In this document: positions 1-53,662 of the stretch, one piece after another
How the letters are laid out: each line of letters starts with the position of its first letter
Numbering within the stretch: position 1 is the stretch's first letter
Assembly (NCBI GenBank): GCA_018399975.1
Contig: JAGYNU010000001.1
Coordinates: forward strand, 1-53,662
Direction of reading: 5' to 3'
Length of the DNA stretch: 53,662 bases
Origin: Candidatus Omnitrophota bacterium
GTDB taxonomy: Bacteria; Omnitrophota; Gorgyraeia; M55B152
Program-made: the position numbers and the translations under genes
Notes under the pieces: model-generated
Seen by the model: only the letters and a program-made list of their open reading frames with translations
Told to the model about the DNA's origin: nothing
Database searches by the model: none

Positions 1-28
1 TAAAAAATTTTAAAAGGTTGGATAAAAT

Positions 29-2512
29 CTAACTTTTTTTAGAAGCTGCCTTTTGTTTTTTTGTTTCTGGCTCAAATTTTAAATCATCTTTTTTCTTTGG
101 CTTCGATACCTTCACATATGAAATATCTTCCGAGAATTCTCCTGATATCAACATTTCTGACATAGGGTCTTCTATATATCTTTGAATGGTTCTCTTTAAT
201 GGCCTAGCTCCATACATTTTATCAAAACCTTTCTCGATAAGAAATTCTTTGGCCTTTTGAGTAAGGTTTATTTCTAAGTCATGTTCTGCTATTCTTTTCT
301 TTACCTCTTTCAATTCTATTTCTAAAATATCATATAACTCCTCTTTAGTAAAAGACCTAAAAACTACTGTATCATCTAAACGATTTAAAAACTCCGGTTT
401 AAACGTATTGTTTATTTTATCCAGCAAATCCTGCTTCATACGTTGAAAACTTACTTCTGTTTGTTGAGATTTAAAACCTATAGAACCTTGTTTACGAAAC
501 AAATCCGCACCAACATTTGAAGTCATTATTAAAAGGGTATTACGAAAATCTACCTTTCTACCATAACTATCTGTAAGCCTACCATCTTCCAGTATCTGTA
601 ACAAAATATTAAATACATCTGGATGAGCTTTTTCTATTTCATCTAATAATACTACAGAATATGGCCTACGTCTTATACGCTCTGTTAACTGTCCTCCTTC
701 TTCATACCCAACATATCCAGGAGGAGCTCCAACTAATCTTGAAACATTAAACTTTTCCATATATTCAGACATATCTAATTGGATAAGCGCTTCTTCATCT
801 CCAAACAAAAATTCGGCCAATGCTCTGGCAAGTAAAGTTTTACCAACACCTGTAGGGCCTACAAATATAAATGAACCAATAGGCCTTTTAGGATTTTTTA
901 ACCCTGCACGCGAACGTCTAACAGCACGAGCAATAATACCTATTGCTTTTTCTTGCCCCACTACTCTTTTATATATACTTTCTTCCATATGAAGCAATTT
1001 TTCGCTTTCTTTTTCTTCTAATTTAAAAACAGGTATTCCTGTAGAATCAGAAACTATTATAGCGATATCTTCTTCTGTAACCGTAGGTTGTTCTTCATGT
1101 TTCTTTTTATCCCATTCTTCCTTTTCCTCATCTAATTGCTTTCTATATTTATTTTGTTTATCTCTCAATTTAGCAGCCTTTTCAAAATCTTGACCTTTTA
1201 TAGCCGCTTCTTTTTCTTTATCTACATGTTCAATTTCTTTTTCCAAATCTTTTATAGACTGAGGGACTGTCATTACAGACAATCTAGCTTTTGAACCAGC
1301 TTCATCAATTAAATCTATAGCTTTATCAGGCAAATACCTACCAGTAATATATCTATCAGAAAGTTTTGCAGCAGCTTCTAAGGTTTTATCTAACATTTTT
1401 ACCTTGTGATGGGCTTCATATCGATCTCTTAGCCCTTTTAAAATTTCTATAGTTTCTTCAATACTGGGAGGATTAACCATAATAGTTTGGAAACGTCTTT
1501 CTAAAGCAGAATCCTTTTCGATATGCTTTCTATACTCATCTAAAGTCGTAGCTCCTATACACTGCAATTCACCCCGTGATAAAGCAGGCTTTAAAATATT
1601 AGAAGCATCTATCGCACCTTCAGCACCGCCAGCTCCAACTAACGTATGTAACTCGTCTATAAACATGATAACATCTTCAGACTTCTTAATTTCTTCCATT
1701 ACAGCTTTTATCCTCTCCTCAAATTGCCCTCTATACTTTGTTCCCGCTACCATCAAACCTAAATCCATAGTAATAACTCTTCTATTTCTCAAAACTTCAG
1801 GAATGTCGTTATTAACAATTCTCTGTGCTAAACCTTCAACTATAGCAGTTTTCCCCACGCCTGCTTCACCTAAAAGAACAGGATTATTTTTAGTGCGCCT
1901 ACTTAAAATTTGTACCACCCTACCAATTTCTTTATCTCTCCCTATTACAGGGTCCAATTTGTGTTCTTTAGCCATAGCAGTAATATCTCTACCAAATGAA
2001 TCCAGTGCCGGAGTTTCGCTTTTAGTTTTTCCAGAATCTCCTAAATTATACATAGAAGCTCCTCCCCCCGTAGAAGAAGGGCCTAATAATCTAGTTATTG
2101 CTTTTCTAACTTTATCTATATCCAAATCCATATTCGAAAGTACACGACTGGCAATACCTTCTCCCTCTCTTACCAAACCTAATAATAAATGTTCTGTCCC
2201 AATATAATTATGTCCCATAGTACGAGCCTCTTCCATAGCTAATTCTATAATTTTCTTAGCCTTAGGAGTAAAAGGAATATCACCAGACACTATTGTGCTG
2301 GGTCCAGGTTTTACTAATTTCTCAATTTCTATTCTTAATTTATCTAAACTTAAACCCATTTTCCTAAGTACAGTGGCAGCTACCCCTTCACCTTCTTTTA
2401 TTAACCCCAATAATATGTGCTCGGTCCCAATATAATCATGATTAAACCTTTTTGCTTCTTCTTTTGCTAATAATATTACTTTACGAGCTCTTTCCGTAAA
2501 CCGGTTAAACAT
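29..2512 (-). CDS. clpC: ATP-dependent Clp protease ATP-binding subunit ClpC
   Basis: Duplicated Clp_N repeats (GTEHILLGL / GTEHLLLGL). Two AAA+ modules with Walker A GEAGVGKT and GPTGVGKT, and a UVR-like linker (FEKAAKLRD). Start taken at MFNRFTERARK, preceded by AGAGGTGA; the track ORF starts 7 codons earlier. Confidence 0.95.
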   Translation of the reverse strand: MFNRFTERARKVILLAKEEAKRFNHDYIGTEHILLGLIKEGEGVAATVLRKMGLSLDKLRIEIEKLVKPGPSTIVSGDIPFTPKAKKIIELAMEEARTMGHNYIGTEHLLLGLVREGEGIASRVLSNMDLDIDKVRKAITRLLGPSSTGGGASMYNLGDSGKTKSETPALDSFGRDITAMAKEHKLDPVIGRDKEIGRVVQILSRRTKNNPVLLGEAGVGKTAIVEGLAQRIVNNDIPEVLRNRRVITMDLGLMVAGTKYRGQFEERIKAVMEEIKKSEDVIMFIDELHTLVGAGGAEGAIDASNILKPALSRGELQCIGATTLDEYRKHIEKDSALERRFQTIMVNPPSIEETIEILKGLRDRYEAHHKVKMLDKTLEAAAKLSDRYITGRYLPDKAIDLIDEAGSKARLSVMTVPQSIKDLEKEIEHVDKEKEAAIKGQDFEKAAKLRDKQNKYRKQLDEEKEEWDKKKHEEQPTVTEEDIAIIVSDSTGIPVFKLEEKESEKLLHMEESIYKRVVGQEKAIGIIARAVRRSRAGLKNPKRPIGSFIFVGPTGVGKTLLARALAEFLFGDEEALIQLDMSEYMEKFNVSRLVGAPPGYVGYEEGGQLTERIRRRPYSVVLLDEIEKAHPDVFNILLQILEDGRLTDSYGRKVDFRNTLLIMTSNVGADLFRKQGSIGFKSQQTEVSFQRMKQDLLDKINNTFKPEFLNRLDDTVVFRSFTKEELYDILEIELKEVKKRIAEHDLEINLTQKAKEFLIEKGFDKMYGARPLKRTIQRYIEDPMSEMLISGEFSEDISYVKVSKPKKKDDLKFEPETKKQKAASKKS

Positions 2513-2540
2513 TTTATCACCTCTTTTCTTCAATCATAAT

Positions 2541-3590
2541 CTACTTTTTTAATTTATCTTTTATTATTTCAGCACGTTTTTCATCTCTTTGTGCAGAATT
2601 AAGTTTCTTACCTGCAACTTTTTGAATATGTGCAGGCTGAATAATTATAAACAACTCATTTATGAACCTGCTATTTATTCCGTTAACTATATCTAAATCT
2701 GAGCCTAAACGCAAATTTGAAAGTAAATCTATTGTTTCGGAACTAGAAATAACTTTAGCATTACTTAAAACGCCATAAGCTCTCCAAATTTTATCTTCCA
2801 ACATTTTTCTTTGATTATTCAATTGATTTATTCTAGATTGTTTTTCTTGACTTATAATCTGTTTTATAACTCTTGATAAACTATCTATTATCTCATCTTC
2901 AGAATACCCTAATGTAATTTGGTTAGATACTTGAAAAAAATTTCCAGTAGCATCACTACCCTCACCATAAAAACCTCTAACAGCAAGAGATAATTTCGCA
3001 ATTGCTTGTAATACTTTATTGATTTGATTTGTCATTACCAAACTCGGTAAATGCAACATAACTGAAGCACGCATTCCAGTCCCTGTGTTTGTAGGACATG
3101 CTGTAAGATAACCCCAATTATTAGAAAAAGCATATTCTAATTTTCCGCTAAGGTCTTCATCTATAACTTTAACAATATCCCATGCACCCTGTAAGTTAAA
3201 TCCAGACTTTATAGCTTGCATTCTTAAATGGTCTTCTTCATTTATCATAATACTTAAAGTTTCATTATTTTTTATCACTACTGCTTTAGAACCACCCGGT
3301 TGAATATGTTCTTTACTAACTAAATGCCTCTCAAGAAGTAAATTCTTATCTACTTCATCTAATTCATCTATAATGCAAAACAAATGTTCCTTCATTAATT
3401 CATGGTTAATAACTACTGGTTTTATAATATCAAGGATTTGTTTTTTTTGTTTTTCATTTGCCCAATGCGAAAATGGAATCTTCTCTAAATTTCTAGCCAA
3501 TCTTATACGACTTGAAACAACTATATCAGAAGAATCACCTGTGCCTTTTAACCATTCACTAGTTTGCCCTAATAAATCACTTAATTCCAT
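2541..3590 (-). CDS. mcsB: protein arginine kinase McsB (ATP:guanido phosphotransferase family)
   Basis: Guanido-kinase signature CPTNTGTGMRASVMLHLP, about 350 aa, located between mcsA and clpC. Confidence 0.9.
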   Translation of the reverse strand: MELSDLLGQTSEWLKGTGDSSDIVVSSRIRLARNLEKIPFSHWANEKQKKQILDIIKPVVINHELMKEHLFCIIDELDEVDKNLLLERHLVSKEHIQPGGSKAVVIKNNETLSIMINEEDHLRMQAIKSGFNLQGAWDIVKVIDEDLSGKLEYAFSNNWGYLTACPTNTGTGMRASVMLHLPSLVMTNQINKVLQAIAKLSLAVRGFYGEGSDATGNFFQVSNQITLGYSEDEIIDSLSRVIKQIISQEKQSRINQLNNQRKMLEDKIWRAYGVLSNAKVISSSETIDLLSNLRLGSDLDIVNGINSRFINELFIIIQPAHIQKVAGKKLNSAQRDEKRAEIIKDKLKK

Positions 3591-3612
3591 AAACCATCCC
3601 TTTTTAAAAACA

Positions 3613-4140
3613 TTACTTTTCCTTGCTTTTATTTTTCTTTAACTCTTTTATTTTATCTCTAATTTCAGCAGCCTTTTCAAACTCTTCTTTATCAATAGCA
3701 ATTTGCATCGCTTCTTTTAATTTATTTATTTCAGATTCTTCAGATTTAACTTTTGCTTGAGTTTTTTTAACCTTACCAGTTTCTTTTACAGGCGCAGAAC
3801 CTACATGTTTGGTAGCCCTGTGTATTCTTTTAAGTAAAGGCTTTAAATTAGATTCAAAAGTAGTATAACATTTACTGCAACCCAACCGACCAATTTTTCT
3901 AAACTCCTCATACGTTAATCCACAATTAGGACATTTTAAAGTACTTTTCTTTGTTTCTTCGATAGGCGTCTCAAAATCTGATAAACCTGCAAGTAAATCT
4001 GCAAGACCAAAATGCTGTTCCATCTGAAAACTTTTCTTTTTTGCACATTCCTCACAAAGATGCAATTCAGTCATTTTATTATTGATAATCTCTGTAATAT
4101 GCACAGTAGCTTCCCTTTTATGACATATATCGCATAACAT
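3613..4140 (-). CDS. mcsA: McsA-like activator of arginine kinase (UvrB/UvrC-motif protein)
   Basis: N-terminal CxxC pairs (CDIC...CEEC, CPNC...CSKC) and a C-terminal UVR motif EEFEKAAEIRDKI. Lies directly upstream of mcsB. Confidence 0.8.
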   Translation of the reverse strand: MLCDICHKREATVHITEIINNKMTELHLCEECAKKKSFQMEQHFGLADLLAGLSDFETPIEETKKSTLKCPNCGLTYEEFRKIGRLGCSKCYTTFESNLKPLLKRIHRATKHVGSAPVKETGKVKKTQAKVKSEESEINKLKEAMQIAIDKEEFEKAAEIRDKIKELKKNKSKEK

Positions 4141-4157
4141 GTGATATCCCCTCTTTT

Positions 4158-5033
4158 TTATAAACTATATTTAACCCCATCTTTTCTTACTACTTTCCTA
4201 AAAGCTTCAAGTAATCTTTGAGTCATTGGGCCAGGTTTACCATCTCCGATTTTACGCCCGTCTATTTCTATCACAGGAATTATTTCCGCAGCTGTCCCTG
4301 TTAAAAAACATTCATCGCTAATATACATCTCATGGCGAGTCATTACATGTTCATGCCTAAGAATATTAAAGTTGTCAGCAATCTCCAGAACAGCATCTCG
4401 AGTTATTCCTCTTAAGCTACCCATACATTGAGGAGGAGTATAAATATTATCATTTTTAATAACAAAAATATTATCTCCCGAACATTCTGCTACATATCCA
4501 ATGCTGTCTAACATTATGGCTTCGTTAAAACCGCTATTAATAGCTTCTATTTTTGCTAATATATTATTTAAATAATTCAAAGATTTAATTTGAGGGTTTA
4601 AAGCTTCAGGATGATTTCTAACAGTAGGCACCGTAATAATTTTTAGTCCTTTTTTATAAAATTCTTCAGGATACAAAACAATTTTATCTACTATAATAAT
4701 AAGGGTTTCGTTACCTTTACATTTACGGGGATCCAAGCCTAAATCGCCCTCGCCTCTCGTTACCACTACTCTTATATAAGCATTTTCTAAGCCATTAACC
4801 TTTATAGTATTTATTATCGCTTCTTGTAATTCATCTTTACTTAATGGAATATTTAACATAATAGATTTTGCTGATTCAAATAATCTATCAATATGTTCTT
4901 TTAACTTGAAAACTAAACAATCATAAGACCTTATACCTTCAAACACTCCATCTCCATATAATAAACCATGGTCAAATACAGAAATTTTAGCTTCTTTCTT
5001 ATCTTTTAATTCCCCGTCAATAAAAACCTTCAC
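4158..5033 (-). CDS. ilvE: branched-chain amino acid aminotransferase (class IV PLP enzyme)
   Basis: 291 aa with class IV aminotransferase pattern (FDHGLLYGDGVFEGIR, ECSGDNIFV, LRGITR). A D-amino-acid aminotransferase cannot be excluded. Confidence 0.8.
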   Translation of the reverse strand: MKVFIDGELKDKKEAKISVFDHGLLYGDGVFEGIRSYDCLVFKLKEHIDRLFESAKSIMLNIPLSKDELQEAIINTIKVNGLENAYIRVVVTRGEGDLGLDPRKCKGNETLIIIVDKIVLYPEEFYKKGLKIITVPTVRNHPEALNPQIKSLNYLNNILAKIEAINSGFNEAIMLDSIGYVAECSGDNIFVIKNDNIYTPPQCMGSLRGITRDAVLEIADNFNILRHEHVMTRHEMYISDECFLTGTAAEIIPVIEIDGRKIGDGKPGPMTQRLLEAFRKVVRKDGVKYSL

Positions 5034-5036
5034 TTT

Positions 5037-5735
5037 TTATACCTCCCGCTTATACTGGTAAATCCTGCCATCCTCTATAAACAATTGCCTTTTGGCTATC
5101 GAAGACATACTTTTTTGATGCGTTACTATTATTATAGTTTGTTTCTCTTGATTATGCAAGTATGTTAATAATTCACATATATGTTGAGCATTATTAGAAT
5201 CTAAATTACCTGTCGGCTCATCACATAAAAGTATTTCAGGCTCTAAAATCATCGCTCTTGCTATTGCTACACGTTGTTGCTCGCCTCCTGAAATTTGATT
5301 GGGCATATAATTAAATCTATGTTGCATATTAACAGACTCAAGAATATTTTTTGCTTTTCTAATCAGCTCTTTCTTTTTATAATTCTTAGATATCAACCCC
5401 GGTAAAATTACGTTTTCCAACACTGTGAACTCAGGTAATAAATGATAAAACTGAAAAACAAAACCAAAAACCTTATTTCTTAAATTAGCTAAAACATAAT
5501 CTTTCATATTATATATATCTTTTTTATTAAAAAATATATTACCATCATCTGGTTTATCTAACCCTCCGATTATATGAAGTAATGTAGATTTTCCAGCACC
5601 AGAAGGCCCTTGTATAGAAATAAAATCATTTTTATCTACCACAAGGTTAATATTTTTTAAAACATGTAATTTTCTGATCCCGTCAGAATAAAATTTGTTT
5701 ACATTATTAATTTCCAACATATCATAAACCCTCAT
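5037..5735 (-). CDS. lolD: lipoprotein-releasing ABC transporter ATP-binding protein LolD
   Basis: Walker [13 protein letters not shown] signature [14 protein letters not shown], Walker [12 protein letters not shown]. Overlaps the upstream FtsX-type permease gene by 4 nt. Confidence 0.85.
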
Positions 5736-6913
5736 TCATATCTTATTGCATCAGCAGGATTAAGCTTAGAAGCACAAATAGCAGGATAAATAGAAGCTAT
5801 AACAGATAAAAATATAGCACTAAAAACAATAATTCCTATATCTAACCACTGAATTTGTACAGGTAAAGTATTAATATAATAAACATCCTCAGGTAAACTT
5901 ATAAATTGGTACTCTGAAAGAATATAACATATTCCCAGCCCTAAAACCCCTCCTAAAAAAGATCCGCCTATTCCAAATATTGTTCCTTGATAAGTGAAAA
6001 TTTTCCTTACAAATCTATTGGATGCCCCAAGAGACTTTAAAATACCTATATCTTTTGTTTTTTCCATAACTATCATTATTAAAGTTCCAACTATACTAAA
6101 ACAGGCCACCATAACAATTAAAGTTAAAATTACAAACATTGTAGTCTTTTCTAATTTCAAGGCGGAAAATAAATTTTTATTTCTATCCTGCCAAGACTTA
6201 ATTTGATAAGATAATCCTAAATCAAAAATTAAATTTCTTTTTATGTGATTAGTTTTATACGGGTCTTCAATTCTAACGCCAATGCCATTCACTAACCCCA
6301 CAGCATCAAAAATTTTTTGAGCAGAAAAAAGGTCAATAAATACCAAATTAACATCATATTCATACATTCCTGATTCAAATATTCCAACTAATGTAAAATC
6401 TACAGGCCTAGCGCTTAAAGGAGTAATCAATTTTACTTTATCTTTTAAACTAATACCTATCTGTTTTACTAACTCACTTCCTAAGACTATCTCAAAATTA
6501 TTATTAGGCAAAATACCTTTAACTATATACTTATCTATATTAGTAACTTTTTTTTCTCTATCAGCATCAATCCCTCTTAAAATAATCCCGCTAGCATATT
6601 CCTTGTAACGTATAATACCTTCACCAAGAAGATAAGGAGATGCTGAAACAACCAACTCCTGATTTTGTATTTCATCTATAACTTGATTATAATCAAAGAT
6701 ACCTTCCAAAGATTCTATACTTAGATGAGGATAAGTGCCTATAATTTTTTCTTTTAATTCTTTTTCAAACCCGCCCATAACAGACAATACAACAATAAGC
6801 GACATAACTCCTAAGGCTATACCTATCATAGAAATTGCACTTATAAAAGAAACAAACTTACGGCCTGTTTTTCTCATTAAATATCTATATCCAATAAAAA
6901 ACTCTGTTTTCAT
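5732..6913 (-). CDS. lolC: lipoprotein-releasing system permease LolC/LolE family (FtsX/MacB-type)
   Basis: 393 aa with an N-terminal TM, a periplasmic domain and a C-terminal FtsX-like 3-TM bundle. Coupled to lolD. Confidence 0.85.
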   Translation of the reverse strand: MKTEFFIGYRYLMRKTGRKFVSFISAISMIGIALGVMSLIVVLSVMGGFEKELKEKIIGTYPHLSIESLEGIFDYNQVIDEIQNQELVVSASPYLLGEGIIRYKEYASGIILRGIDADREKKVTNIDKYIVKGILPNNNFEIVLGSELVKQIGISLKDKVKLITPLSARPVDFTLVGIFESGMYEYDVNLVFIDLFSAQKIFDAVGLVNGIGVRIEDPYKTNHIKRNLIFDLGLSYQIKSWQDRNKNLFSALKLEKTTMFVILTLIVMVACFSIVGTLIMIVMEKTKDIGILKSLGASNRFVRKIFTYQGTIFGIGGSFLGGVLGLGICYILSEYQFISLPEDVYYINTLPVQIQWLDIGIIVFSAIFLSVIASIYPAICASKLNPADAIRYE

Positions 6914-6966
6914 AATAAAAAAGTAGTAAAGATAAATTTATTAATGATTAGTATTGTTGTATTTAT

Positions 6967-8388
6967 CTAACGAGGTTTTAATTGCGGGAAAAGAATTACG
7001 TCCCGTATGGTTGAATTATTAGTAAATAACATAACCAACCTATCTATACCTACCCCTAATCCACCCGCTGGGGGCATGCCATACTCCAATGCTTCAATAT
7101 AATCTTCATCTATGCTTGATTTTTTATTGCCTTCATATTTCAACTGTTCTTTAAACCTGATTTCCTGTTCCTCTGGGTCATTTAATTCACTATACGCATT
7201 CGCTATCTCCATACCTCCAATGAATAATTCAAACCTTTCGCTTAAATCAGGATTATCTGGCTTAACCTTAGCCAAAGGGCACATATCCTTTAAATAATCT
7301 ATTACAAAAATAGGAACATTAGATAATCTTTCTTCAACTAAATCTTCCGAGATATTCAAAATCTGAGACCTGCTTATTTCTCTACCTTTTATACCTACTT
7401 TCTTTCTTATAGCTTTCATCACTTCCTCTGAAGTTACATTTTTGGGATCAAAACCTAAAGCCTCTACAAAAGATAATTGTTTCCACGGGGTAGACAAATT
7501 TATCTTTTCTCCATTAAATTCAATTTTCTTATCTTTACCTATATTTTCACAAACATATGTTATTAAATCCTGAGTCAGCTTTATCATATCATTAAAATCT
7601 GCATAAGCTTTATAAATCTCAAGCATTGTAAATTCTGGATTATGCCTTGTTGATATTCCTTCATTTCTGAAACTGCGATTAATTTCATAAACTTTTTCAT
7701 AGCCTCCTACTAATAATCTTTTAAGATAAAGTTCTGGAGCTATCCTCAAATATAAATCCATATCATATACATTAAGATGAGTTTTAAAAGGCGACCCTGC
7801 AGCTCCTCCAGGTATTTGATGTAACATAGGAGTTTCTACTTCTAAATAACCACGAGAATCAAGAAATTCTCTGATTTTAGCAATTATATGAGCACGTGTT
7901 TGAAAAAACTTTTGAACTTCATTACTGGAAATTAAATCTAAATACCTTTTTCTATATCTTTCCTCTACATCTTTTAAGCCATGCCATTTTTCAGGTATAG
8001 GACGAATAGCTTTGGAAAGCAATTTAAATGTTTCAACTTGAATAGTATACTCTCCGGTTCTCGTTTTAACAGTTTTTCCCATTACGGCTAATATATCCCC
8101 TACATCTAATTTCTTAAATAAAGCAAATTGTTCTTGTAATTCCTTTTCGCTTAGATATATCTGAATTTTATTTCCATTACTTTTTATATCGGCAAAAATT
8201 ACCTTACCATGTTCTCTAACACCTATAAGCCTTCCTGCACATGAAACTGTTTGCTTTTCTTTAAATCTTTTCACTATATCTTGAATAGAATCCTTAATAT
8301 CAAACTTTACCTTATAAGGATTAAGTCCTAATTTATTAAACTCTTTTAATTTTTCCAGTCTTTTTTGTCTTAACTCTTTAATTCCCAT
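6967..8388 (-). CDS. lysS: lysine--tRNA ligase (class II)
   Basis: OB anticodon domain plus class II core motifs (FRNEGISTRHNPEFTMLE, GGLGVGIDRLVM). Confidence 0.95.
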   Translation of the reverse strand: MGIKELRQKRLEKLKEFNKLGLNPYKVKFDIKDSIQDIVKRFKEKQTVSCAGRLIGVREHGKVIFADIKSNGNKIQIYLSEKELQEQFALFKKLDVGDILAVMGKTVKTRTGEYTIQVETFKLLSKAIRPIPEKWHGLKDVEERYRKRYLDLISSNEVQKFFQTRAHIIAKIREFLDSRGYLEVETPMLHQIPGGAAGSPFKTHLNVYDMDLYLRIAPELYLKRLLVGGYEKVYEINRSFRNEGISTRHNPEFTMLEIYKAYADFNDMIKLTQDLITYVCENIGKDKKIEFNGEKINLSTPWKQLSFVEALGFDPKNVTSEEVMKAIRKKVGIKGREISRSQILNISEDLVEERLSNVPIFVIDYLKDMCPLAKVKPDNPDLSERFELFIGGMEIANAYSELNDPEEQEIRFKEQLKYEGNKKSSIDEDYIEALEYGMPPAGGLGVGIDRLVMLFTNNSTIRDVILFPQLKPR

Positions 8389-8430
8389 AGTATTATTTAA
8401 TATTTAAAATTATACAACCAAAAATGCAAA

Positions 8431-8638
8431 TTTTAGGGTCATTCTTAATTAATGTGAACAAATTTCTATAACTTAATGATTTGCAAACTATTAGGCTAAA
8501 TTTAAGAATGATCCTTGATTACACAGATTGATAGAAGATTACAAAGATTATTTTCTATTAGATATCGTCATAATCGGTTTTTAATCACTGTAATCAGATT
8601 CTTTCGATTTCACAAAAAATAAGAAAGAACCAAATTTT
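8431..8638. repeat. AT-rich dispersed repeat, long copy with a 136-nt internal segment
   Basis: The left 24 nt GGTCATTCTTAATTAATGTGAACA are identical to 39550-39573. The right 40 nt, TTCTTTCGATTTCACAAAAAATAAGAAAGAACCAAATTTT, match 39577-39616 with 3 mismatches. Confidence 0.8.
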
Positions 8639-8732
8639 ACTTAATGCAACCCAAATGTTACCTTATTATATGAATATATATTTATCCTGTCAACTTATTA
8701 ATAATCCAGGATAAAACCTCCAAAACCTGTTT

Positions 8733-10496
8733 CTATACAAAGATTAATATAAAGAAAACCAAAAAACAAAAATATACAAATATATCCCCGTACTTTTGAT
8801 AAAATGTATCGATATCTACAATTTTTATACTTTCAGTATTATATCCGGATATAAATATTTCTTCTCCTGCATCAGATTTAACTTTACCATAAACTTCACC
8901 TATAGGAGATATATAACCTGAAATACCTGTATTGGCAACTCTTACTGCAGAAACTCTATTTTCAACTGCTCTAAAAACCAGAGCTTGTAAATGTTGGGAT
9001 ACCTCTCCTGATTTTTTATACCAGGAATCCTCGGAAATATTTACGATAAAATTAGAACCTTTTTTAATAAATTTCCTTACTAATCTTGGAAAAATATCTT
9101 CATAACAAATTAAAGTATTAAATTTATTCTCATTTAAATTAAAAATTGTAAATTTATCACCTGCAGTAAAATTACCAGATTCAAAAACGTCATAAACAAA
9201 TGGAAAATACTTGGCAAAAGGAAAATATTCTCCAAAAGGCACAAGATGAATTTTATCGTATCTTTCTTTTGTTTTCCCTGTTTTTGAAAAATAAACTGCA
9301 CTGTTATAAAATTTATTTGTTTCTATATCTTTCCAGGCAGCTCCCACAAGAATAGAAACTTTTATATCTACAGCACATTTTTCTATACTATCTTTCATCC
9401 AATGGTTTTCATCTATATAATCAGGTACAGATGTTTCAGGCCATACAATTAAATCTGGATTATCCAAAGATGCCATGTATGTTAAATTAAGATACTCATT
9501 CAATATGCTATATTTAAAATCCCCACCCCATTTTTCATCTGCTGGAAAATTACCTTGTACAACAGAAACTTTAAGCGAAGAGAAATCTCGCGAATTTAAA
9601 TAATCTATTCTATTTTGTCCATAAATTAAAACACCAACTATGCAAAAAACAGATAACAGAAAACAGATAACAGAAGAAAAAAAATCTTCTCCGAAGTTTG
9701 TCTTACGATTTCCGTACCCCAATATTAATTTAATAATATAAAATATAGATACATTAACAAAAACTATTAAAAATGATATTCCATAAACACCCGTTATATC
9801 TGCTATTTGAATCAAAGGCAAAATTTTATACTGAGAATAGCCTAAAAGGGCCCAGCTAAAACCTGTAAAAAGATAACTGCGAATAAATTCCAAAATAACC
9901 CAAAAACTAGATAGGAATAAAATACTTAGAAAAAGTGAAGTTCCGCGGTTTAACAGCCGTGTCATTTTTACATTTTCCGGCAAAATCCCTATCTTGCGGG
10001 CAGGCCCGCCGTGGCGGGCAGACAAACGTTGAATCATATATGCCACAAGGCGTTGACGGATACCCTTTTCGCATTTATCAACGTCTTTACAGACGTGTCT
10101 TTCTGCGAAGGCGGGTAAAAAAAAACCAAATCCAAAAATACCAAAATATATAGAAAGATAAAGAATAAGGAAAATACATCCTGAAACAGTAACAAAATTT
10201 ATCCAATAAATCGTTCCTGCCCAGAAAACAAAACCGAAAAGATAGGATAACCAAAATGTTTGCTTCCAATTTTTATTTTCAATGGCAAATAAAAATGGAA
10301 TAAAACTAACCCAAACAAACCAACTAATTTCTGAATTAGGAAAAGATAAAATAAGTAATATAGAACTTAATAATACTAAAAATATACTCACATTCATACC
10401 TAAGATTATATCATGTAATAGAAAAATAAAAAGGGCAGGATAAAAGAAAAGAAAATTAAGATAAGAAACGATCAACCATATTTTGGATAGCAACAA
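8733..10496 (-). CDS. lnt: apolipoprotein N-acyltransferase Lnt carrying an in-frame GC-rich insert
   Basis: Polytopic N-terminus with the EFIRSYLFTGFSWALLGYSQ motif, then a C-terminal nitrilase/CN-hydrolase domain (VVQGN, WPETS, LICYEDIFP). An alternative start at MNVSIF (10397) would avoid the overlap with secA. About 59 codons (roughly 9936-10116) come from a repeat element. Confidence 0.8.
   Translation of the reverse strand: MLLSKIWLIVSYLNFLFFYPALFIFLLHDIILGMNVSIFLVLLSSILLILSFPNSEISWFVWVSFIPFLFAIENKNWKQTFWLSYLFGFVFWAGTIYWINFVTVSGCIFLILYLSIYFGIFGFGFFLPAFAERHVCKDVDKCEKGIRQRLVAYMIQRLSARHGGPARKIGILPENVKMTRLLNRGTSLFLSILFLSSFWVILEFIRSYLFTGFSWALLGYSQYKILPLIQIADITGVYGISFLIVFVNVSIFYIIKLILGYGNRKTNFGEDFFSSVICFLLSVFCIVGVLIYGQNRIDYLNSRDFSSLKVSVVQGNFPADEKWGGDFKYSILNEYLNLTYMASLDNPDLIVWPETSVPDYIDENHWMKDSIEKCAVDIKVSILVGAAWKDIETNKFYNSAVYFSKTGKTKERYDKIHLVPFGEYFPFAKYFPFVYDVFESGNFTAGDKFTIFNLNENKFNTLICYEDIFPRLVRKFIKKGSNFIVNISEDSWYKKSGEVSQHLQALVFRAVENRVSAVRVANTGISGYISPIGEVYGKVKSDAGEEIFISGYNTESIKIVDIDTFYQKYGDIFVYFCFLVFFILIFV
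9936..10116. repeat. GC-rich modular hairpin element inserted in-frame in lnt
   Basis: About 180 nt at roughly 50% GC inside an approximately 25% GC gene. It shares TTCTGCGAAGGCGG with 20382-20395, AAATCCCT...GGGCAGG with 27855-27871, and a CCGCGG-containing hairpin module with 20362-20379. Confidence 0.7.
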
Positions 10497-13270
10497 TTCT
10501 TATACTTTTTTCCACTCCCGCAAGGGCAGGGATCATTACGACCAATCTTTCTTCCTTTTCGGCGATATGGTTTAGGTTTGCCTTCTTCCTTACCAGATTG
10601 AGTAAATACAGAAGGATTTTTTTGTGTATGGGATATTGCCTTATCCAAACCTGTCTTTTTCTCTCTAACTCTATCTGTAAGAGATTCAAATTCAGGATGA
10701 GTTTGATGCATATCAACAGATTCAAACACACCTTTTATAGGCCTTTCCTCAGCAGGTTTCATTTTAATCAATATTTCTGAAGTATCTTCTTTAATTTTAT
10801 CAGCCATATGGGTAAACATCATATATCCTTCATGTTGATATTCTACTAAAGGATCTCTCTGCCCATATGCCCTAAGCCCTATCCCTTCTCTTAAACTATC
10901 CATAGCATACAAATGGTCTTTCCATTTAGAATCTATCATATGAAGCATGACTACACGCGACATATAATCCATCCTATCCGAACCTATAGACTTTTTTCTA
11001 TCTTCATACATATTTGTTAGTTCAACATAAAGTAAATCTATTAATTTTTCAAAAGACGGTATATTATCTTTTATATCAAATCCCGTTTTTATTAAAATAC
11101 CTTCTATATCTATATAGAACTTATTCTTAAAATATTCAGAAAGACCATTAAAATCCCATTGATGAACATCAACTTCGGGATTTATATATGTCTCTACTCC
11201 AATATTAACTACATCATCTATTATTTCTTTAATATGGTCATCTATTTTTTCTTTTAATAAAATTTTTTTTCTTTCTTTGTATATTTCTTCACGCTGTCTA
11301 TTCATTACATTATCATATTCCAACAACTGTTTTCTTATCTGAAAATTCTGATTCTCTACCCTTTTTTGAGCAGTTTCAATAGCTTTAGTCACTAAAGGAT
11401 GTTTAATCTCCTGGCCCTCTTCAATGCCTAATCTATCATAAACCCTAGCAATTCTATCTGAACCAAATATTCTCAACAAATCGTCTTCCAACGATAGAAA
11501 AAATTGAGAGGAACCTGGATCCCCCTGTCTACCTGCTCTACCACGCAATTGATTATCTATACGTCTTGCTTCATGTCTTTCAGTACCAATTATATGGAGG
11601 CCCCCTAATTTTACCACTTCATTATGTTCCTCATCTGTTTTCTTTTTTACTTCATTAAATAATTTTTCATAATCATCTTTAGATATTTCATCAATATCTT
11701 TTTGCTCTATTTTAAAATTCTTTTTAACTAGAAACTCAGGATTTCCCCCTAACAAAATATCTGTACCTCTACCAGCCATGTTCGTAGCAATCGTTACAGC
11801 TTTATATCTTCCAGCCTGCGCTACTATATTAGCTTCTCTTTCGTGATACTTAGCATTTAAAACATTATGTTTAATACCTTTTTTATTTAATAATCCACTT
11901 AAAACTTCAGATTTCTCTATAGAAACTGTCCCTACAAGTATAGGCCTGCCTTCTTTATTTAATTTATCTATATTTTCAACTAAAGCACTAAATTTTTCTT
12001 TTTCTGTTTTATAAATGATATCAGGATAGTTTTTTCTTATTAAAGGTTCATTTGTAGGAACAACCAACACATCCAGATTATAAATTTTACTAAATTCTTC
12101 AGCTTCGGTAGCAGCTGTTCCTGTCATACCAGCTAATTTGTTATACATCTTAAAAAAGTTTTGAAATGTAATAGTAGCCAAAGTTTGGTTTTCTCTTTCT
12201 ATCTTAACATTTTCCTTAGCTTCTATAGCTTGATGCAACCCATCGCTCCATCTTCTACCTGGCATAAGTCTTCCAGTAAACTCATCGACAATTAGAACTT
12301 TACCATCTTTGATCATATAATCCTTATCTCTTTTAAATAATTCATGTGCCTTAAGAGCTTGATTAACATGATGCTTATAATCCATGGTTGACAAACTGTG
12401 TAAGGAATCTACTCCTAAAAGTTTAGCAGATTTTTCCTCCCCCTGTTCTGTTAAATATGCATTATGATGTTTTTCATCTACTATATAATCTCCTGTTTCT
12501 TCCTTAGTCATTTCATTTCTGTAACCTTTCTTTAACATGGCTATAATCTTATCAACTTTATAATATTTATCTGTAGATTCTTCAGCAGGCCCAGAAATAA
12601 TAAGAGGAGTTCTTGCTTCATCTATAAGTATACTATCAACTTCATCTAAAATAGCATAATTAAGCTCTCTTTGAACCATATGCTTTTTATGAACTGCCAT
12701 ATTGTCCCGTAGATAATCAAAACCAAATTCATTATTAGTTCCATAAACAATATCACTGTTATAAGCTTTTTTCCTTTCATCAGGCATCATATCATGCTGT
12801 ATTACTCCAACAGTTAATCCCAAAAATTCATATATTGGGCCCATCCATTCTCTATCCCTTCTGGCTAAATAATCATTAACTGTAATGATATGAACTCCTT
12901 TCCCTGTTAAAGCATTAAGATAAGCAGATAAAGTAGCTACTAAAGTTTTACCTTCCCCTGTTACCATTTCTGCAATCATTCCCCTATGTAATGCTATGCC
13001 CCCGATAAGCTGCACATCAAAATGTCGCATTCTAACAGTTCGTTTTGCTACTTCTCTTACTACAGCAAAACTTTCAACTAAAATATCATCTAAGGTATCT
13101 TTTTCTTTTAAACGGGATTTAAACTCTTCTGTCTTGGATTTCAATTGTTCATCTGATAAAGACTGAATTTTTTTTTCAAATTCATTTATTTCATTTACCA
13201 AAGGTTGCATCTTTTTTAACATCCTTTGATTTCTAGTTCCAATTATTTTTCTTAATATAAAATTAAACAT
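10472..13270 (-). CDS. secA: preprotein translocase ATPase SecA
   Basis: DEAD-like motor motifs (MVTGEGKTLVA, LDEVDSILIDEARTPLIISG, TNMAGRGTDI) and a C-terminal zinc motif CPCGSGKKYKNCC. Start chosen at MFNFILRKIIGTRN by analogy with the canonical N-terminus. Confidence 0.95.
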   Translation of the reverse strand: MFNFILRKIIGTRNQRMLKKMQPLVNEINEFEKKIQSLSDEQLKSKTEEFKSRLKEKDTLDDILVESFAVVREVAKRTVRMRHFDVQLIGGIALHRGMIAEMVTGEGKTLVATLSAYLNALTGKGVHIITVNDYLARRDREWMGPIYEFLGLTVGVIQHDMMPDERKKAYNSDIVYGTNNEFGFDYLRDNMAVHKKHMVQRELNYAILDEVDSILIDEARTPLIISGPAEESTDKYYKVDKIIAMLKKGYRNEMTKEETGDYIVDEKHHNAYLTEQGEEKSAKLLGVDSLHSLSTMDYKHHVNQALKAHELFKRDKDYMIKDGKVLIVDEFTGRLMPGRRWSDGLHQAIEAKENVKIERENQTLATITFQNFFKMYNKLAGMTGTAATEAEEFSKIYNLDVLVVPTNEPLIRKNYPDIIYKTEKEKFSALVENIDKLNKEGRPILVGTVSIEKSEVLSGLLNKKGIKHNVLNAKYHEREANIVAQAGRYKAVTIATNMAGRGTDILLGGNPEFLVKKNFKIEQKDIDEISKDDYEKLFNEVKKKTDEEHNEVVKLGGLHIIGTERHEARRIDNQLRGRAGRQGDPGSSQFFLSLEDDLLRIFGSDRIARVYDRLGIEEGQEIKHPLVTKAIETAQKRVENQNFQIRKQLLEYDNVMNRQREEIYKERKKILLKEKIDDHIKEIIDDVVNIGVETYINPEVDVHQWDFNGLSEYFKNKFYIDIEGILIKTGFDIKDNIPSFEKLIDLLYVELTNMYEDRKKSIGSDRMDYMSRVVMLHMIDSKWKDHLYAMDSLREGIGLRAYGQRDPLVEYQHEGYMMFTHMADKIKEDTSEILIKMKPAEERPIKGVFESVDMHQTHPEFESLTDRVREKKTGLDKAISHTQKNPSVFTQSGKEEGKPKPYRRKGRKIGRNDPCPCGSGKKYKNCCYPKYG

Positions 13271-13291
13271 AATTTGGTTAAATAGGAACAT

Positions 13292-13400
13292 CTACGAATA
13301 ACTAATCTATTACGAATTTACTAATGTAAAGTTAGCACGTTTTCATTTCCCTTTTTCCTCTCTTACTTATTCGTATATTCGTACAGGATTCGTAATTAGT
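13292..13400. repeat. array of TACGAAT / ATTCGTA heptamers (inverted arrangement) between prfB and secA
   Basis: TACGAAT at 13293 and 13311; ATTCGTA at 13369, 13377 and 13388; associated ACTAAT / ATTAGT hexamers. Confidence 0.65.
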
Positions 13401-13436
13401 AGATTACACCCTTTGAGCTTTCAGCTGTAAGCTAAT

Positions 13437-14535
13437 TCATTGTTCAGCTCGGTGTTTAAGCCATCCTTGGATAAATTTATCTATATCCCCATCCATAACT
13501 GCTTCTACATTTGCAGTTTCAACATTAGTTCTATGGTCTTTAACCATATTATACGGATGAAAAACATATGACCTTATTTGATTTCCCCAGGCTATTTCTT
13601 TTTTCTCTCCATGTTCTTTTTTTAATTTTTTTTCTCTTTTATCTTCCTCTAATTTAAATAATCTTGACTTTAAAACTTTTAAAGCCATATTACGGTTTTT
13701 ATGCTGCGACCTTTCATTTTGAGATTGAATGACTATCCCAGTAGGTAAATGTGTTATTCTTACAGCAGAGTCAGAAGTATTAACATGCTGACCTCCCGGG
13801 CCACTTGCTCTGAAAGTATCTATCCTCAAATCTTCATCTTTAATTTCAATTTCTATATTTTCTTCTATCTCAGGAATAACATCCACAGAAGCAAATGAAG
13901 TATGCCGCCTACTGTTAGAATCAAAAGGAGATATTCTAACTAATCGATGTATCCCTTTTTCAGCTTTAAGATAACCAAATACATAATCACCTTTTATTAT
14001 AAAAGTTACGCTCTTTATGCCTGCTTCTTCCCCCGGCTGCAAATCCAATGTTTGCATATTATAATTCTTGTCTTCAATCCATCTTGTATACATACGTAAA
14101 AGCATTTGAACCCAATCACATGCTTCAGTTCCACCTGCGCCCGAATGTATAGTCAGAATAGCATTATTTTTATCGTATTTACCACCCAGAAACTTATGAA
14201 ATTCAAACTTATTTACTTCACTAATAAACTTATCAATTTCTGATTGTAACTCTCTAACACTATCTTCATCATCTTCATCTATTAATTCAACTAATTCATA
14301 TAGAGATTTATAATCACTATACATTTTATCCCATTCCTGACAAATTATTTTAAGTTCCTTTAATTCTATAGTCAATTCGGTAGATTTAGTATCATTATTC
14401 CAAAAAGTAGGCTTTGACATTTGCTTTTCTATCTCACCTATTCGTTTTCTTTTTTTATCTAATTCAAAGATACCCCCTTAAATCATCTAATTTCGATTTA
14501 ACTAAATCTAACTTCTCAGCTAATTCCTCTAACAT
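13437..14535 (-). CDS. prfB: peptide chain release factor 2, expressed through a programmed +1 frameshift
   Basis: Frame 0 encodes MLEELAEKLDLVKSKLDDLRGYL then TGA (14535..14464). The +1 frame continues as ELDKKRKRIGEIEKQMSKPTFW... into the 327-aa ORF, which carries the SPF and GGQ motifs. Confidence 0.95.
14464..14479 (-). promoter_or_regulatory. prfB autoregulatory +1 frameshift site (AAGGGGG TAT CTT TGA)
   Basis: Read on the minus strand: an internal SD-like AGGGGG, a 3-nt spacer, the slippery CTT, and an in-frame TGA at 14466..14464. This is the canonical RF2 recoding arrangement. Confidence 0.9.
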
Positions 14536-14690
14536 CGTATCTCCTTATGATATCTTTATTTAAAATCAAAAACAACACTGTTGCCACAATAACATATATT
14601 GTCTTTTATGTCGAGTAAAAAAACTAAAAAAGGTAAGGTATAACTTATATTATAGGCAGGTAAAAAAAACTATAGATAAAACAAATATTA

Positions 14691-14933
14691 TTACCCTAAA
14701 AACTTATATATTGTAAACAAAATAAAAAAACCCAATAAAAAAGAAACTATTCCCAAAATTATTCTATGGGAAAACGCAGTATTATCCCATGTAACTAAAA
14801 GTTTATTAGCCCAATTATTCAATTTAATTAAGGTTTTTGGGAAAAACAAGGATAATAAACCAAAAATAATCAACAGGTACCCTGATAGAATTCCTAACTT
14901 CACTAAATCAAAAGTAATCTTTGTCACTTCCAT
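14691..14933 (-). CDS. small two-TM membrane protein, unknown function
   Basis: 80 aa with two hydrophobic helices. A good SD (GAGGAGG) lies 5 nt upstream of the ATG. Confidence 0.55.
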   Translation of the reverse strand: MEVTKITFDLVKLGILSGYLLIIFGLLSLFFPKTLIKLNNWANKLLVTWDNTAFSHRIILGIVSFLLGFFILFTIYKFLG

Positions 14934-15018
14934 AACTACCTCCTCTTTCTTCCTCTTTATAGAATGTCTTTAAATAATTATATTATGCCATAAATACATA
15001 ATATTTTTCAACAAAAAT

Positions 15019-15303
15019 TTAAAAAAATACATTCTCTTTTCGAAGAAGTTGCTTTTTCTTTTTTACACCCCTTGAATAACCCCCGATAGTCCCATCTGAC
15101 TTTATCACTCTATGGCAAGGAACAATGTCAAACCGAGAATTATTATTTAATGCTTGCCCTACAGCACGATAGGCCTTTGGTTTACCCATTTTTTCTGCTA
15201 CCCATTTATAACTTCTGGTTTCTCCTTTAGGTATAATTCGAACTATCTTATAAACTCCTTTCTGAAATGATGTTAAATTACTCCAAAAATTTTCATTTCT
15301 CAT
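15019..15303 (-). CDS. single-domain MGMT-family methylated-DNA--protein-cysteine methyltransferase
   Basis: 94 aa containing only the C-terminal DNA-binding and acceptor domain. The PCHRV active-site motif is intact (IVPCHRVIKSDGTIGGY). Confidence 0.8.
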   Translation of the reverse strand: MRNENFWSNLTSFQKGVYKIVRIIPKGETRSYKWVAEKMGKPKAYRAVGQALNNNSRFDIVPCHRVIKSDGTIGGYSRGVKKKKQLLRKENVFF

Positions 15304-15335
15304 ATTAAATTCCCTCTATCTTATATCCATTATTT

Positions 15336-16754
15336 TTATTTAAAAAAATCCTTAATTTTATCTGCTATATTTTCTGTTATATTATTTATCTTTAGCAAAT
15401 CATCTTTATCAGCTTTTTTAATCTTTTCGACACTACCAAAATATTTTAAAAGCTGTTTTTTCCTTTTTGGGCCAACGCCAGGAATATTATCCAATTCCGA
15501 ATGTTTTATAGATTTATTTATCATCGTACGATAATAGGTATTCGCAAATCTATGAGCTTCATCTCTAATGCTCTTAAAGAAATTTAAACATTCGCCTTCA
15601 AATCTATGTTTATAAAATTTGTTTTTATCTTTATGAAAAATATCATCAAACTTTTTCGCAATAGAAACTATATCTACACTTTTTATATTTAAATTCTCTA
15701 ATTCTTTTATAGCCACATTTAAATGCCCTTTACCTCCATCTATAATTATCAAATCAGGCAAATCTTTTTTTTCTTCTAAAACACGAGTATATCTTCTATG
15801 TAAAACCTCTTTCATCATCACGTAATCATCTCTAAGCTCTCCTGAAAAGCCATATTTTCTCTTAATTTTAAAACGCCTATATTCTTTTTTAAATGGTTTA
15901 CCTTTTCTGAAAGCTACCATAGAACCTACTGCTTTTTTGCCCGAAATATTTGCTATGTCAAAAGCTTCGACATAGTTAGGTAAATTTGACAATTTAAGTC
16001 TTTGCTTTAAATTATATAAAACCGCATGTATATCCGTTAAATCAGTTTCTTTTGATATTCTATTTAAAGCTTTCATTTTATCTCTAATATTTGCAGCTTC
16101 TTCGTATTTTTCTTCTTTTGATAAAAACAACATTTCTTTTTCCAATTCTTTGATAAGTTTACTTTTTTCTCCTTGCAAAAACAACTTAACTTTATCTATT
16201 AATTTTGAATATTCAGTAGGACTAATTTTACCTTCACACGGAGCTGGACATAAACCAAGTCTATAATCCAAACAAGCTTTTTTGGGTAATCTACGACATA
16301 CTCTATAAGGAATTGTTTTTCTAATGTAACTTAAACCTTCTTTTAAAAGTTTTGCACTCGTAAAAGGTCCTAAAATCAAAGATTGCTTATTTTTATTCCT
16401 CGTAATATGAACTCTAGGAAATTCCTCATTAGTTATCTCTACCACAGGATAACTTTTATCATCTCTATACATAACATTATATTTAGGTTTTTCCTGTTTT
16501 ATGAGTTTATTCTCAACCATTAAAGCTTCAGCCTCATTAGAAGTAACTATATAATCTATAATATCTATCTCTTTACCCAAATTTTTTCTTTTTACAGATG
16601 ATATGCTTCTGCTGAAATAAGAATTAACACGTTTTCTTAAACAGTTAGCTTTACCTACATATAATATACTACCATTGTAAGATTTAAATATGTAAACTCC
16701 TGGGATATCTGGTAATTTAGATAATTGTTTTTTTATACTTAGTTTCATTTTCAT
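15336..16754 (-). CDS. uvrC: excinuclease ABC subunit C (compact form)
   Basis: GIY-YIG N-terminus (PGVYIFK...LYVGKA), a UVR motif (YEEAANIRDKMKAL), an RNase H-like endonuclease domain and a C-terminal (HhH)2 (IPGVGPKRKKQLLKYFGS). Confidence 0.85.
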   Translation of the reverse strand: MKMKLSIKKQLSKLPDIPGVYIFKSYNGSILYVGKANCLRKRVNSYFSRSISSVKRKNLGKEIDIIDYIVTSNEAEALMVENKLIKQEKPKYNVMYRDDKSYPVVEITNEEFPRVHITRNKNKQSLILGPFTSAKLLKEGLSYIRKTIPYRVCRRLPKKACLDYRLGLCPAPCEGKISPTEYSKLIDKVKLFLQGEKSKLIKELEKEMLFLSKEEKYEEAANIRDKMKALNRISKETDLTDIHAVLYNLKQRLKLSNLPNYVEAFDIANISGKKAVGSMVAFRKGKPFKKEYRRFKIKRKYGFSGELRDDYVMMKEVLHRRYTRVLEEKKDLPDLIIIDGGKGHLNVAIKELENLNIKSVDIVSIAKKFDDIFHKDKNKFYKHRFEGECLNFFKSIRDEAHRFANTYYRTMINKSIKHSELDNIPGVGPKRKKQLLKYFGSVEKIKKADKDDLLKINNITENIADKIKDFFK

Positions 16755-18328
16755 TTTCTTATTTTATTCAAAAAAAACTTCACAATCCTTTTAGCTTCCA
16801 CCATATTCATTAAACTTCCAATCAGCAAATATACAAAAATACCTAAAATTACAGTTAATAAAATACCTGCACACTCCTTTATAAATCCTAATCCTATAAA
16901 AACCATATAAAGCTTATAAAAAAATATATAGCAAGAAATACCCATAATTATAGAAGCAAACAATGATTTTAAAAAGACTATGAAAACTTCTTTTTCGTAA
17001 ATTTCCCCAATTTTCCTCCTCAATATATAATATAATAATAGAAAATTAATAGTAGCTGATATAGAAGTAGCTAAAGCCAACCCTCCTATCTTTAAAGGAT
17101 ACATCAATATAATGTTCAATATTATATTTATTACTACAGAAAAACTTGCTACTTTAACCGGAGTAAGTGTATCTTTAAGAGAATAAAAAGAAGAAACCAA
17201 TATTTTTATACCAGCATACGAAAAAAGGCCAAAGGCATAAAAAAGCAAAGTATATGATGTGATATATGTAGAATAACTATCAAAGTTACCACGTTGAAAT
17301 AAAATCTTTATAACTGGCTCTCTTAAAATAACTAAACCTATGGCTGATGGGACTGTAATAAAAAATATATTTTTTAAAGATAAACTTAATGTTTTCTTAA
17401 AATCATATAAATTTTTTTCTAAAGACTGCCGCGAAAATGTGGGTAATACAGCTTGAGCTAATGCAATCCCAAAAATAGCTAAAGGAAATTGAATTAAACG
17501 ATTAGAATAGTATAAAGCTGCTACCCCACCTTTTCCTACTATATAAGCTAAAGAAGCCAACATAGTATCAACAAGAACATTTATATGATATACTCCTGCT
17601 CCCATTAATCTTGGAATAAATAATTTGCCTATTTTTTTTATGGCAGGATGGACAAAAAACATTTTTTTAGAATATCTAAATCCATATTGATACAAGCTAG
17701 GGATTTGCATAATCAATTGTCCAACTCCTGCTATCAATACCCCAATAGCTAAAGAATAAATTCCAAAGCCAAAAGAGAAATATAAAATAGTTACAGAAAC
17801 AATAAACAATAAATTAAAAATAACTTGAGAAAAAGCAGGAATTTTAAAATAGCGGAAGGAATTTAAAATACCAATAGAAATTGAAGTCAAACCTATAAAA
17901 AATATATAAGGGAAAATAATTCTTGTTAATTTAATAGTTAAATAAAACTTATCCGCATCATTTATAAAACCAGGGGCTATAACCCGAACTATAAAAGGAG
18001 CTAATATAATTCCAATACCACTGATAACTATTAAAACCAATAAGAATATATTTATTAAATTACCAGCCAAACTCCAAAATTCATCTTTATCATATTTAGT
18101 AATATATTCACTTAAAATCGGGACAACAACCGAATTAGTAGTACCTTCACCAACTACAGACCTTAATATATTAGGAATTCTAAAAGCTACTATAAAAGCT
18201 TGAGCATAAAATCCAGTCCCAAATAAAGCAGCAATAATAATATCCCGCACAAAACCTAATATTCTACTTAAAAAAGTAGCAAACCCTATCATACCTGCAG
18301 ACTTAGCGACTGATTCATTTTGTTCCAT
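16751..18328 (-). CDS. murJ: lipid II flippase MurJ (MviN family)
   Basis: About 14 TM helices with the N-terminal motif SRILGFVRDIIIAALFG. Start at MEQNES is preceded by AGAGGGGA; the track ORF extends 18 codons further upstream. Confidence 0.85.
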   Translation of the reverse strand: MEQNESVAKSAGMIGFATFLSRILGFVRDIIIAALFGTGFYAQAFIVAFRIPNILRSVVGEGTTNSVVVPILSEYITKYDKDEFWSLAGNLINIFLLVLIVISGIGIILAPFIVRVIAPGFINDADKFYLTIKLTRIIFPYIFFIGLTSISIGILNSFRYFKIPAFSQVIFNLLFIVSVTILYFSFGFGIYSLAIGVLIAGVGQLIMQIPSLYQYGFRYSKKMFFVHPAIKKIGKLFIPRLMGAGVYHINVLVDTMLASLAYIVGKGGVAALYYSNRLIQFPLAIFGIALAQAVLPTFSRQSLEKNLYDFKKTLSLSLKNIFFITVPSAIGLVILREPVIKILFQRGNFDSYSTYITSYTLLFYAFGLFSYAGIKILVSSFYSLKDTLTPVKVASFSVVINIILNIILMYPLKIGGLALATSISATINFLLLYYILRRKIGEIYEKEVFIVFLKSLFASIIMGISCYIFFYKLYMVFIGLGFIKECAGILLTVILGIFVYLLIGSLMNMVEAKRIVKFFLNKIRK

Positions 18329-18418
18329 TTGACATCCCCTCTTTGTCTGTGCTATTATATGATAAGTTTTTGATAGTGGCAAATAAAATGAAGATTAAAA
18401 TTACAAGGGGGTTTAAAA

Positions 18419-18673
18419 ATGCCAAATAATAACTCTACAGCAAAAAGATTAAGACAAGATAAAAAAAAGCATATACGTAATAAATCTGTAAAATCATTTT
18501 TAAAAACAAAAATAAAAAAATTTAGAACTTTAATCGATAGTGGAAATAAAACAGAGGCTAAGAAACTTCTGGTGGAAATTACAAAGATACTCGACAAAGC
18601 TAAAAACAAAAATATTATTCATCAAAATAAAGTTAATCGGCAAAAATCTCATCTCATGAAACTTCTTACTTAA
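18419..18673 (+). CDS. rpsT: 30S ribosomal protein S20
   Basis: 84 aa, very basic, with N-terminus MPNNNSTAKRLRQDKKKHIRNKS typical of S20. An AGGGGG SD lies upstream. Confidence 0.9.
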   Translation: MPNNNSTAKRLRQDKKKHIRNKSVKSFLKTKIKKFRTLIDSGNKTEAKKLLVEITKILDKAKNKNIIHQNKVNRQKSHLMKLLT

Positions 18674-18694
18674 AAACTGAAGACCTATCTTTAA

Positions 18695-19660
18695 TTATGC
18701 AATCAAACTCATTATAAACCCTTCAAGAGCTAATTTCTCAGATACATTACTTTTTTTTATTTCTTCATCAATATAAGATAAATATTTTACTGCAATCTTT
18801 ATATCTGTTAAACTAAAATTACGCACTTGAAAAATAAATTTGTCGGAAAAATATCTATTTATACCTAAACACTTTGTTACCTGATAAGAATTATATCCTT
18901 GCTTTATTAAAACTTTTGCCCTTAACATTCTTTTTAATTGCCAAGCTAAAGTTCCTATTATCTTAACTACACTTTCTTTATAATCAAACATCCGATCTAA
19001 TATTTGAGTCACAAGATTTATATCTTTACTACAAATACAATCTATAAGCTTAAAAACGTTATATTGGACATTATTTTCTACTAATCTATCAATATGTTTA
19101 ATATTAATATTTTCACCGTGGCTATATAAAATTAACTTATTTATTTCATTATCTAAACTTAAAAGGTCTATATCCGCTTTTTCTATCAGCATAGAAACTG
19201 CGTCATAAGAAATAATCTTTCCGGATTTCTTTTTAACATTTTCTAATATCCAATCATGAAGTTTTTTACCTTTTAAAGGGTCACATTTTACCTTTTTTAC
19301 ATCTTTTAATCTTGATAATTTAGTTAAAAATGCAGTATTTGCATCTTCAGGACTTGTAACTAAAATAATAATACTTTTATCAGGAATAATTTTTAAAAAA
19401 TCTAAAAAAATTTTTTGAGAAGATTTCGGAAGTTTATCTATATTTTTAATTATACTGACACGGTATTTATTATACGAAGGGAAAAGCGAGGCATTACTAG
19501 TAATACAAGAAATGTTATCTTCGTCAGCAAAATATGTTTCAAAATTTATCCAATCAGATTTACCCTCTAAAAATCGAGACTTAATCTCTTTTAAATACTG
19601 ATTTTTAAGAAAAGTTTCTTTTCCTCTTATGAAATATAAATTGGGTAAGGAATTTACCAT
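18695..19660 (-). CDS. holA: DNA polymerase III delta subunit
   Basis: 321 aa. Length and position (directly downstream of lptE, as in many bacteria) fit holA, and the sequence looks like a degenerate AAA+-like delta fold. Motif support is weak. Confidence 0.65.
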   Translation of the reverse strand: MVNSLPNLYFIRGKETFLKNQYLKEIKSRFLEGKSDWINFETYFADEDNISCITSNASLFPSYNKYRVSIIKNIDKLPKSSQKIFLDFLKIIPDKSIIILVTSPEDANTAFLTKLSRLKDVKKVKCDPLKGKKLHDWILENVKKKSGKIISYDAVSMLIEKADIDLLSLDNEINKLILYSHGENINIKHIDRLVENNVQYNVFKLIDCICSKDINLVTQILDRMFDYKESVVKIIGTLAWQLKRMLRAKVLIKQGYNSYQVTKCLGINRYFSDKFIFQVRNFSLTDIKIAVKYLSYIDEEIKKSNVSEKLALEGFIMSLIA

Positions 19661-20196
19661 TGAACTACTGTTTTTTCCACCACTCTACGAGCTAAATCAT
19701 CTACAGCTTCACCAACTGCTTCAGTTTCGGTCTTAGCTAATGCACCTGTTAAAAAATAAGTCGTATCTCCTATCACTTTATCTTCCCAAACAATTTCATT
19801 CTTTTCTAAATCCTCCACTTTACAATCAATTACTATGGATAATCTGTACTCTTCTACATTATCACCATCATATCTTAAGGGTTGTTTTATATAATTTACC
19901 AAATTACCTGTTAAAACTATATCAGACATTTCTTTATCATCTGATAACTGCAAACTTCCTTCTAATACAAATCTATTTTCCACAGCTTCAACAATATCAT
20001 TTTCCAATCCTGGAAAATAAGAAGAACTATCGCGTTCGTTTTTTGTAAATTCAATTCTGTTTTTAAAATTCTCAACATATATATTTTTCATATAAGAAGG
20101 TAGATTTGAATGAAAAGTATATCCACAACCTAAAAAAGTAGTAAGCAACAAGCAAAAAGTAAAAAGTAAAAATTTTTTTAACATATAATTATTCAT
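19654..20196 (-). CDS. lptE: LPS-assembly lipoprotein LptE-like
   Basis: Lipoprotein signal peptide with lipobox (LLLTTFLGCGY) once the start is moved to MNNYMLKK or MLKKF. The lptE-holA linkage is typical. The track ORF's N-terminal 36 codons run into a GC-rich repeat and are not counted as coding. Confidence 0.6.
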   Translation of the reverse strand: MNNYMLKKFLLFTFCLLLTTFLGCGYTFHSNLPSYMKNIYVENFKNRIEFTKNERDSSSYFPGLENDIVEAVENRFVLEGSLQLSDDKEMSDIVLTGNLVNYIKQPLRYDGDNVEEYRLSIVIDCKVEDLEKNEIVWEDKVIGDTTYFLTGALAKTETEAVGEAVDDLARRVVEKTVVQW

Positions 20197-20201
20197 TAAA
20201 T

Positions 20202-20515
20202 GGAACCCCACGGGGCAAGCCCTGTGAAAGATACTTTTGTATTTCACGGGGCAAACCCGTGGTACCTTTATGTACCCGTCTTCGCCGAGGTTATCCGCCA
20301 ACACATTTAGGTGGCTCCTTCATCTGGTAACATCTCGCCGAAGCATAACTTCCGCATTCATCCACGGGTAAACCCGCGGTTTTCTGCGAAGGCGGATAAA
20401 ACTACAATTAACAAAATTCAAGATGAGCTTATCGGTAAATCAGCATATCAAATAAGAAATCTAATTTATCCTGATAATCTGACGTTCCTGCCTGCCGACA
20501 GGCAGGTTTCCCATT
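20202..20515. repeat. intergenic cluster of GC-rich hairpin modules
   Basis: Three copies of CACGGG-(G)NAA-(A)CCCGYG hairpins (20208-20226, 20245-20262, 20362-20379). An imperfect inverted pair CTTCGCCGAG / CTCGCCGAAG is also present, plus the palindrome CCTGCCTGCCGACAGGCAGG (20487-20506). Confidence 0.7.
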
Positions 20516-20584
20516 GATACTCCGATAATCTGATATAATTTTTAATAATTTGTGATTTTGGTAATTCGAATTTGTGATTTCTCT

Positions 20585-21544
20585 TTATTTTTTCTTAAAA
20601 ATAGTTAATTTCTTTATGGCTTTAATCGCCCATTTAGTATCAGGATATTTATTTACAACTTCTTCGTAATATATAACAGCACTATTTTTTTTATCTTGCT
20701 TTTCATAAAACTCTGCAATGCCAAAAACTTTCTCAGCTCTCTTTTCATTTAAACCATCTAATTCATCTTTTGCTTTCTTGGACAATTTGCTATTAGGATT
20801 CTTTTCTACAAACTGTTCAAATTCTTTTATAGCCTCATTTGTAGCTTCTTGGTCATAACTGGGATCTAAGGAAAACTTAAATGCACAATTAGCAGATTCA
20901 AATTCAGCTTTATCTATTAATTTACTGTTTGGAAAATTTTCTATCAAACTATTAAAAGCTTCTTTAGCTTTTTGATAATCGCCTTTCTTTTTATACGCAA
21001 TACCCAATTTATAATAAACCTTATCAATATTTTCTTTATAAGGAGAATTCTGAACTACTTTTTTAAAAACCTCAATAGCTCTATCCTCAGATGCAATAAC
21101 CGGCATTCCCCACAACTTACCTTTTTTACCTTCAAAAAATATATTTCCAATCTTAACCTGCCTTTCTATTACTTCATCCAATTCTTCAATATAAGGATAC
21201 TTATCTATAACTTTCTGATAGGCTCTAAAAGCTTCATAATACTTATCTAATGCTTCATAACTTCTACCTTTAAAATATTGGGAACGTGGAGCATATTCTG
21301 ATTTAGGATATGCATCAACTAATTTCTCAAACTCTTTTAAAGCAAGTTCATATTCAGAATTATCAAAAAATGACATAGCATGTTCGAATTGCTCTTCAGG
21401 AGTATCTTTAACAGCATACTTAGGATTAATCCATTTTCCAGATTCTGGAGTCCAAACCCAAAAAGAAAACAGATTAGAAGAAAAACAAAACAATAATATA
21501 AAAACCAAAATTAAAGAAAAAATAATTTTTTTTAGGTTAAACAT
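20585..21544 (-). CDS. bamD: outer membrane protein assembly factor BamD-like (TPR lipoprotein/YfiO family)
   Basis: Signal peptide followed by repeated TPR-like units rich in Y/A/K (AYPKSEYAPRSQYFKG, NFPNSKLIDKAEFE, KYPDTKWA). Confidence 0.65.
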   Translation of the reverse strand: MFNLKKIIFSLILVFILLFCFSSNLFSFWVWTPESGKWINPKYAVKDTPEEQFEHAMSFFDNSEYELALKEFEKLVDAYPKSEYAPRSQYFKGRSYEALDKYYEAFRAYQKVIDKYPYIEELDEVIERQVKIGNIFFEGKKGKLWGMPVIASEDRAIEVFKKVVQNSPYKENIDKVYYKLGIAYKKKGDYQKAKEAFNSLIENFPNSKLIDKAEFESANCAFKFSLDPSYDQEATNEAIKEFEQFVEKNPNSKLSKKAKDELDGLNEKRAEKVFGIAEFYEKQDKKNSAVIYYEEVVNKYPDTKWAIKAIKKLTIFKKK

Positions 21545-21667
21545 AATCCTTTTTATCTGATTAAATAATTTTCAAAAATTAATACTTGCCCAAAAGCAAA
21601 TTTAACTATATCATAGGCAATTATTTATGTCAAGATATCTATTAAATTATAAACAATCAGTATTAGC

Positions 21668-21696
21668 TTGAAGATATAAGACTTATATGCTATATT
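21668..21696 (+). promoter_or_regulatory. possible sigma-70 type promoter for rpoN (TTGAAG-17 nt-TATATT)
   Basis: Hexamers with a 17-nt spacer about 48 nt upstream of the rpoN ATG. The AT-rich background makes chance matches common. Confidence 0.3.
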
Positions 21697-21744
21697 TTAA
21701 TTAGGAAAAACTATGAAGATTACTTTATATAAAGAGGCGAAAAA

Positions 21745-23097
21745 ATGGAGTTAAAACCACAACTTAGTCCAAAATTAATACATAAATTAAAATTAACACC
21801 TCAGCTTAAACAAGCTATACATATATTACAGTTAAATCTTACTGAGCTTAGAGAATTGGCTGAACAAGAATTTGAAGAAAACCCTCTTTTAGAATTAGAA
21901 GAACCTCTCTCTAATGAAGATATCGATTTCGATGAAATATTAGACCAAGATGACATGGCTTACTATCTTCCCAAACAATCACAACCTAATACTAAAGATA
22001 TCCAAGAGAAACAAAATTATCTTGAAAGTCTAACTACAAAAAGTGAATCATTACAAGAAAATTTATTACATCAATTACATATAAATATATCTGATAAAGA
22101 AAAATATAAAATTGGAGAATATATCATAGGAAATATAAACGAAGAAGGATATTTGGAAGTTAACATCGAAGAAATCTGTCAAAGTAATGATTGTGATAAA
22201 AAAACAGCAAAAGAAGTACTAAATATAATACAGGATTTTTATCCTTCGGGAGTAGGTGCCCGTAATCTAAAAGAATCTTTAGAAATACAATTAAGGCATA
22301 AAGGTTATAAAAAAACAGATTTAATTTATAAAATAATAGATTCTCATATAGAAGATTTAGAAAAAGGAAAAATAAAAAAATTATCTAAAACATTCAAAGT
22401 AAGCGAAGAAAAAATAAAAGAAACACTTAAAGAAATAGCTTATCTTGAACCTAAATGTGGGAGAGAATTCTTAGATGAAAAAATACGTTATATATATCCT
22501 GATTTAATAATAACTGAAATAAAAGATAGATATGAAGTAAAACATAAAAACGACTTCCTTCCCACTTTGAAAGTAAGTAATTATTATAAAAAATTAACAA
22601 AAGATAAGAATACACCTGTAAGTACAAAAAAATACCTGAAAGAAAAATTAGCATCAGCACTTTGGTTAATAAAAGCTATTAACCAAAGACAAAATACAAT
22701 ATTAAAAGTCGCACAATGTATAGTAGACCATCAAGAAGATTTTTTTAAAAACGGCGAAGGATATTTAAAAGCGTTAACTTTAAAAGAAATTGCAAATAAG
22801 ATAGACATGAGCGAATCCACTGTAAGTAGAGCAACTACAGGAAAATATATATCTACCCCACATGGTATCTTTGAACTTAAAGACCTCTTTTCAAGAGAAA
22901 TACATGATACTTCAGTAGACAAAATAAAAAACCTCATAAAAGCATTTATAGAAAAAGAAAATATACATAGGCCTTTAACAGACACTCAAATATCCAAGTT
23001 ATTAAAACATAAAGGTATTGACATAGCACGCCGAACAGTGGCAAAATATAGAGATGATTTGAAAATATTACCTTCTCATTTAAGAAGCCAAAAATAA
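21745..23097 (+). CDS. rpoN: RNA polymerase sigma-54 factor
   Basis: Region I (LKLTPQLKQAIHILQL), an acidic region II, a C-terminal HTH and the RpoN box ARRTVAKYR. Confidence 0.92.
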   Translation: MELKPQLSPKLIHKLKLTPQLKQAIHILQLNLTELRELAEQEFEENPLLELEEPLSNEDIDFDEILDQDDMAYYLPKQSQPNTKDIQEKQNYLESLTTKSESLQENLLHQLHINISDKEKYKIGEYIIGNINEEGYLEVNIEEICQSNDCDKKTAKEVLNIIQDFYPSGVGARNLKESLEIQLRHKGYKKTDLIYKIIDSHIEDLEKGKIKKLSKTFKVSEEKIKETLKEIAYLEPKCGREFLDEKIRYIYPDLIITEIKDRYEVKHKNDFLPTLKVSNYYKKLTKDKNTPVSTKKYLKEKLASALWLIKAINQRQNTILKVAQCIVDHQEDFFKNGEGYLKALTLKEIANKIDMSESTVSRATTGKYISTPHGIFELKDLFSREIHDTSVDKIKNLIKAFIEKENIHRPLTDTQISKLLKHKGIDIARRTVAKYRDDLKILPSHLRSQK

Positions 23098-23129
23098 TTC
23101 TAAATATAAGGAATTTAAAGGAGTAATAA

Positions 23130-24092
23130 ATGATAGACTTTCCTGAAATAATTGGAAAAACAGAAGAAATCAAAAAAGTATTTAAATTAATGAACAAAGT
23201 CATCGAAACTGATAGTAATATATTGATATCGGGTGAAACTGGTACCGGCAAAGAGATGGTAGCAAGAGCAATACATAATTATGGAAATAGAAAAGATAAC
23301 CCTTTTGTCGCTGTAAACTGTTCTGCTCTTACCGAAACCTTACTGGAAACAGAATTATTTGGGCATATCCGCGGTTCTTTTACTGGGGCAACTGCAGAAA
23401 AAAAAGGCCTTTTTGAAATTGCAAATAAAGGAACATTTTTTATGGATGAAATTGGTGATATTAGTTTAAACGTCCAATCCAAACTGCTAAGAGTGATTCA
23501 AGAAGGAACAATCAGAAAAGTTGGAAGTACTGAAGATATGTCTATCGATGTTAGGCTTATAGCCGCCACAAATTTAGATTTAGAAAACGAAGTTAAAAAT
23601 AAATCTTTTCGTAAAGACCTTTACTATAGAATAACTGTTATACAAATACACATGCCTCCCTTAAGAAAAAGATTAGAAGATATACCTTTACTTGTTGACC
23701 ATTTCTTAGAGAAATACAAAGAAAAAGCTAATAAAGAAATAAATGGTTTTTCCAAAGAAGCTATGAAAGTATTACTTAACTATACATGGCCTGGAAACAT
23801 AAGAGAATTAGAACATGAAGTTGAAAGATGTATGGTCTTGACAGAAAACAAAACTATCCAGCCAGAAGATATTTCTGAAACAGTTCACACTGGAGGAAAA
23901 CTTCATCTTGGTGAAGTAGAAGATAAGTCATTAAAAGGTGTATTACAAGAATATGAAAAAAGAATAATAAAAGAAATACTATTTAATATGAAATGGAACA
24001 AAACTAAAACTGCAGATGTTCTTGGTATAACCCGTCAAGCATTAGACAACAAAATAAAAAAGTATAAAATAGATAGAAGAAGAAACGATTAA
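23130..24092 (+). CDS. sigma-54-dependent transcriptional activator lacking an N-terminal sensory domain
   Basis: Begins directly with the AAA+ domain (IIGKTEEIKKVF..., Walker A GETGTGKE, GAFTGA-type loop GSFTGA). A C-terminal Fis-type HTH (TKTADVLGITRQALDNKIKKY) follows. Confidence 0.9.
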   Translation: MIDFPEIIGKTEEIKKVFKLMNKVIETDSNILISGETGTGKEMVARAIHNYGNRKDNPFVAVNCSALTETLLETELFGHIRGSFTGATAEKKGLFEIANKGTFFMDEIGDISLNVQSKLLRVIQEGTIRKVGSTEDMSIDVRLIAATNLDLENEVKNKSFRKDLYYRITVIQIHMPPLRKRLEDIPLLVDHFLEKYKEKANKEINGFSKEAMKVLLNYTWPGNIRELEHEVERCMVLTENKTIQPEDISETVHTGGKLHLGEVEDKSLKGVLQEYEKRIIKEILFNMKWNKTKTADVLGITRQALDNKIKKYKIDRRRND

Positions 24093-26524
24093 TCAGAAGA
24101 TTCCCTAATTTTAAAATTATTCCCATCAGTTACAATAGTTATAACTTTATTTTTATTTGTAAAATATACTTTATTTTTCCTTTGTTTATCAAAATCTTCC
24201 TTAAAGCAATTCATGATAAAAATTTTAGCATTCAGAACTTTTTCTAAAAAAAATATAGCCTGTTTTTTTATACTATGATGATATGGTATTCTTACTACAT
24301 CTATAGCAACGTTTTTATCATATTCTTTCAAAAGATCCTCAATTTCTTTTTGTTGTATATCATAAAAGAGGATAATATTAAAATCTTTATATTTACCTAA
24401 TATAGCAACAGAGCTATCATTTGATTTTGGCTTGGAGTGAACTAATTTTAAAGCTGGACTTAATATTCTTAAATTAAAACCAGATTGTGTTTTTATCAAA
24501 TTCTTTTCTTTAATTTCTACACGCCTTAGTCTTTTCTCTTTTATAATATCTATATATCTGAAATAAGTTTTTGTGTTAAAAATAATACCACTATCAATAA
24601 TACACTCAATATTAAAATGCTTAATAAGCCATTCTGCTCCTCCTATATAGTTGCTTTTAGAAGACGTTAAAATCAAATGATTAATTGTTTTAATACCTTT
24701 ATGCCATAAAAAAGGACCTATTATATGTTCCCCGCTGTTATAAGGAATCCTTTCTCCGGTATTAATTAATATATTTTTACCTTGAGGTAGTTTTATAAAT
24801 ACGCTATCTTTTTTTGCTACATTTAAAAATGTAATCTCAAGTAAATTATTATTTTCCTTCCAATAAAAATTATATATATTAGGCCATATAATTATATTTA
24901 TTAAAATAAAAAAAATTATACATAGTTTCCTTTTACTAAATCTAAAAAAACTATTGCTTGAAATAAAACCTAATCCCACATAAAACACAATAAAATTAAG
25001 CAAATTTAAATCTGGTAAATAAAAATGGCCGAATTTTAAATCAGAAAAAAGATTAACTAAATTTAAAAAATTATCTAAAGATAAATTTAATAAATAACTC
25101 ATTAAATTCGTTAAAGGGAAATATAAAAATGATAATATCAATAAAATTATACTAAAAAGCAATATAAAGAAACTAATAGGAATAATAAAAAGATTAGCTA
25201 AAATAGTTACAGGTGACACAATATTAAAAAATATCCATATAATTGGCATTAAACCTATCCAAACAGCAAATGAAGCAGAAAAAAGCTTGATAAAATACAT
25301 CATTATTTTTTTAAACTTAAAAGATAAATTTTTACTATATATGAATTTAAATTTCTTTTCTATTTTCGGAGTTAGATAAACTATACTTAAAACTGCCGTA
25401 AATGATAAAATAAACCCTGCCATATATATTTGTATTGGGTTATAAAAAAGTAAAATCAAAGCTGCTAATCCCAATGAATTATATATATCAGGGTCGCGAT
25501 AAATACTCTTCCCAAAAAGAAAGACGCACACCATAACAGTTGCCCTTACAACAGAAGGCCTAGCTCCAGTAAGTAAACAATATAAAATAATAAAGACAAT
25601 AGTTAATATATAATTAATTTTTAAAGGAAACTGCAATAATTTTAAAATACCTAATAAAATCAATACGATAATACCAACATGAAGTCCACTTATTGCTAGA
25701 ATATGCATGGTCCCCGAATCTTTAAAATCTTCTATCACTTCATCTGATAAATCTTCTCTATCACCCAATAACATAGCTGAGATAACCGAAGCATTTTGCT
25801 TAGGTAAAAATTTGTATATTTTATTTTTAAAAATATGCTTTAACTTTAATGTATATCGCATTATAGGATTGCCATTATTTAAAGAGACAAGTTGGATAGA
25901 ATCTTTTTGTTTTAAACTCATTAATGCATAAATATGTTTCCTTTCTAAATATCTTTTATAATTAAACTGTCCAGGACTTGAGGGTGATTTTAAACGGTAA
26001 ATATCTCCCCTTAATTCCAACAAATCACCATATCTATATCTATCAAAATGATTATATAAAGTTACTTGAACTTTCCCTTTTACATCATGCCATTTACCTT
26101 TTTCTACTGACCCGGACGGTGAAAATTGGCTTTCTTCTATAGCTTTTGCTTCTATAAGAAAAGTAATTTTACCTGAACCATATACTGTCTTTGAATATAC
26201 AGGGTCGTTTATAATTAATCCTTTAACTAAAACCTGTTCTTTTTCTTGACTAACGAAATTAGCTATATGATTGGATGGTAAACGAAGAGAATTTTGATGG
26301 GAAAATGCTCCTAAGAAAAATACTATTAAGAATAAAGCTGGATAAGAAATTATTTGCTTCTTTAAAATAAAAGAAATTAAACAGATAATACCAAACAAAC
26401 AAACTAAACTAAAGAAAAAAATAGACGGCAGGTTAATAATTTTACCAAACAAAATCCCCAACATAAAAACTATAGCTATATAAAATAAAGGACGGGAATA
26501 AAAGATTTGATGAAACTTACTCAT
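24089..26524 (-). CDS. comEC: DNA internalization-related competence protein ComEC/Rec2
   Basis: 811 aa with a DUF4131-like OB N-terminus, a polytopic competence domain (GTMHILAISGLHVG) and a C-terminal MBL-like domain. The metal-binding motif of that domain is degenerate. Confidence 0.85.
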   Translation of the reverse strand: MSKFHQIFYSRPLFYIAIVFMLGILFGKIINLPSIFFFSLVCLFGIICLISFILKKQIISYPALFLIVFFLGAFSHQNSLRLPSNHIANFVSQEKEQVLVKGLIINDPVYSKTVYGSGKITFLIEAKAIEESQFSPSGSVEKGKWHDVKGKVQVTLYNHFDRYRYGDLLELRGDIYRLKSPSSPGQFNYKRYLERKHIYALMSLKQKDSIQLVSLNNGNPIMRYTLKLKHIFKNKIYKFLPKQNASVISAMLLGDREDLSDEVIEDFKDSGTMHILAISGLHVGIIVLILLGILKLLQFPLKINYILTIVFIILYCLLTGARPSVVRATVMVCVFLFGKSIYRDPDIYNSLGLAALILLFYNPIQIYMAGFILSFTAVLSIVYLTPKIEKKFKFIYSKNLSFKFKKIMMYFIKLFSASFAVWIGLMPIIWIFFNIVSPVTILANLFIIPISFFILLFSIILLILSFLYFPLTNLMSYLLNLSLDNFLNLVNLFSDLKFGHFYLPDLNLLNFIVFYVGLGFISSNSFFRFSKRKLCIIFFILINIIIWPNIYNFYWKENNNLLEITFLNVAKKDSVFIKLPQGKNILINTGERIPYNSGEHIIGPFLWHKGIKTINHLILTSSKSNYIGGAEWLIKHFNIECIIDSGIIFNTKTYFRYIDIIKEKRLRRVEIKEKNLIKTQSGFNLRILSPALKLVHSKPKSNDSSVAILGKYKDFNIILFYDIQQKEIEDLLKEYDKNVAIDVVRIPYHHSIKKQAIFFLEKVLNAKIFIMNCFKEDFDKQRKNKVYFTNKNKVITIVTDGNNFKIRESSD

Positions 26525-26668
26525 AGAAAAAGTTTAGCATAGAAGAAAAAAAGAGGCAAATGAAAAGGTTAGATTGGTTTTAAAAATTTAAAATTGTGAA
26601 ATAACTTTATTTATCATACCTTAAATTCATAGCACAGAAATTATTTAAGTTATAATCTTTTAACATAT

Positions 26669-27475
26669 TTATTCTGACCTTTTTTCAATCCGGATTGTAT
26701 CTCCAAGATATAAATCGATATTTGATTGAACTGCTTTTCCTGGAAATACTAAAATCAAACTAGGCTTTTCGGGAGGATTATTTTCTATACCCGGAAGTGG
26801 TGGATCTACTGCAACAACTTGTCTAGGCCCAGATATTCTTAATAATTTCTTTAAAGGAACAACTATTTCTTTTAATTCTTCAACTTCCTTGTTCTCTAAG
26901 TTTTCTATATAATGATAAAAATAAGGGTGATAAATACCTCTTTCATAAGGTTCATAACCTAACAAAACAGCATGTTCTAAGTCTATATTATCTTCTATCA
27001 CACCTTCTTGACCTCTTAATCCCCCGCCAATAAAAGAACGTAAAGGTGAATTTTCAACAAAACCATCTAATTTTAAAATAAGGTGCGTATAGCCTTCTTT
27101 TAATAAATCTTGCAATTTTCGTCCCTTTAATTCAATATACATTAACCCCTGTTGTCTATTTGGCTCCACCTTCCCTGAACCACTAATATGTAATAAATCC
27201 TTCTCTCGTTTTACAGTTAAAAAATCTGAAGTTGGTCCCAAAACTTCACCCACACCTAAACTTATGTCGAAAGCCGAAGAACTTATTTTAAATTCAATAT
27301 AATCTTTACCTTCACTAATTACAACACCATTATTTTTTCTTACTAAACGTAATACCGAATTTTTATAAATTTTAAAATCCCTACCCAAGATATCCACAAA
27401 CTCCCTTTCAGTTAAACTAAATATCAAACATACAATTAGACCAGCTACAATTAAGAATAATATTTTTCGTACCAT
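26669..27475 (-). CDS. membrane-anchored hypothetical protein
   Basis: 268 aa with a single N-terminal TM. A GAGGAG SD lies 6 nt upstream. No family recognised. Confidence 0.5.
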   Translation of the reverse strand: MVRKILFLIVAGLIVCLIFSLTEREFVDILGRDFKIYKNSVLRLVRKNNGVVISEGKDYIEFKISSSAFDISLGVGEVLGPTSDFLTVKREKDLLHISGSGKVEPNRQQGLMYIELKGRKLQDLLKEGYTHLILKLDGFVENSPLRSFIGGGLRGQEGVIEDNIDLEHAVLLGYEPYERGIYHPYFYHYIENLENKEVEELKEIVVPLKKLLRISGPRQVVAVDPPLPGIENNPPEKPSLILVFPGKAVQSNIDLYLGDTIRIEKRSE

Positions 27476-27579
27476 TACATTCTCCTCTTTTTTTGTTTAT
27501 ATATTTTACTTTTAAAATACATATAATAAGTATAACATATATCATTCTTTTTGTCAAATTCCTGAGGTATTTAGTAGTA

Positions 27580-27780
27580 TCAAGAATATTTCGCACTTTC
27601 GTATTCAGGATTAGGTATCTTCTTAGGTTGCAATTGTTTTATTGGTCTTAATTCTGTATGTTTAATAAGGCCATATATCCATAAATTAAGGCTACGTTCA
27701 TTTTTAAAATATCCTTGAATCTTTATCCGTCTTCTTATCTCTTCAAAAAATCTCTCTATATGATTAGTAGTTGATATAAT
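27580..27780 (-). pseudogene. C-terminal remnant of an IS256/mutator-family transposase
   Basis: The minus-strand frame reads IISTTNHIERFFEEIRRRIKIQGYFKNERSLNLWIYGLI...*. This matches the conserved TTNxIERxNxExRRR...F-x-N/D-x-S-x-x-RL tail of IS256-type transposases. There is no start codon, and the upstream part is replaced by palindromic repeats. Confidence 0.6.
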
Positions 27781-27783
27781 ATC

Positions 27784-27880
27784 GAAATCCCCGTTCGGGA
27801 CAGGGATTTCACGTCGACAAATCCCTGTTCGGGACAGGGGGAATCTAAAATTCTAAATCCCTGCCGGCAGGCACGGCGAT
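27784..27880. repeat. tandem GC-rich palindromic units adjoining the transposase remnant
   Basis: AAATCCC(C/T)GTTCGGGACAGGG occurs twice, 34 nt apart, followed by AAATCCCTGCCGGCAGG. Each unit is self-complementary. Confidence 0.7.
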
Positions 27881-27895
27881 ATCCAAACACCGAAA

Positions 27896-28639
27896 TTATT
27901 TCTTTTCCTGCATAAATACTTTCATTAATTCAAGTGGTAACGGAAATACTACTGTAGAATTGTTCTCTGAAGATATTTCTACCAATGTTTGCAAATATCT
28001 CATCTGTAATGCCATAGGTTGAGCAGCCATTTTACCAGCAGCCTGAGTTAATTTTTCTGCAGCTTGGTATTCTCCCTCAGCAGCTATAACTTTAGCCCTT
28101 CTTTCTCTTTCTGCTTCTGCCTGTCTTGCCATAGCCCTTTGCATTTCCTGCGGTAAATCTACATATTTTACCTCTACATTAGATACTTTAATCCCCCAAG
28201 GGTCAGTTTGTTTGTCTATTATATCCTGTAATCTATTATTAATATGTTCTCTTTCGGAAAGTAATGTATCTAATTCTACTTGTCCTACAACACTTCTTAA
28301 AGTAGTCTGAGCCATTTGAGATGTAGCAAAATGAGCATTTTCAACTTCAATAACAGACCTTCTTGGATCCATAATTCTAAAATATACTACTGCATTTACT
28401 TTAACTGATACATTGTCTTTTGTGATTATATCCTGTGGAGGAACATCTAAAGTTACAAGTCTCAACGATACTTTCTCCATTTTATCGATAGGAGGAAAAA
28501 CAAGAAAAATCCCCGGACCTTTTGGCTCTTTCAATGCGCGTCCTAACCTAAAAATTACCCCTCTTTCATATTCTTTTAAAATCTTAACACAGTTAAAAAT
28601 ATAAATAACAACTACTGCTATAATTAAATAAAATGACAT
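27896..28639 (-). CDS. SPFH/band 7 (stomatin-like) membrane protein
   Basis: N-terminal TM plus SPFH domain ([11 protein letters not shown]...[17 protein letters not shown]) and an Ala/Glu-rich coiled coil. Start at MSFYLI is preceded by AGGAGGTG. Confidence 0.9.
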
Positions 28640-28663
28640 CTTCCCACCTCCTGTTCGTTTCAC

Positions 28664-28745
28664 TCACCACGAATCAACACAAATCTAACACTAATCAACA
28701 CGAATTATTCGTGTCAATCTGTATGTAATTCGTATTAATTCGTGA
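28664..28745. repeat. array of CACGAAT / ATTCGTG heptamers between the NfeD and SPFH genes
   Basis: CACGAAT at 28668, the perfect palindrome CACGAATTATTCGTG at 28699-28713, ATTCGTA at 28728 and ATTCGTG at 28738. It overlaps the last roughly 17 codons and the stop of the NfeD ORF. Confidence 0.65.
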
Positions 28746-30113
28746 AACCATAAGTTTTAATCCTTCCACCTTAACTACTTTTACTTTCTCACCTTTTTTA
28801 ATAATTTCCCCTTTTTCACTCACTGCATCCCATATTTCTCCATGAATAAAAACTTTGCCATTATCAGAAGTAATATCAGTACGAGCTTCTCCAATACTTT
28901 CAATTAAACCTTCTCTACCCCCGGATATTTTGTTTTTACGTGTTTTAATAACATTACCGATTAAAAACAAAGTAATACCAGCAGCTGCAATCACAATAGG
29001 AAATATTACTTTCAAAGACACCTGCATAAATTTATAAGGAGAATCAATCAATATCAAGGAACCCAAAAACATACATATCACTCCTCCTATAGTCAATAAT
29101 CCAAAAGTGGGAGTAAAAGCTTCTGTAATAAATAAAATCATTGCTAAAATAATAAAACCTAAACCAGCAAAGTTTACCGGCAGAATCCGAAAAGCGTAAA
29201 ATGCTAAAATCAAACAGATTATCCCCCCTATACCTGGAACTCCAAAACCAGGATGAGTTATTTCAAAAAGTAAAGCATAAAAACCTAAAATCATAAATAT
29301 ATACGCAATATTAGGATGAATAATAGTATTTAAGATTTTTTGTCTTGCAGACATTTCTATATTTATAACTTCTGCACCCTCTGTATGTAAGACTTTCCGC
29401 TTTCCATTCAAAATTAAATTCGTTCCATCAATCTCAGATAATAAATTTTCTATATTATCAACTATCAGATCTATTACCCCTTTATCTAACGCCTCTATTT
29501 CTGAAATAGATACACTTTCTTCTACTGCTTTAACCGCCCAATCAACATTTCTCTCTCTCGACTTAGCAATATTCTTAATCCAGGCAACTGTATCATTAGT
29601 AACTTTCTCTGACATTATACTGGATGATTCATATTGTATATCCTCTTTCTCTTTTTTTTCCTCTTTATCCAAACTCTTTATTTTTTCTCTTAACTTTTTT
29701 TTAAAAGATACATTTTCTCCCATAGTGACAGGATGTGCAGCACCTATATGCGTAGAAGGCGACATAGCTGCTATATTAGCCGATAATGTTATAAAAACAC
29801 CTGCAGAAGCTGCTCTTGCTCCTTTAGGCGATACATATACAACAACAGGAACATCATCTCTCATAATCTCCTTGACTATATCCCTGGTAGAAGATAGAAG
29901 GCCACCTGGTGTATCCATTTTTATAATAAGAACCTCTGCCCCAATATTACTGGCTTTCTTTAAACCTCGACTAATATACTCACTTACAATAGGATTCACA
30001 ATATCATCTTTAACGGTAAGAACTATAACCTGGTTTGGTGAGGTAAAAACAGGAAACTCTGGAAAAATAAAGAAGAATAATAAGAATATTATTAAATATA
30101 ATAATTTTTTCAT
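28695..30113 (-). CDS. membrane-bound NfeD-family ClpP-class serine protease
   Basis: Signal peptide, ClpP-like domain (ARAASAGVFI...GAAHPV), a polytopic segment and a C-terminal OB domain (GEIWDAV...VKVVKVEGLKLMV). Classic partner of the downstream SPFH gene. Confidence 0.85.
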   Translation of the reverse strand: MKKLLYLIIFLLFFFIFPEFPVFTSPNQVIVLTVKDDIVNPIVSEYISRGLKKASNIGAEVLIIKMDTPGGLLSSTRDIVKEIMRDDVPVVVYVSPKGARAASAGVFITLSANIAAMSPSTHIGAAHPVTMGENVSFKKKLREKIKSLDKEEKKEKEDIQYESSSIMSEKVTNDTVAWIKNIAKSRERNVDWAVKAVEESVSISEIEALDKGVIDLIVDNIENLLSEIDGTNLILNGKRKVLHTEGAEVINIEMSARQKILNTIIHPNIAYIFMILGFYALLFEITHPGFGVPGIGGIICLILAFYAFRILPVNFAGLGFIILAMILFITEAFTPTFGLLTIGGVICMFLGSLILIDSPYKFMQVSLKVIFPIVIAAAGITLFLIGNVIKTRKNKISGGREGLIESIGEARTDITSDNGKVFIHGEIWDAVSEKGEIIKKGEKVKVVKVEGLKLMVSRINTNYIQIDTNNSC

Positions 30114-30150
30114 AAAAGATCGGACTACTATAAAATAAAAACAATACAGT

Positions 30151-31818
30151 TTAACCTAAAGAATCAGCTTGCTTCTGTAATTCTATAATCTTTGTTGATA
30201 TAACTCTATCAAGCTTTTTACTTTCAATAAACCCTTTTATTTTGTCCTCTTTATCAGTAACCGGAAGATATTCAATATTATATTTATGTAATATTTCTTT
30301 AACTTCAAATATAGGAGTATCAGGAAAAATCTTTACAATAACCGGTTCCATAAAATCATGGGCTAAAATAAGGTCTCCTACGTCCGTATCCAAAATCGTT
30401 TGCCTAATACCTTCAACTGTTATTATACCTCGCATTTTTTTATCTTCATTTACTACCGGATAATATAAATTATCACTTTCACTGAACATTTTTATAATAT
30501 CAGAAAGTTTCATATTTTCACATATAAGTGGCGGATTTTTGTCCATAAAATCTTTTGCTTTGCCTTCTTTTATTATATCCTCTTCTGTAATATTTAAACC
30601 TATTTCTCCAGCTTTTGTCACTGCTACTTTAACAAGAGGAGGACCGATAATTTCAAGGATGAAAACAGTTGCTGTTACAATAATAATTATAGTATTACCA
30701 ATTTCTCCAGGAAAATAATGATTAGCTAAAATAGATAAACCAATAGCGACACCTGCCTGACTTAAAAGACATAATGGGAGATATTTCTGGACCGATTTAG
30801 GTGCTTTTGAAATGCGTGCTCCAAAGTTCGCACCTAAAGCTTTTCCTCCAACTCTACCAATAAGATATAAAACTCCCAGTAATACTACAGGTAAACTCAT
30901 ATACTGAATATCTAACTTCGCTCCCACAAGTACAAAAAACAAAACATATATAGGCGAAGCAAATCCTTTAACTAAATTAAAAACTTCCTCACTTTTCCTT
31001 GGAACAAGGTTAGCAATGACAACTCCTAATGTCATAGCTGCCAGCAACATATCGATACGTAATGTAATAGCTATTCCTATTATAAGAAGTACAGTCCCAA
31101 TGGAAAAAGTAAGAAGAATCGATTCTTCAGTATATCTTCTAATAAGAAATTTAAGTATCAAGCCTGCAAGAATACCCAGTACTATAGAACTTGTGATTTC
31201 ATATAAAGGATACGCAAAAATCTTTAACATACTAACCTCTGCACTTGTACTTAAACTAAAAGCAACACTTGAAGCAATTGCAAAAAGTAAAAGTGCCAAT
31301 CCATCATCTAAAGCAACAATACCCAGGACAGTCCTAGTTAAAGGACCTCGAGTCCTATATTCTTGCAATACTGCTGAGGTAGCAGCAGGTGCTGTAGCTG
31401 ATGCTATAGCTCCAAGCAACAAACCAAGTATCCATGATGACCTGTAATCTCCAAACAGCAACCCACCCGTCACACCTACAAGAATAGAAACTAATATAAA
31501 AGGTGTAATACCTTGGAACAACAAAATATTTACAAATTGCTTTCGATACTTAACTAAAACTTCTTTTTTTAATTCACCGCCAATCATGAAACCAATTATT
31601 CCTAAAGCAAAATAGCTAAAAGGCTGAAATGTATTAACTACATCTCCTCCTATAAACTTCAAACCAGACTCACCAATTAAAATACCTATAGCAATATATC
31701 CCACTACCTGAGGAATTTTCAACTTTTTAAACAAACGACCTCCAATAGTTCCAAAAAATAAAGCTAAACCTAAAAGAAATAATACATTTAAATTTAACGA
31801 ACATATCTCTTTTAACAT
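30151..31818 (-). CDS. cation:proton antiporter (CPA family) with C-terminal CBS-pair domain
   Basis: About 12 TM Na+/H+ exchanger-like core (PQVVGYIAIGILIGESGL), then tandem CBS-like repeats (YYPVVNEDKKMRGIIT..., YLPVTDKEDKIKGFI). Confidence 0.85.
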   Translation of the reverse strand: MLKEICSLNLNVLFLLGLALFFGTIGGRLFKKLKIPQVVGYIAIGILIGESGLKFIGGDVVNTFQPFSYFALGIIGFMIGGELKKEVLVKYRKQFVNILLFQGITPFILVSILVGVTGGLLFGDYRSSWILGLLLGAIASATAPAATSAVLQEYRTRGPLTRTVLGIVALDDGLALLLFAIASSVAFSLSTSAEVSMLKIFAYPLYEITSSIVLGILAGLILKFLIRRYTEESILLTFSIGTVLLIIGIAITLRIDMLLAAMTLGVVIANLVPRKSEEVFNLVKGFASPIYVLFFVLVGAKLDIQYMSLPVVLLGVLYLIGRVGGKALGANFGARISKAPKSVQKYLPLCLLSQAGVAIGLSILANHYFPGEIGNTIIIIVTATVFILEIIGPPLVKVAVTKAGEIGLNITEEDIIKEGKAKDFMDKNPPLICENMKLSDIIKMFSESDNLYYPVVNEDKKMRGIITVEGIRQTILDTDVGDLILAHDFMEPVIVKIFPDTPIFEVKEILHKYNIEYLPVTDKEDKIKGFIESKKLDRVISTKIIELQKQADSLG

Positions 31819-31952
31819 AATTTACCCCTATAAAACAAAACTACTGCTTTAAAACAGTAGAATAAAAATATATATCACTTTAATATAAACCTAACTTTAT
31901 TAATTTATATATTACTCTCTTAGAAAAACTAAGTCAAATGAAAAATTGTAAG

Positions 31953-32387
31953 TTAATTATAACCTGTTTTTGAAAATTTTTTCTTTTTGAAAAAAAGCCA
32001 ATTTGTCTTCGTCTTTTTTGGGCTTTTTTGAATCTTATTTTTAGATTTGTCTTTAAATTTTACAAGACAATATATACCGTTTAGTTTTTTTGCATTTATA
32101 TCAAATATTATCTCGTCATTTTTAAATTTTATTATTTTATATGTACCTTTATCCCAGATTTCTACCTTTCCTGCTCCATATAAACCTTCGGGAATTTGAC
32201 CCTCAAATTCCGCATAATCTAAAGAATGATCTGCCACCTTTATAGCTAACCTTTTCACTCCGGGCTCTTGAGGAGGTTCTTTGGGAATCGCCCAGCTTAA
32301 AAGAACTCCATTATGTTCCAATCTTAAGTCATAATGAAGATGAGTTGCGTTATGTTTATGAATCACATACATTAATTCATCTTCCAT
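31953..32387 (-). CDS. stand-alone DNA ligase D 3'-phosphoesterase (LigD PE / LigD_N) domain protein
   Basis: The HKHNATHLHYDLRLE...LSWAIPKEPP...VADHSLDYAEFEGQIPEGLYGAGKVEIWDKGTY pattern is characteristic of the LigD PE domain. No ligase or polymerase domains are attached. Start set at MEDELMYV to avoid the nth overlap. Confidence 0.75.
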   Translation of the reverse strand: MEDELMYVIHKHNATHLHYDLRLEHNGVLLSWAIPKEPPQEPGVKRLAIKVADHSLDYAEFEGQIPEGLYGAGKVEIWDKGTYKIIKFKNDEIIFDINAKKLNGIYCLVKFKDKSKNKIQKSPKKTKTNWLFFKKKKFSKTGYN

Positions 32388-32392
32388 AACTT

Positions 32393-33034
32393 TTAATGAA
32401 AAGAAAAAGCAGAGGGGCAAAGTTTTGATAAAGAGCATCTATCACATTTAGGTTTTTTAGCAGAGCATATCCTTCTGCCGTGAGATATTAATCGATAACT
32501 TATATTTTTCCATTCTTCTTTAGGAATAATCTGCATTAAATCTTTCTCAATTTTATCTGCATTTTTTTGTGTAGTCAAACCCAATCTCTGAGATAATCTT
32601 TTTACATGTGTATCAACAACTATACCTTCAGATTTATCAAAAGCGTTATTTAAAACTACATTAGCTGTTTTTCTAGCCACTCCTGGCAATTTTAATAATT
32701 CCTCCATTTCATCTGGAACATTACCATTATATTCATAAGCTATTTTTTGGCTTGACTTTACAATATTTTTAGATTTATTTTTGTAAAACCCTGTAGAACG
32801 TATATCATCCTGCAATTTTTGCAAATCAGCTTTCGCAAAATCATATACACTTTTATATTTTTCAAATAATTCCTCAGTAACTTTATTTACCCTCTCATCA
32901 GTGCACTGAGCAGAAAGAATAGTAGAAACTAACATTTGATGAGGAGTTTTAAATTTTAATGCAGTTTTAGTACGAGGATACTCGGATTTTAAAATATTTA
33001 TAATTTTAGAAACTCTATTATCTGAACGTTTCAT
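32393..33034 (-). CDS. nth: endonuclease III (DNA glycosylase/AP lyase)
   Basis: HhH-GPD motif (LPGVARKTANVVL...VDTHV) and a C-terminal 4Fe-4S loop C-x6-C-x2-C-x5-C (CSAKKPKCDRCSLSKLC). Confidence 0.9.
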   Translation of the reverse strand: MKRSDNRVSKIINILKSEYPRTKTALKFKTPHQMLVSTILSAQCTDERVNKVTEELFEKYKSVYDFAKADLQKLQDDIRSTGFYKNKSKNIVKSSQKIAYEYNGNVPDEMEELLKLPGVARKTANVVLNNAFDKSEGIVVDTHVKRLSQRLGLTTQKNADKIEKDLMQIIPKEEWKNISYRLISHGRRICSAKKPKCDRCSLSKLCPSAFSFH

Positions 33035-33351
33035 TTTTTATTATAAAAAACAAAATGACTGACAAAAAATAAAAGGCTACCTATACAATTAGCTAAAAAA
33101 TCATAGAAAGATAATTCGCGGCCAGGAGCCATAAGTTGAACAATTTCCATTAAAATTCCATAACTAATAGAACAAATTACTGCTTTACTCAATATAAATC
33201 CATTCCAATAAAATAAAAAAGTAAGAAAAAAATAAATCAAAAAATGGGCAACTTTATCTAATCCTTTTATAGCAGGAACTCCTGTTACAGGAATAGTTTG
33301 AAATATAAATATAAAAATTAATGCTATAACTAAAATTATTTTTTTTAACAT
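33031..33351 (-). CDS. VanZ-like small membrane protein
   Basis: 106 aa with 3-4 TM helices and a DKVAHFLIYFFL motif typical of the VanZ family. Confidence 0.55.
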   Translation of the reverse strand: MLKKIILVIALIFIFIFQTIPVTGVPAIKGLDKVAHFLIYFFLTFLFYWNGFILSKAVICSISYGILMEIVQLMAPGRELSFYDFLANCIGSLLFFVSHFVFYNKK

Positions 33352-33352
33352 A

Positions 33353-34807
33353 TTATTTACCTGGATACCATCTCAAATTAGGTTCACGCGCAGCTTTAAC
33401 CTCATCTACCCTCGAAACAAATGTATTATGAGGAGCATTATGTAAAAGTTCTGGATTGTTTTCTGCTTCTTTGGCAATTTTTATCATAACATTTATAAAA
33501 TAATCTAAAGTTTCCTTACTCTCTGTCTCTGTAGGTTCTATCATCAATGCTTCCTTAACAATCAAAGGAAAATACATAGTTGGAGGATGTATACCATAAT
33601 CAATTAAACGTTTTGCTATATCTAATGCATTAATACCCTTATTTTTTTGTTTTAAGGCTGATAAAACCAATTCATGCATGCAATTTCTATTATACTTACA
33701 GTTATAAACTTTTTCCAATTTATTTAAAATATAATTAGCATTTAACACACTTATATTTGCTATTTGTTTTAAACCTTCCGCTCCTAATCCATATATATAT
33801 GCATAAGCTTTAACAAGCACTCCAAAATTTCCGTAAAAAGCTCTAACTTTACCTATAGAATTATTGACTTTATAGTTAAATACAAATTTACCATTTTTTT
33901 TATCAATTAAAGGGACCGGTAAAAACTCTATTAACTCTTCAACAACTCCAACAGGCCCTGATCCTGGGCCTCCTCCTCCATGGGGTGTTGAAAAAGTTTT
34001 ATGCAAATTAAGATGAACTATATCAAAACCCATATCACCCGGTTTAGCTTTGCCTAACAAAGCATTAAGATTAGCACCATCATAATATAAAAGCGCTCCT
34101 TTTTTATGAACGATATCTTGCACTTTTAATATATCTTTTTCAAATAAACCTAATGTGTTAGGATTTGTAAGCATCAGGCATGCTACAGTATCATTTATTT
34201 TTTCTTTAAGGTCTGCTAAATCTATTCCTCCTTCAAAATTAGTTTTAACTTCTTCAACTATAAATCCACACATATTAGCAGATGCTGGATTTGTTCCATG
34301 ACTAGAGTCAGGAACTAAAACTTTTTTTCTATAATCATTCTTATTTTTAAAATATTTATCTACTATGAACATAGCAGTCAATTCACCGTGAGCTCCTGCA
34401 GAAGGCTGAAAAGTAAACTTTTTCATACCTGTTATTTCACATAAAGCTTCTTCCAACTTCCATATAATTTCTAATGCTCCTTGAACGGTGTCTTCGCTTT
34501 GCAAAGGATGAATATCAGTAAAACCTGAAAAACTTGCAATTTTTTCATGCACTTTTGGATTATATTTCATAGTACATGAACCAAGTGGATAAAAATTAGT
34601 ATCGATAGAAAAATTCCTCTGAGAAAGCTTAGTATAATGCCTTATGACTTCTAATTCATTTAAACTCGGCATATCTTTAATGTCCTTCCTAATTAAATGT
34701 CCAGGGAGATGCTCACTTATATTTATCTCTTTTATATCACATTCAGGCAAGCTGACTCCAATTCTTCCTTTCCTACCTTTATCAAATATTAATTTATCTT
34801 TTTCCAT
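33353..34807 (-). CDS. gcvPB: glycine dehydrogenase (decarboxylating) subunit 2
   Basis: PLP-lysine context HLNLHKTFSTPHGGGGPG. Size and position fit the gcv operon. Confidence 0.92.
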   Translation of the reverse strand: MEKDKLIFDKGRKGRIGVSLPECDIKEINISEHLPGHLIRKDIKDMPSLNELEVIRHYTKLSQRNFSIDTNFYPLGSCTMKYNPKVHEKIASFSGFTDIHPLQSEDTVQGALEIIWKLEEALCEITGMKKFTFQPSAGAHGELTAMFIVDKYFKNKNDYRKKVLVPDSSHGTNPASANMCGFIVEEVKTNFEGGIDLADLKEKINDTVACLMLTNPNTLGLFEKDILKVQDIVHKKGALLYYDGANLNALLGKAKPGDMGFDIVHLNLHKTFSTPHGGGGPGSGPVGVVEELIEFLPVPLIDKKNGKFVFNYKVNNSIGKVRAFYGNFGVLVKAYAYIYGLGAEGLKQIANISVLNANYILNKLEKVYNCKYNRNCMHELVLSALKQKNKGINALDIAKRLIDYGIHPPTMYFPLIVKEALMIEPTETESKETLDYFINVMIKIAKEAENNPELLHNAPHNTFVSRVDEVKAAREPNLRWYPGK

Positions 34808-34832
34808 AACTTAAGACACTATATATAGTTTA

Positions 34833-36173
34833 TTAATCTATATTTTTAAAAATATATACCAATTTATCCATTTCTTCTTTGGTTCTTTTTTCAGTTACAG
34901 CAATTAACATATGATTGTCAAAAGCAGGATAATAACTACCTAATTCAATTCCACCTATTATATTTTCTTTCAACAAAATATCGTTTATCTTTTTTATATC
35001 CATATTTGTTTCAACAACAAATTCTTTAAAAAAAGGGCTATCAAAGAAAACACTAAATTTATCTAATTCATTAATTTTCTTTGCTAAATAATGGGATTTT
35101 AAAAAACATAATTTAGCAATCTTTCTAAATCCTTCTCTCCCCAGCAATGAACAGTAAACAGCAGCGCGAAAAGCATTCAATGACTGATTAGAACAAATAT
35201 TGCTGGTTGCCCGATGACGTCGTATATGCTGTTCTCTCGTTTGAATAGTAAGGGTAAAAGCATCTCTACCCTTTTTATCAACAGTTTTGCCTACTATCCT
35301 CCCAGGTAAATTTCTTAACCAAGTATTTTTAGTAGCCAAAAAACCAAATGTTGGTCCACCAAAAGATTGATAATTACCCAAACTTTGTCCATCTCCAACT
35401 ACAATATCAGCTTTATAATAAGCAGGGGAATTGATTAAACCTAAGCTAATAGGATCTACACAAATTATTAATAAAACTTTCTTATCAATTAAAATTTTTT
35501 TAATTTTTTCAACATCTTCAATGTACCCAAAAAAATTAGGTATTTGTAAAACTATAGCAAACGTATCCTGATCAATCTTTTTAGACAATTCATCAATATC
35601 AGTTACATATTGTTTATCTGGAATTACATTTAATTTTAAATCTAAAGAGACTAAATAAGTTGAAAGTGTAGTAATATAATCAGGATGTACTGTCTTTGAC
35701 ACTAATACTTTTCTTTTACTATTGATTCTATTGGCCATTAATACTGCTTCTGAGACAGCTGAAGCACCATCATATAATGAAGCATTTGTTATATCCATCC
35801 CCGTCAAAATACAAATAAAAGTTTGATATTCGTATATAGCTTGTAAAGTCCCCTGGCTTACTTCTGGTTGGTAAGGAGTATAAGCAGTATAAAACTCTGC
35901 TCGGTTAGCTAAATAATCTATCGCAGAAGGGACAAAATGGTCATAACACCCACCACCCTTAAAGGAAACTAATTCCTCGGTATTATAATTTTTTTTCGAT
36001 ATATTATTAAATAATTTAAGAAGTTCTAATTCTGAATGGGATTGCCCAAGATTTAAATTTTCATTAAGTCGAATATTATCAGGAACATCGTTAAACAATT
36101 CCTTTAAGTCGCTAACCCCAATAGACTTCAACATCTCTTTAATTTGTTCTTCTGTATGAGGGATATAATTCAT
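34833..36173 (-). CDS. gcvPA: glycine dehydrogenase (decarboxylating) subunit 1
   Basis: 446 aa with the YTPYQPEVSQGTLQAIYEYQT motif. Adjacent to gcvPB and gcvH. Confidence 0.92.
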   Translation of the reverse strand: MNYIPHTEEQIKEMLKSIGVSDLKELFNDVPDNIRLNENLNLGQSHSELELLKLFNNISKKNYNTEELVSFKGGGCYDHFVPSAIDYLANRAEFYTAYTPYQPEVSQGTLQAIYEYQTFICILTGMDITNASLYDGASAVSEAVLMANRINSKRKVLVSKTVHPDYITTLSTYLVSLDLKLNVIPDKQYVTDIDELSKKIDQDTFAIVLQIPNFFGYIEDVEKIKKILIDKKVLLIICVDPISLGLINSPAYYKADIVVGDGQSLGNYQSFGGPTFGFLATKNTWLRNLPGRIVGKTVDKKGRDAFTLTIQTREQHIRRHRATSNICSNQSLNAFRAAVYCSLLGREGFRKIAKLCFLKSHYLAKKINELDKFSVFFDSPFFKEFVVETNMDIKKINDILLKENIIGGIELGSYYPAFDNHMLIAVTEKRTKEEMDKLVYIFKNID

Positions 36174-36239
36174 AATAACATGTTACAAGCTGTAAGCTTT
36201 AAGCCACAAACTTGCAGTTTAAAACCTGAATTTTAAAAC

Positions 36240-36605
36240 TTATATCATTTCTTTATATTCTGATTCATTTAAAAGATCATTTAATTCATCTTCATTAGAA
36301 ATTTCTATTTCTATTATCCAACCTTTCCCAAAAGCATCTTCATTTATTAACTGGGGATTACTTTGTAATTCACTATTAACTGCTATAATCTTACCGGTAC
36401 AAGGAGCATACAAATCACTTGCTACTTTAACAGATTCTACAACTCCAAAAGATTCTCCTTTTTCAATATCTTTGCCAATATCAGGCAATTCAACAAAAAC
36501 AATATCTCCTAATTCATCTTGAGCATGTTCTGTAATTCCTATTTTCCCTTTCCCATCTTCTATTTTAATCCATTCATGAGTCTCTGCAAATTTTAACTCT
36601 GCCAT
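36240..36605 (-). CDS. gcvH: glycine cleavage system H protein
   Basis: Lipoyl-lysine motif VESVKVASD. Start at MAELKF is preceded by AAGGAGGGG. Confidence 0.92.
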   Translation of the reverse strand: MAELKFAETHEWIKIEDGKGKIGITEHAQDELGDIVFVELPDIGKDIEKGESFGVVESVKVASDLYAPCTGKIIAVNSELQSNPQLINEDAFGKGWIIEIEISNEDELNDLLNESEYKEMI

Positions 36606-36690
36606 TATTCTCCCCTCCTTTAATGACGACACAAGTTATGGAGCTCAAAGAGCGAGATAACTTGTAAGCCGGAATTAAACACTGAGCCCT

Positions 36691-37800
36691 TCAAGACAAA
36701 ACACTTTTTCTTCTTATAACATTCGAGTTAATAAAAGGCACTGACATTACTTCTGCCTTATATAATTTATCTCTTACTTCAATATTTATAATCTCTTTAT
36801 CATTAGCAAAATCTGTATTTATATACGCCATTCCTATAAAGCCATTAAGCATTGGAGAAAAACCTCCACTTGTAATTCTTCCAATTTCAACATTATTTTT
36901 AAAAATCTTATATCCAGTACGGGGCATGGCTTTATCTATCATCCTAAACCCTTTTAATTTCCTATCTACGCCATTATTTTTTTCTTCTATTAAAATATTC
37001 TTGCCAACAAACTCACCATCTTTAAAATCAACTATCCAATCCAAGTTAGCTTCAATAGGACTTTTAGATTCATCTATATCGTTACCATACAGACTATAAC
37101 CCATTTCTAACCTCAACATATCTCTAACTGCTAACCCACAAGGAAAAACTTCCCGTTTATTATCTTTAAGCAATTTTTTCCATAATTCAATAATACTTTT
37201 ATTATCCGCTATTATTTCAAAGCCATCTTCTCCTGTATATCCGGAACGAGATACTATGAAATTTGTTGTTCCTATATTCACATCTTTAACTTCAAGATAA
37301 TATAAATCAGTTAAATCTAATTCTGCTGACAAAACCTTAAAGGACAACGGACCTTGTAAAGCTATCATCCCAAGAGAATCACTCTTATCCTCGATACTAA
37401 CAGAAAACTTCTTTTTTGCATTATACTGACATAACCAATTATATATTTTTCCGCGATTAGCTGAATTAACTACACAAATATATTTATCAGATAATCTATA
37501 AACCATGAAATCATCTAACATCTTACCTTTTTCATTACAAGCAGTTGTATATAACATTTCACCAATCTTTAGCCTATCTAAATTATTTGTGCATATGCAC
37601 TGCAAAAACTTGCCGGCATTTTCCCCAGATATAAAAATTCTACCCATATGAGAAGTATCAAATAAACCTGACTGATTACGAACAAACTCATATTCTTTTA
37701 AAGCACCAACATATTCTACAGGTAACTGCCAACCATGAAAATCAATTATTTTTGCTTTAGATTCAAGATGATTATAATAAAGTGGGGTTTTTTTTAACAT
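36691..37800 (-). CDS. gcvT: glycine cleavage system aminomethyltransferase T
   Basis: 369 aa; begins KTPLY..H...GAKIIDFHGWQLPVEY, and the sequence is GcvT-like throughout. Confidence 0.92.
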   Translation of the reverse strand: MLKKTPLYYNHLESKAKIIDFHGWQLPVEYVGALKEYEFVRNQSGLFDTSHMGRIFISGENAGKFLQCICTNNLDRLKIGEMLYTTACNEKGKMLDDFMVYRLSDKYICVVNSANRGKIYNWLCQYNAKKKFSVSIEDKSDSLGMIALQGPLSFKVLSAELDLTDLYYLEVKDVNIGTTNFIVSRSGYTGEDGFEIIADNKSIIELWKKLLKDNKREVFPCGLAVRDMLRLEMGYSLYGNDIDESKSPIEANLDWIVDFKDGEFVGKNILIEEKNNGVDRKLKGFRMIDKAMPRTGYKIFKNNVEIGRITSGGFSPMLNGFIGMAYINTDFANDKEIINIEVRDKLYKAEVMSVPFINSNVIRRKSVLS

Positions 37801-37921
37801 TTCTTTTAAAATACTTACTGTTTTAACTCTTTCAAAATGAAACTCTTAGAAAATAAGATTGTAACACATTTTCTTTATAAAATAAATAGTTTTGAGAATA
37901 AAATTCATTTACTATTTTATA

Positions 37922-38983
37922 TCATTTTACTATTTCAGAAACATATACAAAATCTATTCCATTATCTTTAAACTTTGCGATATAATCTTTAAAAGCTTTA
38001 ATAGTTTTATATCTAAAATGTCCTATTGCTATTACTTCACCTTTATCTAACACAATTTTTATCAATTGCTCTAATCTGTCTTTAATATATTCAATATTAT
38101 TTTTATTATCTAAATACCATTGGTTTAAACCAATGGGTATTTCCATTTCTTTTGCAATTTTTAAAACAACAGACTTACTACTTGTTCGGCTATCAACAAA
38201 ATACAAATTATAATACTTAGCTACTCCCAAAACTGCCCTCATAACTCTTTTATCCTCTGTAGCCTTAGAACCCATATGATTATTTATACCTCTTATATAG
38301 GGAATATTTTGTATGCTTTCTCTAGTCCATTTTATAATTTCATCATCAGGCATTTCCGTTGTAATAGCATGTATTCCTGGAGGAACGTCAGAATCATGTG
38401 GCTCCATCGGTAAATGCAACATTACTTCTATATTATTTTCTCTTGCTAAGACTGCACTTTTTTTTGAATAGAGCAAAAAAGGTAAAACAGATACTGTTAC
38501 AGGAATATTTAATTTTGAAATTTCTTTCACAAGTTCTATATTTTCACCAACATCGTCAAATATTACAGCAACTTTAGGTATCTTTAAATAAATATCTAAA
38601 ATTTGTATTGGTAATTTATTATAGGAAACTAAATATTTTTTATAACCTTTCTCTTCTTTTAATAATTTAAAATTAAACTCAAATTTTCTTTTTAACTCGT
38701 TAATAATGTAAGAAATTTTAATATCATAAGGGACTTGCAATTCAAATGTTGTTTGCTTCCAAACTATACCATTACTGGTCTTTATTAAAGAACTTACTGG
38801 CTTAATATCTACCTTTTCATATAAAAGCTTGATAACTTCTGTTTGTAAATCATCACATAAAGAAATATAACTTTTACCAAACCATTTAACAAAAAAAGTA
38901 AAATTTAAAAAAAGCCCTATAAAAAAAACTATCATCAACCAAACAATAAATGCTACGGTAAAATTATATCTAAATTTTCTCAT
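37922..38983 (-). CDS. divergent polysaccharide deacetylase family protein (YibQ-like)
   Basis: N-terminal TM, then VAVIFDDVG...LPMEP...NHMGS, a pattern typical of the YibQ/DUF610 family. Confidence 0.7.
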   Translation of the reverse strand: MRKFRYNFTVAFIVWLMIVFFIGLFLNFTFFVKWFGKSYISLCDDLQTEVIKLLYEKVDIKPVSSLIKTSNGIVWKQTTFELQVPYDIKISYIINELKRKFEFNFKLLKEEKGYKKYLVSYNKLPIQILDIYLKIPKVAVIFDDVGENIELVKEISKLNIPVTVSVLPFLLYSKKSAVLARENNIEVMLHLPMEPHDSDVPPGIHAITTEMPDDEIIKWTRESIQNIPYIRGINNHMGSKATEDKRVMRAVLGVAKYYNLYFVDSRTSSKSVVLKIAKEMEIPIGLNQWYLDNKNNIEYIKDRLEQLIKIVLDKGEVIAIGHFRYKTIKAFKDYIAKFKDNGIDFVYVSEIVK

Positions 38984-39016
38984 ATAAAATTATCAGAACC
39001 ATTTGTTATATTAAAC

Positions 39017-39526
39017 TTATTTTATCTCTAATATTTTTTTTCTATGCAATAATTGTTTTGCATATTTGGAATCCATCCCTCCCATTTTTTCCTTGACTCC
39101 TTCAATCTTTTTATTAATTTCTTTCAGCGTAAGCTGATTGATTTTTCTCTTACGTTTTGCTTGATCACTTTCATCAGAAGTTTTCTCTTCTTTAAAAGAT
39201 TTCTTATCTTCATCAGGAGAAACCTCTTGTTCTTTTTCTTCTTTCTTTTGTTTTGTATCCTCAGATTGTTTTTCCTTCTCATCTTGTTTTTCTTTTTGTT
39301 CAGTCTGTTGTTCTTTTACATTCTCACCTTTCTTTTTATCACTCTCACTATCTTTTTGGAGTTCATCTTTTTTGTTTACCTGAGACTCTTCTTCTAAATC
39401 CTTTTTATCTTTCTTATCTTCCTTTTCAGCTTTTACATCTGCGGTATTTTCAGATTCTTTTTCTAAACCGCTTTCGTTTTCAGATTCCTTTTTAGTTTCT
39501 TTTACTTCTTTTTCTTTATCAGACAT
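39017..39526 (-). CDS. highly charged Lys/Glu/Asp-rich low-complexity protein
   Basis: 169 aa, mostly K/E/D/S repeats with a more ordered basic C-terminus. A strong AAGGAGG SD lies 7 nt upstream of the ATG. Confidence 0.45.
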   Translation of the reverse strand: MSDKEKEVKETKKESENESGLEKESENTADVKAEKEDKKDKKDLEEESQVNKKDELQKDSESDKKKGENVKEQQTEQKEKQDEKEKQSEDTKQKKEEKEQEVSPDEDKKSFKEEKTSDESDQAKRKRKINQLTLKEINKKIEGVKEKMGGMDSKYAKQLLHRKKILEIK

Positions 39527-39543
39527 ATTACTATCCTCCTTAA

Positions 39544-39616
39544 TTTTTAGGTCATTCTTAATTAATGTGAACAGGTTCTTTCAATTTCACAAAAAGTAAG
39601 AAAGAACCTAATTTTT
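39544..39616. repeat. AT-rich dispersed repeat, short copy
   Basis: Both arms of the 8431-8638 repeat are directly abutted here. It contains a 9-bp perfect stem GGTTCTTTC / GAAAGAACC and overlaps the queF stop codon. Confidence 0.8.
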
Positions 39617-40033
39617 TTCCTTATCTGCATTATATTCTGCGTTTACTGAAATAACAATACCCCCCCTAGGACGAAATTCACCTACAACAATAGCTTTTTT
39701 AGGCTGCGATGCTTCTACAATTTTATTTAAAATTTCATTAACTACATCTTCAACAAATATACCAATATTCCGAAAAGAGAAAAGGTATAGTTTTAAAGAT
39801 TTTGTTTCTATACATTTTTTGTCAGGAATGTATTTAATCTTTATAGTTCCAAAATCAGGTTGTTTAGTTTTAGGACATAGAGAGGTAAACTCTGGACATT
39901 CTAAAGTAATCCAGTAATCCTTTTGGGAATATGAATTTCTAAAAGTTTCCAGATTAGCCTTGTCTGGACTTTCAGGAAACCCTTTTATAGGAGTTCCCAA
40001 AATTGTCAATTTATCATGTTTTCTTTTTTTCAT
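39608..40033 (-). CDS. queF: NADPH-dependent 7-cyano-7-deazaguanine reductase (type I QueF)
   Basis: Catalytic Cys context EFTSLCPKTKQPDF and the QueF motif ETKSLKLYLFSFRN. Confidence 0.88.
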   Translation of the reverse strand: MKKRKHDKLTILGTPIKGFPESPDKANLETFRNSYSQKDYWITLECPEFTSLCPKTKQPDFGTIKIKYIPDKKCIETKSLKLYLFSFRNIGIFVEDVVNEILNKIVEASQPKKAIVVGEFRPRGGIVISVNAEYNADKEKN

Positions 40034-40111
40034 ATAAAAATAGGTGTTAGGTGAATTCAGCTAAAAACTTAGGTTCGCTTATTTACATTAACCCCCTAAG
40101 TCTAAGCCTCA

Positions 40112-40789
40112 TTAATTTTTATACTTTGTAGGGTCCTGTATCCCGGCTTCTTTAAAACCTCTTTTCCTTATAACACAACTATCACACTTACCACAAGCAA
40201 CCCCTTTATCATTTGGATTATAGCAGCTTGAAGTTTTTGAAAAATCTACCCCTAATTTTGTTCCCTTTTTTATAATATCTGCTTTAGACATATTCATAAG
40301 TGGTGCATGTATTTTAAATTTATCGACACTGTTTACTTTTTTTGTACCTAAGTTAGCCATTTTTTCAAAAGCATTTATATATTCTTGAGTGCAATCGGGA
40401 TAACCGCTATAATCCAAAACATTAGCTCCAAAAAATATATTATTTGAATTTAAAACTTCTGCCCATGCTAACGCATAAGATAAAAATATCGTATTTCTAG
40501 CTGGAACATAAGTGACAGGAATTTGACCTTTTTCTAAATCTTCAGTAGATGGAATATCTATATCATCGGTCAATGCCGAACCACCTAATTTAGATAAATC
40601 GGTTTTTAATATAAGATGCTCTTTAACTTTAGCCATTTTTACTATATTTCGCGCTGCCTTTATCTCAAATTTATTTTTTTGGCCGTAATCAAATGAAAGA
40701 GCATAAATATCATATCCAAGATGTTTTACAATAAATATCACCGTAGAAGAATCTATCCCTCCACTTAAAAGAACAATTGCTTTATCCAT
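40112..40789 (-). CDS. queC: 7-cyano-7-deazaguanine synthase
   Basis: PP-loop LLSGGIDS and a C-terminal Zn Cys cluster (SCYNP...CGKCDSC). Confidence 0.92.
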   Translation of the reverse strand: MDKAIVLLSGGIDSSTVIFIVKHLGYDIYALSFDYGQKNKFEIKAARNIVKMAKVKEHLILKTDLSKLGGSALTDDIDIPSTEDLEKGQIPVTYVPARNTIFLSYALAWAEVLNSNNIFFGANVLDYSGYPDCTQEYINAFEKMANLGTKKVNSVDKFKIHAPLMNMSKADIIKKGTKLGVDFSKTSSCYNPNDKGVACGKCDSCVIRKRGFKEAGIQDPTKYKN

Positions 40790-40790
40790 T

Positions 40791-41411
40791 TTATTTTAAA
40801 TTGCATATTTTATGTAGTTGGGGTTGCAATCTTACATAAATATTGCTTTCTAAAACCCAACTATATAATTCTTTTATTGATAGTTTTCCAAATACAGGAG
40901 AAAATAAAATTGTTTTATTTTCTAATTTATATTCATTAATTACTTTTCTTGCCCAATTGTAATCTCTTTTATCCCCTATAACAAATTTTATTTCATCACT
41001 TTCCTTAATTTTAAAAACATTATTCCAAAAAACTTTAGAACTTTCTCCACTGGAAGGACATTTTATATCCATTACAATTACAGCTTTATCATTTACTTTA
41101 CTTATATCTACCGTACCATTTGTTTCCACTAAAACTTTAAATTTTCTCTCTACTAACCTATCTATTAATAAAAATACCTCATTCTGCAATAACGGTTCGC
41201 CTCCTGTAATTTCCACAAGTTTACAGTTATATTGCTTTATCTTACATATAATATCATTTATTTCATAATCTTTTCCACGTTCATAGGCATATGTAGTATC
41301 ACAATAACTGCACCGTAAATTACAACCAGCTAATCTTATAAAAACACAAGGTAATCCTAAATAAGTAGATTCCCCTTGTATACTATAAAATATCTCACTT
41401 ATATTTATCAT
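40791..41411 (-). CDS. queE: 7-carboxy-7-deazaguanine synthase (radical SAM)
   Basis: EIFYSIQGES N-terminal motif and the radical SAM cluster CNLRCSYCDT. The start is uncertain: the track ORF begins 6 codons earlier at a GTG. Confidence 0.85.
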   Translation of the reverse strand: MINISEIFYSIQGESTYLGLPCVFIRLAGCNLRCSYCDTTYAYERGKDYEINDIICKIKQYNCKLVEITGGEPLLQNEVFLLIDRLVERKFKVLVETNGTVDISKVNDKAVIVMDIKCPSSGESSKVFWNNVFKIKESDEIKFVIGDKRDYNWARKVINEYKLENKTILFSPVFGKLSIKELYSWVLESNIYVRLQPQLHKICNLK

Positions 41412-41503
41412 AATAACACATATTTTCACCCCGTAAAGTCACTTTATTCGTACGGGATAAGCAGATATTTTCTCCGCAGATAACCACAGATAAAACATTT
41501 TTT

Positions 41504-41878
41504 TTACTTTTCAGGAGAATAAATCACACCAGTGCCCTGGGTTTCATGAATTTCTATTTTAGAAACTTTTTTAGAATCTGAATTTACAATTTCAGAAAGC
41601 TTATCAAATATAAATTTTGCTATATTTTCAGAAGTAGGATTAATTTTATCAAAAGGCTTAATTTCAGATAAGTTTTTATGATCTAAATCTTTTAAAACTT
41701 TTTCAACCTCAATCTTTAATATTCTAAAATCTAAACCTATTCCTCTATTATCCAAAGACTTTGCTTCAACAAAAACTTTAACATCCCAATTATGCCCATG
41801 CAAATTCTCACAATTACCACCATATTCCCTTATTTGATGTGCAGCTGAAAAACTATCCTCTATAAATATTTCATACAT
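41504..41878 (-). CDS. queD: 6-carboxy-5,6,7,8-tetrahydropterin synthase
   Basis: PTPS-fold motifs (FSAAHQI...C..LHGHNW). Start at MYEIFIE is preceded by GAGAGG. Confidence 0.88.
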   Translation of the reverse strand: MYEIFIEDSFSAAHQIREYGGNCENLHGHNWDVKVFVEAKSLDNRGIGLDFRILKIEVEKVLKDLDHKNLSEIKPFDKINPTSENIAKFIFDKLSEIVNSDSKKVSKIEIHETQGTGVIYSPEK

Positions 41879-42006
41879 TTTAAACCTCTCTTTTAATAAG
41901 CGCATCATTTAGTAAATATAAATAAAACTAAATGGTATTGGCGAAAAAACTGAGTATAAGTATTCAAAAATACACAAAATTAAAATACTTATCTACTTTT
42001 TAAAAA

Positions 42007-42891
42007 TTATCCTTCAAGACATTCTAAATAAGCTTCTTTTGCTTTATAAGAACTCCTAATCATAGGATCTGACTTAACTACTTTTATGCCAAAATCTTTA
42101 ACTATATGTTCTAAATCTTTAAATTCTTTAGGAGTATAATATTTTTCAACTTTTACATGTTTTAAAGTCGGTTGCAAATATTGCCCGATATAAAAAATAT
42201 CTACTCCAATATCAGCAATATCTTTAAAAGATGATATAAGTTGTTGACGTGTCTCTCCTAACCCTACCATTATACCAGATTTTACAAAGATATTTGAATT
42301 AGTTTTTTTTAATAGACGAAGTATCTCAAGACTACATTCATAATTTGAGTCCGGCCTAATTGTGGAATATAATTCGGGCACCATTTCTATATTATGCCCT
42401 ATTACATTTATTTTAGAATTAGAAATTTCTTCTATGCATTTTAAATCAGCATTAAAATCTGGTATCAAAAGCTCTATATTTGTTCCAGGAGAAATATTCT
42501 TTATTTGCTCGACAGTTTTTAAATAATGATTAACTCCTTGATCAATAAGATCGTCTCTTGTAACAGAAGTTATAACAATATAATCTAAGTTAAATTGTTT
42601 AACTACAAAAGCAATATTTTGAGGTTCTTCTGGATCTACAGGGTCCAGAATTTTACTTGAACTAACATTACAAAATCTGCAACCCCTCGTACAATGTTTG
42701 CCTAAAATCATATATGTCACTTGCTTATTATTCCAACACTCAACAATATTAGGACAAGCAGCTTCTTCACAAACAGTATTTAAATTAAATCGTCTATTAG
42801 TCTCTTTAACATATCTATATATCTTTCCAGAAGGAATATCTCTTTTAATCCAAAATGGTTTTCTTAAAATAGAACCTACTTTACTTAAAAT
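42007..42891 (-). CDS. lipA: lipoyl synthase, with a probable non-ATG (ATT) start overlapping the lipB stop
   Basis: The track ORF (from GTG at 42720) lacks the N-terminal auxiliary cluster. The same frame stays open upstream and encodes RKPFWIKRDIP...CEEAACPNIVEC. The radical SAM motif CTRGCRFC follows. No ATG, GTG or TTG is available in the extension. Confidence 0.8.
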   Translation of the reverse strand: MLSKVGSILRKPFWIKRDIPSGKIYRYVKETNRRFNLNTVCEEAACPNIVECWNNKQVTYMILGKHCTRGCRFCNVSSSKILDPVDPEEPQNIAFVVKQFNLDYIVITSVTRDDLIDQGVNHYLKTVEQIKNISPGTNIELLIPDFNADLKCIEEISNSKINVIGHNIEMVPELYSTIRPDSNYECSLEILRLLKKTNSNIFVKSGIMVGLGETRQQLISSFKDIADIGVDIFYIGQYLQPTLKHVKVEKYYTPKEFKDLEHIVKDFGIKVVKSDPMIRSSYKAKEAYLECLEG

Positions 42892-43549
42892 GATAAGCTC
42901 CTTTATAATTTATAATTTCATCTATGCCAAATATATCCATAATACTATTTATACACTCTTTTTTTACTTTACTTAAAGATATCTTACTATTTTTGATTTT
43001 TTGCATAGAAACCATCTTTATATTAGCTAAACCGCAAGGTATAATATAATCAAACTTACTTAAATCTGTATTGACATTTAAGGCAAATCCATGATAGCTA
43101 ATACCTCTATTTACCCCTACGCCTATAGAAACTATTTTTTTATCTTTAACCCAAACTCCTATTAATCCTTTTTTCCTGCAGGCAGCAATATCGAACTTTT
43201 TTAAAGTTAACATTAAAGCACTTTCAATTTTATATATAAATTCCTTTACCTTTAAATTATTCCTTCTTAAATTAAAAATAGGATAGCCCACTATTTGTCC
43301 AGGTCCATGATAAGTAGCAAAACCTCCTCTACGAATTTCCCTAATTTTAATATTTTTAGAATGAAATTGTGCGGAAGTAGCTTTTAAATTTCTTTTTTGT
43401 TGTGGACGAATTCCTAAAGTAATAACAGGATAATGTTCTCCTATTAAAAAATAATCCTGACCCGGCTTCTTTACATTTAAATCAACAAAATATTTCTGCA
43501 AAGATAAGACTTCATCATAATCTCTAATACCAAAATCTAATTTAACCAT
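42881..43549 (-). CDS. lipB: octanoyltransferase LipB
   Basis: RGGFATYHGPGQIVGYP motif and the conserved C-terminal PCG (IIPCGL). Confidence 0.88.
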   Translation of the reverse strand: MVKLDFGIRDYDEVLSLQKYFVDLNVKKPGQDYFLIGEHYPVITLGIRPQQKRNLKATSAQFHSKNIKIREIRRGGFATYHGPGQIVGYPIFNLRRNNLKVKEFIYKIESALMLTLKKFDIAACRKKGLIGVWVKDKKIVSIGVGVNRGISYHGFALNVNTDLSKFDYIIPCGLANIKMVSMQKIKNSKISLSKVKKECINSIMDIFGIDEIINYKGAYHFK

Positions 43550-44925
43550 ATTAAACTTTCAGAAACGTCTACCGCCATTTCAGATAGAGTAGGATGGGCA
43601 TGAACAGTCTTAGATAACTCTTTAATACTAACTCCATTTTGTTTAGCAACTGCATACTCATGTATTATCTCTGAAGCTCCTGCTCCTATAATATGTACTC
43701 CTAAAATTTTCTCAGATTCTTTATCAGCAATAACTTTAATAAAACCTTCTTCTTTTTTACTAACAATTGCTCGTCCATTACTTTTATAAAAACACTTCCC
43801 AACTTTATATTCAAAGTTTCTATCTTTAATTTCCTCTTCTGTTAATCCTACACTTGCTATTTCTGGATTTAAATATACAACATTAGGAATATTTTCGTAG
43901 TTAATATATTTCACCACCTTATCTAAAATAGAATCAACAGCAAGCCTTGCCTCTTCAAAAGCAACATGCGCCAGCAACGGTGAATTAACCACATCACCTA
44001 CCGCATATATCTTAGAAACAGAAGTTTGCATATTTTTATCCACCATTATAAAATTCCTTTTATCCAAACTAATCCCTATATTTTCTAATTTTAATTGTTT
44101 AGTATTTGGAACTCTTCCTACAGCTGTTAACACTAACTCTGTCTTTAGATTTTTTACACCGCTTTTGCTTTCAATTTCTGCAATAATTTTATCATTTTCA
44201 AAATCAACATTTTTTATTTTAGAACCAGTTAAAACATTAATACCTTTTTTCCTAAAATTCCTTTGGAGCTGATTAATAATATCCTTATCTTCTGTAGGCA
44301 ATAATTGATCCATCATTTCTACTACTGTTACATCTGTTCCCAAACTGTTATAAATATCAGCAAACTCTACGCCAATAGCTCCTCCTCCTATAATTAGCAA
44401 TTCATTGGGTATCTTATTAAGTTTAACAGCTTCGCTACTGGTAATAATCCTCTTGCCGTCTATTTTTATTCCAGGTATGGCCTTAGTACGTGACCCAGTT
44501 GCTATAATAATATTATCAACTTCGATTTTCTCTTTTTTTCCTAAACTACTTATTTGAATATGTTTTTTATCTAATAAATTAGCAATACCTTCTATTAAAT
44601 CAATATTATTTTTTTTGAAAAGATATAAAAGCCCTTGTTTTAATTTTTCAACAGCTTCTTGGCTGGCTTTAACAATCTGTTCTTTATCAATACGCTTAAC
44701 AACAGCTTCAATTCCAACTTCATTTGCTTTTGATAATAAATTTAATATGTTTACACTATTTATTAAAGATTTAGTAGGTATACACCCTTCATTTATACAT
44801 ACTCCACCTATTGTCTGCATATTTTTATCTATCACGCAAACCTTTTTACCATTTTGAGCTGCTCTTAAAGCAGCCTTATAACCTCCCGAACCTGCCCCAA
44901 TTATACCTATATCATATTTCTGCAT
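43537..44925 (-). CDS. lpdA: dihydrolipoyl dehydrogenase (L protein / E3)
   Basis: FAD motif GAGSGGY, redox disulfide GGVCINEGCIPTK, an NAD motif and a C-terminal HAHPTLSE. Confidence 0.88.
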   Translation of the reverse strand: MQKYDIGIIGAGSGGYKAALRAAQNGKKVCVIDKNMQTIGGVCINEGCIPTKSLINSVNILNLLSKANEVGIEAVVKRIDKEQIVKASQEAVEKLKQGLLYLFKKNNIDLIEGIANLLDKKHIQISSLGKKEKIEVDNIIIATGSRTKAIPGIKIDGKRIITSSEAVKLNKIPNELLIIGGGAIGVEFADIYNSLGTDVTVVEMMDQLLPTEDKDIINQLQRNFRKKGINVLTGSKIKNVDFENDKIIAEIESKSGVKNLKTELVLTAVGRVPNTKQLKLENIGISLDKRNFIMVDKNMQTSVSKIYAVGDVVNSPLLAHVAFEEARLAVDSILDKVVKYINYENIPNVVYLNPEIASVGLTEEEIKDRNFEYKVGKCFYKSNGRAIVSKKEEGFIKVIADKESEKILGVHIIGAGASEIIHEYAVAKQNGVSIKELSKTVHAHPTLSEMAVDVSESLIWLN

Positions 44926-44934
44926 AAATATATT

Positions 44935-45249
44935 TTATTTCTTTGAATTAGCTTTTTTATAAACTGATTTTTTTTTACCTTTAATAGTTAATTCTTTGTC
45001 TTTTCTATCGTCAATTTTCAGTGAAGTTACTACTCTTTTAATCTCACTGTTAAAGGGAACATGATGTATTTTTTTAGCTATATCAAACAGTTTATCAATA
45101 GAATTACATTCTACTATAGTTCCCATAGAAGTAAGTTCATATTTTATGTTTTTTTCTTTTTTTAAAATCTTTATAGCATTTGCTACATATTTACTAACAG
45201 ATGGAGTTTGAGTTCCTAAAGGAATCACGCTTATCTCCATAATAGCCAT
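44935..45249 (-). CDS. MTH1187/YkoF-like (DUF77) thiamine-binding family protein
   Basis: About 100 aa with N-terminus EISVIPLGT...SVSKYVA typical of this family. Confidence 0.65.
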   Translation of the reverse strand: MAIMEISVIPLGTQTPSVSKYVANAIKILKKEKNIKYELTSMGTIVECNSIDKLFDIAKKIHHVPFNSEIKRVVTSLKIDDRKDKELTIKGKKKSVYKKANSKK

Positions 45250-45282
45250 ATTATACCCCCTTAAATTTAAAATCTAAAAATA

Positions 45283-47082
45283 TTAAACATATAAATTAAT
45301 TTTATCCTCTAAATGTTCTCTTGATACTAATCCCACTAATCTATCCTGCAATTCTCCACCTTTAAATATTGCTAACGTTGGTATACTCATAACTTGATAT
45401 TGCATAGCAAGGGAACGAGCTTCATCTAAATTAAGTTTACATACTTTCAATTTACCTTCATATTCATCAGCTATTTCTTCAACAACCGGAGTTATCATAT
45501 GGCAAGGCGCACAATTGTGGTGGATAACTCCATCAGCAACAAACATTTTAGTATCATTATTTAACATCAAAGAAATAAATTCGTAATTCCTTTTTTTATA
45601 TTTCTTAATTATTTTAACTTTTTCAAATGAAACTTTCTTAGTATCATCAGTGTATATTTTCAACCAATCTTTATAGGGCATAGCATCGCGGGGCGGAAAA
45701 GCTTCTCTTCCTTGTAGCCAGTTATTCACAATGCAGTAATTTAAATTCAATTTTTTGCTGATTTCACTAATTGAAAAATTATTTCTCATTCGAAGAACCT
45801 GTGATCTTTTTCTTCTCCTCTCGTTAATCTTTGCCAGCCTCTGTTCTAGATAAGCTTTTGCTAAAGCTGATATTATCTTTTTGGTATAGGCATATTTAAA
45901 GCCTATAGAAGCATAGGCATAAGCACTTTTAAAATCTGAACCTATCCAAATTTTTAAAAGTTTTGATTCTTTTCCGTCTTTTCTTTTATATCTATCTTCA
46001 ATTTTAATCTCTGTCTTTTTAATTTTTACTTTAAAATTATTCAAAAGTTGAGAAAGCTGTTTTGCGAAAAGTTGAGGTGATTTTTTTGCAAATGATGAAA
46101 AATGAAACTCAATTGGATTTATATTAGCAGTATTATAAGGAACTCTTTCTTTCCTTTTTATAGTTCTTATAACAACTCTAGGTCCATCACCTCCTAAAAA
46201 ACCCTGAAGAAATGCTTTTTGAACTTGTTCAGGTCCCTGTAATATCCATTTTGGAACTGTTAGTCCCTTAAAAAATTTCTTCCCTACAATTCCTCCCAAA
46301 GCTACTAATAAGATAAATAAAGAAGTTTTGGTTACTCTTACTCTATAACCAGATTGAGTAAACTTTCTACCATTGATTTCTCCCTCTTTTGACTTTTGTC
46401 TTCTAAAACTTGGGCAGAAACCAATATATTCTAAATCTCGCATTATCTCTTCTAAATCTTGCTTTCTTCCTACAAAAAATTCTACAAACCGTTCATTATT
46501 TTTAGTCATAGAAAGCGAACCATCTGTTAATAAAAATCCTATTAGATTAGCCAAAATATATGTTTTTTCTTGATTATACTTGAGAGTGAGTAATTTTTTC
46601 TCTCTTAATTCATTGATATATAATGACTTGTTTAGATTCAAATTTTTAGCCGTTTTTCTAACTTTTTTCTCAGTAAGAAACATTTTTTTACTGCCATTAG
46701 AATTAAGATAAAAATCTGCAAATAAATACGTAGAAAGTAAATCTCCAACCTGTAAATCTTCTACTTTTTTAAAACCATCCTTAGTCAGTATTAAATGTTC
46801 TGGAGTGCAAGTTAACTCTCTGTTACCCTCAGTTTTTACCTTAATCATTTGGTTAAGTATCACTCGATGTGTAGAGACAATATTGCTCTTTATCTCTTTA
46901 AAATTTTTATCAAAAGAAAGTATTTTTGAACCTCTCCTGGTTTCTTTAATATCTTTTACCTCTGGGTTGAAAATCAATTTACTTTTTGGTCCTAAACACC
47001 AAGGAGCCCAAAAATCTATCAAAACTGGCACATTAGACTCTAAAACTTCCTGTTGAAAATTTTGTTCTGTAATTTCCAGCAC
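45283..47082 (-). CDS. trxA: thioredoxin precursor interrupted by a 495-aa intein
   Basis: The exteins reconstitute a roughly 104-aa thioredoxin (...VLIDFWAPW | CAPCHMITPVVEEIADEYEGKLKVCKLNLDE...). Start taken at the second GTG, 8 nt after AGGAGG. Confidence 0.9.
   Translation of the reverse strand: MLEITEQNFQQEVLESNVPVLIDFWAPWCLGPKSKLIFNPEVKDIKETRRGSKILSFDKNFKEIKSNIVSTHRVILNQMIKVKTEGNRELTCTPEHLILTKDGFKKVEDLQVGDLLSTYLFADFYLNSNGSKKMFLTEKKVRKTAKNLNLNKSLYINELREKKLLTLKYNQEKTYILANLIGFLLTDGSLSMTKNNERFVEFFVGRKQDLEEIMRDLEYIGFCPSFRRQKSKEGEINGRKFTQSGYRVRVTKTSLFILLVALGGIVGKKFFKGLTVPKWILQGPEQVQKAFLQGFLGGDGPRVVIRTIKRKERVPYNTANINPIEFHFSSFAKKSPQLFAKQLSQLLNNFKVKIKKTEIKIEDRYKRKDGKESKLLKIWIGSDFKSAYAYASIGFKYAYTKKIISALAKAYLEQRLAKINERRRKRSQVLRMRNNFSISEISKKLNLNYCIVNNWLQGREAFPPRDAMPYKDWLKIYTDDTKKVSFEKVKIIKKYKKRNYEFISLMLNNDTKMFVADGVIHHNCAPCHMITPVVEEIADEYEGKLKVCKLNLDEARSLAMQYQVMSIPTLAIFKGGELQDRLVGLVSREHLEDKINLYV
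45514..46998 (-). other. intein (Hint splicing domain plus LAGLIDADG homing endonuclease) in the Trx active site
   Basis: Cys1 (CLGPKSKLIF), block B TCTPEHLILTKDG, LAGLIDADG motifs LIGFLLTDGSL and LQGFLGGDGP, terminal VIHHN, then Cys+1. Boundaries verified codon by codon: TGG|TGT at 46999/46998 and AAT|TGT at 45514/45513. Confidence 0.85.
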
Positions 47083-47268
47083 TATTAACACCTCCTAACA
47101 ATTGCAAAACTTGATTCCAAAAGATATTTATATTTATATGACCAATCTTTAGTAATTATATATTGTTTGAATTTCTTTCGCAAGAAACTCTTCTATAAAA
47201 AGGGAAGGATATATTTAAGATTTTAAAAAAAGCAAATTTATAATAATTTTAAAACCAATTCTCTATAT

Positions 47269-47943
47269 TTATCTCTCTCCAAATATGGCTGTTCCTATCC
47301 TAACCATATTACTACCTAATTCAATAGCAACTTTATAAGAATTAGTCATACCCATGGAAAGATATTTCATTTCTACATTAGACAAATTTAAATTTTTAAT
47401 TTTATTAAAAATATCTTTAGTTTTATCGAAATACGGTATAAAATCTTCCGAGACTCCAAATCTCGGCCCCATAGTCATAATACCTTTTACCGATATATTA
47501 CTAAAACCACTTACTTTCTTTATAAAATCTAAAGCATTTTCTGGCAAAATCCCTGTTTTTTGTTTTTCTTTTCCACTATTTATCTCAACAAGAACAGGCA
47601 TAACTTTATTAACCTCTTTGCATCGTTTATTTAATTCTTCTGCCAATCTTAAAGAATCCAATGATTCTATCATATCAAAAACTTTAATGGCCTCCTTAAC
47701 TTTATTTCTCTGCAGGTGTCCTATCATATGCCACTCAACCTTATCAGCATCACCACCTAAACCATTATATACACTCAAAGCTTCCTGAACATAATTTTCT
47801 CCTATATATTTAGCTCCTGCAAATATAACTTCTCTAATTTCTTCAGCAGTTCTTTTCTTTGCCGCTACTACAATATCTATCTTATCAGGCAAAGACTTTC
47901 TTAAATCAATATATCTTTTTGAAATATTCATATTCTTTACCAT
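47269..47943 (-). CDS. yggS: YggS-family pyridoxal phosphate homeostasis protein
   Basis: 224 aa alanine-racemase-N fold with AAKKRT (PLP Lys), HMIGHLQRNKV and LSMGMT motifs. Confidence 0.88.
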   Translation of the reverse strand: MVKNMNISKRYIDLRKSLPDKIDIVVAAKKRTAEEIREVIFAGAKYIGENYVQEALSVYNGLGGDADKVEWHMIGHLQRNKVKEAIKVFDMIESLDSLRLAEELNKRCKEVNKVMPVLVEINSGKEKQKTGILPENALDFIKKVSGFSNISVKGIMTMGPRFGVSEDFIPYFDKTKDIFNKIKNLNLSNVEMKYLSMGMTNSYKVAIELGSNMVRIGTAIFGER

Positions 47944-48695
47944 TATATATTTAATTCTGCACCTACTCTTATAGGTATAAATTTATCTTTGTACTCTGCT
48001 TTAAACATTTTCTCAGCTTCCTTGCCACTACAATGGGTAGCTCCAACTTTTTCGATACCTAACTGTCTAAATTTATCTATAATTAAATCGATTTTATTTT
48101 GATCTGTTCTCATAAGATGAAACCCTCCTAAAACCAAACTTAATTTATAATCTTTAAATTTAGCCTTTATTTTGTTAAGTATGTTAATAATACCAGAGTG
48201 TGCACAACCGGTTAAAACTATTAAATTCCGTTCTTGTTTTTTTATTATTAGACTTTGCTCAGCTATATATTCTCCGTTATATTCACCTTCAATTTCCCCA
48301 GAACTCAATATATAATCCATCCCATTTATTTCAGGAAAATCCTTTTCGCTATTAATATCTTTAAATAAAGGAACTTCAATTAATTCTGTTTTATATTTCT
48401 TAACTTTATTTTTAAATTTTTTACTAAAACCGGGGCACCCATAAACTTGTAAACCTCTTCTATGCTTTAGCAAATTCCATAAACCTCCGGTATGATCCCA
48501 ATGGTCATGAGAAATAACAACTGACTCTATACTATTTAAATCAATATTCATATAACGAATATTATACAATAGCCATCTACCTTTTTCTCCTGTATCAAAC
48601 AAAATTTTATTATCTATTAATACTGAGAAACCCCACCCAATATGCAAATCATTATTTACAGCTTTATAATCAAATAAAATCTTTAAATTACTCAC
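47943..48695 (-). CDS. MBL-fold metallo-hydrolase
   Basis: HxHxDH motif as ISHDHWDHTGG, with later GCAHSG and a C-terminal His/Cys ligand region. Confidence 0.7.
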   Translation of the reverse strand: MSNLKILFDYKAVNNDLHIGWGFSVLIDNKILFDTGEKGRWLLYNIRYMNIDLNSIESVVISHDHWDHTGGLWNLLKHRRGLQVYGCPGFSKKFKNKVKKYKTELIEVPLFKDINSEKDFPEINGMDYILSSGEIEGEYNGEYIAEQSLIIKKQERNLIVLTGCAHSGIINILNKIKAKFKDYKLSLVLGGFHLMRTDQNKIDLIIDKFRQLGIEKVGATHCSGKEAEKMFKAEYKDKFIPIRVGAELNI

Positions 48696-48763
48696 AATGC
48701 CTTCCTTTTTTTAAAATAAACACTAATTATTTTATATAATTATTAAATTGAATGAAGATATAA

Positions 48764-49243
48764 TTACATCTTCATACTTTTTTTATATTTCCATTTCTTT
48801 AAAAAATTCATATAATCAACAATCAATTTCCCATCTAAATGATCTATTTCATGCAGAACAACTCTAGCTAAAAGTCCTTTTAAATCAAGTTCTACCTCAT
48901 CTCCTTTTTCATTTAAACCAACAGCTGTAATACTATATGACCTTTTAACATCAACACTTGTGTCTGGAATACTTAAACAACCTTCTATCATTTTATCTTT
49001 ACCCTTTTTGTTAATAACTTTAGGATTTGCAAGTTTAATTACTTTATTATCAACTTCAGCTATTATCATTCTTTTTGACAAACCAATTTGAGGAGCAGCT
49101 AAACCTATACCTTTAAAATACCGCATAGTGTACAACATTCTATCAAATAACTCACTTTCTTCCTGTGTTATTCCATTGACAGGTTCACAAATCTTTCTTA
49201 AAACATCATCATTAGGATATTTCTTTATTTCCATTATTTCCAT
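48764..49243 (-). CDS. def: peptide deformylase
   Basis: Three PDF motifs: GIGLAAPQIG, EGCLS, HEIDHLDG. Confidence 0.92.
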   Translation of the reverse strand: MEIMEIKKYPNDDVLRKICEPVNGITQEESELFDRMLYTMRYFKGIGLAAPQIGLSKRMIIAEVDNKVIKLANPKVINKKGKDKMIEGCLSIPDTSVDVKRSYSITAVGLNEKGDEVELDLKGLLARVVLHEIDHLDGKLIVDYMNFLKKWKYKKSMKM

Positions 49244-49253
49244 ATATAACTCC

Positions 49254-50111
49254 CTAATAACTATTTTCTTTTAAAACTATATTGCCAACTTCACAATCGA
49301 GTTTATCCGCCATTACAAAACATTTTACTTTAAGCATAAAAAATATAGGAGCTTTTTCTCCAATTAAAGTTTCTATATTACCTTGTCCTTTACTAATAAT
49401 AATATCAGCATCATTAAATTCTTTGAGAAACTCACTTGAACAAATCTCTAAAGGAGTCCCAGGAACATCCGAACCACTTTCTATAATTCTACATATTTTA
49501 TCTAACCCACATAGTCGAGCATCTTCCATTAATATATCATTTATAGCAGGTTTACTTCTAACTGCAAATACTATATTTTTATTATTCACATTCAACATAT
49601 ATTCAATAAGAATTTTATCAAACACTATTTCTCCTGCATTGTCTCCAATATAAAGAATCTTTTTTGCTTTTTCTAATTTTCTTTTAAAACTATCATAATC
49701 AAAAATACCCAATTTTTTATGAACTATATTCTTTATTTCTTGTTCAATATCGAATTTCCCTGGAGTTCCAAAATCTATAACATTTCCAGCGATAGCAAAT
49801 TTTGTTGCCAAAAGCAAAGGGTCATCTGAGTTTCCAACTTCTTCTTTTACTTTACTATATAATCCCATTGCTTTTTTATTAGAATCTCTTTTTACTTTAT
49901 AAAAAGGGTCCCCATCTTTAGTAATCTGCTCTATTACATTATAAACTTTTTTAGCAATAAAAGGAGGAGATAATTCCATGCTAATTTCTTTCATAATATC
50001 AGCTACTTTATCTAAAACCTCTCTTTGCTGAATAATATTAACCCCAGCTAAACGGGCAGTTCTAAGTGCTTGATTATAAAAACAAGGTATACAATCTAAA
50101 TAAGTTTGCAT
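49254..50111 (-). CDS. DUF89 / ARMT1-like damage-control phosphatase family protein
   Basis: N-terminal DCIPCFYNQALRTARL, central GDNAGEIVFD and C-terminal KGQGN, as remembered for DUF89. Confidence 0.7.
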   Translation of the reverse strand: MQTYLDCIPCFYNQALRTARLAGVNIIQQREVLDKVADIMKEISMELSPPFIAKKVYNVIEQITKDGDPFYKVKRDSNKKAMGLYSKVKEEVGNSDDPLLLATKFAIAGNVIDFGTPGKFDIEQEIKNIVHKKLGIFDYDSFKRKLEKAKKILYIGDNAGEIVFDKILIEYMLNVNNKNIVFAVRSKPAINDILMEDARLCGLDKICRIIESGSDVPGTPLEICSSEFLKEFNDADIIISKGQGNIETLIGEKAPIFFMLKVKCFVMADKLDCEVGNIVLKENSY

Positions 50112-50114
50112 AAA

Positions 50115-50777
50115 TTAATTAATTTTTCCTTCCACAACAGCTTTTTTTGAAATATTATCTTTCGTAAATAAATTAAATAAACTTTTAGGCACACACATAG
50201 CTAAACTATCTCTATCTATACCACCATATATTCGAGATTCATCACAACCAAAAGATAAAGTTATTTCATTTGTAACATATGACTTAACTGCTAAATTACC
50301 ACAAATTGACATTATGCTGGAAATAACAACTTTTAATTCCTGCCCTGTTTCATCATGATACATTCGCACGATATCCATAGCTGTTTTAGGATTTAAATAA
50401 GCAATAGCTATATCTGGATCTTTATCTGTATTTAAACCTATATATTTAGGAGCATTATTTAATTCTTCTAAATTGTAGATGATATCTTTTGCAGTATCAT
50501 AATCAATATTCCTCTTATCAAGACAAATTGTTATAATATCATCTCTTGTTTTTTCTGACCATTTGAATATAAATTTTGCAGGTTCACAATTTAAATTATC
50601 CTTTTTGAAAATTATAGGATGAATTATAGCTTTATTTATAGCTTCACAAAATCTAAATTGTGATTTATCATAATAAAGATCTAATATTTCTTTATCCGGG
50701 AGGAATTGATAAAACTTAACCCCAACCCAATGTATCCCATATTGTTTTCTCATCTTTTCTATAATCTGCCCACCCAT
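50115..50777 (-). CDS. DUF169 family protein (uncharacterised)
   Basis: 220 aa with an N-terminal ...VGVKF... pattern and overall resemblance to COG2043/DUF169. The recognition is weak. Confidence 0.5.
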   Translation of the reverse strand: MGGQIIEKMRKQYGIHWVGVKFYQFLPDKEILDLYYDKSQFRFCEAINKAIIHPIIFKKDNLNCEPAKFIFKWSEKTRDDIITICLDKRNIDYDTAKDIIYNLEELNNAPKYIGLNTDKDPDIAIAYLNPKTAMDIVRMYHDETGQELKVVISSIMSICGNLAVKSYVTNEITLSFGCDESRIYGGIDRDSLAMCVPKSLFNLFTKDNISKKAVVEGKIN

Positions 50778-50826
50778 TAATACCTCCTCAAAGTATAAAT
50801 GTATTACACTTTCGCTACATATTTTA

Positions 50827-51456
50827 TCAACTATATTGCGCTTTTATAACTACAAAACTCCCTTCACCATAATTAGGTTTAGAAAACTCACATTCATCAA
50901 GTTTTCTCGGATCGTTAAATAACGTTTGTCTAAAAGAAAAATTTCTAAAACCAACTTTTTCAAGTAAATCTATCACTTCTTGTGGGGAAAAAAAATTAGC
51001 ATGAGCATAAAATGCACTGTCACTCGATATATACTGTTTACCCAAAACACTATTCTTATCAATTATACCTAAAATAATATTACCTGATTTTCTTAAAACA
51101 CGTTTAGTTTCAGATAATACTACTAAAGGATTTCTAATAAAACAAAGGGTTGTTATCATTAATACTGTATCAAAAACATTATCCTTAAATGGTAGCCTTT
51201 CTCCATTTGCTTTAAAAACATTCAAACATTTAGCATGAGCAAGTTTTAACATTTCAAAAGAAACATCTACTCCAACAGCTATATTTAAATCAGATGCAAA
51301 GCGGCCTGTTCCTGTCCCAATTTCTAAACTTTTCGATTTAACACTTAAAAAATATTTTAATGCTTCAAGTTCGGAAAGATAAATAAATTCATTTTCCTCA
51401 TACCATTTATCATATTTCAAAGCATATTTATCAAATATTTCTGGTATAGTAGACAT
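50827..51456 (-). CDS. class I SAM-dependent methyltransferase
   Basis: Motif I LEIGTGTGRF, then a post-I acidic residue (GVDVS) and a motif-II-like FDTVLM. Start at MSTIPEIF. Confidence 0.8.
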   Translation of the reverse strand: MSTIPEIFDKYALKYDKWYEENEFIYLSELEALKYFLSVKSKSLEIGTGTGRFASDLNIAVGVDVSFEMLKLAHAKCLNVFKANGERLPFKDNVFDTVLMITTLCFIRNPLVVLSETKRVLRKSGNIILGIIDKNSVLGKQYISSDSAFYAHANFFSPQEVIDLLEKVGFRNFSFRQTLFNDPRKLDECEFSKPNYGEGSFVVIKAQYS

Positions 51457-51461
51457 TTTTA

Positions 51462-51773
51462 CTAAAACTCTTCCCACCATCCGTTATAAAAACGATTTAA
51501 GTGCTCACGATACATCTTTTCAATCTTTGTATCTTGCACATCTTTTTTGTTAAAAGAATATTTATAATTCCTTATGTATTCCATTATAATTTGATAGGCA
51601 TCATTTATTTGTTTGAACTTTTCCTCATAGCCACCTATCTTTTTATCTCTACAACTATCAGGATGATACTTTTTGGAAAGTTTTCTAAATTGCGATTTAA
51701 CTTCATCTAAAGTTACTTCCTTATCAAGTTGCAAAATTTTTCTTGCGTTATTAATCTTTTCAAAATCTGCCAT
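51462..51773 (-). CDS. stand-alone J-domain protein
   Basis: J-domain with the HPD tripeptide (LSKKYHPD...INDAYQII). A short Trp-rich tail (YNGWWEEF) follows, with no DnaJ zinc-finger or C-terminal domains. Confidence 0.7.
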   Translation of the reverse strand: MADFEKINNARKILQLDKEVTLDEVKSQFRKLSKKYHPDSCRDKKIGGYEEKFKQINDAYQIIMEYIRNYKYSFNKKDVQDTKIEKMYREHLNRFYNGWWEEF

Positions 51774-51793
51774 AAACACCTTTCTGTATATAA

Positions 51794-52018
51794 TTATGCT
51801 CTAACCATTTTAGAGCCACATTTGGGACATTTTCTTTCATAACAAGGTTGTCCTGCACCATGCGCAACTTTTGTCCCACAACTTGGACAAACACAGTCTC
51901 CACTAGGGCCTGCTCCAGGCCTATTGCCCCCTAAACGTCCTCTACCTCTACCTCCTCCAAAACCTCTACCACTTCCAGGACCTCGTCCTGCTGGGCCAGT
52001 TCCATCTCCAAATGGCAT
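51794..52018 (-). CDS. Gly/Arg-rich small protein with DUF5320-like N-terminus and C-terminal zinc ribbon
   Basis: MPFGDGTGPAGRGPGSGRG... followed by CVCPSCG...CPKCG. An AAGGGGGA SD lies upstream. Confidence 0.6.
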   Translation of the reverse strand: MPFGDGTGPAGRGPGSGRGFGGGRGRGRLGGNRPGAGPSGDCVCPSCGTKVAHGAGQPCYERKCPKCGSKMVRA

Positions 52019-52081
52019 AATATTCCCCCTTTTTATAAATAAATTACGTTAAATTAAAAAATGCGGGTTATAACAAAACAC

Positions 52082-52648
52082 CTATAAACTTAATTTTTCT
52101 TTTAATTCAGCAAGTTTTCTTCTAATTTCTTTTGCCTGTTGTTCTAAATCTTTAGCTTCTTGTTCTAATCTATCAAATTCTTCTTCTCGACTAAGTCCTT
52201 CTTGTTGAACACTATCACTATCAGAAAATGGTGTATTATTGCCCCCTTTCATTTTTCTACCAAATCCACCTCTACCAATACTTCCTGTCCCAAACTTAGA
52301 ATCTACAGTAGAAGATTGAACAAATTCTAAATCATCTGTCTTATATTTCTCTATTATTTTCTGCACACTTCCACTAGATAACCCTGTAATTATTTTAATT
52401 CCTGCAGCCTGTAGAGTTTGAAAAGCATTTGGCCCAATATTTCCACTTAAAACTACATCAACTTGTTTATTAGCAACTAATTGTCCCGACTGAACCCCAG
52501 CTCCTCCACCTGCTATAATATTTGAATTTCTAATCGCTTCAAAACTTTCAGTTTCAGAATCATAGATTATAAAATACTGGCATCTTCCAAACCGTGGGTC
52601 AACTTGTGAATCTAAATTGTCTCCTTGAGAAGTTACACAAATCTTCAT
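52082..52648 (-). CDS. NifB/NifX-family (dinitrogenase FeMo-cofactor-binding fold) protein with Gly-rich linker and coiled-coil tail
   Basis: MKICVTSQGDNLDSQVDPRFGRCQYFIIYD... is typical of NifX-like/DUF-type proteins. The C-terminal GRGGFGR segment and the heptad-rich REEEFDRLEQEAKDLEQQAKEIRRKL tail are extra. GAAGGAGG SD upstream. Confidence 0.75.
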   Translation of the reverse strand: MKICVTSQGDNLDSQVDPRFGRCQYFIIYDSETESFEAIRNSNIIAGGGAGVQSGQLVANKQVDVVLSGNIGPNAFQTLQAAGIKIITGLSSGSVQKIIEKYKTDDLEFVQSSTVDSKFGTGSIGRGGFGRKMKGGNNTPFSDSDSVQQEGLSREEEFDRLEQEAKDLEQQAKEIRRKLAELKEKLSL

Positions 52649-52736
52649 AAAACCTCCTTCTGTAAACACACAGTATATTAACTAATTAATAATACCTAAC
52701 CTATTTTATTTATCATCAACTATAAATTAATAATCG

Positions 52737-53123
52737 TTAATGCCCTTGGTCATGTTCTGTTTTTTCTCTCGAAACTCCATATCCTTTTCCACTTCCAGGG
52801 TTACAAAGACTCTGACCTTCTTTTAAAGTACCATTAATCAATTTATCAATTATTTTATCTACATCTCCGGTTACACCAATAATACTCTTTATCTTTTTCT
52901 CTTCAAACAATGCATAAGCTTTACGCCCCATTCCTCCAGCAATAATACATTCAACATCATACTGACGTAAAAATTCCGGCAAATACCCTGTTTTATGTCC
53001 CGGATTATTTATAATTTTTTTGGATTTAACATCGCCTTTTTTTATATCAATGATTGTAAAAGCAGGACATCTTCCAAAATGAGCTGATACCTTACCGTCA
53101 TCAGTTGAAATAGCGATTTTCAT
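52737..53123 (-). CDS. NifB/NifX-family (FeMo-cofactor-binding fold) protein
   Basis: MKIAISTDDGKVSAHFGRCPAFTIIDI... and IIAGGMGRKA motifs. Confidence 0.8.
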   Translation of the reverse strand: MKIAISTDDGKVSAHFGRCPAFTIIDIKKGDVKSKKIINNPGHKTGYLPEFLRQYDVECIIAGGMGRKAYALFEEKKIKSIIGVTGDVDKIIDKLINGTLKEGQSLCNPGSGKGYGVSREKTEHDQGH

Positions 53124-53211
53124 AAATACTCCTTGGTTAATTTAAAAGACAACACCCTCCACCTATTTTTTAATAACAAACTTAATAAAATGACAAAATC
53201 TAAATTATATA

Positions 53212-53607
53212 TTATTTATCTTTATTTGTCGATTCTTTTTCTAATGTACCGATACGTTTTTGAATATTTTCTAATTCTTTTTTTAAAAATTTGCTTTGCT
53301 CCTTTAACATACCAACTTCTTGTTGAGGAGTAACCTCTTGCTCATAAAACTGGGAACCATAATAAGGCATTTTTTTCCACGAAGGTAATCCTTGAGTAAA
53401 CCTTGACCAACCTGGAGCCCCTGTAGCATAATACCAGTTTCTGTAACCACGGCCACCATAGCCACCCCATGAACCATGTCTAAATCCGAAACCTCTTCCC
53501 GGAGCCAAATTTATATATCCAGGGCCTGAATTTCCAGCACAATATCCTGCACCTCTACCTGTCTTTGGGCCTAAACCTTCTGGGCCTGTTCCATTTCCAC
53601 CTGGCAT
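53212..53607 (-). CDS. DUF5320 family protein
   Basis: MPGGNGTGPEGLGPKTGRGAGYCAG start, an aromatic/Gly-rich middle and a C-terminal coiled coil. AGGAGGGGG SD upstream; the track ORF starts 9 codons earlier. Confidence 0.65.
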   Translation of the reverse strand: MPGGNGTGPEGLGPKTGRGAGYCAGNSGPGYINLAPGRGFGFRHGSWGGYGGRGYRNWYYATGAPGWSRFTQGLPSWKKMPYYGSQFYEQEVTPQQEVGMLKEQSKFLKKELENIQKRIGTLEKESTNKDK

Positions 53608-53662
53608 AATAATCCCCCTCCTAAATGAGCACATGTTTTACGCGACCAACGGAAGCGTAAAT

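Follow-up and report, generated by a model that had tools for sequence, protein, structure and literature searches.

A probable fossil copy of a gene-less IS200/IS605-type transposon, in frame within the lnt gene of an Omnitrophota bacterium

Rickettsia palindromic elements (RPEs) are short mobile palindromic repeats found in-frame in Rickettsia genes. The insertion sequence IS608 pairs a TTAC target with an AAAG guide, with spacings of 19 and 10, and the literature also describes gene-less derivatives of IS200/IS605, the PATEs, that follow the same guide logic. Here, we analysed a window of 53,662 nucleotides from an uncultured Candidatus Omnitrophota bacterium, in which a GC-rich block lies in-frame within lnt (Table 1). 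We conclude that this block is probably a fossil copy of an IS200/IS605-type gene-less transposon (PATE, palindrome-associated transposable element), and that the gene probably survived the insertion and is read through. The lnt insert is a clear new case of a known route by which mobile DNA adds to proteins.

Table 1. Features of the lnt insert, its host gene and the second family copy (positions in the window; all on the minus strand).
Feature	Position	Strand	Evidence
lnt (apolipoprotein N-acyltransferase) ORF	8733..10496	minus	ORF list, Pfam and PDB matches
Inserted element, TTAC-type family copy, 180 nt, 60 codons	9935..10114	minus	full-length profile match, end-to-end alignment
TTAC target motif (TAM / left cleavage site), host flank of the element's left end	10115..10118	minus	flank statistics, L188 tandem
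Left guide tetranucleotide AAAG, directly 5' of the left hairpin foot	10099..10102	minus	TAM/guide pairing table
Left subterminal hairpin, stem 10096-10091 with 10086-10081, loop GTAA	10079..10098	minus	family alignment, predicted fold
Extra GC-rich internal segment, ~43-46 nt	9989..10034	minus	family alignment, inverted-repeat listing
Right guide tetranucleotide AATG (family consensus GATG)	9963..9966	minus	guide/end-motif combinations
Right subterminal hairpin, decayed	9943..9962	minus	family alignment
TCAC end motif (TEM / right cleavage site), final four element bases	9935..9938	minus	family ends, L188 junction
Second copy, TTAT-type, 196 nt, intergenic, right hairpin duplicated	20200..20395	minus	nhmmer, alignment, fold
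TTAT target motif flanking the second copy (guide AAAA)	20396..20399	minus	sequence, TAM/guide table

The insert and its host protein

The product of the host gene has the two domains that define Lnt, i.e., the LNT_N membrane domain (Pfam, 4.3e-35, split in two stretches) and a nitrilase-type domain (CN_hydrolase, 1.2e-26) with the Glu-Lys-Cys triad. The triad residues (E321, K382, C431) are kept here and are invariant across 60 sequences. Lnt structures of the PDB matched the product at 1e-30. In the database the gene is called from 10397 (554 aa), and an exact sequence look-up of the window's Lnt returned no record. Judging from these sequence features, the Lnt of this bacterium is likely to be active; the essentiality of lnt in this organism is an assumption.

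The first-pass annotation, made from the sequence alone, had described a GC-rich block of about 180 nt in-frame within lnt. The GC scan, the ORF and the third codon positions all bear this out. GC content is 0.50-0.52 over 9950-10099 and ~0.25-0.30 in the surroundings; the insert as a whole reaches 50.6% GC against 27.5% for the remaining lnt, and 48% against 17% for GC3. The peptide that had been quoted was also reproduced (LPAFAERHVCKDVDK...NRGTSL). The block is therefore real, but its limits had been placed at 9936-10116, and family alignments and a tandem junction (see below) fix them at 9935-10114. The block had further been read as a mosaic of modules common to two other loci. Instead, a profile built without the window copies matched it over the full model length (nhmmer, 10119..9935, E = 6e-20), i.e., it is one complete, end-to-end copy of one family.

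This copy is worn. It matches the family at 76% of the conserved consensus columns (24% diverged) and keeps 35 of 49 consensus base pairs. Its left hairpin retains six of eight consensus pairs and is seen in the predicted fold, whereas the right-end domain keeps nine of 14 pairs, against 0.99 in other family members. The extra internal segment is missing from the other TTAC-type copies and appears in the alignment as 43 added bases at the third helix. It contains the self-complementary GCCCGCC/GGCGGGC runs noticed earlier, as confirmed by the inverted-repeat listing. None of the 60 codons is a stop in the lnt frame, and a phmmer search with the 62-residue insert gave no match among 1.84 billion representatives. 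As the frame is intact and the catalytic residues are conserved, we infer that the insert is read through and translated.

Two checks proposed in the first-pass annotation, alignment with orthologues and prediction of loop topology, agree with its view of an added loop. The turn before the EFIRSYLFTGFSW helix is of 5 residues in 68 of 120 aligned Lnt relatives and of 57 residues here, and the closest, syntenic relative also lacks the insert. The insert aligns to residue ~115 of the E. coli Lnt, in which Arg123 marks the cytoplasmic end of H5, and its charge is positive (13 K+R vs 5 D+E). It thus lies in the cytoplasmic H4-H5 turn, away from the periplasmic active site. The fold model of the protein has a pLDDT of 88.8, and of just 55-69 in the insert. 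When the 180 nt are deleted, H4 and H5 are joined with no polar turn in between (FGFGFFLLFLSILF), which does not give a clean reconstruction of the ancestral site; the transposon model predicts an empty site in which ...GGTTTTTTTTTAC directly precedes TTTTTCTAAGT..., with TTAC retained and no duplication.

Other Omnitrophota carry other small inserts in the same turn of Lnt, and these have flanking direct repeats. In nature, the H4-H5 turn accepts inserts of 18-60 residues. Lnt is an antibiotic target, and such a tolerant turn could help its tagging or engineering.

Ends, target choice and spread of the family

The window encodes a second copy of the family (nhmmer match 20400..20249, E = 4e-29), which aligns with TTAT-type copies; the nearest among the matches listed is from an Omnitrophota MAG. 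It ends 15 nt ahead of the ATG of the downstream gene (at 20184), keeps 34 of 40 consensus pairs and has a fold z-score of -4.8. Both copies are on the gene-rich, G-rich minus strand. Similarities between the insert and this region had already been pointed out, and rightly so. The block TTCTGCGAAGGCGG at ~20382 is truly common to both and corresponds to the left end of the second copy (21-nt BLAST match within the window, E = 6.5e-4), and the CCGCGG hairpin modules are subterminal hairpins of the family, belonging to the right end in lnt and to the left end at 20.36 kb. A further link, to position 27855, did not hold. There, AAATCCCT...GGCAGG is a short string match, and the number of 8-mers that the insert has in common with the rest of the window (139) is within the range of shuffled sequences (mean 117, maximum 155). 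The family profiles had no match at 27.8 kb, which together with the chance level of shared 8-mers rules out the hairpins of that locus as family members. The resemblance at 27855 is chance.

The end layout of the family consists of TTAC followed by CCGCCTTCGCAGAAAG-hairpin on the left, and of hairpin-AGCTTCAC on the right, copies ending in ...GCTTCAC, ...GCTCCAC or ...CAT. Of the 237 copies listed, 202 are preceded by TTAC or TTAT; the consensus of this 5' flank is TTTAY, and the sequence is random beyond position -6. At one locus (L188) two copies lie head to tail, the second beginning with CCGCC straight after the ...CTCCAC of the first (...GGGGCTCCAC followed by CCGCC). Since this tandem has no motif between its copies, the target motif is not part of the element.

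Target motifs and left guides are tightly matched. Among the copies listed, TTAC occurs with AAAG in 114 and TTAT with AAAA in 85, whereas the crossed pairs occur twice and never, respectively. When counted by distinct flanks, still among the copies listed, the match holds at 110 and 81, against 6 and 0 crossed. Because every insertion picks its flank anew, common descent of the copies does not account for this match. The right guide co-varies with the end motif in a similar way (GATG/TCAC 26, GGTG/CCAC 26, GATA/TCAT 21, GGTA/CCAT 4 among the copies listed). With the pairing register borrowed from the IS608 model, these sequence co-variations demonstrate guide-directed target choice in the family. 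The TTAC/AAAG and TTAT/AAAA variants found in nature lend themselves directly to tests of this mechanism.

The first-pass annotation had regarded the insert as a palindromic-type repeat, and the ends of the family contradict this. They are asymmetric (CCGCCTTCGC... and ...GAGCTTCAC are not complementary, i.e., there are no terminal inverted repeats), they abut a flanking TTAC, and none of 89 copies had the matching flanks (k >= 4) that a target-site duplication would leave. The left and right subterminal hairpins are on the same strand and alike within each sub-family (e.g., the pairs CCGCCAACTTCAGTTGGCGG / CCGCCGACTTCAGTCGGCGG and CCCCGTCCGGAAGGGCGGGG / CCCCGCGCGGAAGCGCGGGG). The lack of inverted repeats and of duplication also rules out an inverted-repeat MITE. 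The distance from end to end is 109-234 nt in all paired copies among those listed, which leaves no room for a gene. The top strand of the element coincides with the G-rich strand of its surroundings at 97 loci and with the opposite strand at 34; GC skew is used here as a proxy for the direction of replication.

Scans for the family retrieved more than 120 metagenome loci and at least 114 loci in genome collections, i.e., more than 230 copies in many bacterial phyla. Hosts among the matches listed include many uncultured phyla, among them the small-genome Patescibacteria. In these matches identical copies occupy unrelated sites, many copies are at contig ends, and most are intergenic. Long open frames contained four of 94 copies, with credible genes for three of the four. 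Besides the lnt copy, in-frame copies occur in genes for a radical-SAM, a DUF4012 and a DUF6798 protein. The search for more copies of the motifs, another check suggested at the outset, was thus fruitful: it yielded the second window copy, the family elsewhere, and other insertions in ORFs. A distant-mode search of plasmid and phage collections revealed no family match, and viral contigs had none with either the first gapped pattern or a broader one. A family 15-mer is absent from the searchable literature. The family is, apparently, an undescribed IS608-like gene-less element that spreads among many uncultured phyla.

Gene callers annotate family copies as spurious short "hypothetical proteins". 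One antisense consensus peptide had no match when searched, and a profile of another antisense frame matched just short, domain-less ORFs. Readings of the conserved left block as k-turn, hammerhead or terminator were dropped by eye given the anatomy of the family.

Proposed transposition and competing explanations

In the model that we favour, the element would be mobilised as others of its type are, excised and reinserted in single-stranded form by a Y1 (HUH) TnpA provided from elsewhere. TnpA would bind one hairpin near each end, and the guides, four bases 5' of each hairpin, would pair with the TTAC flank and with the last four bases of the element to define the cut sites. Integration would occur 3' of TTAC, without duplication. 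One copy may have entered after a TTAC in the codons of the cytoplasmic H4-H5 turn of Lnt. Its length of 180 nt and its lack of stops in the lnt frame would have allowed the gene to survive, and translation of the copy would now give Lnt a positively charged cytoplasmic stretch of ~60 additional residues. The right hairpin seems to have decayed later, so the lnt copy is probably immobile.

By analogy with IS608, TnpA is the putative mobilising enzyme. None of the ~237 copies listed carries a cognate transposase. Among these copies, no autonomous parent emerged from the clustering of flanking ORFs (no common protein family) or from the pairing of left and right ends. Copies with only the left half, when judged by eye, are truncated and followed by ordinary host genes, and none of those listed is a parent; the profile of the right end alone is too short for sensitivity, which makes its list of "orphans" uninformative. 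One locus (L139) has a truncated Y1_Tnp gene (PF01797, 37.5 bits) ~190 nt from a copy, outside the element. It was first found with an IS608 TnpA probe and then confirmed by Pfam. Its hairpin is of the CCACGG type, but the end sequence around it differs from that of the family. A weak match of the same probe in the window was spurious, lying inside the lysyl-tRNA synthetase gene.

The lack of an autonomous parent would also fit the same family moved by another engine than an IS-borne IS200/IS605 TnpA, e.g., a RAYT (domesticated REP-associated tyrosine transposase) or some other enzyme. PMC2817692 describes RAYTs as likewise Y1 enzymes acting on hairpin repeats, and the copy number per genome is sometimes high. 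Yet, the hairpins of the family are direct whereas REP doublets are inverted, its defined asymmetric ends have a TAM and a TEM with the TTAC/AAAG pair of IS608, and its copies enter genes and make tandems as insertion sequences do. We regard such an engine as unlikely.

The family core has five co-varying helices, with 50 predicted pairs of which 15 show compensatory changes, and its G-U pairs are restricted to one strand. The internal helices are needed neither for TnpA binding nor by the IS608 model, and thus another factor may also act on the element. These traits, the strong conservation of the left block across phyla, and the literature on PATEs, which often encode omega RNAs acting in trans, would suit a family that is primarily an RNA gene (an omega RNA scaffold for TnpB/IscB in trans, or another structured RNA), in which case the lnt copy would matter as RNA and not as peptide. 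However, a single-stranded DNA structure accounts equally well for one-strand pairing, the conservation of the left block is partly imposed by the search pattern, no tnpB or iscB was seen near the copies listed, and 14 of 49 pairs are lost in the lnt copy. Rfam had no match in the whole window at the gathering threshold, and a permissive search with both window copies and five intact copies produced chance-level matches alone (E > 0.2), including for IS605-associated motifs. An RNA gene is thus improbable as the primary nature of the family, and it would be compatible with the transposon model rather than replace it. A related idea, doubtful too, is that of a cross-phylum, guide-RNA-only transposon family whose five-helix core would be a scaffold recruiting a TnpB/IscB-type nuclease in trans, with the 3' flank as guide. 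If true, the lnt mRNA would include an embedded guide against its own empty site, enforcing the retention of the insert.

It is very unlikely that the insertion killed lnt and left a pseudogene open by luck, its role being taken by another N-acyltransferase or by none. Some bacteria can do without Lnt, and a stop-free block of 60 codons has a probability of 0.054 from composition alone, which is small yet not negligible. On the other hand, all 587 codons (1.76 kb) are open in a genome of 30% GC, where stops easily arise, and every family-invariant residue is kept. The divergence of the copy indicates that it is old, and its frame is still intact; other lineages tolerate inserts in the same turn.

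An intron- or intein-like removal of the block from the transcript or from the protein, which would give the mature Lnt a normal turn, is barely credible: the RNA is structured and some IS605-related elements, the IStrons, carry self-splicing introns (bioRxiv 2023.11.20.567912), but Rfam gave no credible match to an intron (group I or II), a ribozyme or a riboswitch, 180 nt and 60 residues are respectively below the usual size of introns and far below that of inteins, the exact in-frame, stop-free state is needed for read-through and not for splicing, and most copies are intergenic.

Comparison with known systems

Like the inverted-repeat MITEs (e.g., the Correia elements of Neisseria) and REP/REPIN sequences, the family consists of small, non-autonomous, GC-rich hairpin repeats that are multi-copy and mostly intergenic. 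It differs from them by the lack of terminal inverted repeats and target-site duplications, and by hairpins that are direct instead of inverted.

The likeness to RPEs, raised by the first-pass annotation, is one of outcome. In both cases a housekeeping gene harbours a short mobile repeat in-frame, and its protein gains a peptide segment (here a loop) without being destroyed. The proposal of a different lineage and a different repeat family also stands, whereas that of a palindrome-type element does not: the anatomy sets the two apart, the family having asymmetric ends with an IS200/IS605-type target and not one long palindrome. Its host range likewise speaks against membership of an RPE family. 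Copies within genes are also a small minority here (four of 94 among the copies listed). If our interpretation is right, the extra residues of a core envelope enzyme can be ascribed to one particular transposition chemistry that is well understood, and not to an unexplained "palindromic repeat".

Relative to IS608, the family has shorter spacings (16 nt and 8 nt vs 19 and 10), an elaborate co-varying five-helix core, and a second sub-type, TTAT/AAAA. It departs from IS200/IS605 elements, IS608 included, in that no matching tnpA or tnpB was found for the copies listed, and in its presence in many uncultured phyla while the collections of plasmids, phages and viral contigs that were searched had no copy. 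Its strand bias, estimated here by the GC-skew proxy, may correspond to the lagging-strand bias of these elements. With them and with PATEs it has in common the TTAC target outside the element, the AAAG guide 5' of the left hairpin, an end motif within the right end that a second guide recognises, same-strand subterminal hairpins without inverted ends or duplication, and gene-less copies, which are mobilised in trans in the known system and presumably also here.

A GC-rich insertion in lnt

The window has a GC content of 30% and encodes nearly all of its genes on the minus strand, among them lnt (apolipoprotein N-acyltransferase), whose ORF is matched by the Pfam profiles LNT_N (4.3e-35, in two separate stretches) and CN_hydrolase (1.2e-26). 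Its longest frame (TTG start, 10496) shares 25 nt with the end of secA (10472..13291); in the database the gene is called from the ATG at 10397, and the true start is uncertain. The first-pass annotation had described a GC-rich block inserted in-frame in this gene. At 9950-10099 the GC content does reach 0.50-0.52, while the sequence to either side has about 0.25-0.30, and the block differs from the remaining lnt in overall (50.6% vs 27.5%) and third-position GC (48% vs 17%). In an alignment with the 120 best Lnt relatives in the database, whose names place the organism in Candidatus Omnitrophota, the turn ahead of the conserved EFIRSYLFTGFSW helix has 57 residues in the window protein, five in 68 of the 120 relatives and at most 23 in the others. 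The nearest relative (identity of 56% by BLASTP, 62% in the MAFFT alignment) shares the SecA-Lnt-LysRS gene order with the window and lacks the insert. Given this absence from relatives, including the syntenic one, the core observation is correct. With the 180 nt taken out, no polar turn remains (…FGFGFFLLFLSILF…); the turn is now provided by the insert itself, or else its original codons disappeared after the insertion.

Only two reading frames run through the block without a stop, that of lnt and one in antisense. Composition alone gives 60 codons a probability of 0.054 of staying open, and in addition only a length divisible by three keeps the frame; the surviving insertion was therefore filtered by selection on lnt. 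The protein keeps every residue that is invariant in 60 Lnt sequences, including E321, K382 and C431. The AlphaFold model is confident for the enzyme (mean pLDDT 88.8) but has only 55-69 over the insert, which it draws as lengthening helices H4 and H5. By alignment, the insert lies at about residue 115 of the Escherichia coli Lnt, a protein with eight helices and both termini in the cytoplasm, where Arg123 marks the cytoplasmic end of H5 (PMC5500888). The turn is therefore cytoplasmic and remote from the active site, which is periplasmic, and the charge of the 62-residue insert peptide (13 K+R, 5 D+E) fits this location. A search of 1.84 billion representative proteins found no relative of the peptide. 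We infer that the insert is translated and that the enzyme is active.

The same turn (H4-H5) holds unrelated small GC-rich palindromes in other Omnitrophota Lnt, in-frame and each with flanking direct repeats (see table). The core of the ~54-nt palindrome is present in 31 of the 241 fetched loci; by eye, similar sequence also occurs inside some copies of the main element. One Lnt relative (P0034) looks like the empty-site allele of another (P0022). A CCTGCCTGCCGACAGGCAGG hairpin of the same type as that of L241 lies at 20487-20506 of the window, downstream of the gene at 20585..21544. The H4-H5 turn tolerates insertions in a gene that otherwise cannot accept them.

Features of the window and of fetched loci (L-numbers; P-numbers are database proteins)
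Feature	Location	Strand	Remarks
lnt ORF	window 8733..10496	-	Pfam LNT_N + CN_hydrolase
Element copy in lnt	window 10114 down to 9935	-	180 nt, 60 codons; limits from the L188 tandem junction
TTAC flanking the lnt copy	window 10118-10115	-	host DNA
Second window copy	window 20200-20395	-	profile HMM match; intergenic, right hairpin duplicated
Tandem pair of 21-nt hairpins AAATCCC(C/T)GTTCGGGACAGGG, then CCTGCCGGCAGG palindrome	window 27785-27871		between genes ending 27475 and 27896
Ordinary gene in GC-rich island	window 51794-52018	-	74-aa Gly/Arg-rich protein, two CxxC pairs, zinc-ribbon-like
~54-nt palindrome TCCTTCGACA(A/G)GCTCAGGAC...GTCGAAG	L239 (lnt of P0008), L240 (lnt of P0022)		flanking direct repeats
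CCTGCCTTGCCGGCAGGCAGG hairpin	L241 ~1820-1850		lnt H4-H5 turn of P0013 (Omnitrophota), in-frame; direct repeats CATCATCCATC flanking
In-frame copy	L052 ~5904-6050	antisense to host gene	inside Radical_SAM domain, B12-binding radical-SAM enzyme
In-frame copy	L086 2449-2579	antisense to host gene	DUF4012 protein
In-frame copy	L089 2574-2746	antisense to host gene	DUF6798 membrane protein
Truncated IS200-type Y1 transposase gene	L139 2032-2376	+	PF01797, 37.5 bits

Limits, fold and wear of the element copies

On the minus strand the lnt block reads TTTTAC^CCGCCTTCGCAGAAAG, a hairpin, then GATAAATGCG (^ marks the border), and an intergenic island at 20.2-20.4 kb reads TTTTAT^CCGCCTTCGCAGAAAA, another hairpin that still pairs, then GATGAATGCG. 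Multi-copy sub-family alignments place the borders at (T)TTAY^CCGCC ... hairpin-(A/G)GCT(T/C)CA(C/T)^, with lengths of 109-270 nt among copies delimitable by both hairpins. In L188 (1-240, minus strand) two copies lie head to tail (...GGGGCTCCAC^CCGCCTTCGC...) with no TTTA at the junction. Hence the TTAC or TTAT that names the two types of copy is flanking host DNA, and the element extends from CCGCC to CA(C/T); the end motif of the first copy (...CTCCAC) is the target used by the second.

Profile HMMs built without the window's copies matched the lnt block at 10119..9935 (E = 6e-20) over the full model, which makes it one complete element copy, and the island at 20400..20249 (E = 4e-29). The lnt copy can be aligned to the TTAC-type consensus along its whole length and has an extra internal segment of about 43 nt. 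The second, TTAT-type copy stops 15 nt before the ATG at 20184 and forms most of the upstream region of the downstream gene; a mechanical ORF (19654..20304, GTG start) runs into it. The motif that the first-pass annotation had traced to 20382 is the left end of this copy, and its CCGCGG hairpin modules are the subterminal hairpins of the family. The proposed link to 27855 is not supported, since the profiles match nothing further in the window (nor anything in the insert-free relative). The hairpins there are unrelated to the lnt element and were found in none of the 241 fetched loci. The island at 51794-52018 was rejected as a repeat.

The consensus fold of nine TTAC-type copies has 50 pairs, of which 15 show compensatory changes; nested helices surround each subterminal hairpin, and the fold also has two internal hairpins. 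Rfam has no family that matches either the window copies or intact ones, and a 15-mer of the family has no match in the searchable literature. The lnt copy matches 76% of the well-conserved consensus columns (85-96% in other members) and keeps 35 of 49 consensus pairs (16 of 18 in the left domain, 9 of 14 in the right-end domain). Its right guide, i.e., the tetranucleotide 5' of the hairpin foot read as pairing with the cleavage site, is AATG (consensus GATG). The lnt copy has probably lost its mobility. In the 20.2 kb copy, 34 of 40 pairs are intact and the guides match.

Spread of the family

A gapped pattern of the left module, scanned against metagenomes and species-representative genomes, matched more than 120 and at least 114 loci respectively; further copies of the suspected repeat thus exist in the window and in at least 230 loci elsewhere. 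Hosts named among the matches listed include many Patescibacteria (Gottesman-, Lipton-, Harrison-, Roizman- and Curtissbacteria, Saccharibacteria, Peribacteria), Omnitrophota, Desulfobacteraceae, Pirellulales, Phycisphaerae, Nitrospirae, Elusimicrobia, Coxiellaceae, Bacteroidetes, Acidobacteriota and Binatia, and some single MAGs give 6-13 or more contigs. Some unrelated sites carry near-identical copies, and contig ends account for many of the matches.

The profile of one antisense frame matches only 64 clusters of short hypothetical proteins (P0121-P0184, 45-114 aa, no domain; most are unnamed, the named ones being 'hypothetical protein'). These are translations of intergenic element copies, i.e., annotation artefacts. 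Hence, most copies are intergenic, and gene callers sometimes make spurious ORFs of them. Four of the 94 delimited copies are embedded in frames with 70 or more open codons to either side; three of these frames are credible genes (see table), and the fourth looks spurious. Lengths are divisible by three in 50 of the 94 delimited copies (L005-L124; one third expected), an excess dominated by a few multi-copy sub-families that may mean nothing.

Anatomy and comparison with IS200/IS605 elements

In IS608, 19 nt separate the left hairpin from the TTAC on its 5' side, which is outside the IS, and the right cleavage site lies within it, 10 nt 3' of the right hairpin. Guides 5' of each hairpin foot (left AAAG) pair with the cleavage sites, and insertion occurs 3' of TTAC, with no gain or loss, into the lagging-strand template (PMC3201880). 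An IS608-like logic, gene-less derivatives (PATE, palindrome-associated transposable elements) and a TTCAC end motif have also been described (PMC10055086). Read from sequence, the anatomy of our family matches these single-strand transposons. Both hairpins are on the same strand and alike within each sub-family, with spacings of 16 nt (left) and 8 nt (right) instead of 19 and 10, and the TTAC-type left guide is the AAAG of IS608. Of 237 copies among the matches listed, 117 have TTAC and 85 have TTAT as their left flank (consensus TTTAY, outer positions random). TTAC goes with the guide AAAG 114 times and TTAT with AAAA 85 times (crossed 2 and 0), over 110 and 81 distinct flanks respectively. 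Since each insertion event selects a new flank, this reflects guide-directed target choice and not shared ancestry. At the right end, guides and last four bases (GATG/TCAC 26, GGTG/CCAC 26, GATA/TCAT 21, GGTA/CCAT 4) keep pairing at two independently varying positions. The copies have no target duplication, and their ends are not inverted repeats. The top strand is on the G-rich strand of the flanks in 97 loci vs 34, GC skew being a proxy for replication direction; the two copies in the window share its minus strand, which is rich in G and in genes.

Among the matches listed, the ends of paired copies are at most 234 nt apart, too close to hold a gene, and no protein family travels with the element in the flanking ORFs. 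The cognate transposase was not found, the one candidate trace near copies being the Y1 gene of L139. It lies ~190 nt from the left end of a copy, with an upstream CCACGGCC-TTTG-GCCGTG hairpin (CCACGG-type), and its end sequence is unlike that of the family. Seven left-half-only copies are followed by apparently ordinary host genes (by eye), with no transposase.

We therefore consider it likely that the lnt block is a gene-less IS200/IS605-type element fixed in-frame in a core gene. The earlier comparison with Rickettsia palindromic elements is apt as regards the outcome; the kind of element, given this anatomy, is a different one. The internal helices exceed what the IS608 model needs, which leaves room for an RNA role, e.g., as a guide-RNA scaffold used in trans. 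The interest lies mainly in the breadth and regularity of the family and in the repeatedly colonised Lnt turn: gene-less IS200/IS605 elements were already known, whereas this family is apparently previously undescribed.

Follow-up and report, generated by a model that had tools for sequence, protein, structure and literature searches.

The five genes at the edge of the 53,662-nt window (the whole stretch of DNA analysed here) represent a gene set of anaerobes that is known but poorly understood, the iron-sulfur handling genes of the "orange protein" (ORP) and IssA kind, and the steady partner of the J-domain gene among them is the neighbouring methyltransferase gene, not the genes for the cluster carriers. 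In the explanation that we favour, to which we would assign a probability of about 0.6, two units travel together in Omnitrophota-like anaerobes. The first, made up of DUF5320, NifX1, NifX2-cc and GR-Zn, would be a trimmed ORP/IssA-type module for the binding and retention of inorganic metal-sulfur species, with Fe-S as the likeliest. The second would consist of the J protein and a TM1293-type methyltransferase, encoded by a closely spaced and likely co-translated gene pair. The initial annotation had called the function of this neighbourhood uncharacterised, which is an overstatement, as the ORP complex of Desulfovibrio (PMC6345978) and IssA of Pyrococcus (PMC5524996) are studied relatives.

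All five ORFs are present on the minus strand (Table 1). Gene starts were corrected by means of Shine-Dalgarno sequences and family N-termini, and GGAGG-like ribosome-binding sites were found ahead of every one of the five. The intergenic gaps, from DUF5320 through NifX1, NifX2, GR-Zn and the J gene to the methyltransferase, are 88, 88, 63, 20 and 5 nt. The co-directional arrangement with good Shine-Dalgarno sequences, the domain calls (DUF5320, two NifX-fold proteins, a zinc ribbon and a J domain with an intact HPD) and the methyltransferase, DUF169 and DUF89 genes directly downstream had all been described in the initial annotation and agree with our ORF and Pfam results, with the zinc-ribbon matches of GR-Zn below threshold. 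Among window ORFs of at least 100 aa, no nitrogenase, IscU/HscA or Hsp70 genes were found, which for nitrogenase had also been noted before. The stretch further downstream, with the DUF169, DUF89/ARMT1, deformylase and MBL genes (47943..50777), is syntenic with the related locus L001 at 54-62% identity, and DUF89 and MBL genes also lie near J or ORP-type genes in six other loci (L005, L012, L013, L015, L017, L094).

Table 1. Position of the gene block, its downstream neighbours and associated non-coding or repeated features in the window
Feature	Coordinates	Strand	Size, family match or basis
DUF5320	53212-53607	(-)	131 aa; PF17253, 78.6 bits, E 8.6e-22
NifX1	52737-53123	(-)	128 aa; PF02579, E 1.7e-20
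NifX2 (NifX2-cc)	52082-52648	(-)	188 aa; PF02579, E 9.6e-26
GR-Zn (Gly/Arg-rich zinc ribbon)	51794-52018	(-)	74 aa; zinc-ribbon matches all sub-threshold
J-domain protein	51462-51773	(-)	103 aa; PF00226, E 1.6e-15; HPD = residues 37-39
Methyltransferase (TM1293-type class I SAM)	50827-51456	(-)	downstream of J gene; PDB 1VLM
DUF169	50115-50777	(-)	Pfam
DUF89/ARMT1 phosphatase	49254-50111	(-)	Pfam
Peptide deformylase	48764-49243	(-)	Pfam
MBL-fold hydrolase	47943-48695	(-)	Pfam
Non-coding leader, 5' of DUF5320 gene	53608..53662	(-)	alignment with relative L001
69-nt repeat copy, GR-Zn gene 5' end including ribosome-binding site	51962..52030	(-)	repeat search

The resemblance of NifX2 to the Desulfovibrio orange protein and of NifX1 to the C-terminal domain of MrpORP argues that the set is a trimmed ORP/IssA-type system, and on these sequence comparisons an ORP-type identity of the DUF5320/NifX block is very probable. 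The best PDB match of NifX2 is the D. gigas ORP (2WFB, E 9.4e-19, residues 2-103); its residues 1-112 form an orange-protein-type NifX domain, which a Gly/Arg linker (GRGGFGRKMKGG) connects to a 4-5-heptad coiled coil. NifX1 is predicted to have the NifX/"Di-Nase" fold, with conserved candidate ligands in HFGRC, NPGH and SLCxPGxGKGYG, and carries the motif SAHFGRCP where the Desulfovibrio-type protein has CXHFGHCE. Its best NCBIfam match is the MrpORP C-terminal (Di-Nase) domain (NF041136 positions 265-365, E 4e-27), and its best PDB match is TM1290 (1T3V, 1O13). Of seven aligned orthologues, six keep His15, Cys19, His43 and Cys107; the divergent copy in L014 has the two His only. An identity as nitrogenase-maturation NifX or NifB was rejected, with scores far below the cut-offs (17.5 vs 112 for the nifX model and 14.8 vs 343.65 for nifB) and no nif genes in the window; what the two window proteins have in common with NifX, NafY and the NifB C-terminal domain is the fold family, PF02579.

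As for the cargo, the cluster of the isolated orange protein was Mo-Cu-S (S2MoS2CuS2MoS2) and not Fe-S. MrpORP's Di-Nase domain, the closest match to NifX1, binds Fe-S (PMC6345978). The closeness of NifX2 to ORP would fit a thiomolybdate/thiotungstate-type heterometal sulfide as cargo, with the block serving Mo/W handling under sulfidic conditions. A ModABC/TOBE-type transporter does lie near the Thermococcus cluster, and the radical SAM gene of the relatives best matches a tungsten-cofactor maturase and MoaA, far under the cut-offs in both cases. However, the upstream regulator of the relatives matches Fur above any other family model, the NifX1 kinship points to Fe-S, and the window yielded no genes for Mo/W transport or molybdopterin; we consider a heterometal cargo very unlikely. 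Fe-S remains, in our estimation, the probable cargo.

The other two proteins of the block are related to each other. The DUF5320 protein scores well above the Pfam gathering cut-off (27 bits). Its three parts are an N-terminal motif that is invariant among five aligned orthologues (MPxGxGTGPxGLGPxTGRxAGYCAG), a cationic segment rich in Gly, aromatic residues and Arg, and a four-heptad leucine zipper. Its residues 1-90 contain 28% Gly, 19% Trp+Tyr+Phe, nine Arg+Lys (10% cationic) and one Cys, with a pI of 9.9. In GR-Zn the same N-terminal motif is joined to a segment rich in RG (45% Gly, pI 12) and to a Cys/His knuckle, C-x-C-P-x-C-G-x5-H-x4-P-C-x4-C-P-x-C-G, with six Cys and one His. The N-terminus of GR-Zn scores 17.8 bits against the DUF5320 model, under the cut-off, and the 5' end of the DUF5320 gene (53551-53619) is 77% identical to the 69-nt copy at the GR-Zn 5' end, which indicates that the common N-terminal motif is paralogous at the DNA level. 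The C-terminal half of NifX2-cc in turn resembles that of DUF5320, at 26.2 bits just below the same cut-off. This fusion in the window argues for direct cooperation of the components; among the aligned orthologues, the C-terminal extension is found in the window and L001 only.

The GR-Zn family has 1322 representative proteins at 50% identity (E<=1e-3), and in other proteins the module is fused to NifX, DUF134 and PF04060 (RnfB-type) FeS domains. The earlier suggestion that DUF134 is part of the same system is thereby borne out, and a DUF134 gene also adjoins the methyltransferase gene in Palaeococcus. The DUF134 fusions, in which the helix-turn-helix is joined to GR-Zn in at least four 50%-identity clusters, could also be taken to mean that DUF5320 and GR-Zn are nucleic-acid-binding, regulatory proteins (an RGG-type box with a zinc ribbon or coiled coil) and that the NifX proteins provide a cluster-sensing input, such that the block would serve regulation and not transport or storage. 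Both RGG boxes and zinc ribbons count among the classical nucleic-acid binders. Moreover, RG-rich motifs of Methanosarcina DUF134 and DUF5320 proteins have been flagged as G-quadruplex-binding-like (PMC7565180). Against such a role, GR-Zn is also fused to NifX directly and to the RnfB-type FeS domain, its knuckle has two Cys and one His beyond the need of a four-Cys zinc ribbon, the block adjoins ATPases with Fe-S inserts in the relatives, and no DNA-binding domain is detectable by Pfam in the window copies. We therefore regard a regulatory block as unlikely.

The neighbourhood had been described as recurrent, and the conservation check confirms it: the order DUF5320, NifX1, NifX2, GR-Zn is kept in all four relatives where it is visible (L001, L005, L089, L090). 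Since it recurs in four independent relatives, the gene order is not due to chance. Two genes for MinD-type ATPases with 4Fe-4S ferredoxin inserts lie downstream of the block in the same four loci, and in three of them (L001, L089, L090) the gene upstream of the block and its DUF5320 leader is of the Fur family (best NCBIfam match Fur, E 1e-37 to 1e-40). In L001, the counterpart of the last 55 nt of the window is the non-coding leader ahead of the DUF5320 gene (alignment with L001:1800-1933, including CGTAAAACATGTGCTCATT in the window and CATAAATCATGGTCTCATT in L001). In L001 this region comes after the Fur-family gene, and the homology of the two leaders implies that the next upstream gene of our contig lies off the window. 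No Fur operator was recognised in this leader alignment. The -24/-12 sigma54 pattern showed no enrichment in the window (16 matches vs 11.4 expected), and none of the matches is upstream of the block, whose promoter region is cut by the window edge. The company of MinD- or Mrp-like ATPases that had been predicted for these genes is seen in the relatives, Mrp being present in L005, L015 and L017, but not in the window itself. MinD-ferredoxin ATPases were absent from the 53.6 kb by tblastn with the L001 copies and by Pfam scans of ORFs of at least 100 aa, and tblastn with the Mrp of L005 gave no match.

Another potential reason for such an arrangement is plain adjacency, without a functional module, in a compact and almost uniformly co-directional genome. 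Nearly all genes across 53 kb are on the minus strand with short gaps, and housekeeping genes (pdf, yggS, queuosine genes) are interleaved. However, both the four-gene block and the J-methyltransferase pair persist across loci with rearranged surroundings, the components are linked by domain fusions, and the loci are not those of near-identical strains (identities 40-70%), which makes adjacency alone highly improbable.

The J protein belongs to class C. Family alignments show the HPD, a basic helix II and a tail of 32 aa that is also conserved (Y-x-F/Y-S-F ... H-L-x-R-F-Y-D/N-G-W-W), and the family has more than 120 members of ~105 aa, named mostly from Omnitrophota. AlphaFold2 models residues 1-71 with confidence for the most part, except for the loop after the HPD, and the tail (residues 72-103) with low confidence (pLDDT 39-56). 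The initial annotation had likened this protein to HscB of the ISC system. An HscB-like co-chaperone would act through Hsp70 to pass clusters or cofactors on from the NifX-like carriers to client proteins, and the intact HPD and basic helix II are compatible with this. In addition, four loci (the window, L001, L014, L015) have the J gene inside or adjoining the NifX block, and three more (L005, L089, L090) have it no more than 6 kb away. These are seven of the 19 loci, or seven of 15 if only loci with enough visible flank are counted. The HscB-like identity was nevertheless rejected. In place of an HscB C-terminal domain there is only the low-confidence tail; the hscB model TIGR00714 gives 21.1 bits against a cut-off of 46.75, in an alignment confined to the J region; Foldseek finds only generic J domains for the model, with no HscB in its top 50; and no isc genes (iscS, iscU, hscA, fdx) occur in the window or in the fully annotated related loci.

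Gene neighbourhoods point the same way. The recurrence of the J gene near NifX-like genes stands, but the constant partner is the methyltransferase. Its gene lies directly downstream of J in 15 of the 19 loci, where the two reading frames usually overlap or nearly abut. At three loci (L091, L093, L094) the pair has no NifX gene within 9-10 kb on either side, and at the NifX-free loci it adjoins rubrerythrin, desulfoferrodoxin or thioredoxin genes. The ORP/IssA-type clusters of Thermococcales have no J gene. These archaea are not known to have Hsp70. Taken with the pairing, these observations make an HscB-like release of clusters quite unlikely. As the pair also occurs without nearby NifX genes, its client may be unrelated to the DUF5320/NifX block, and it is rather doubtful that the pair acts on the NifX or DUF5320 proteins.

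The methyltransferase matches TM1293 (PDB 1VLM) over its full length (E 3.1e-53, query residues 6-206, chain residues 15-216). Its orthologues in Thermococcales are 45-47% identical and adjoin DUF134, MinD-ferredoxin ATPase and NifX genes. For example, the Palaeococcus gene is adjacent to DUF134 and near two MinD-ferredoxin ATPase genes, NifX and TrmO_N, with a probable IssA orthologue ~8 kb from this cluster, and in Thermococcus sp. the methyltransferase gene has two MinD-ferredoxin ATPase genes and one for a radical SAM enzyme nearby. The gene pairing in the J-bearing loci suggests that the J protein and the methyltransferase form a complex, which we hold to be probable. The disordered tail of J would probably bind the methyltransferase, and the J domain would recruit DnaK to the enzyme or its client.

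Within the four-protein module that we propose, NifX1 would ligate a cluster via its conserved His and Cys, and NifX2 would hold one non-covalently, like the orange protein. The cationic Gly/Arg/aromatic segments of DUF5320 and GR-Zn may neutralise or wrap the anionic cargo, and the zippers of DUF5320 and NifX2-cc would pair with each other. Judging from the relatives, expression of the block is probably iron-responsive in this genome, via a Fur-family regulator encoded just past the window edge. In a bolder reading that links the J-methyltransferase unit to this module, DUF5320 and GR-Zn would correspond to the IssA tail as separate proteins. Held on NifX scaffolds by the zippers and the common N-terminal motif, they would template a bacterial, thioferrate-like Fe-S store, and in Omnitrophota J/DnaK with the methyltransferase would control its assembly or ATP-driven mobilisation. 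If true, this would be a chaperone-operated inorganic Fe-S depot of a kind not described in bacteria; we give it a small chance.

Studies of Fe-S storage and traffic outside ISC and SUF in strict anaerobes have had only the ORP complex and IssA as entry points. The present locus and its relatives show a cross-domain neighbourhood common to both, with NifX paralogues, MinD-ferredoxin ATPases, the TM1293-type methyltransferase, TrmO_N, a radical SAM enzyme, DUF134 or Fur, DUF5320 and GR-Zn. The new links are the Gly/Arg modules fused to NifX and DUF134 and the J-methyltransferase pair, specific to certain lineages. The outcome is a sharper parts list and a set of hypotheses for a known puzzle in an uncultured phylum; current views are not overturned.

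Like the ORP complex, the window set is limited to anaerobes and has two single-domain PF02579 proteins, NifX2 corresponding to the Orp8/ORP-type protein and NifX1 to the Cys/His-bearing module (Orp5 or the Orp9 Di-Nase domain), and in its relatives the cluster includes two MinD-ferredoxin ATPases and Mrp. It differs in that the window lacks the MinD-ferredoxin ATPases (Orp3, Orp4) and Mrp/NBP35 (the Orp9 N-terminal domain), which are defining parts of the studied complex, in the addition of DUF5320, GR-Zn and the NifX-coiled-coil fusion, and in regulation, a Fur-family regulator in the relatives standing where the ORP system has sigma54/OrpR. The J-methyltransferase pair is not described for that system. 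With HscB/HscA of ISC, the locus has in common an HPD-bearing J protein encoded near genes for Fe-S-binding proteins, but here the J protein lacks a C-terminal client-binding domain and the iscU/hscA/fdx context, and its partner is a SAM methyltransferase. In Thermotoga maritima, the closest proteins are TM1290 (1O13, 1T3V) for NifX1 and TM1293 (1VLM, E 3e-53) for the methyltransferase, and tags three apart suggest, from the numbering, the same Thermotoga neighbourhood. TM1816 (1RDU) is a further T. maritima structural-genomics protein of the comparison set.

IssA of Pyrococcus furiosus is a thioferrate iron-sulfur storage protein, and its published tail has 15/70 Gly, 14/70 aromatic and 7/70 cationic residues with one Cys (PMC5524996). 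The window set likewise combines a PF02579/IPR003731 domain with a cationic Gly/aromatic-rich low-complexity segment bearing a single Cys, the likeness of the IssA tail to DUF5320 residues 1-90 and GR-Zn residues 1-40 being compositional only. By the published thresholds (pI >= 9, <5 Cys and >= 20% Gly in the last 40 residues for IssA; pI >= 8, <10 Cys and >= 10% Gly for IssX; PMC5524996 supplement), NifX1, with a pI of 9.1, 3 Cys and 17.5% Gly in its last 40 residues, qualifies as the looser IssX only, and the acidic NifX2-cc (pI 5.1, 2% Gly in its 42-residue C-terminal coiled-coil segment) as neither. Unlike in IssA, the tail-like chemistry of the window set is mainly supplied in trans, by DUF5320 and GR-Zn, with coiled-coil and zinc-ribbon add-ons.

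The initial annotation had taken this neighbourhood to be uncharacterised; the locus is instead a trimmed variant of a known, poorly understood anaerobe system. We put the probability that its four-gene block, comprising DUF5320, two NifX-fold proteins (NifX1 and the coiled-coil-extended NifX2-cc) and a Gly/Arg-rich zinc-ribbon protein (GR-Zn), is of the type of the Desulfovibrio orange-protein (ORP) complex at about 0.85. Together with a J-domain protein (J), the block forms five ORFs (51462-53634), all reading in the same direction on the minus strand as predicted, and Pfam supports DUF5320, both NifX proteins and a DnaJ domain with its HPD. The start codons of three of the five genes were moved, guided by Shine-Dalgarno sequences and family N-termini. 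The intergenic gaps are 88, 88, 63 and 20 nt, and 5 nt separate J from a methyltransferase gene, beyond which lie DUF169 and DUF89, both also expected downstream, followed by pdf, an MBL-fold hydrolase and yggS (Pfam).

Coordinates of the features discussed, in the window and in related loci (L numbers)
Feature	Sequence	Position	Strand	Product or match
DUF5320	window	53212-53607	-	131 aa; Pfam 78.6 bits
NifX1	window	52737-53123	-	128 aa; Pfam Nitro_FeMo-Co
NifX2-cc	window	52082-52648	-	188 aa; Pfam Nitro_FeMo-Co
GR-Zn	window	51794-52018	-	74 aa; Pfam matches sub-threshold only
J	window	51462-51773	-	103 aa; Pfam DnaJ, HPD motif present
Methyltransferase	window	50827-51456	-	TM1293-type, SAM-dependent
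Thioredoxin with intein	window	45283-47091	-	
RpoN and sigma54 activator	window	21745-24092	+	
Stretch adjoining release factor	window	14421-15335		
Release factor	window	13437-14420	-	PCRF and RF-1 domains
ClpC, McsB-like, McsA-like	window	29-4140	-	
RACo/AcsV-like protein	L005	7985-9610		
RACo/AcsV-like protein	L009	1610-2284		
Small four-Cys protein	L089	7589-7780		
Small four-Cys protein	L091	8761-8964		
DUF134 protein, Palaeococcus	L095	7673-8014		

Pfam scans showed housekeeping genes of a diderm bacterium among the remaining window ORFs of at least 100 aa, and found no isc, Hsp70 or nitrogenase genes among ORFs of this size, the last in agreement with the initial annotation. Genes for MinD-ferredoxin ATPase, Mrp, Fur and TrmO were not found across the whole 53.6 kb, nor were DUF134, a second methyltransferase type, a 258-aa radical SAM protein, OsmC, HypA or RACo-like genes when sought in the window. 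An Rfam search of the window returned no RNA family, a sigma54 promoter scan no enrichment, and sigma70 and terminator scans background levels.

The four-gene block recurs in related loci, so that the proposed conservation of gene order is borne out. The closest relative, L001 (J 69% identical to the window copy), reads Fur, DUF5320, NifX1, NifX2-cc, GR-Zn, Zn_ribbon_8, J, MinD-ferredoxin ATPase, TrmO_N, MinD-ferredoxin ATPase, DUF169, HypA, DUF89 and pdf, and further along Trx, Thiamine_BP and the methyltransferase; the window has its methyltransferase in the place of the ATPase, TrmO and ATPase genes. Both L089 and L090 have Fur, DUF5320, NifX1, NifX2, GR-Zn and two MinD-ferredoxin ATPase genes, followed by the second methyltransferase type, a radical SAM gene, (OsmC), J and the methyltransferase. 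Locus L005 has the block with the NifX genes swapped, then two MinD-ferredoxin ATPase genes, Mrp, DUF89, MBL, Pyr_redox (a pyridine-nucleotide disulfide oxidoreductase gene) and J. This synteny, and the domain fusions described below, contradict a chance adjacency of the genes. For the Fur-family proteins of the relatives, the models of Fur score highest (E 1e-37 to 1e-40), with PerR behind. The final 55 nt of the window align with the L001 leader 5' of DUF5320, so the next upstream gene lies beyond the window edge and, judging from the relatives, is probably a Fur gene. MinD/Mrp-type ATPases and DUF134 regulators had been expected as companions; this holds for the relatives (MinD-ferredoxin ATPases; Mrp in L005; DUF134 in Palaeococcus and in GR-Zn fusions) and fails inside the window.

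The proteins of the block share modules. DUF5320 and GR-Zn both start with MPxGxGTGPxGxGPxxGRG, and the 5' ends of their genes, ribosome-binding site included, form a 69-nt direct repeat of 77% identity. After this motif, DUF5320 has a segment in which 28% of residues are Gly and 19% aromatic, with a pI of 9.9 and one invariant Cys (GYCAG); a leucine zipper with four heptads forms its end. NifX2-cc consists of the NifX domain, then GRGGFGRKMKGG, then a zipper of 4-5 heptads that scores 26.2 bits against the C-terminal half of DUF5320 in Pfam, just under the cut-off of 27; among aligned orthologues, this fusion is confined to the window and L001. NifX1, with TM1290 as best match, conserves HFGRC, NPGH and SLCxPGxGKGYG in the orthologue alignment; its single-sequence AlphaFold2 model (pLDDT 46) was too low in confidence to place His15, Cys19, His43 and Cys107 relative to one another. 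GR-Zn ends in C-x-C-P-x-C-G-x5-H-x4-P-C-x4-C-P-x-C-G, a knuckle of six Cys and one His that exceeds the need of a four-Cys ribbon. An exhaustive phmmer search found 1322 representative GR-Zn family proteins at E<=1e-3 and 155 at E<=1e-10, mostly stand-alone and 65-80 aa long; the longer ones are fusions to NifX (P0293, P0373), to DUF134 (P0287, P0383, P0346, P0356) or to a PF04060 FeS domain and helix (P0264). Through the first two kinds, the GR-Zn module has a direct tie to both NifX domains and DUF134. A regulatory or nucleic-acid-binding role of the RG-rich proteins is possible, given the fusions to DUF134 and the flagging of RG motifs in DUF134 and DUF5320 proteins as G-quadruplex-binding-like (PMC7565180). 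Full-text literature searches found no published description of these modular DUF5320 and GR-Zn fusions, nor of the pairing of J with the methyltransferase.

A single-sequence search with J gave two close homologues; a 13-member profile found more than 120 proteins of ~105 aa (E 1e-42 to 1e-46), the named ones mostly from Candidatus Omnitrophota and one from Auribacterota. Leaving out L006-L008, L029, L030, L042, L073 and L075, whose J-domain proteins are unrelated, J is directly followed by the TM1293-type methyltransferase in 15 of 19 independent loci, the two reading frames as a rule overlapping or almost touching. Seven of the 19 loci show a NifX gene, eight are informative negatives, and the other four lie on contigs too short to judge. 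Other genes beside the pair encode thioredoxin, rubrerythrin, desulfoferrodoxin, OsmC, DUF89 and MBL. The initial annotation had likened J, lying beside putative carriers, to the ISC co-chaperone HscB. This HscB-like hand-off of clusters is weakened by the architecture of J, which in Foldseek and NCBIfam matches generic J domains and no HscB, and by its steady partner being the methyltransferase. The AlphaFold2 model of J is mostly confident over residues 1-71, except for the loop after HPD, and of low confidence over the conserved tail (72-103), a combination that would fit a segment folding upon a partner.

Most J-family members keep three Cys, as HPDxC-x7-C in the loop after HPD and YC in helix IV, hinting at a metal or redox site; the window copy keeps the first only. 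In L005 and L009, J or the J-methyltransferase pair is directly followed by a RACo/AcsV-like protein, with a 2Fe-2S ferredoxin domain and an ASKHA-fold ATPase. As Hsp70 ATPase domains have the ASKHA fold too, J could conceivably work with a partner that is not DnaK. In Omnitrophota-like loci, a small four-Cys protein, CKWFDVCP...YCxGDxSxCVRK...HPDNMLPDG, with no Pfam or NCBIfam match, recurs between the second methyltransferase type and the radical SAM or J gene; it is not in the window.

The methyltransferase matches PDB 1VLM (TM1293) at E 3e-53 and has Thermococcales orthologues of 45-47% identity. An ArsM-like enzyme was ruled out, as one Cys alone is widely kept among orthologues, as was a PRMT-like one, the THW motif not being visible in the sequence. 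In a Thermococcus species, its gene lies <4 kb from two MinD-ferredoxin ATPase genes and a radical SAM gene, and in Palaeococcus ferrophilus it abuts two MinD-ferredoxin ATPase genes, a NifX gene and TrmO_N, and is overlapped by an upstream DUF134 gene. The methyltransferase is thus an old member of this cross-domain neighbourhood, its upstream slot being taken by J here and by DUF134 in Archaea. The Palaeococcus DUF134 protein begins MPGGMGPGWRRGRRRKRRR, a Gly/Arg-rich N-terminus reminiscent of the DUF5320 motif. About 8 kb off, the same locus encodes a 202-aa PF02579 protein starting MRIAVPTNGGG; the N-terminus of IssA, a Pyrococcus Fe-S (thioferrate) storage protein, is MKIAIPTNGGG, as encoded by a published primer (PMC5524996 supplement).

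Elsewhere in the window, a 495-aa intein carrying a LAGLIDADG endonuclease splits the thioredoxin gene exactly within the active site (...FWAPW / CLGPK...VIHHN / CAPC...), so that the first Cys of the WCAPC redox motif is also the +1 splice nucleophile. Spliced in silico, the thioredoxin has 107 aa and shares 69% identity with the Trx of L001, which has no intein; the same intein was found in L003. A ClpC-type AAA+ unfoldase, a McsB-like ATP:guanido phosphotransferase (protein arginine kinase type) and a UVR-motif McsA-like protein, an arrangement best known from Firmicutes, occur here in a diderm-type genome with LptE, BamD and Lnt. RpoN (sigma54) and, next after it, a 320-aa sigma54 activator without N-terminal sensor domain are the sole clear plus-strand genes of the 53-kb stretch, all else lying on the minus strand. 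The release-factor ORF starts at profile position 12 and adjoins ~900 nt devoid of any ORF of at least 100 aa, which the programmed +1 frameshift in prfB plus a stretch without annotation could explain.

We infer that the four-gene block would bind and hold Fe-S species under iron control, Fe-S being the somewhat favoured cargo; thiomolybdate or thiotungstate is possible but less favoured. The cationic segments would neutralise the cargo and the zippers of DUF5320 and NifX2-cc would pair. The J tail may bind the methyltransferase, bringing in DnaK; such a complex appears reasonably probable, and that it acts on the four-gene block is doubtful. The locus is of moderate interest for specialists in Fe-S biogenesis.

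The ORP complex of D. vulgaris comprises Orp3 and Orp4 (MinD-type ATPases with ferredoxin motifs), the NifX-fold Orp5 and Orp8, and Orp9, or MrpORP, which transfers Fe-S to the complex; the role of the complex is unsettled, and cell division has been proposed (PMC6345978; PMC8359166). The window agrees with it in both NifX-type criteria, but without the ATPases. For IssA, which also has the NifX fold, a wrapping of anionic thioferrate by its cationic Gly/aromatic/Arg tail has been proposed (PMC5524996). Single window polypeptides fall short of the published IssA thresholds; the window supplies tail-like chemistry in trans, a likeness of composition.
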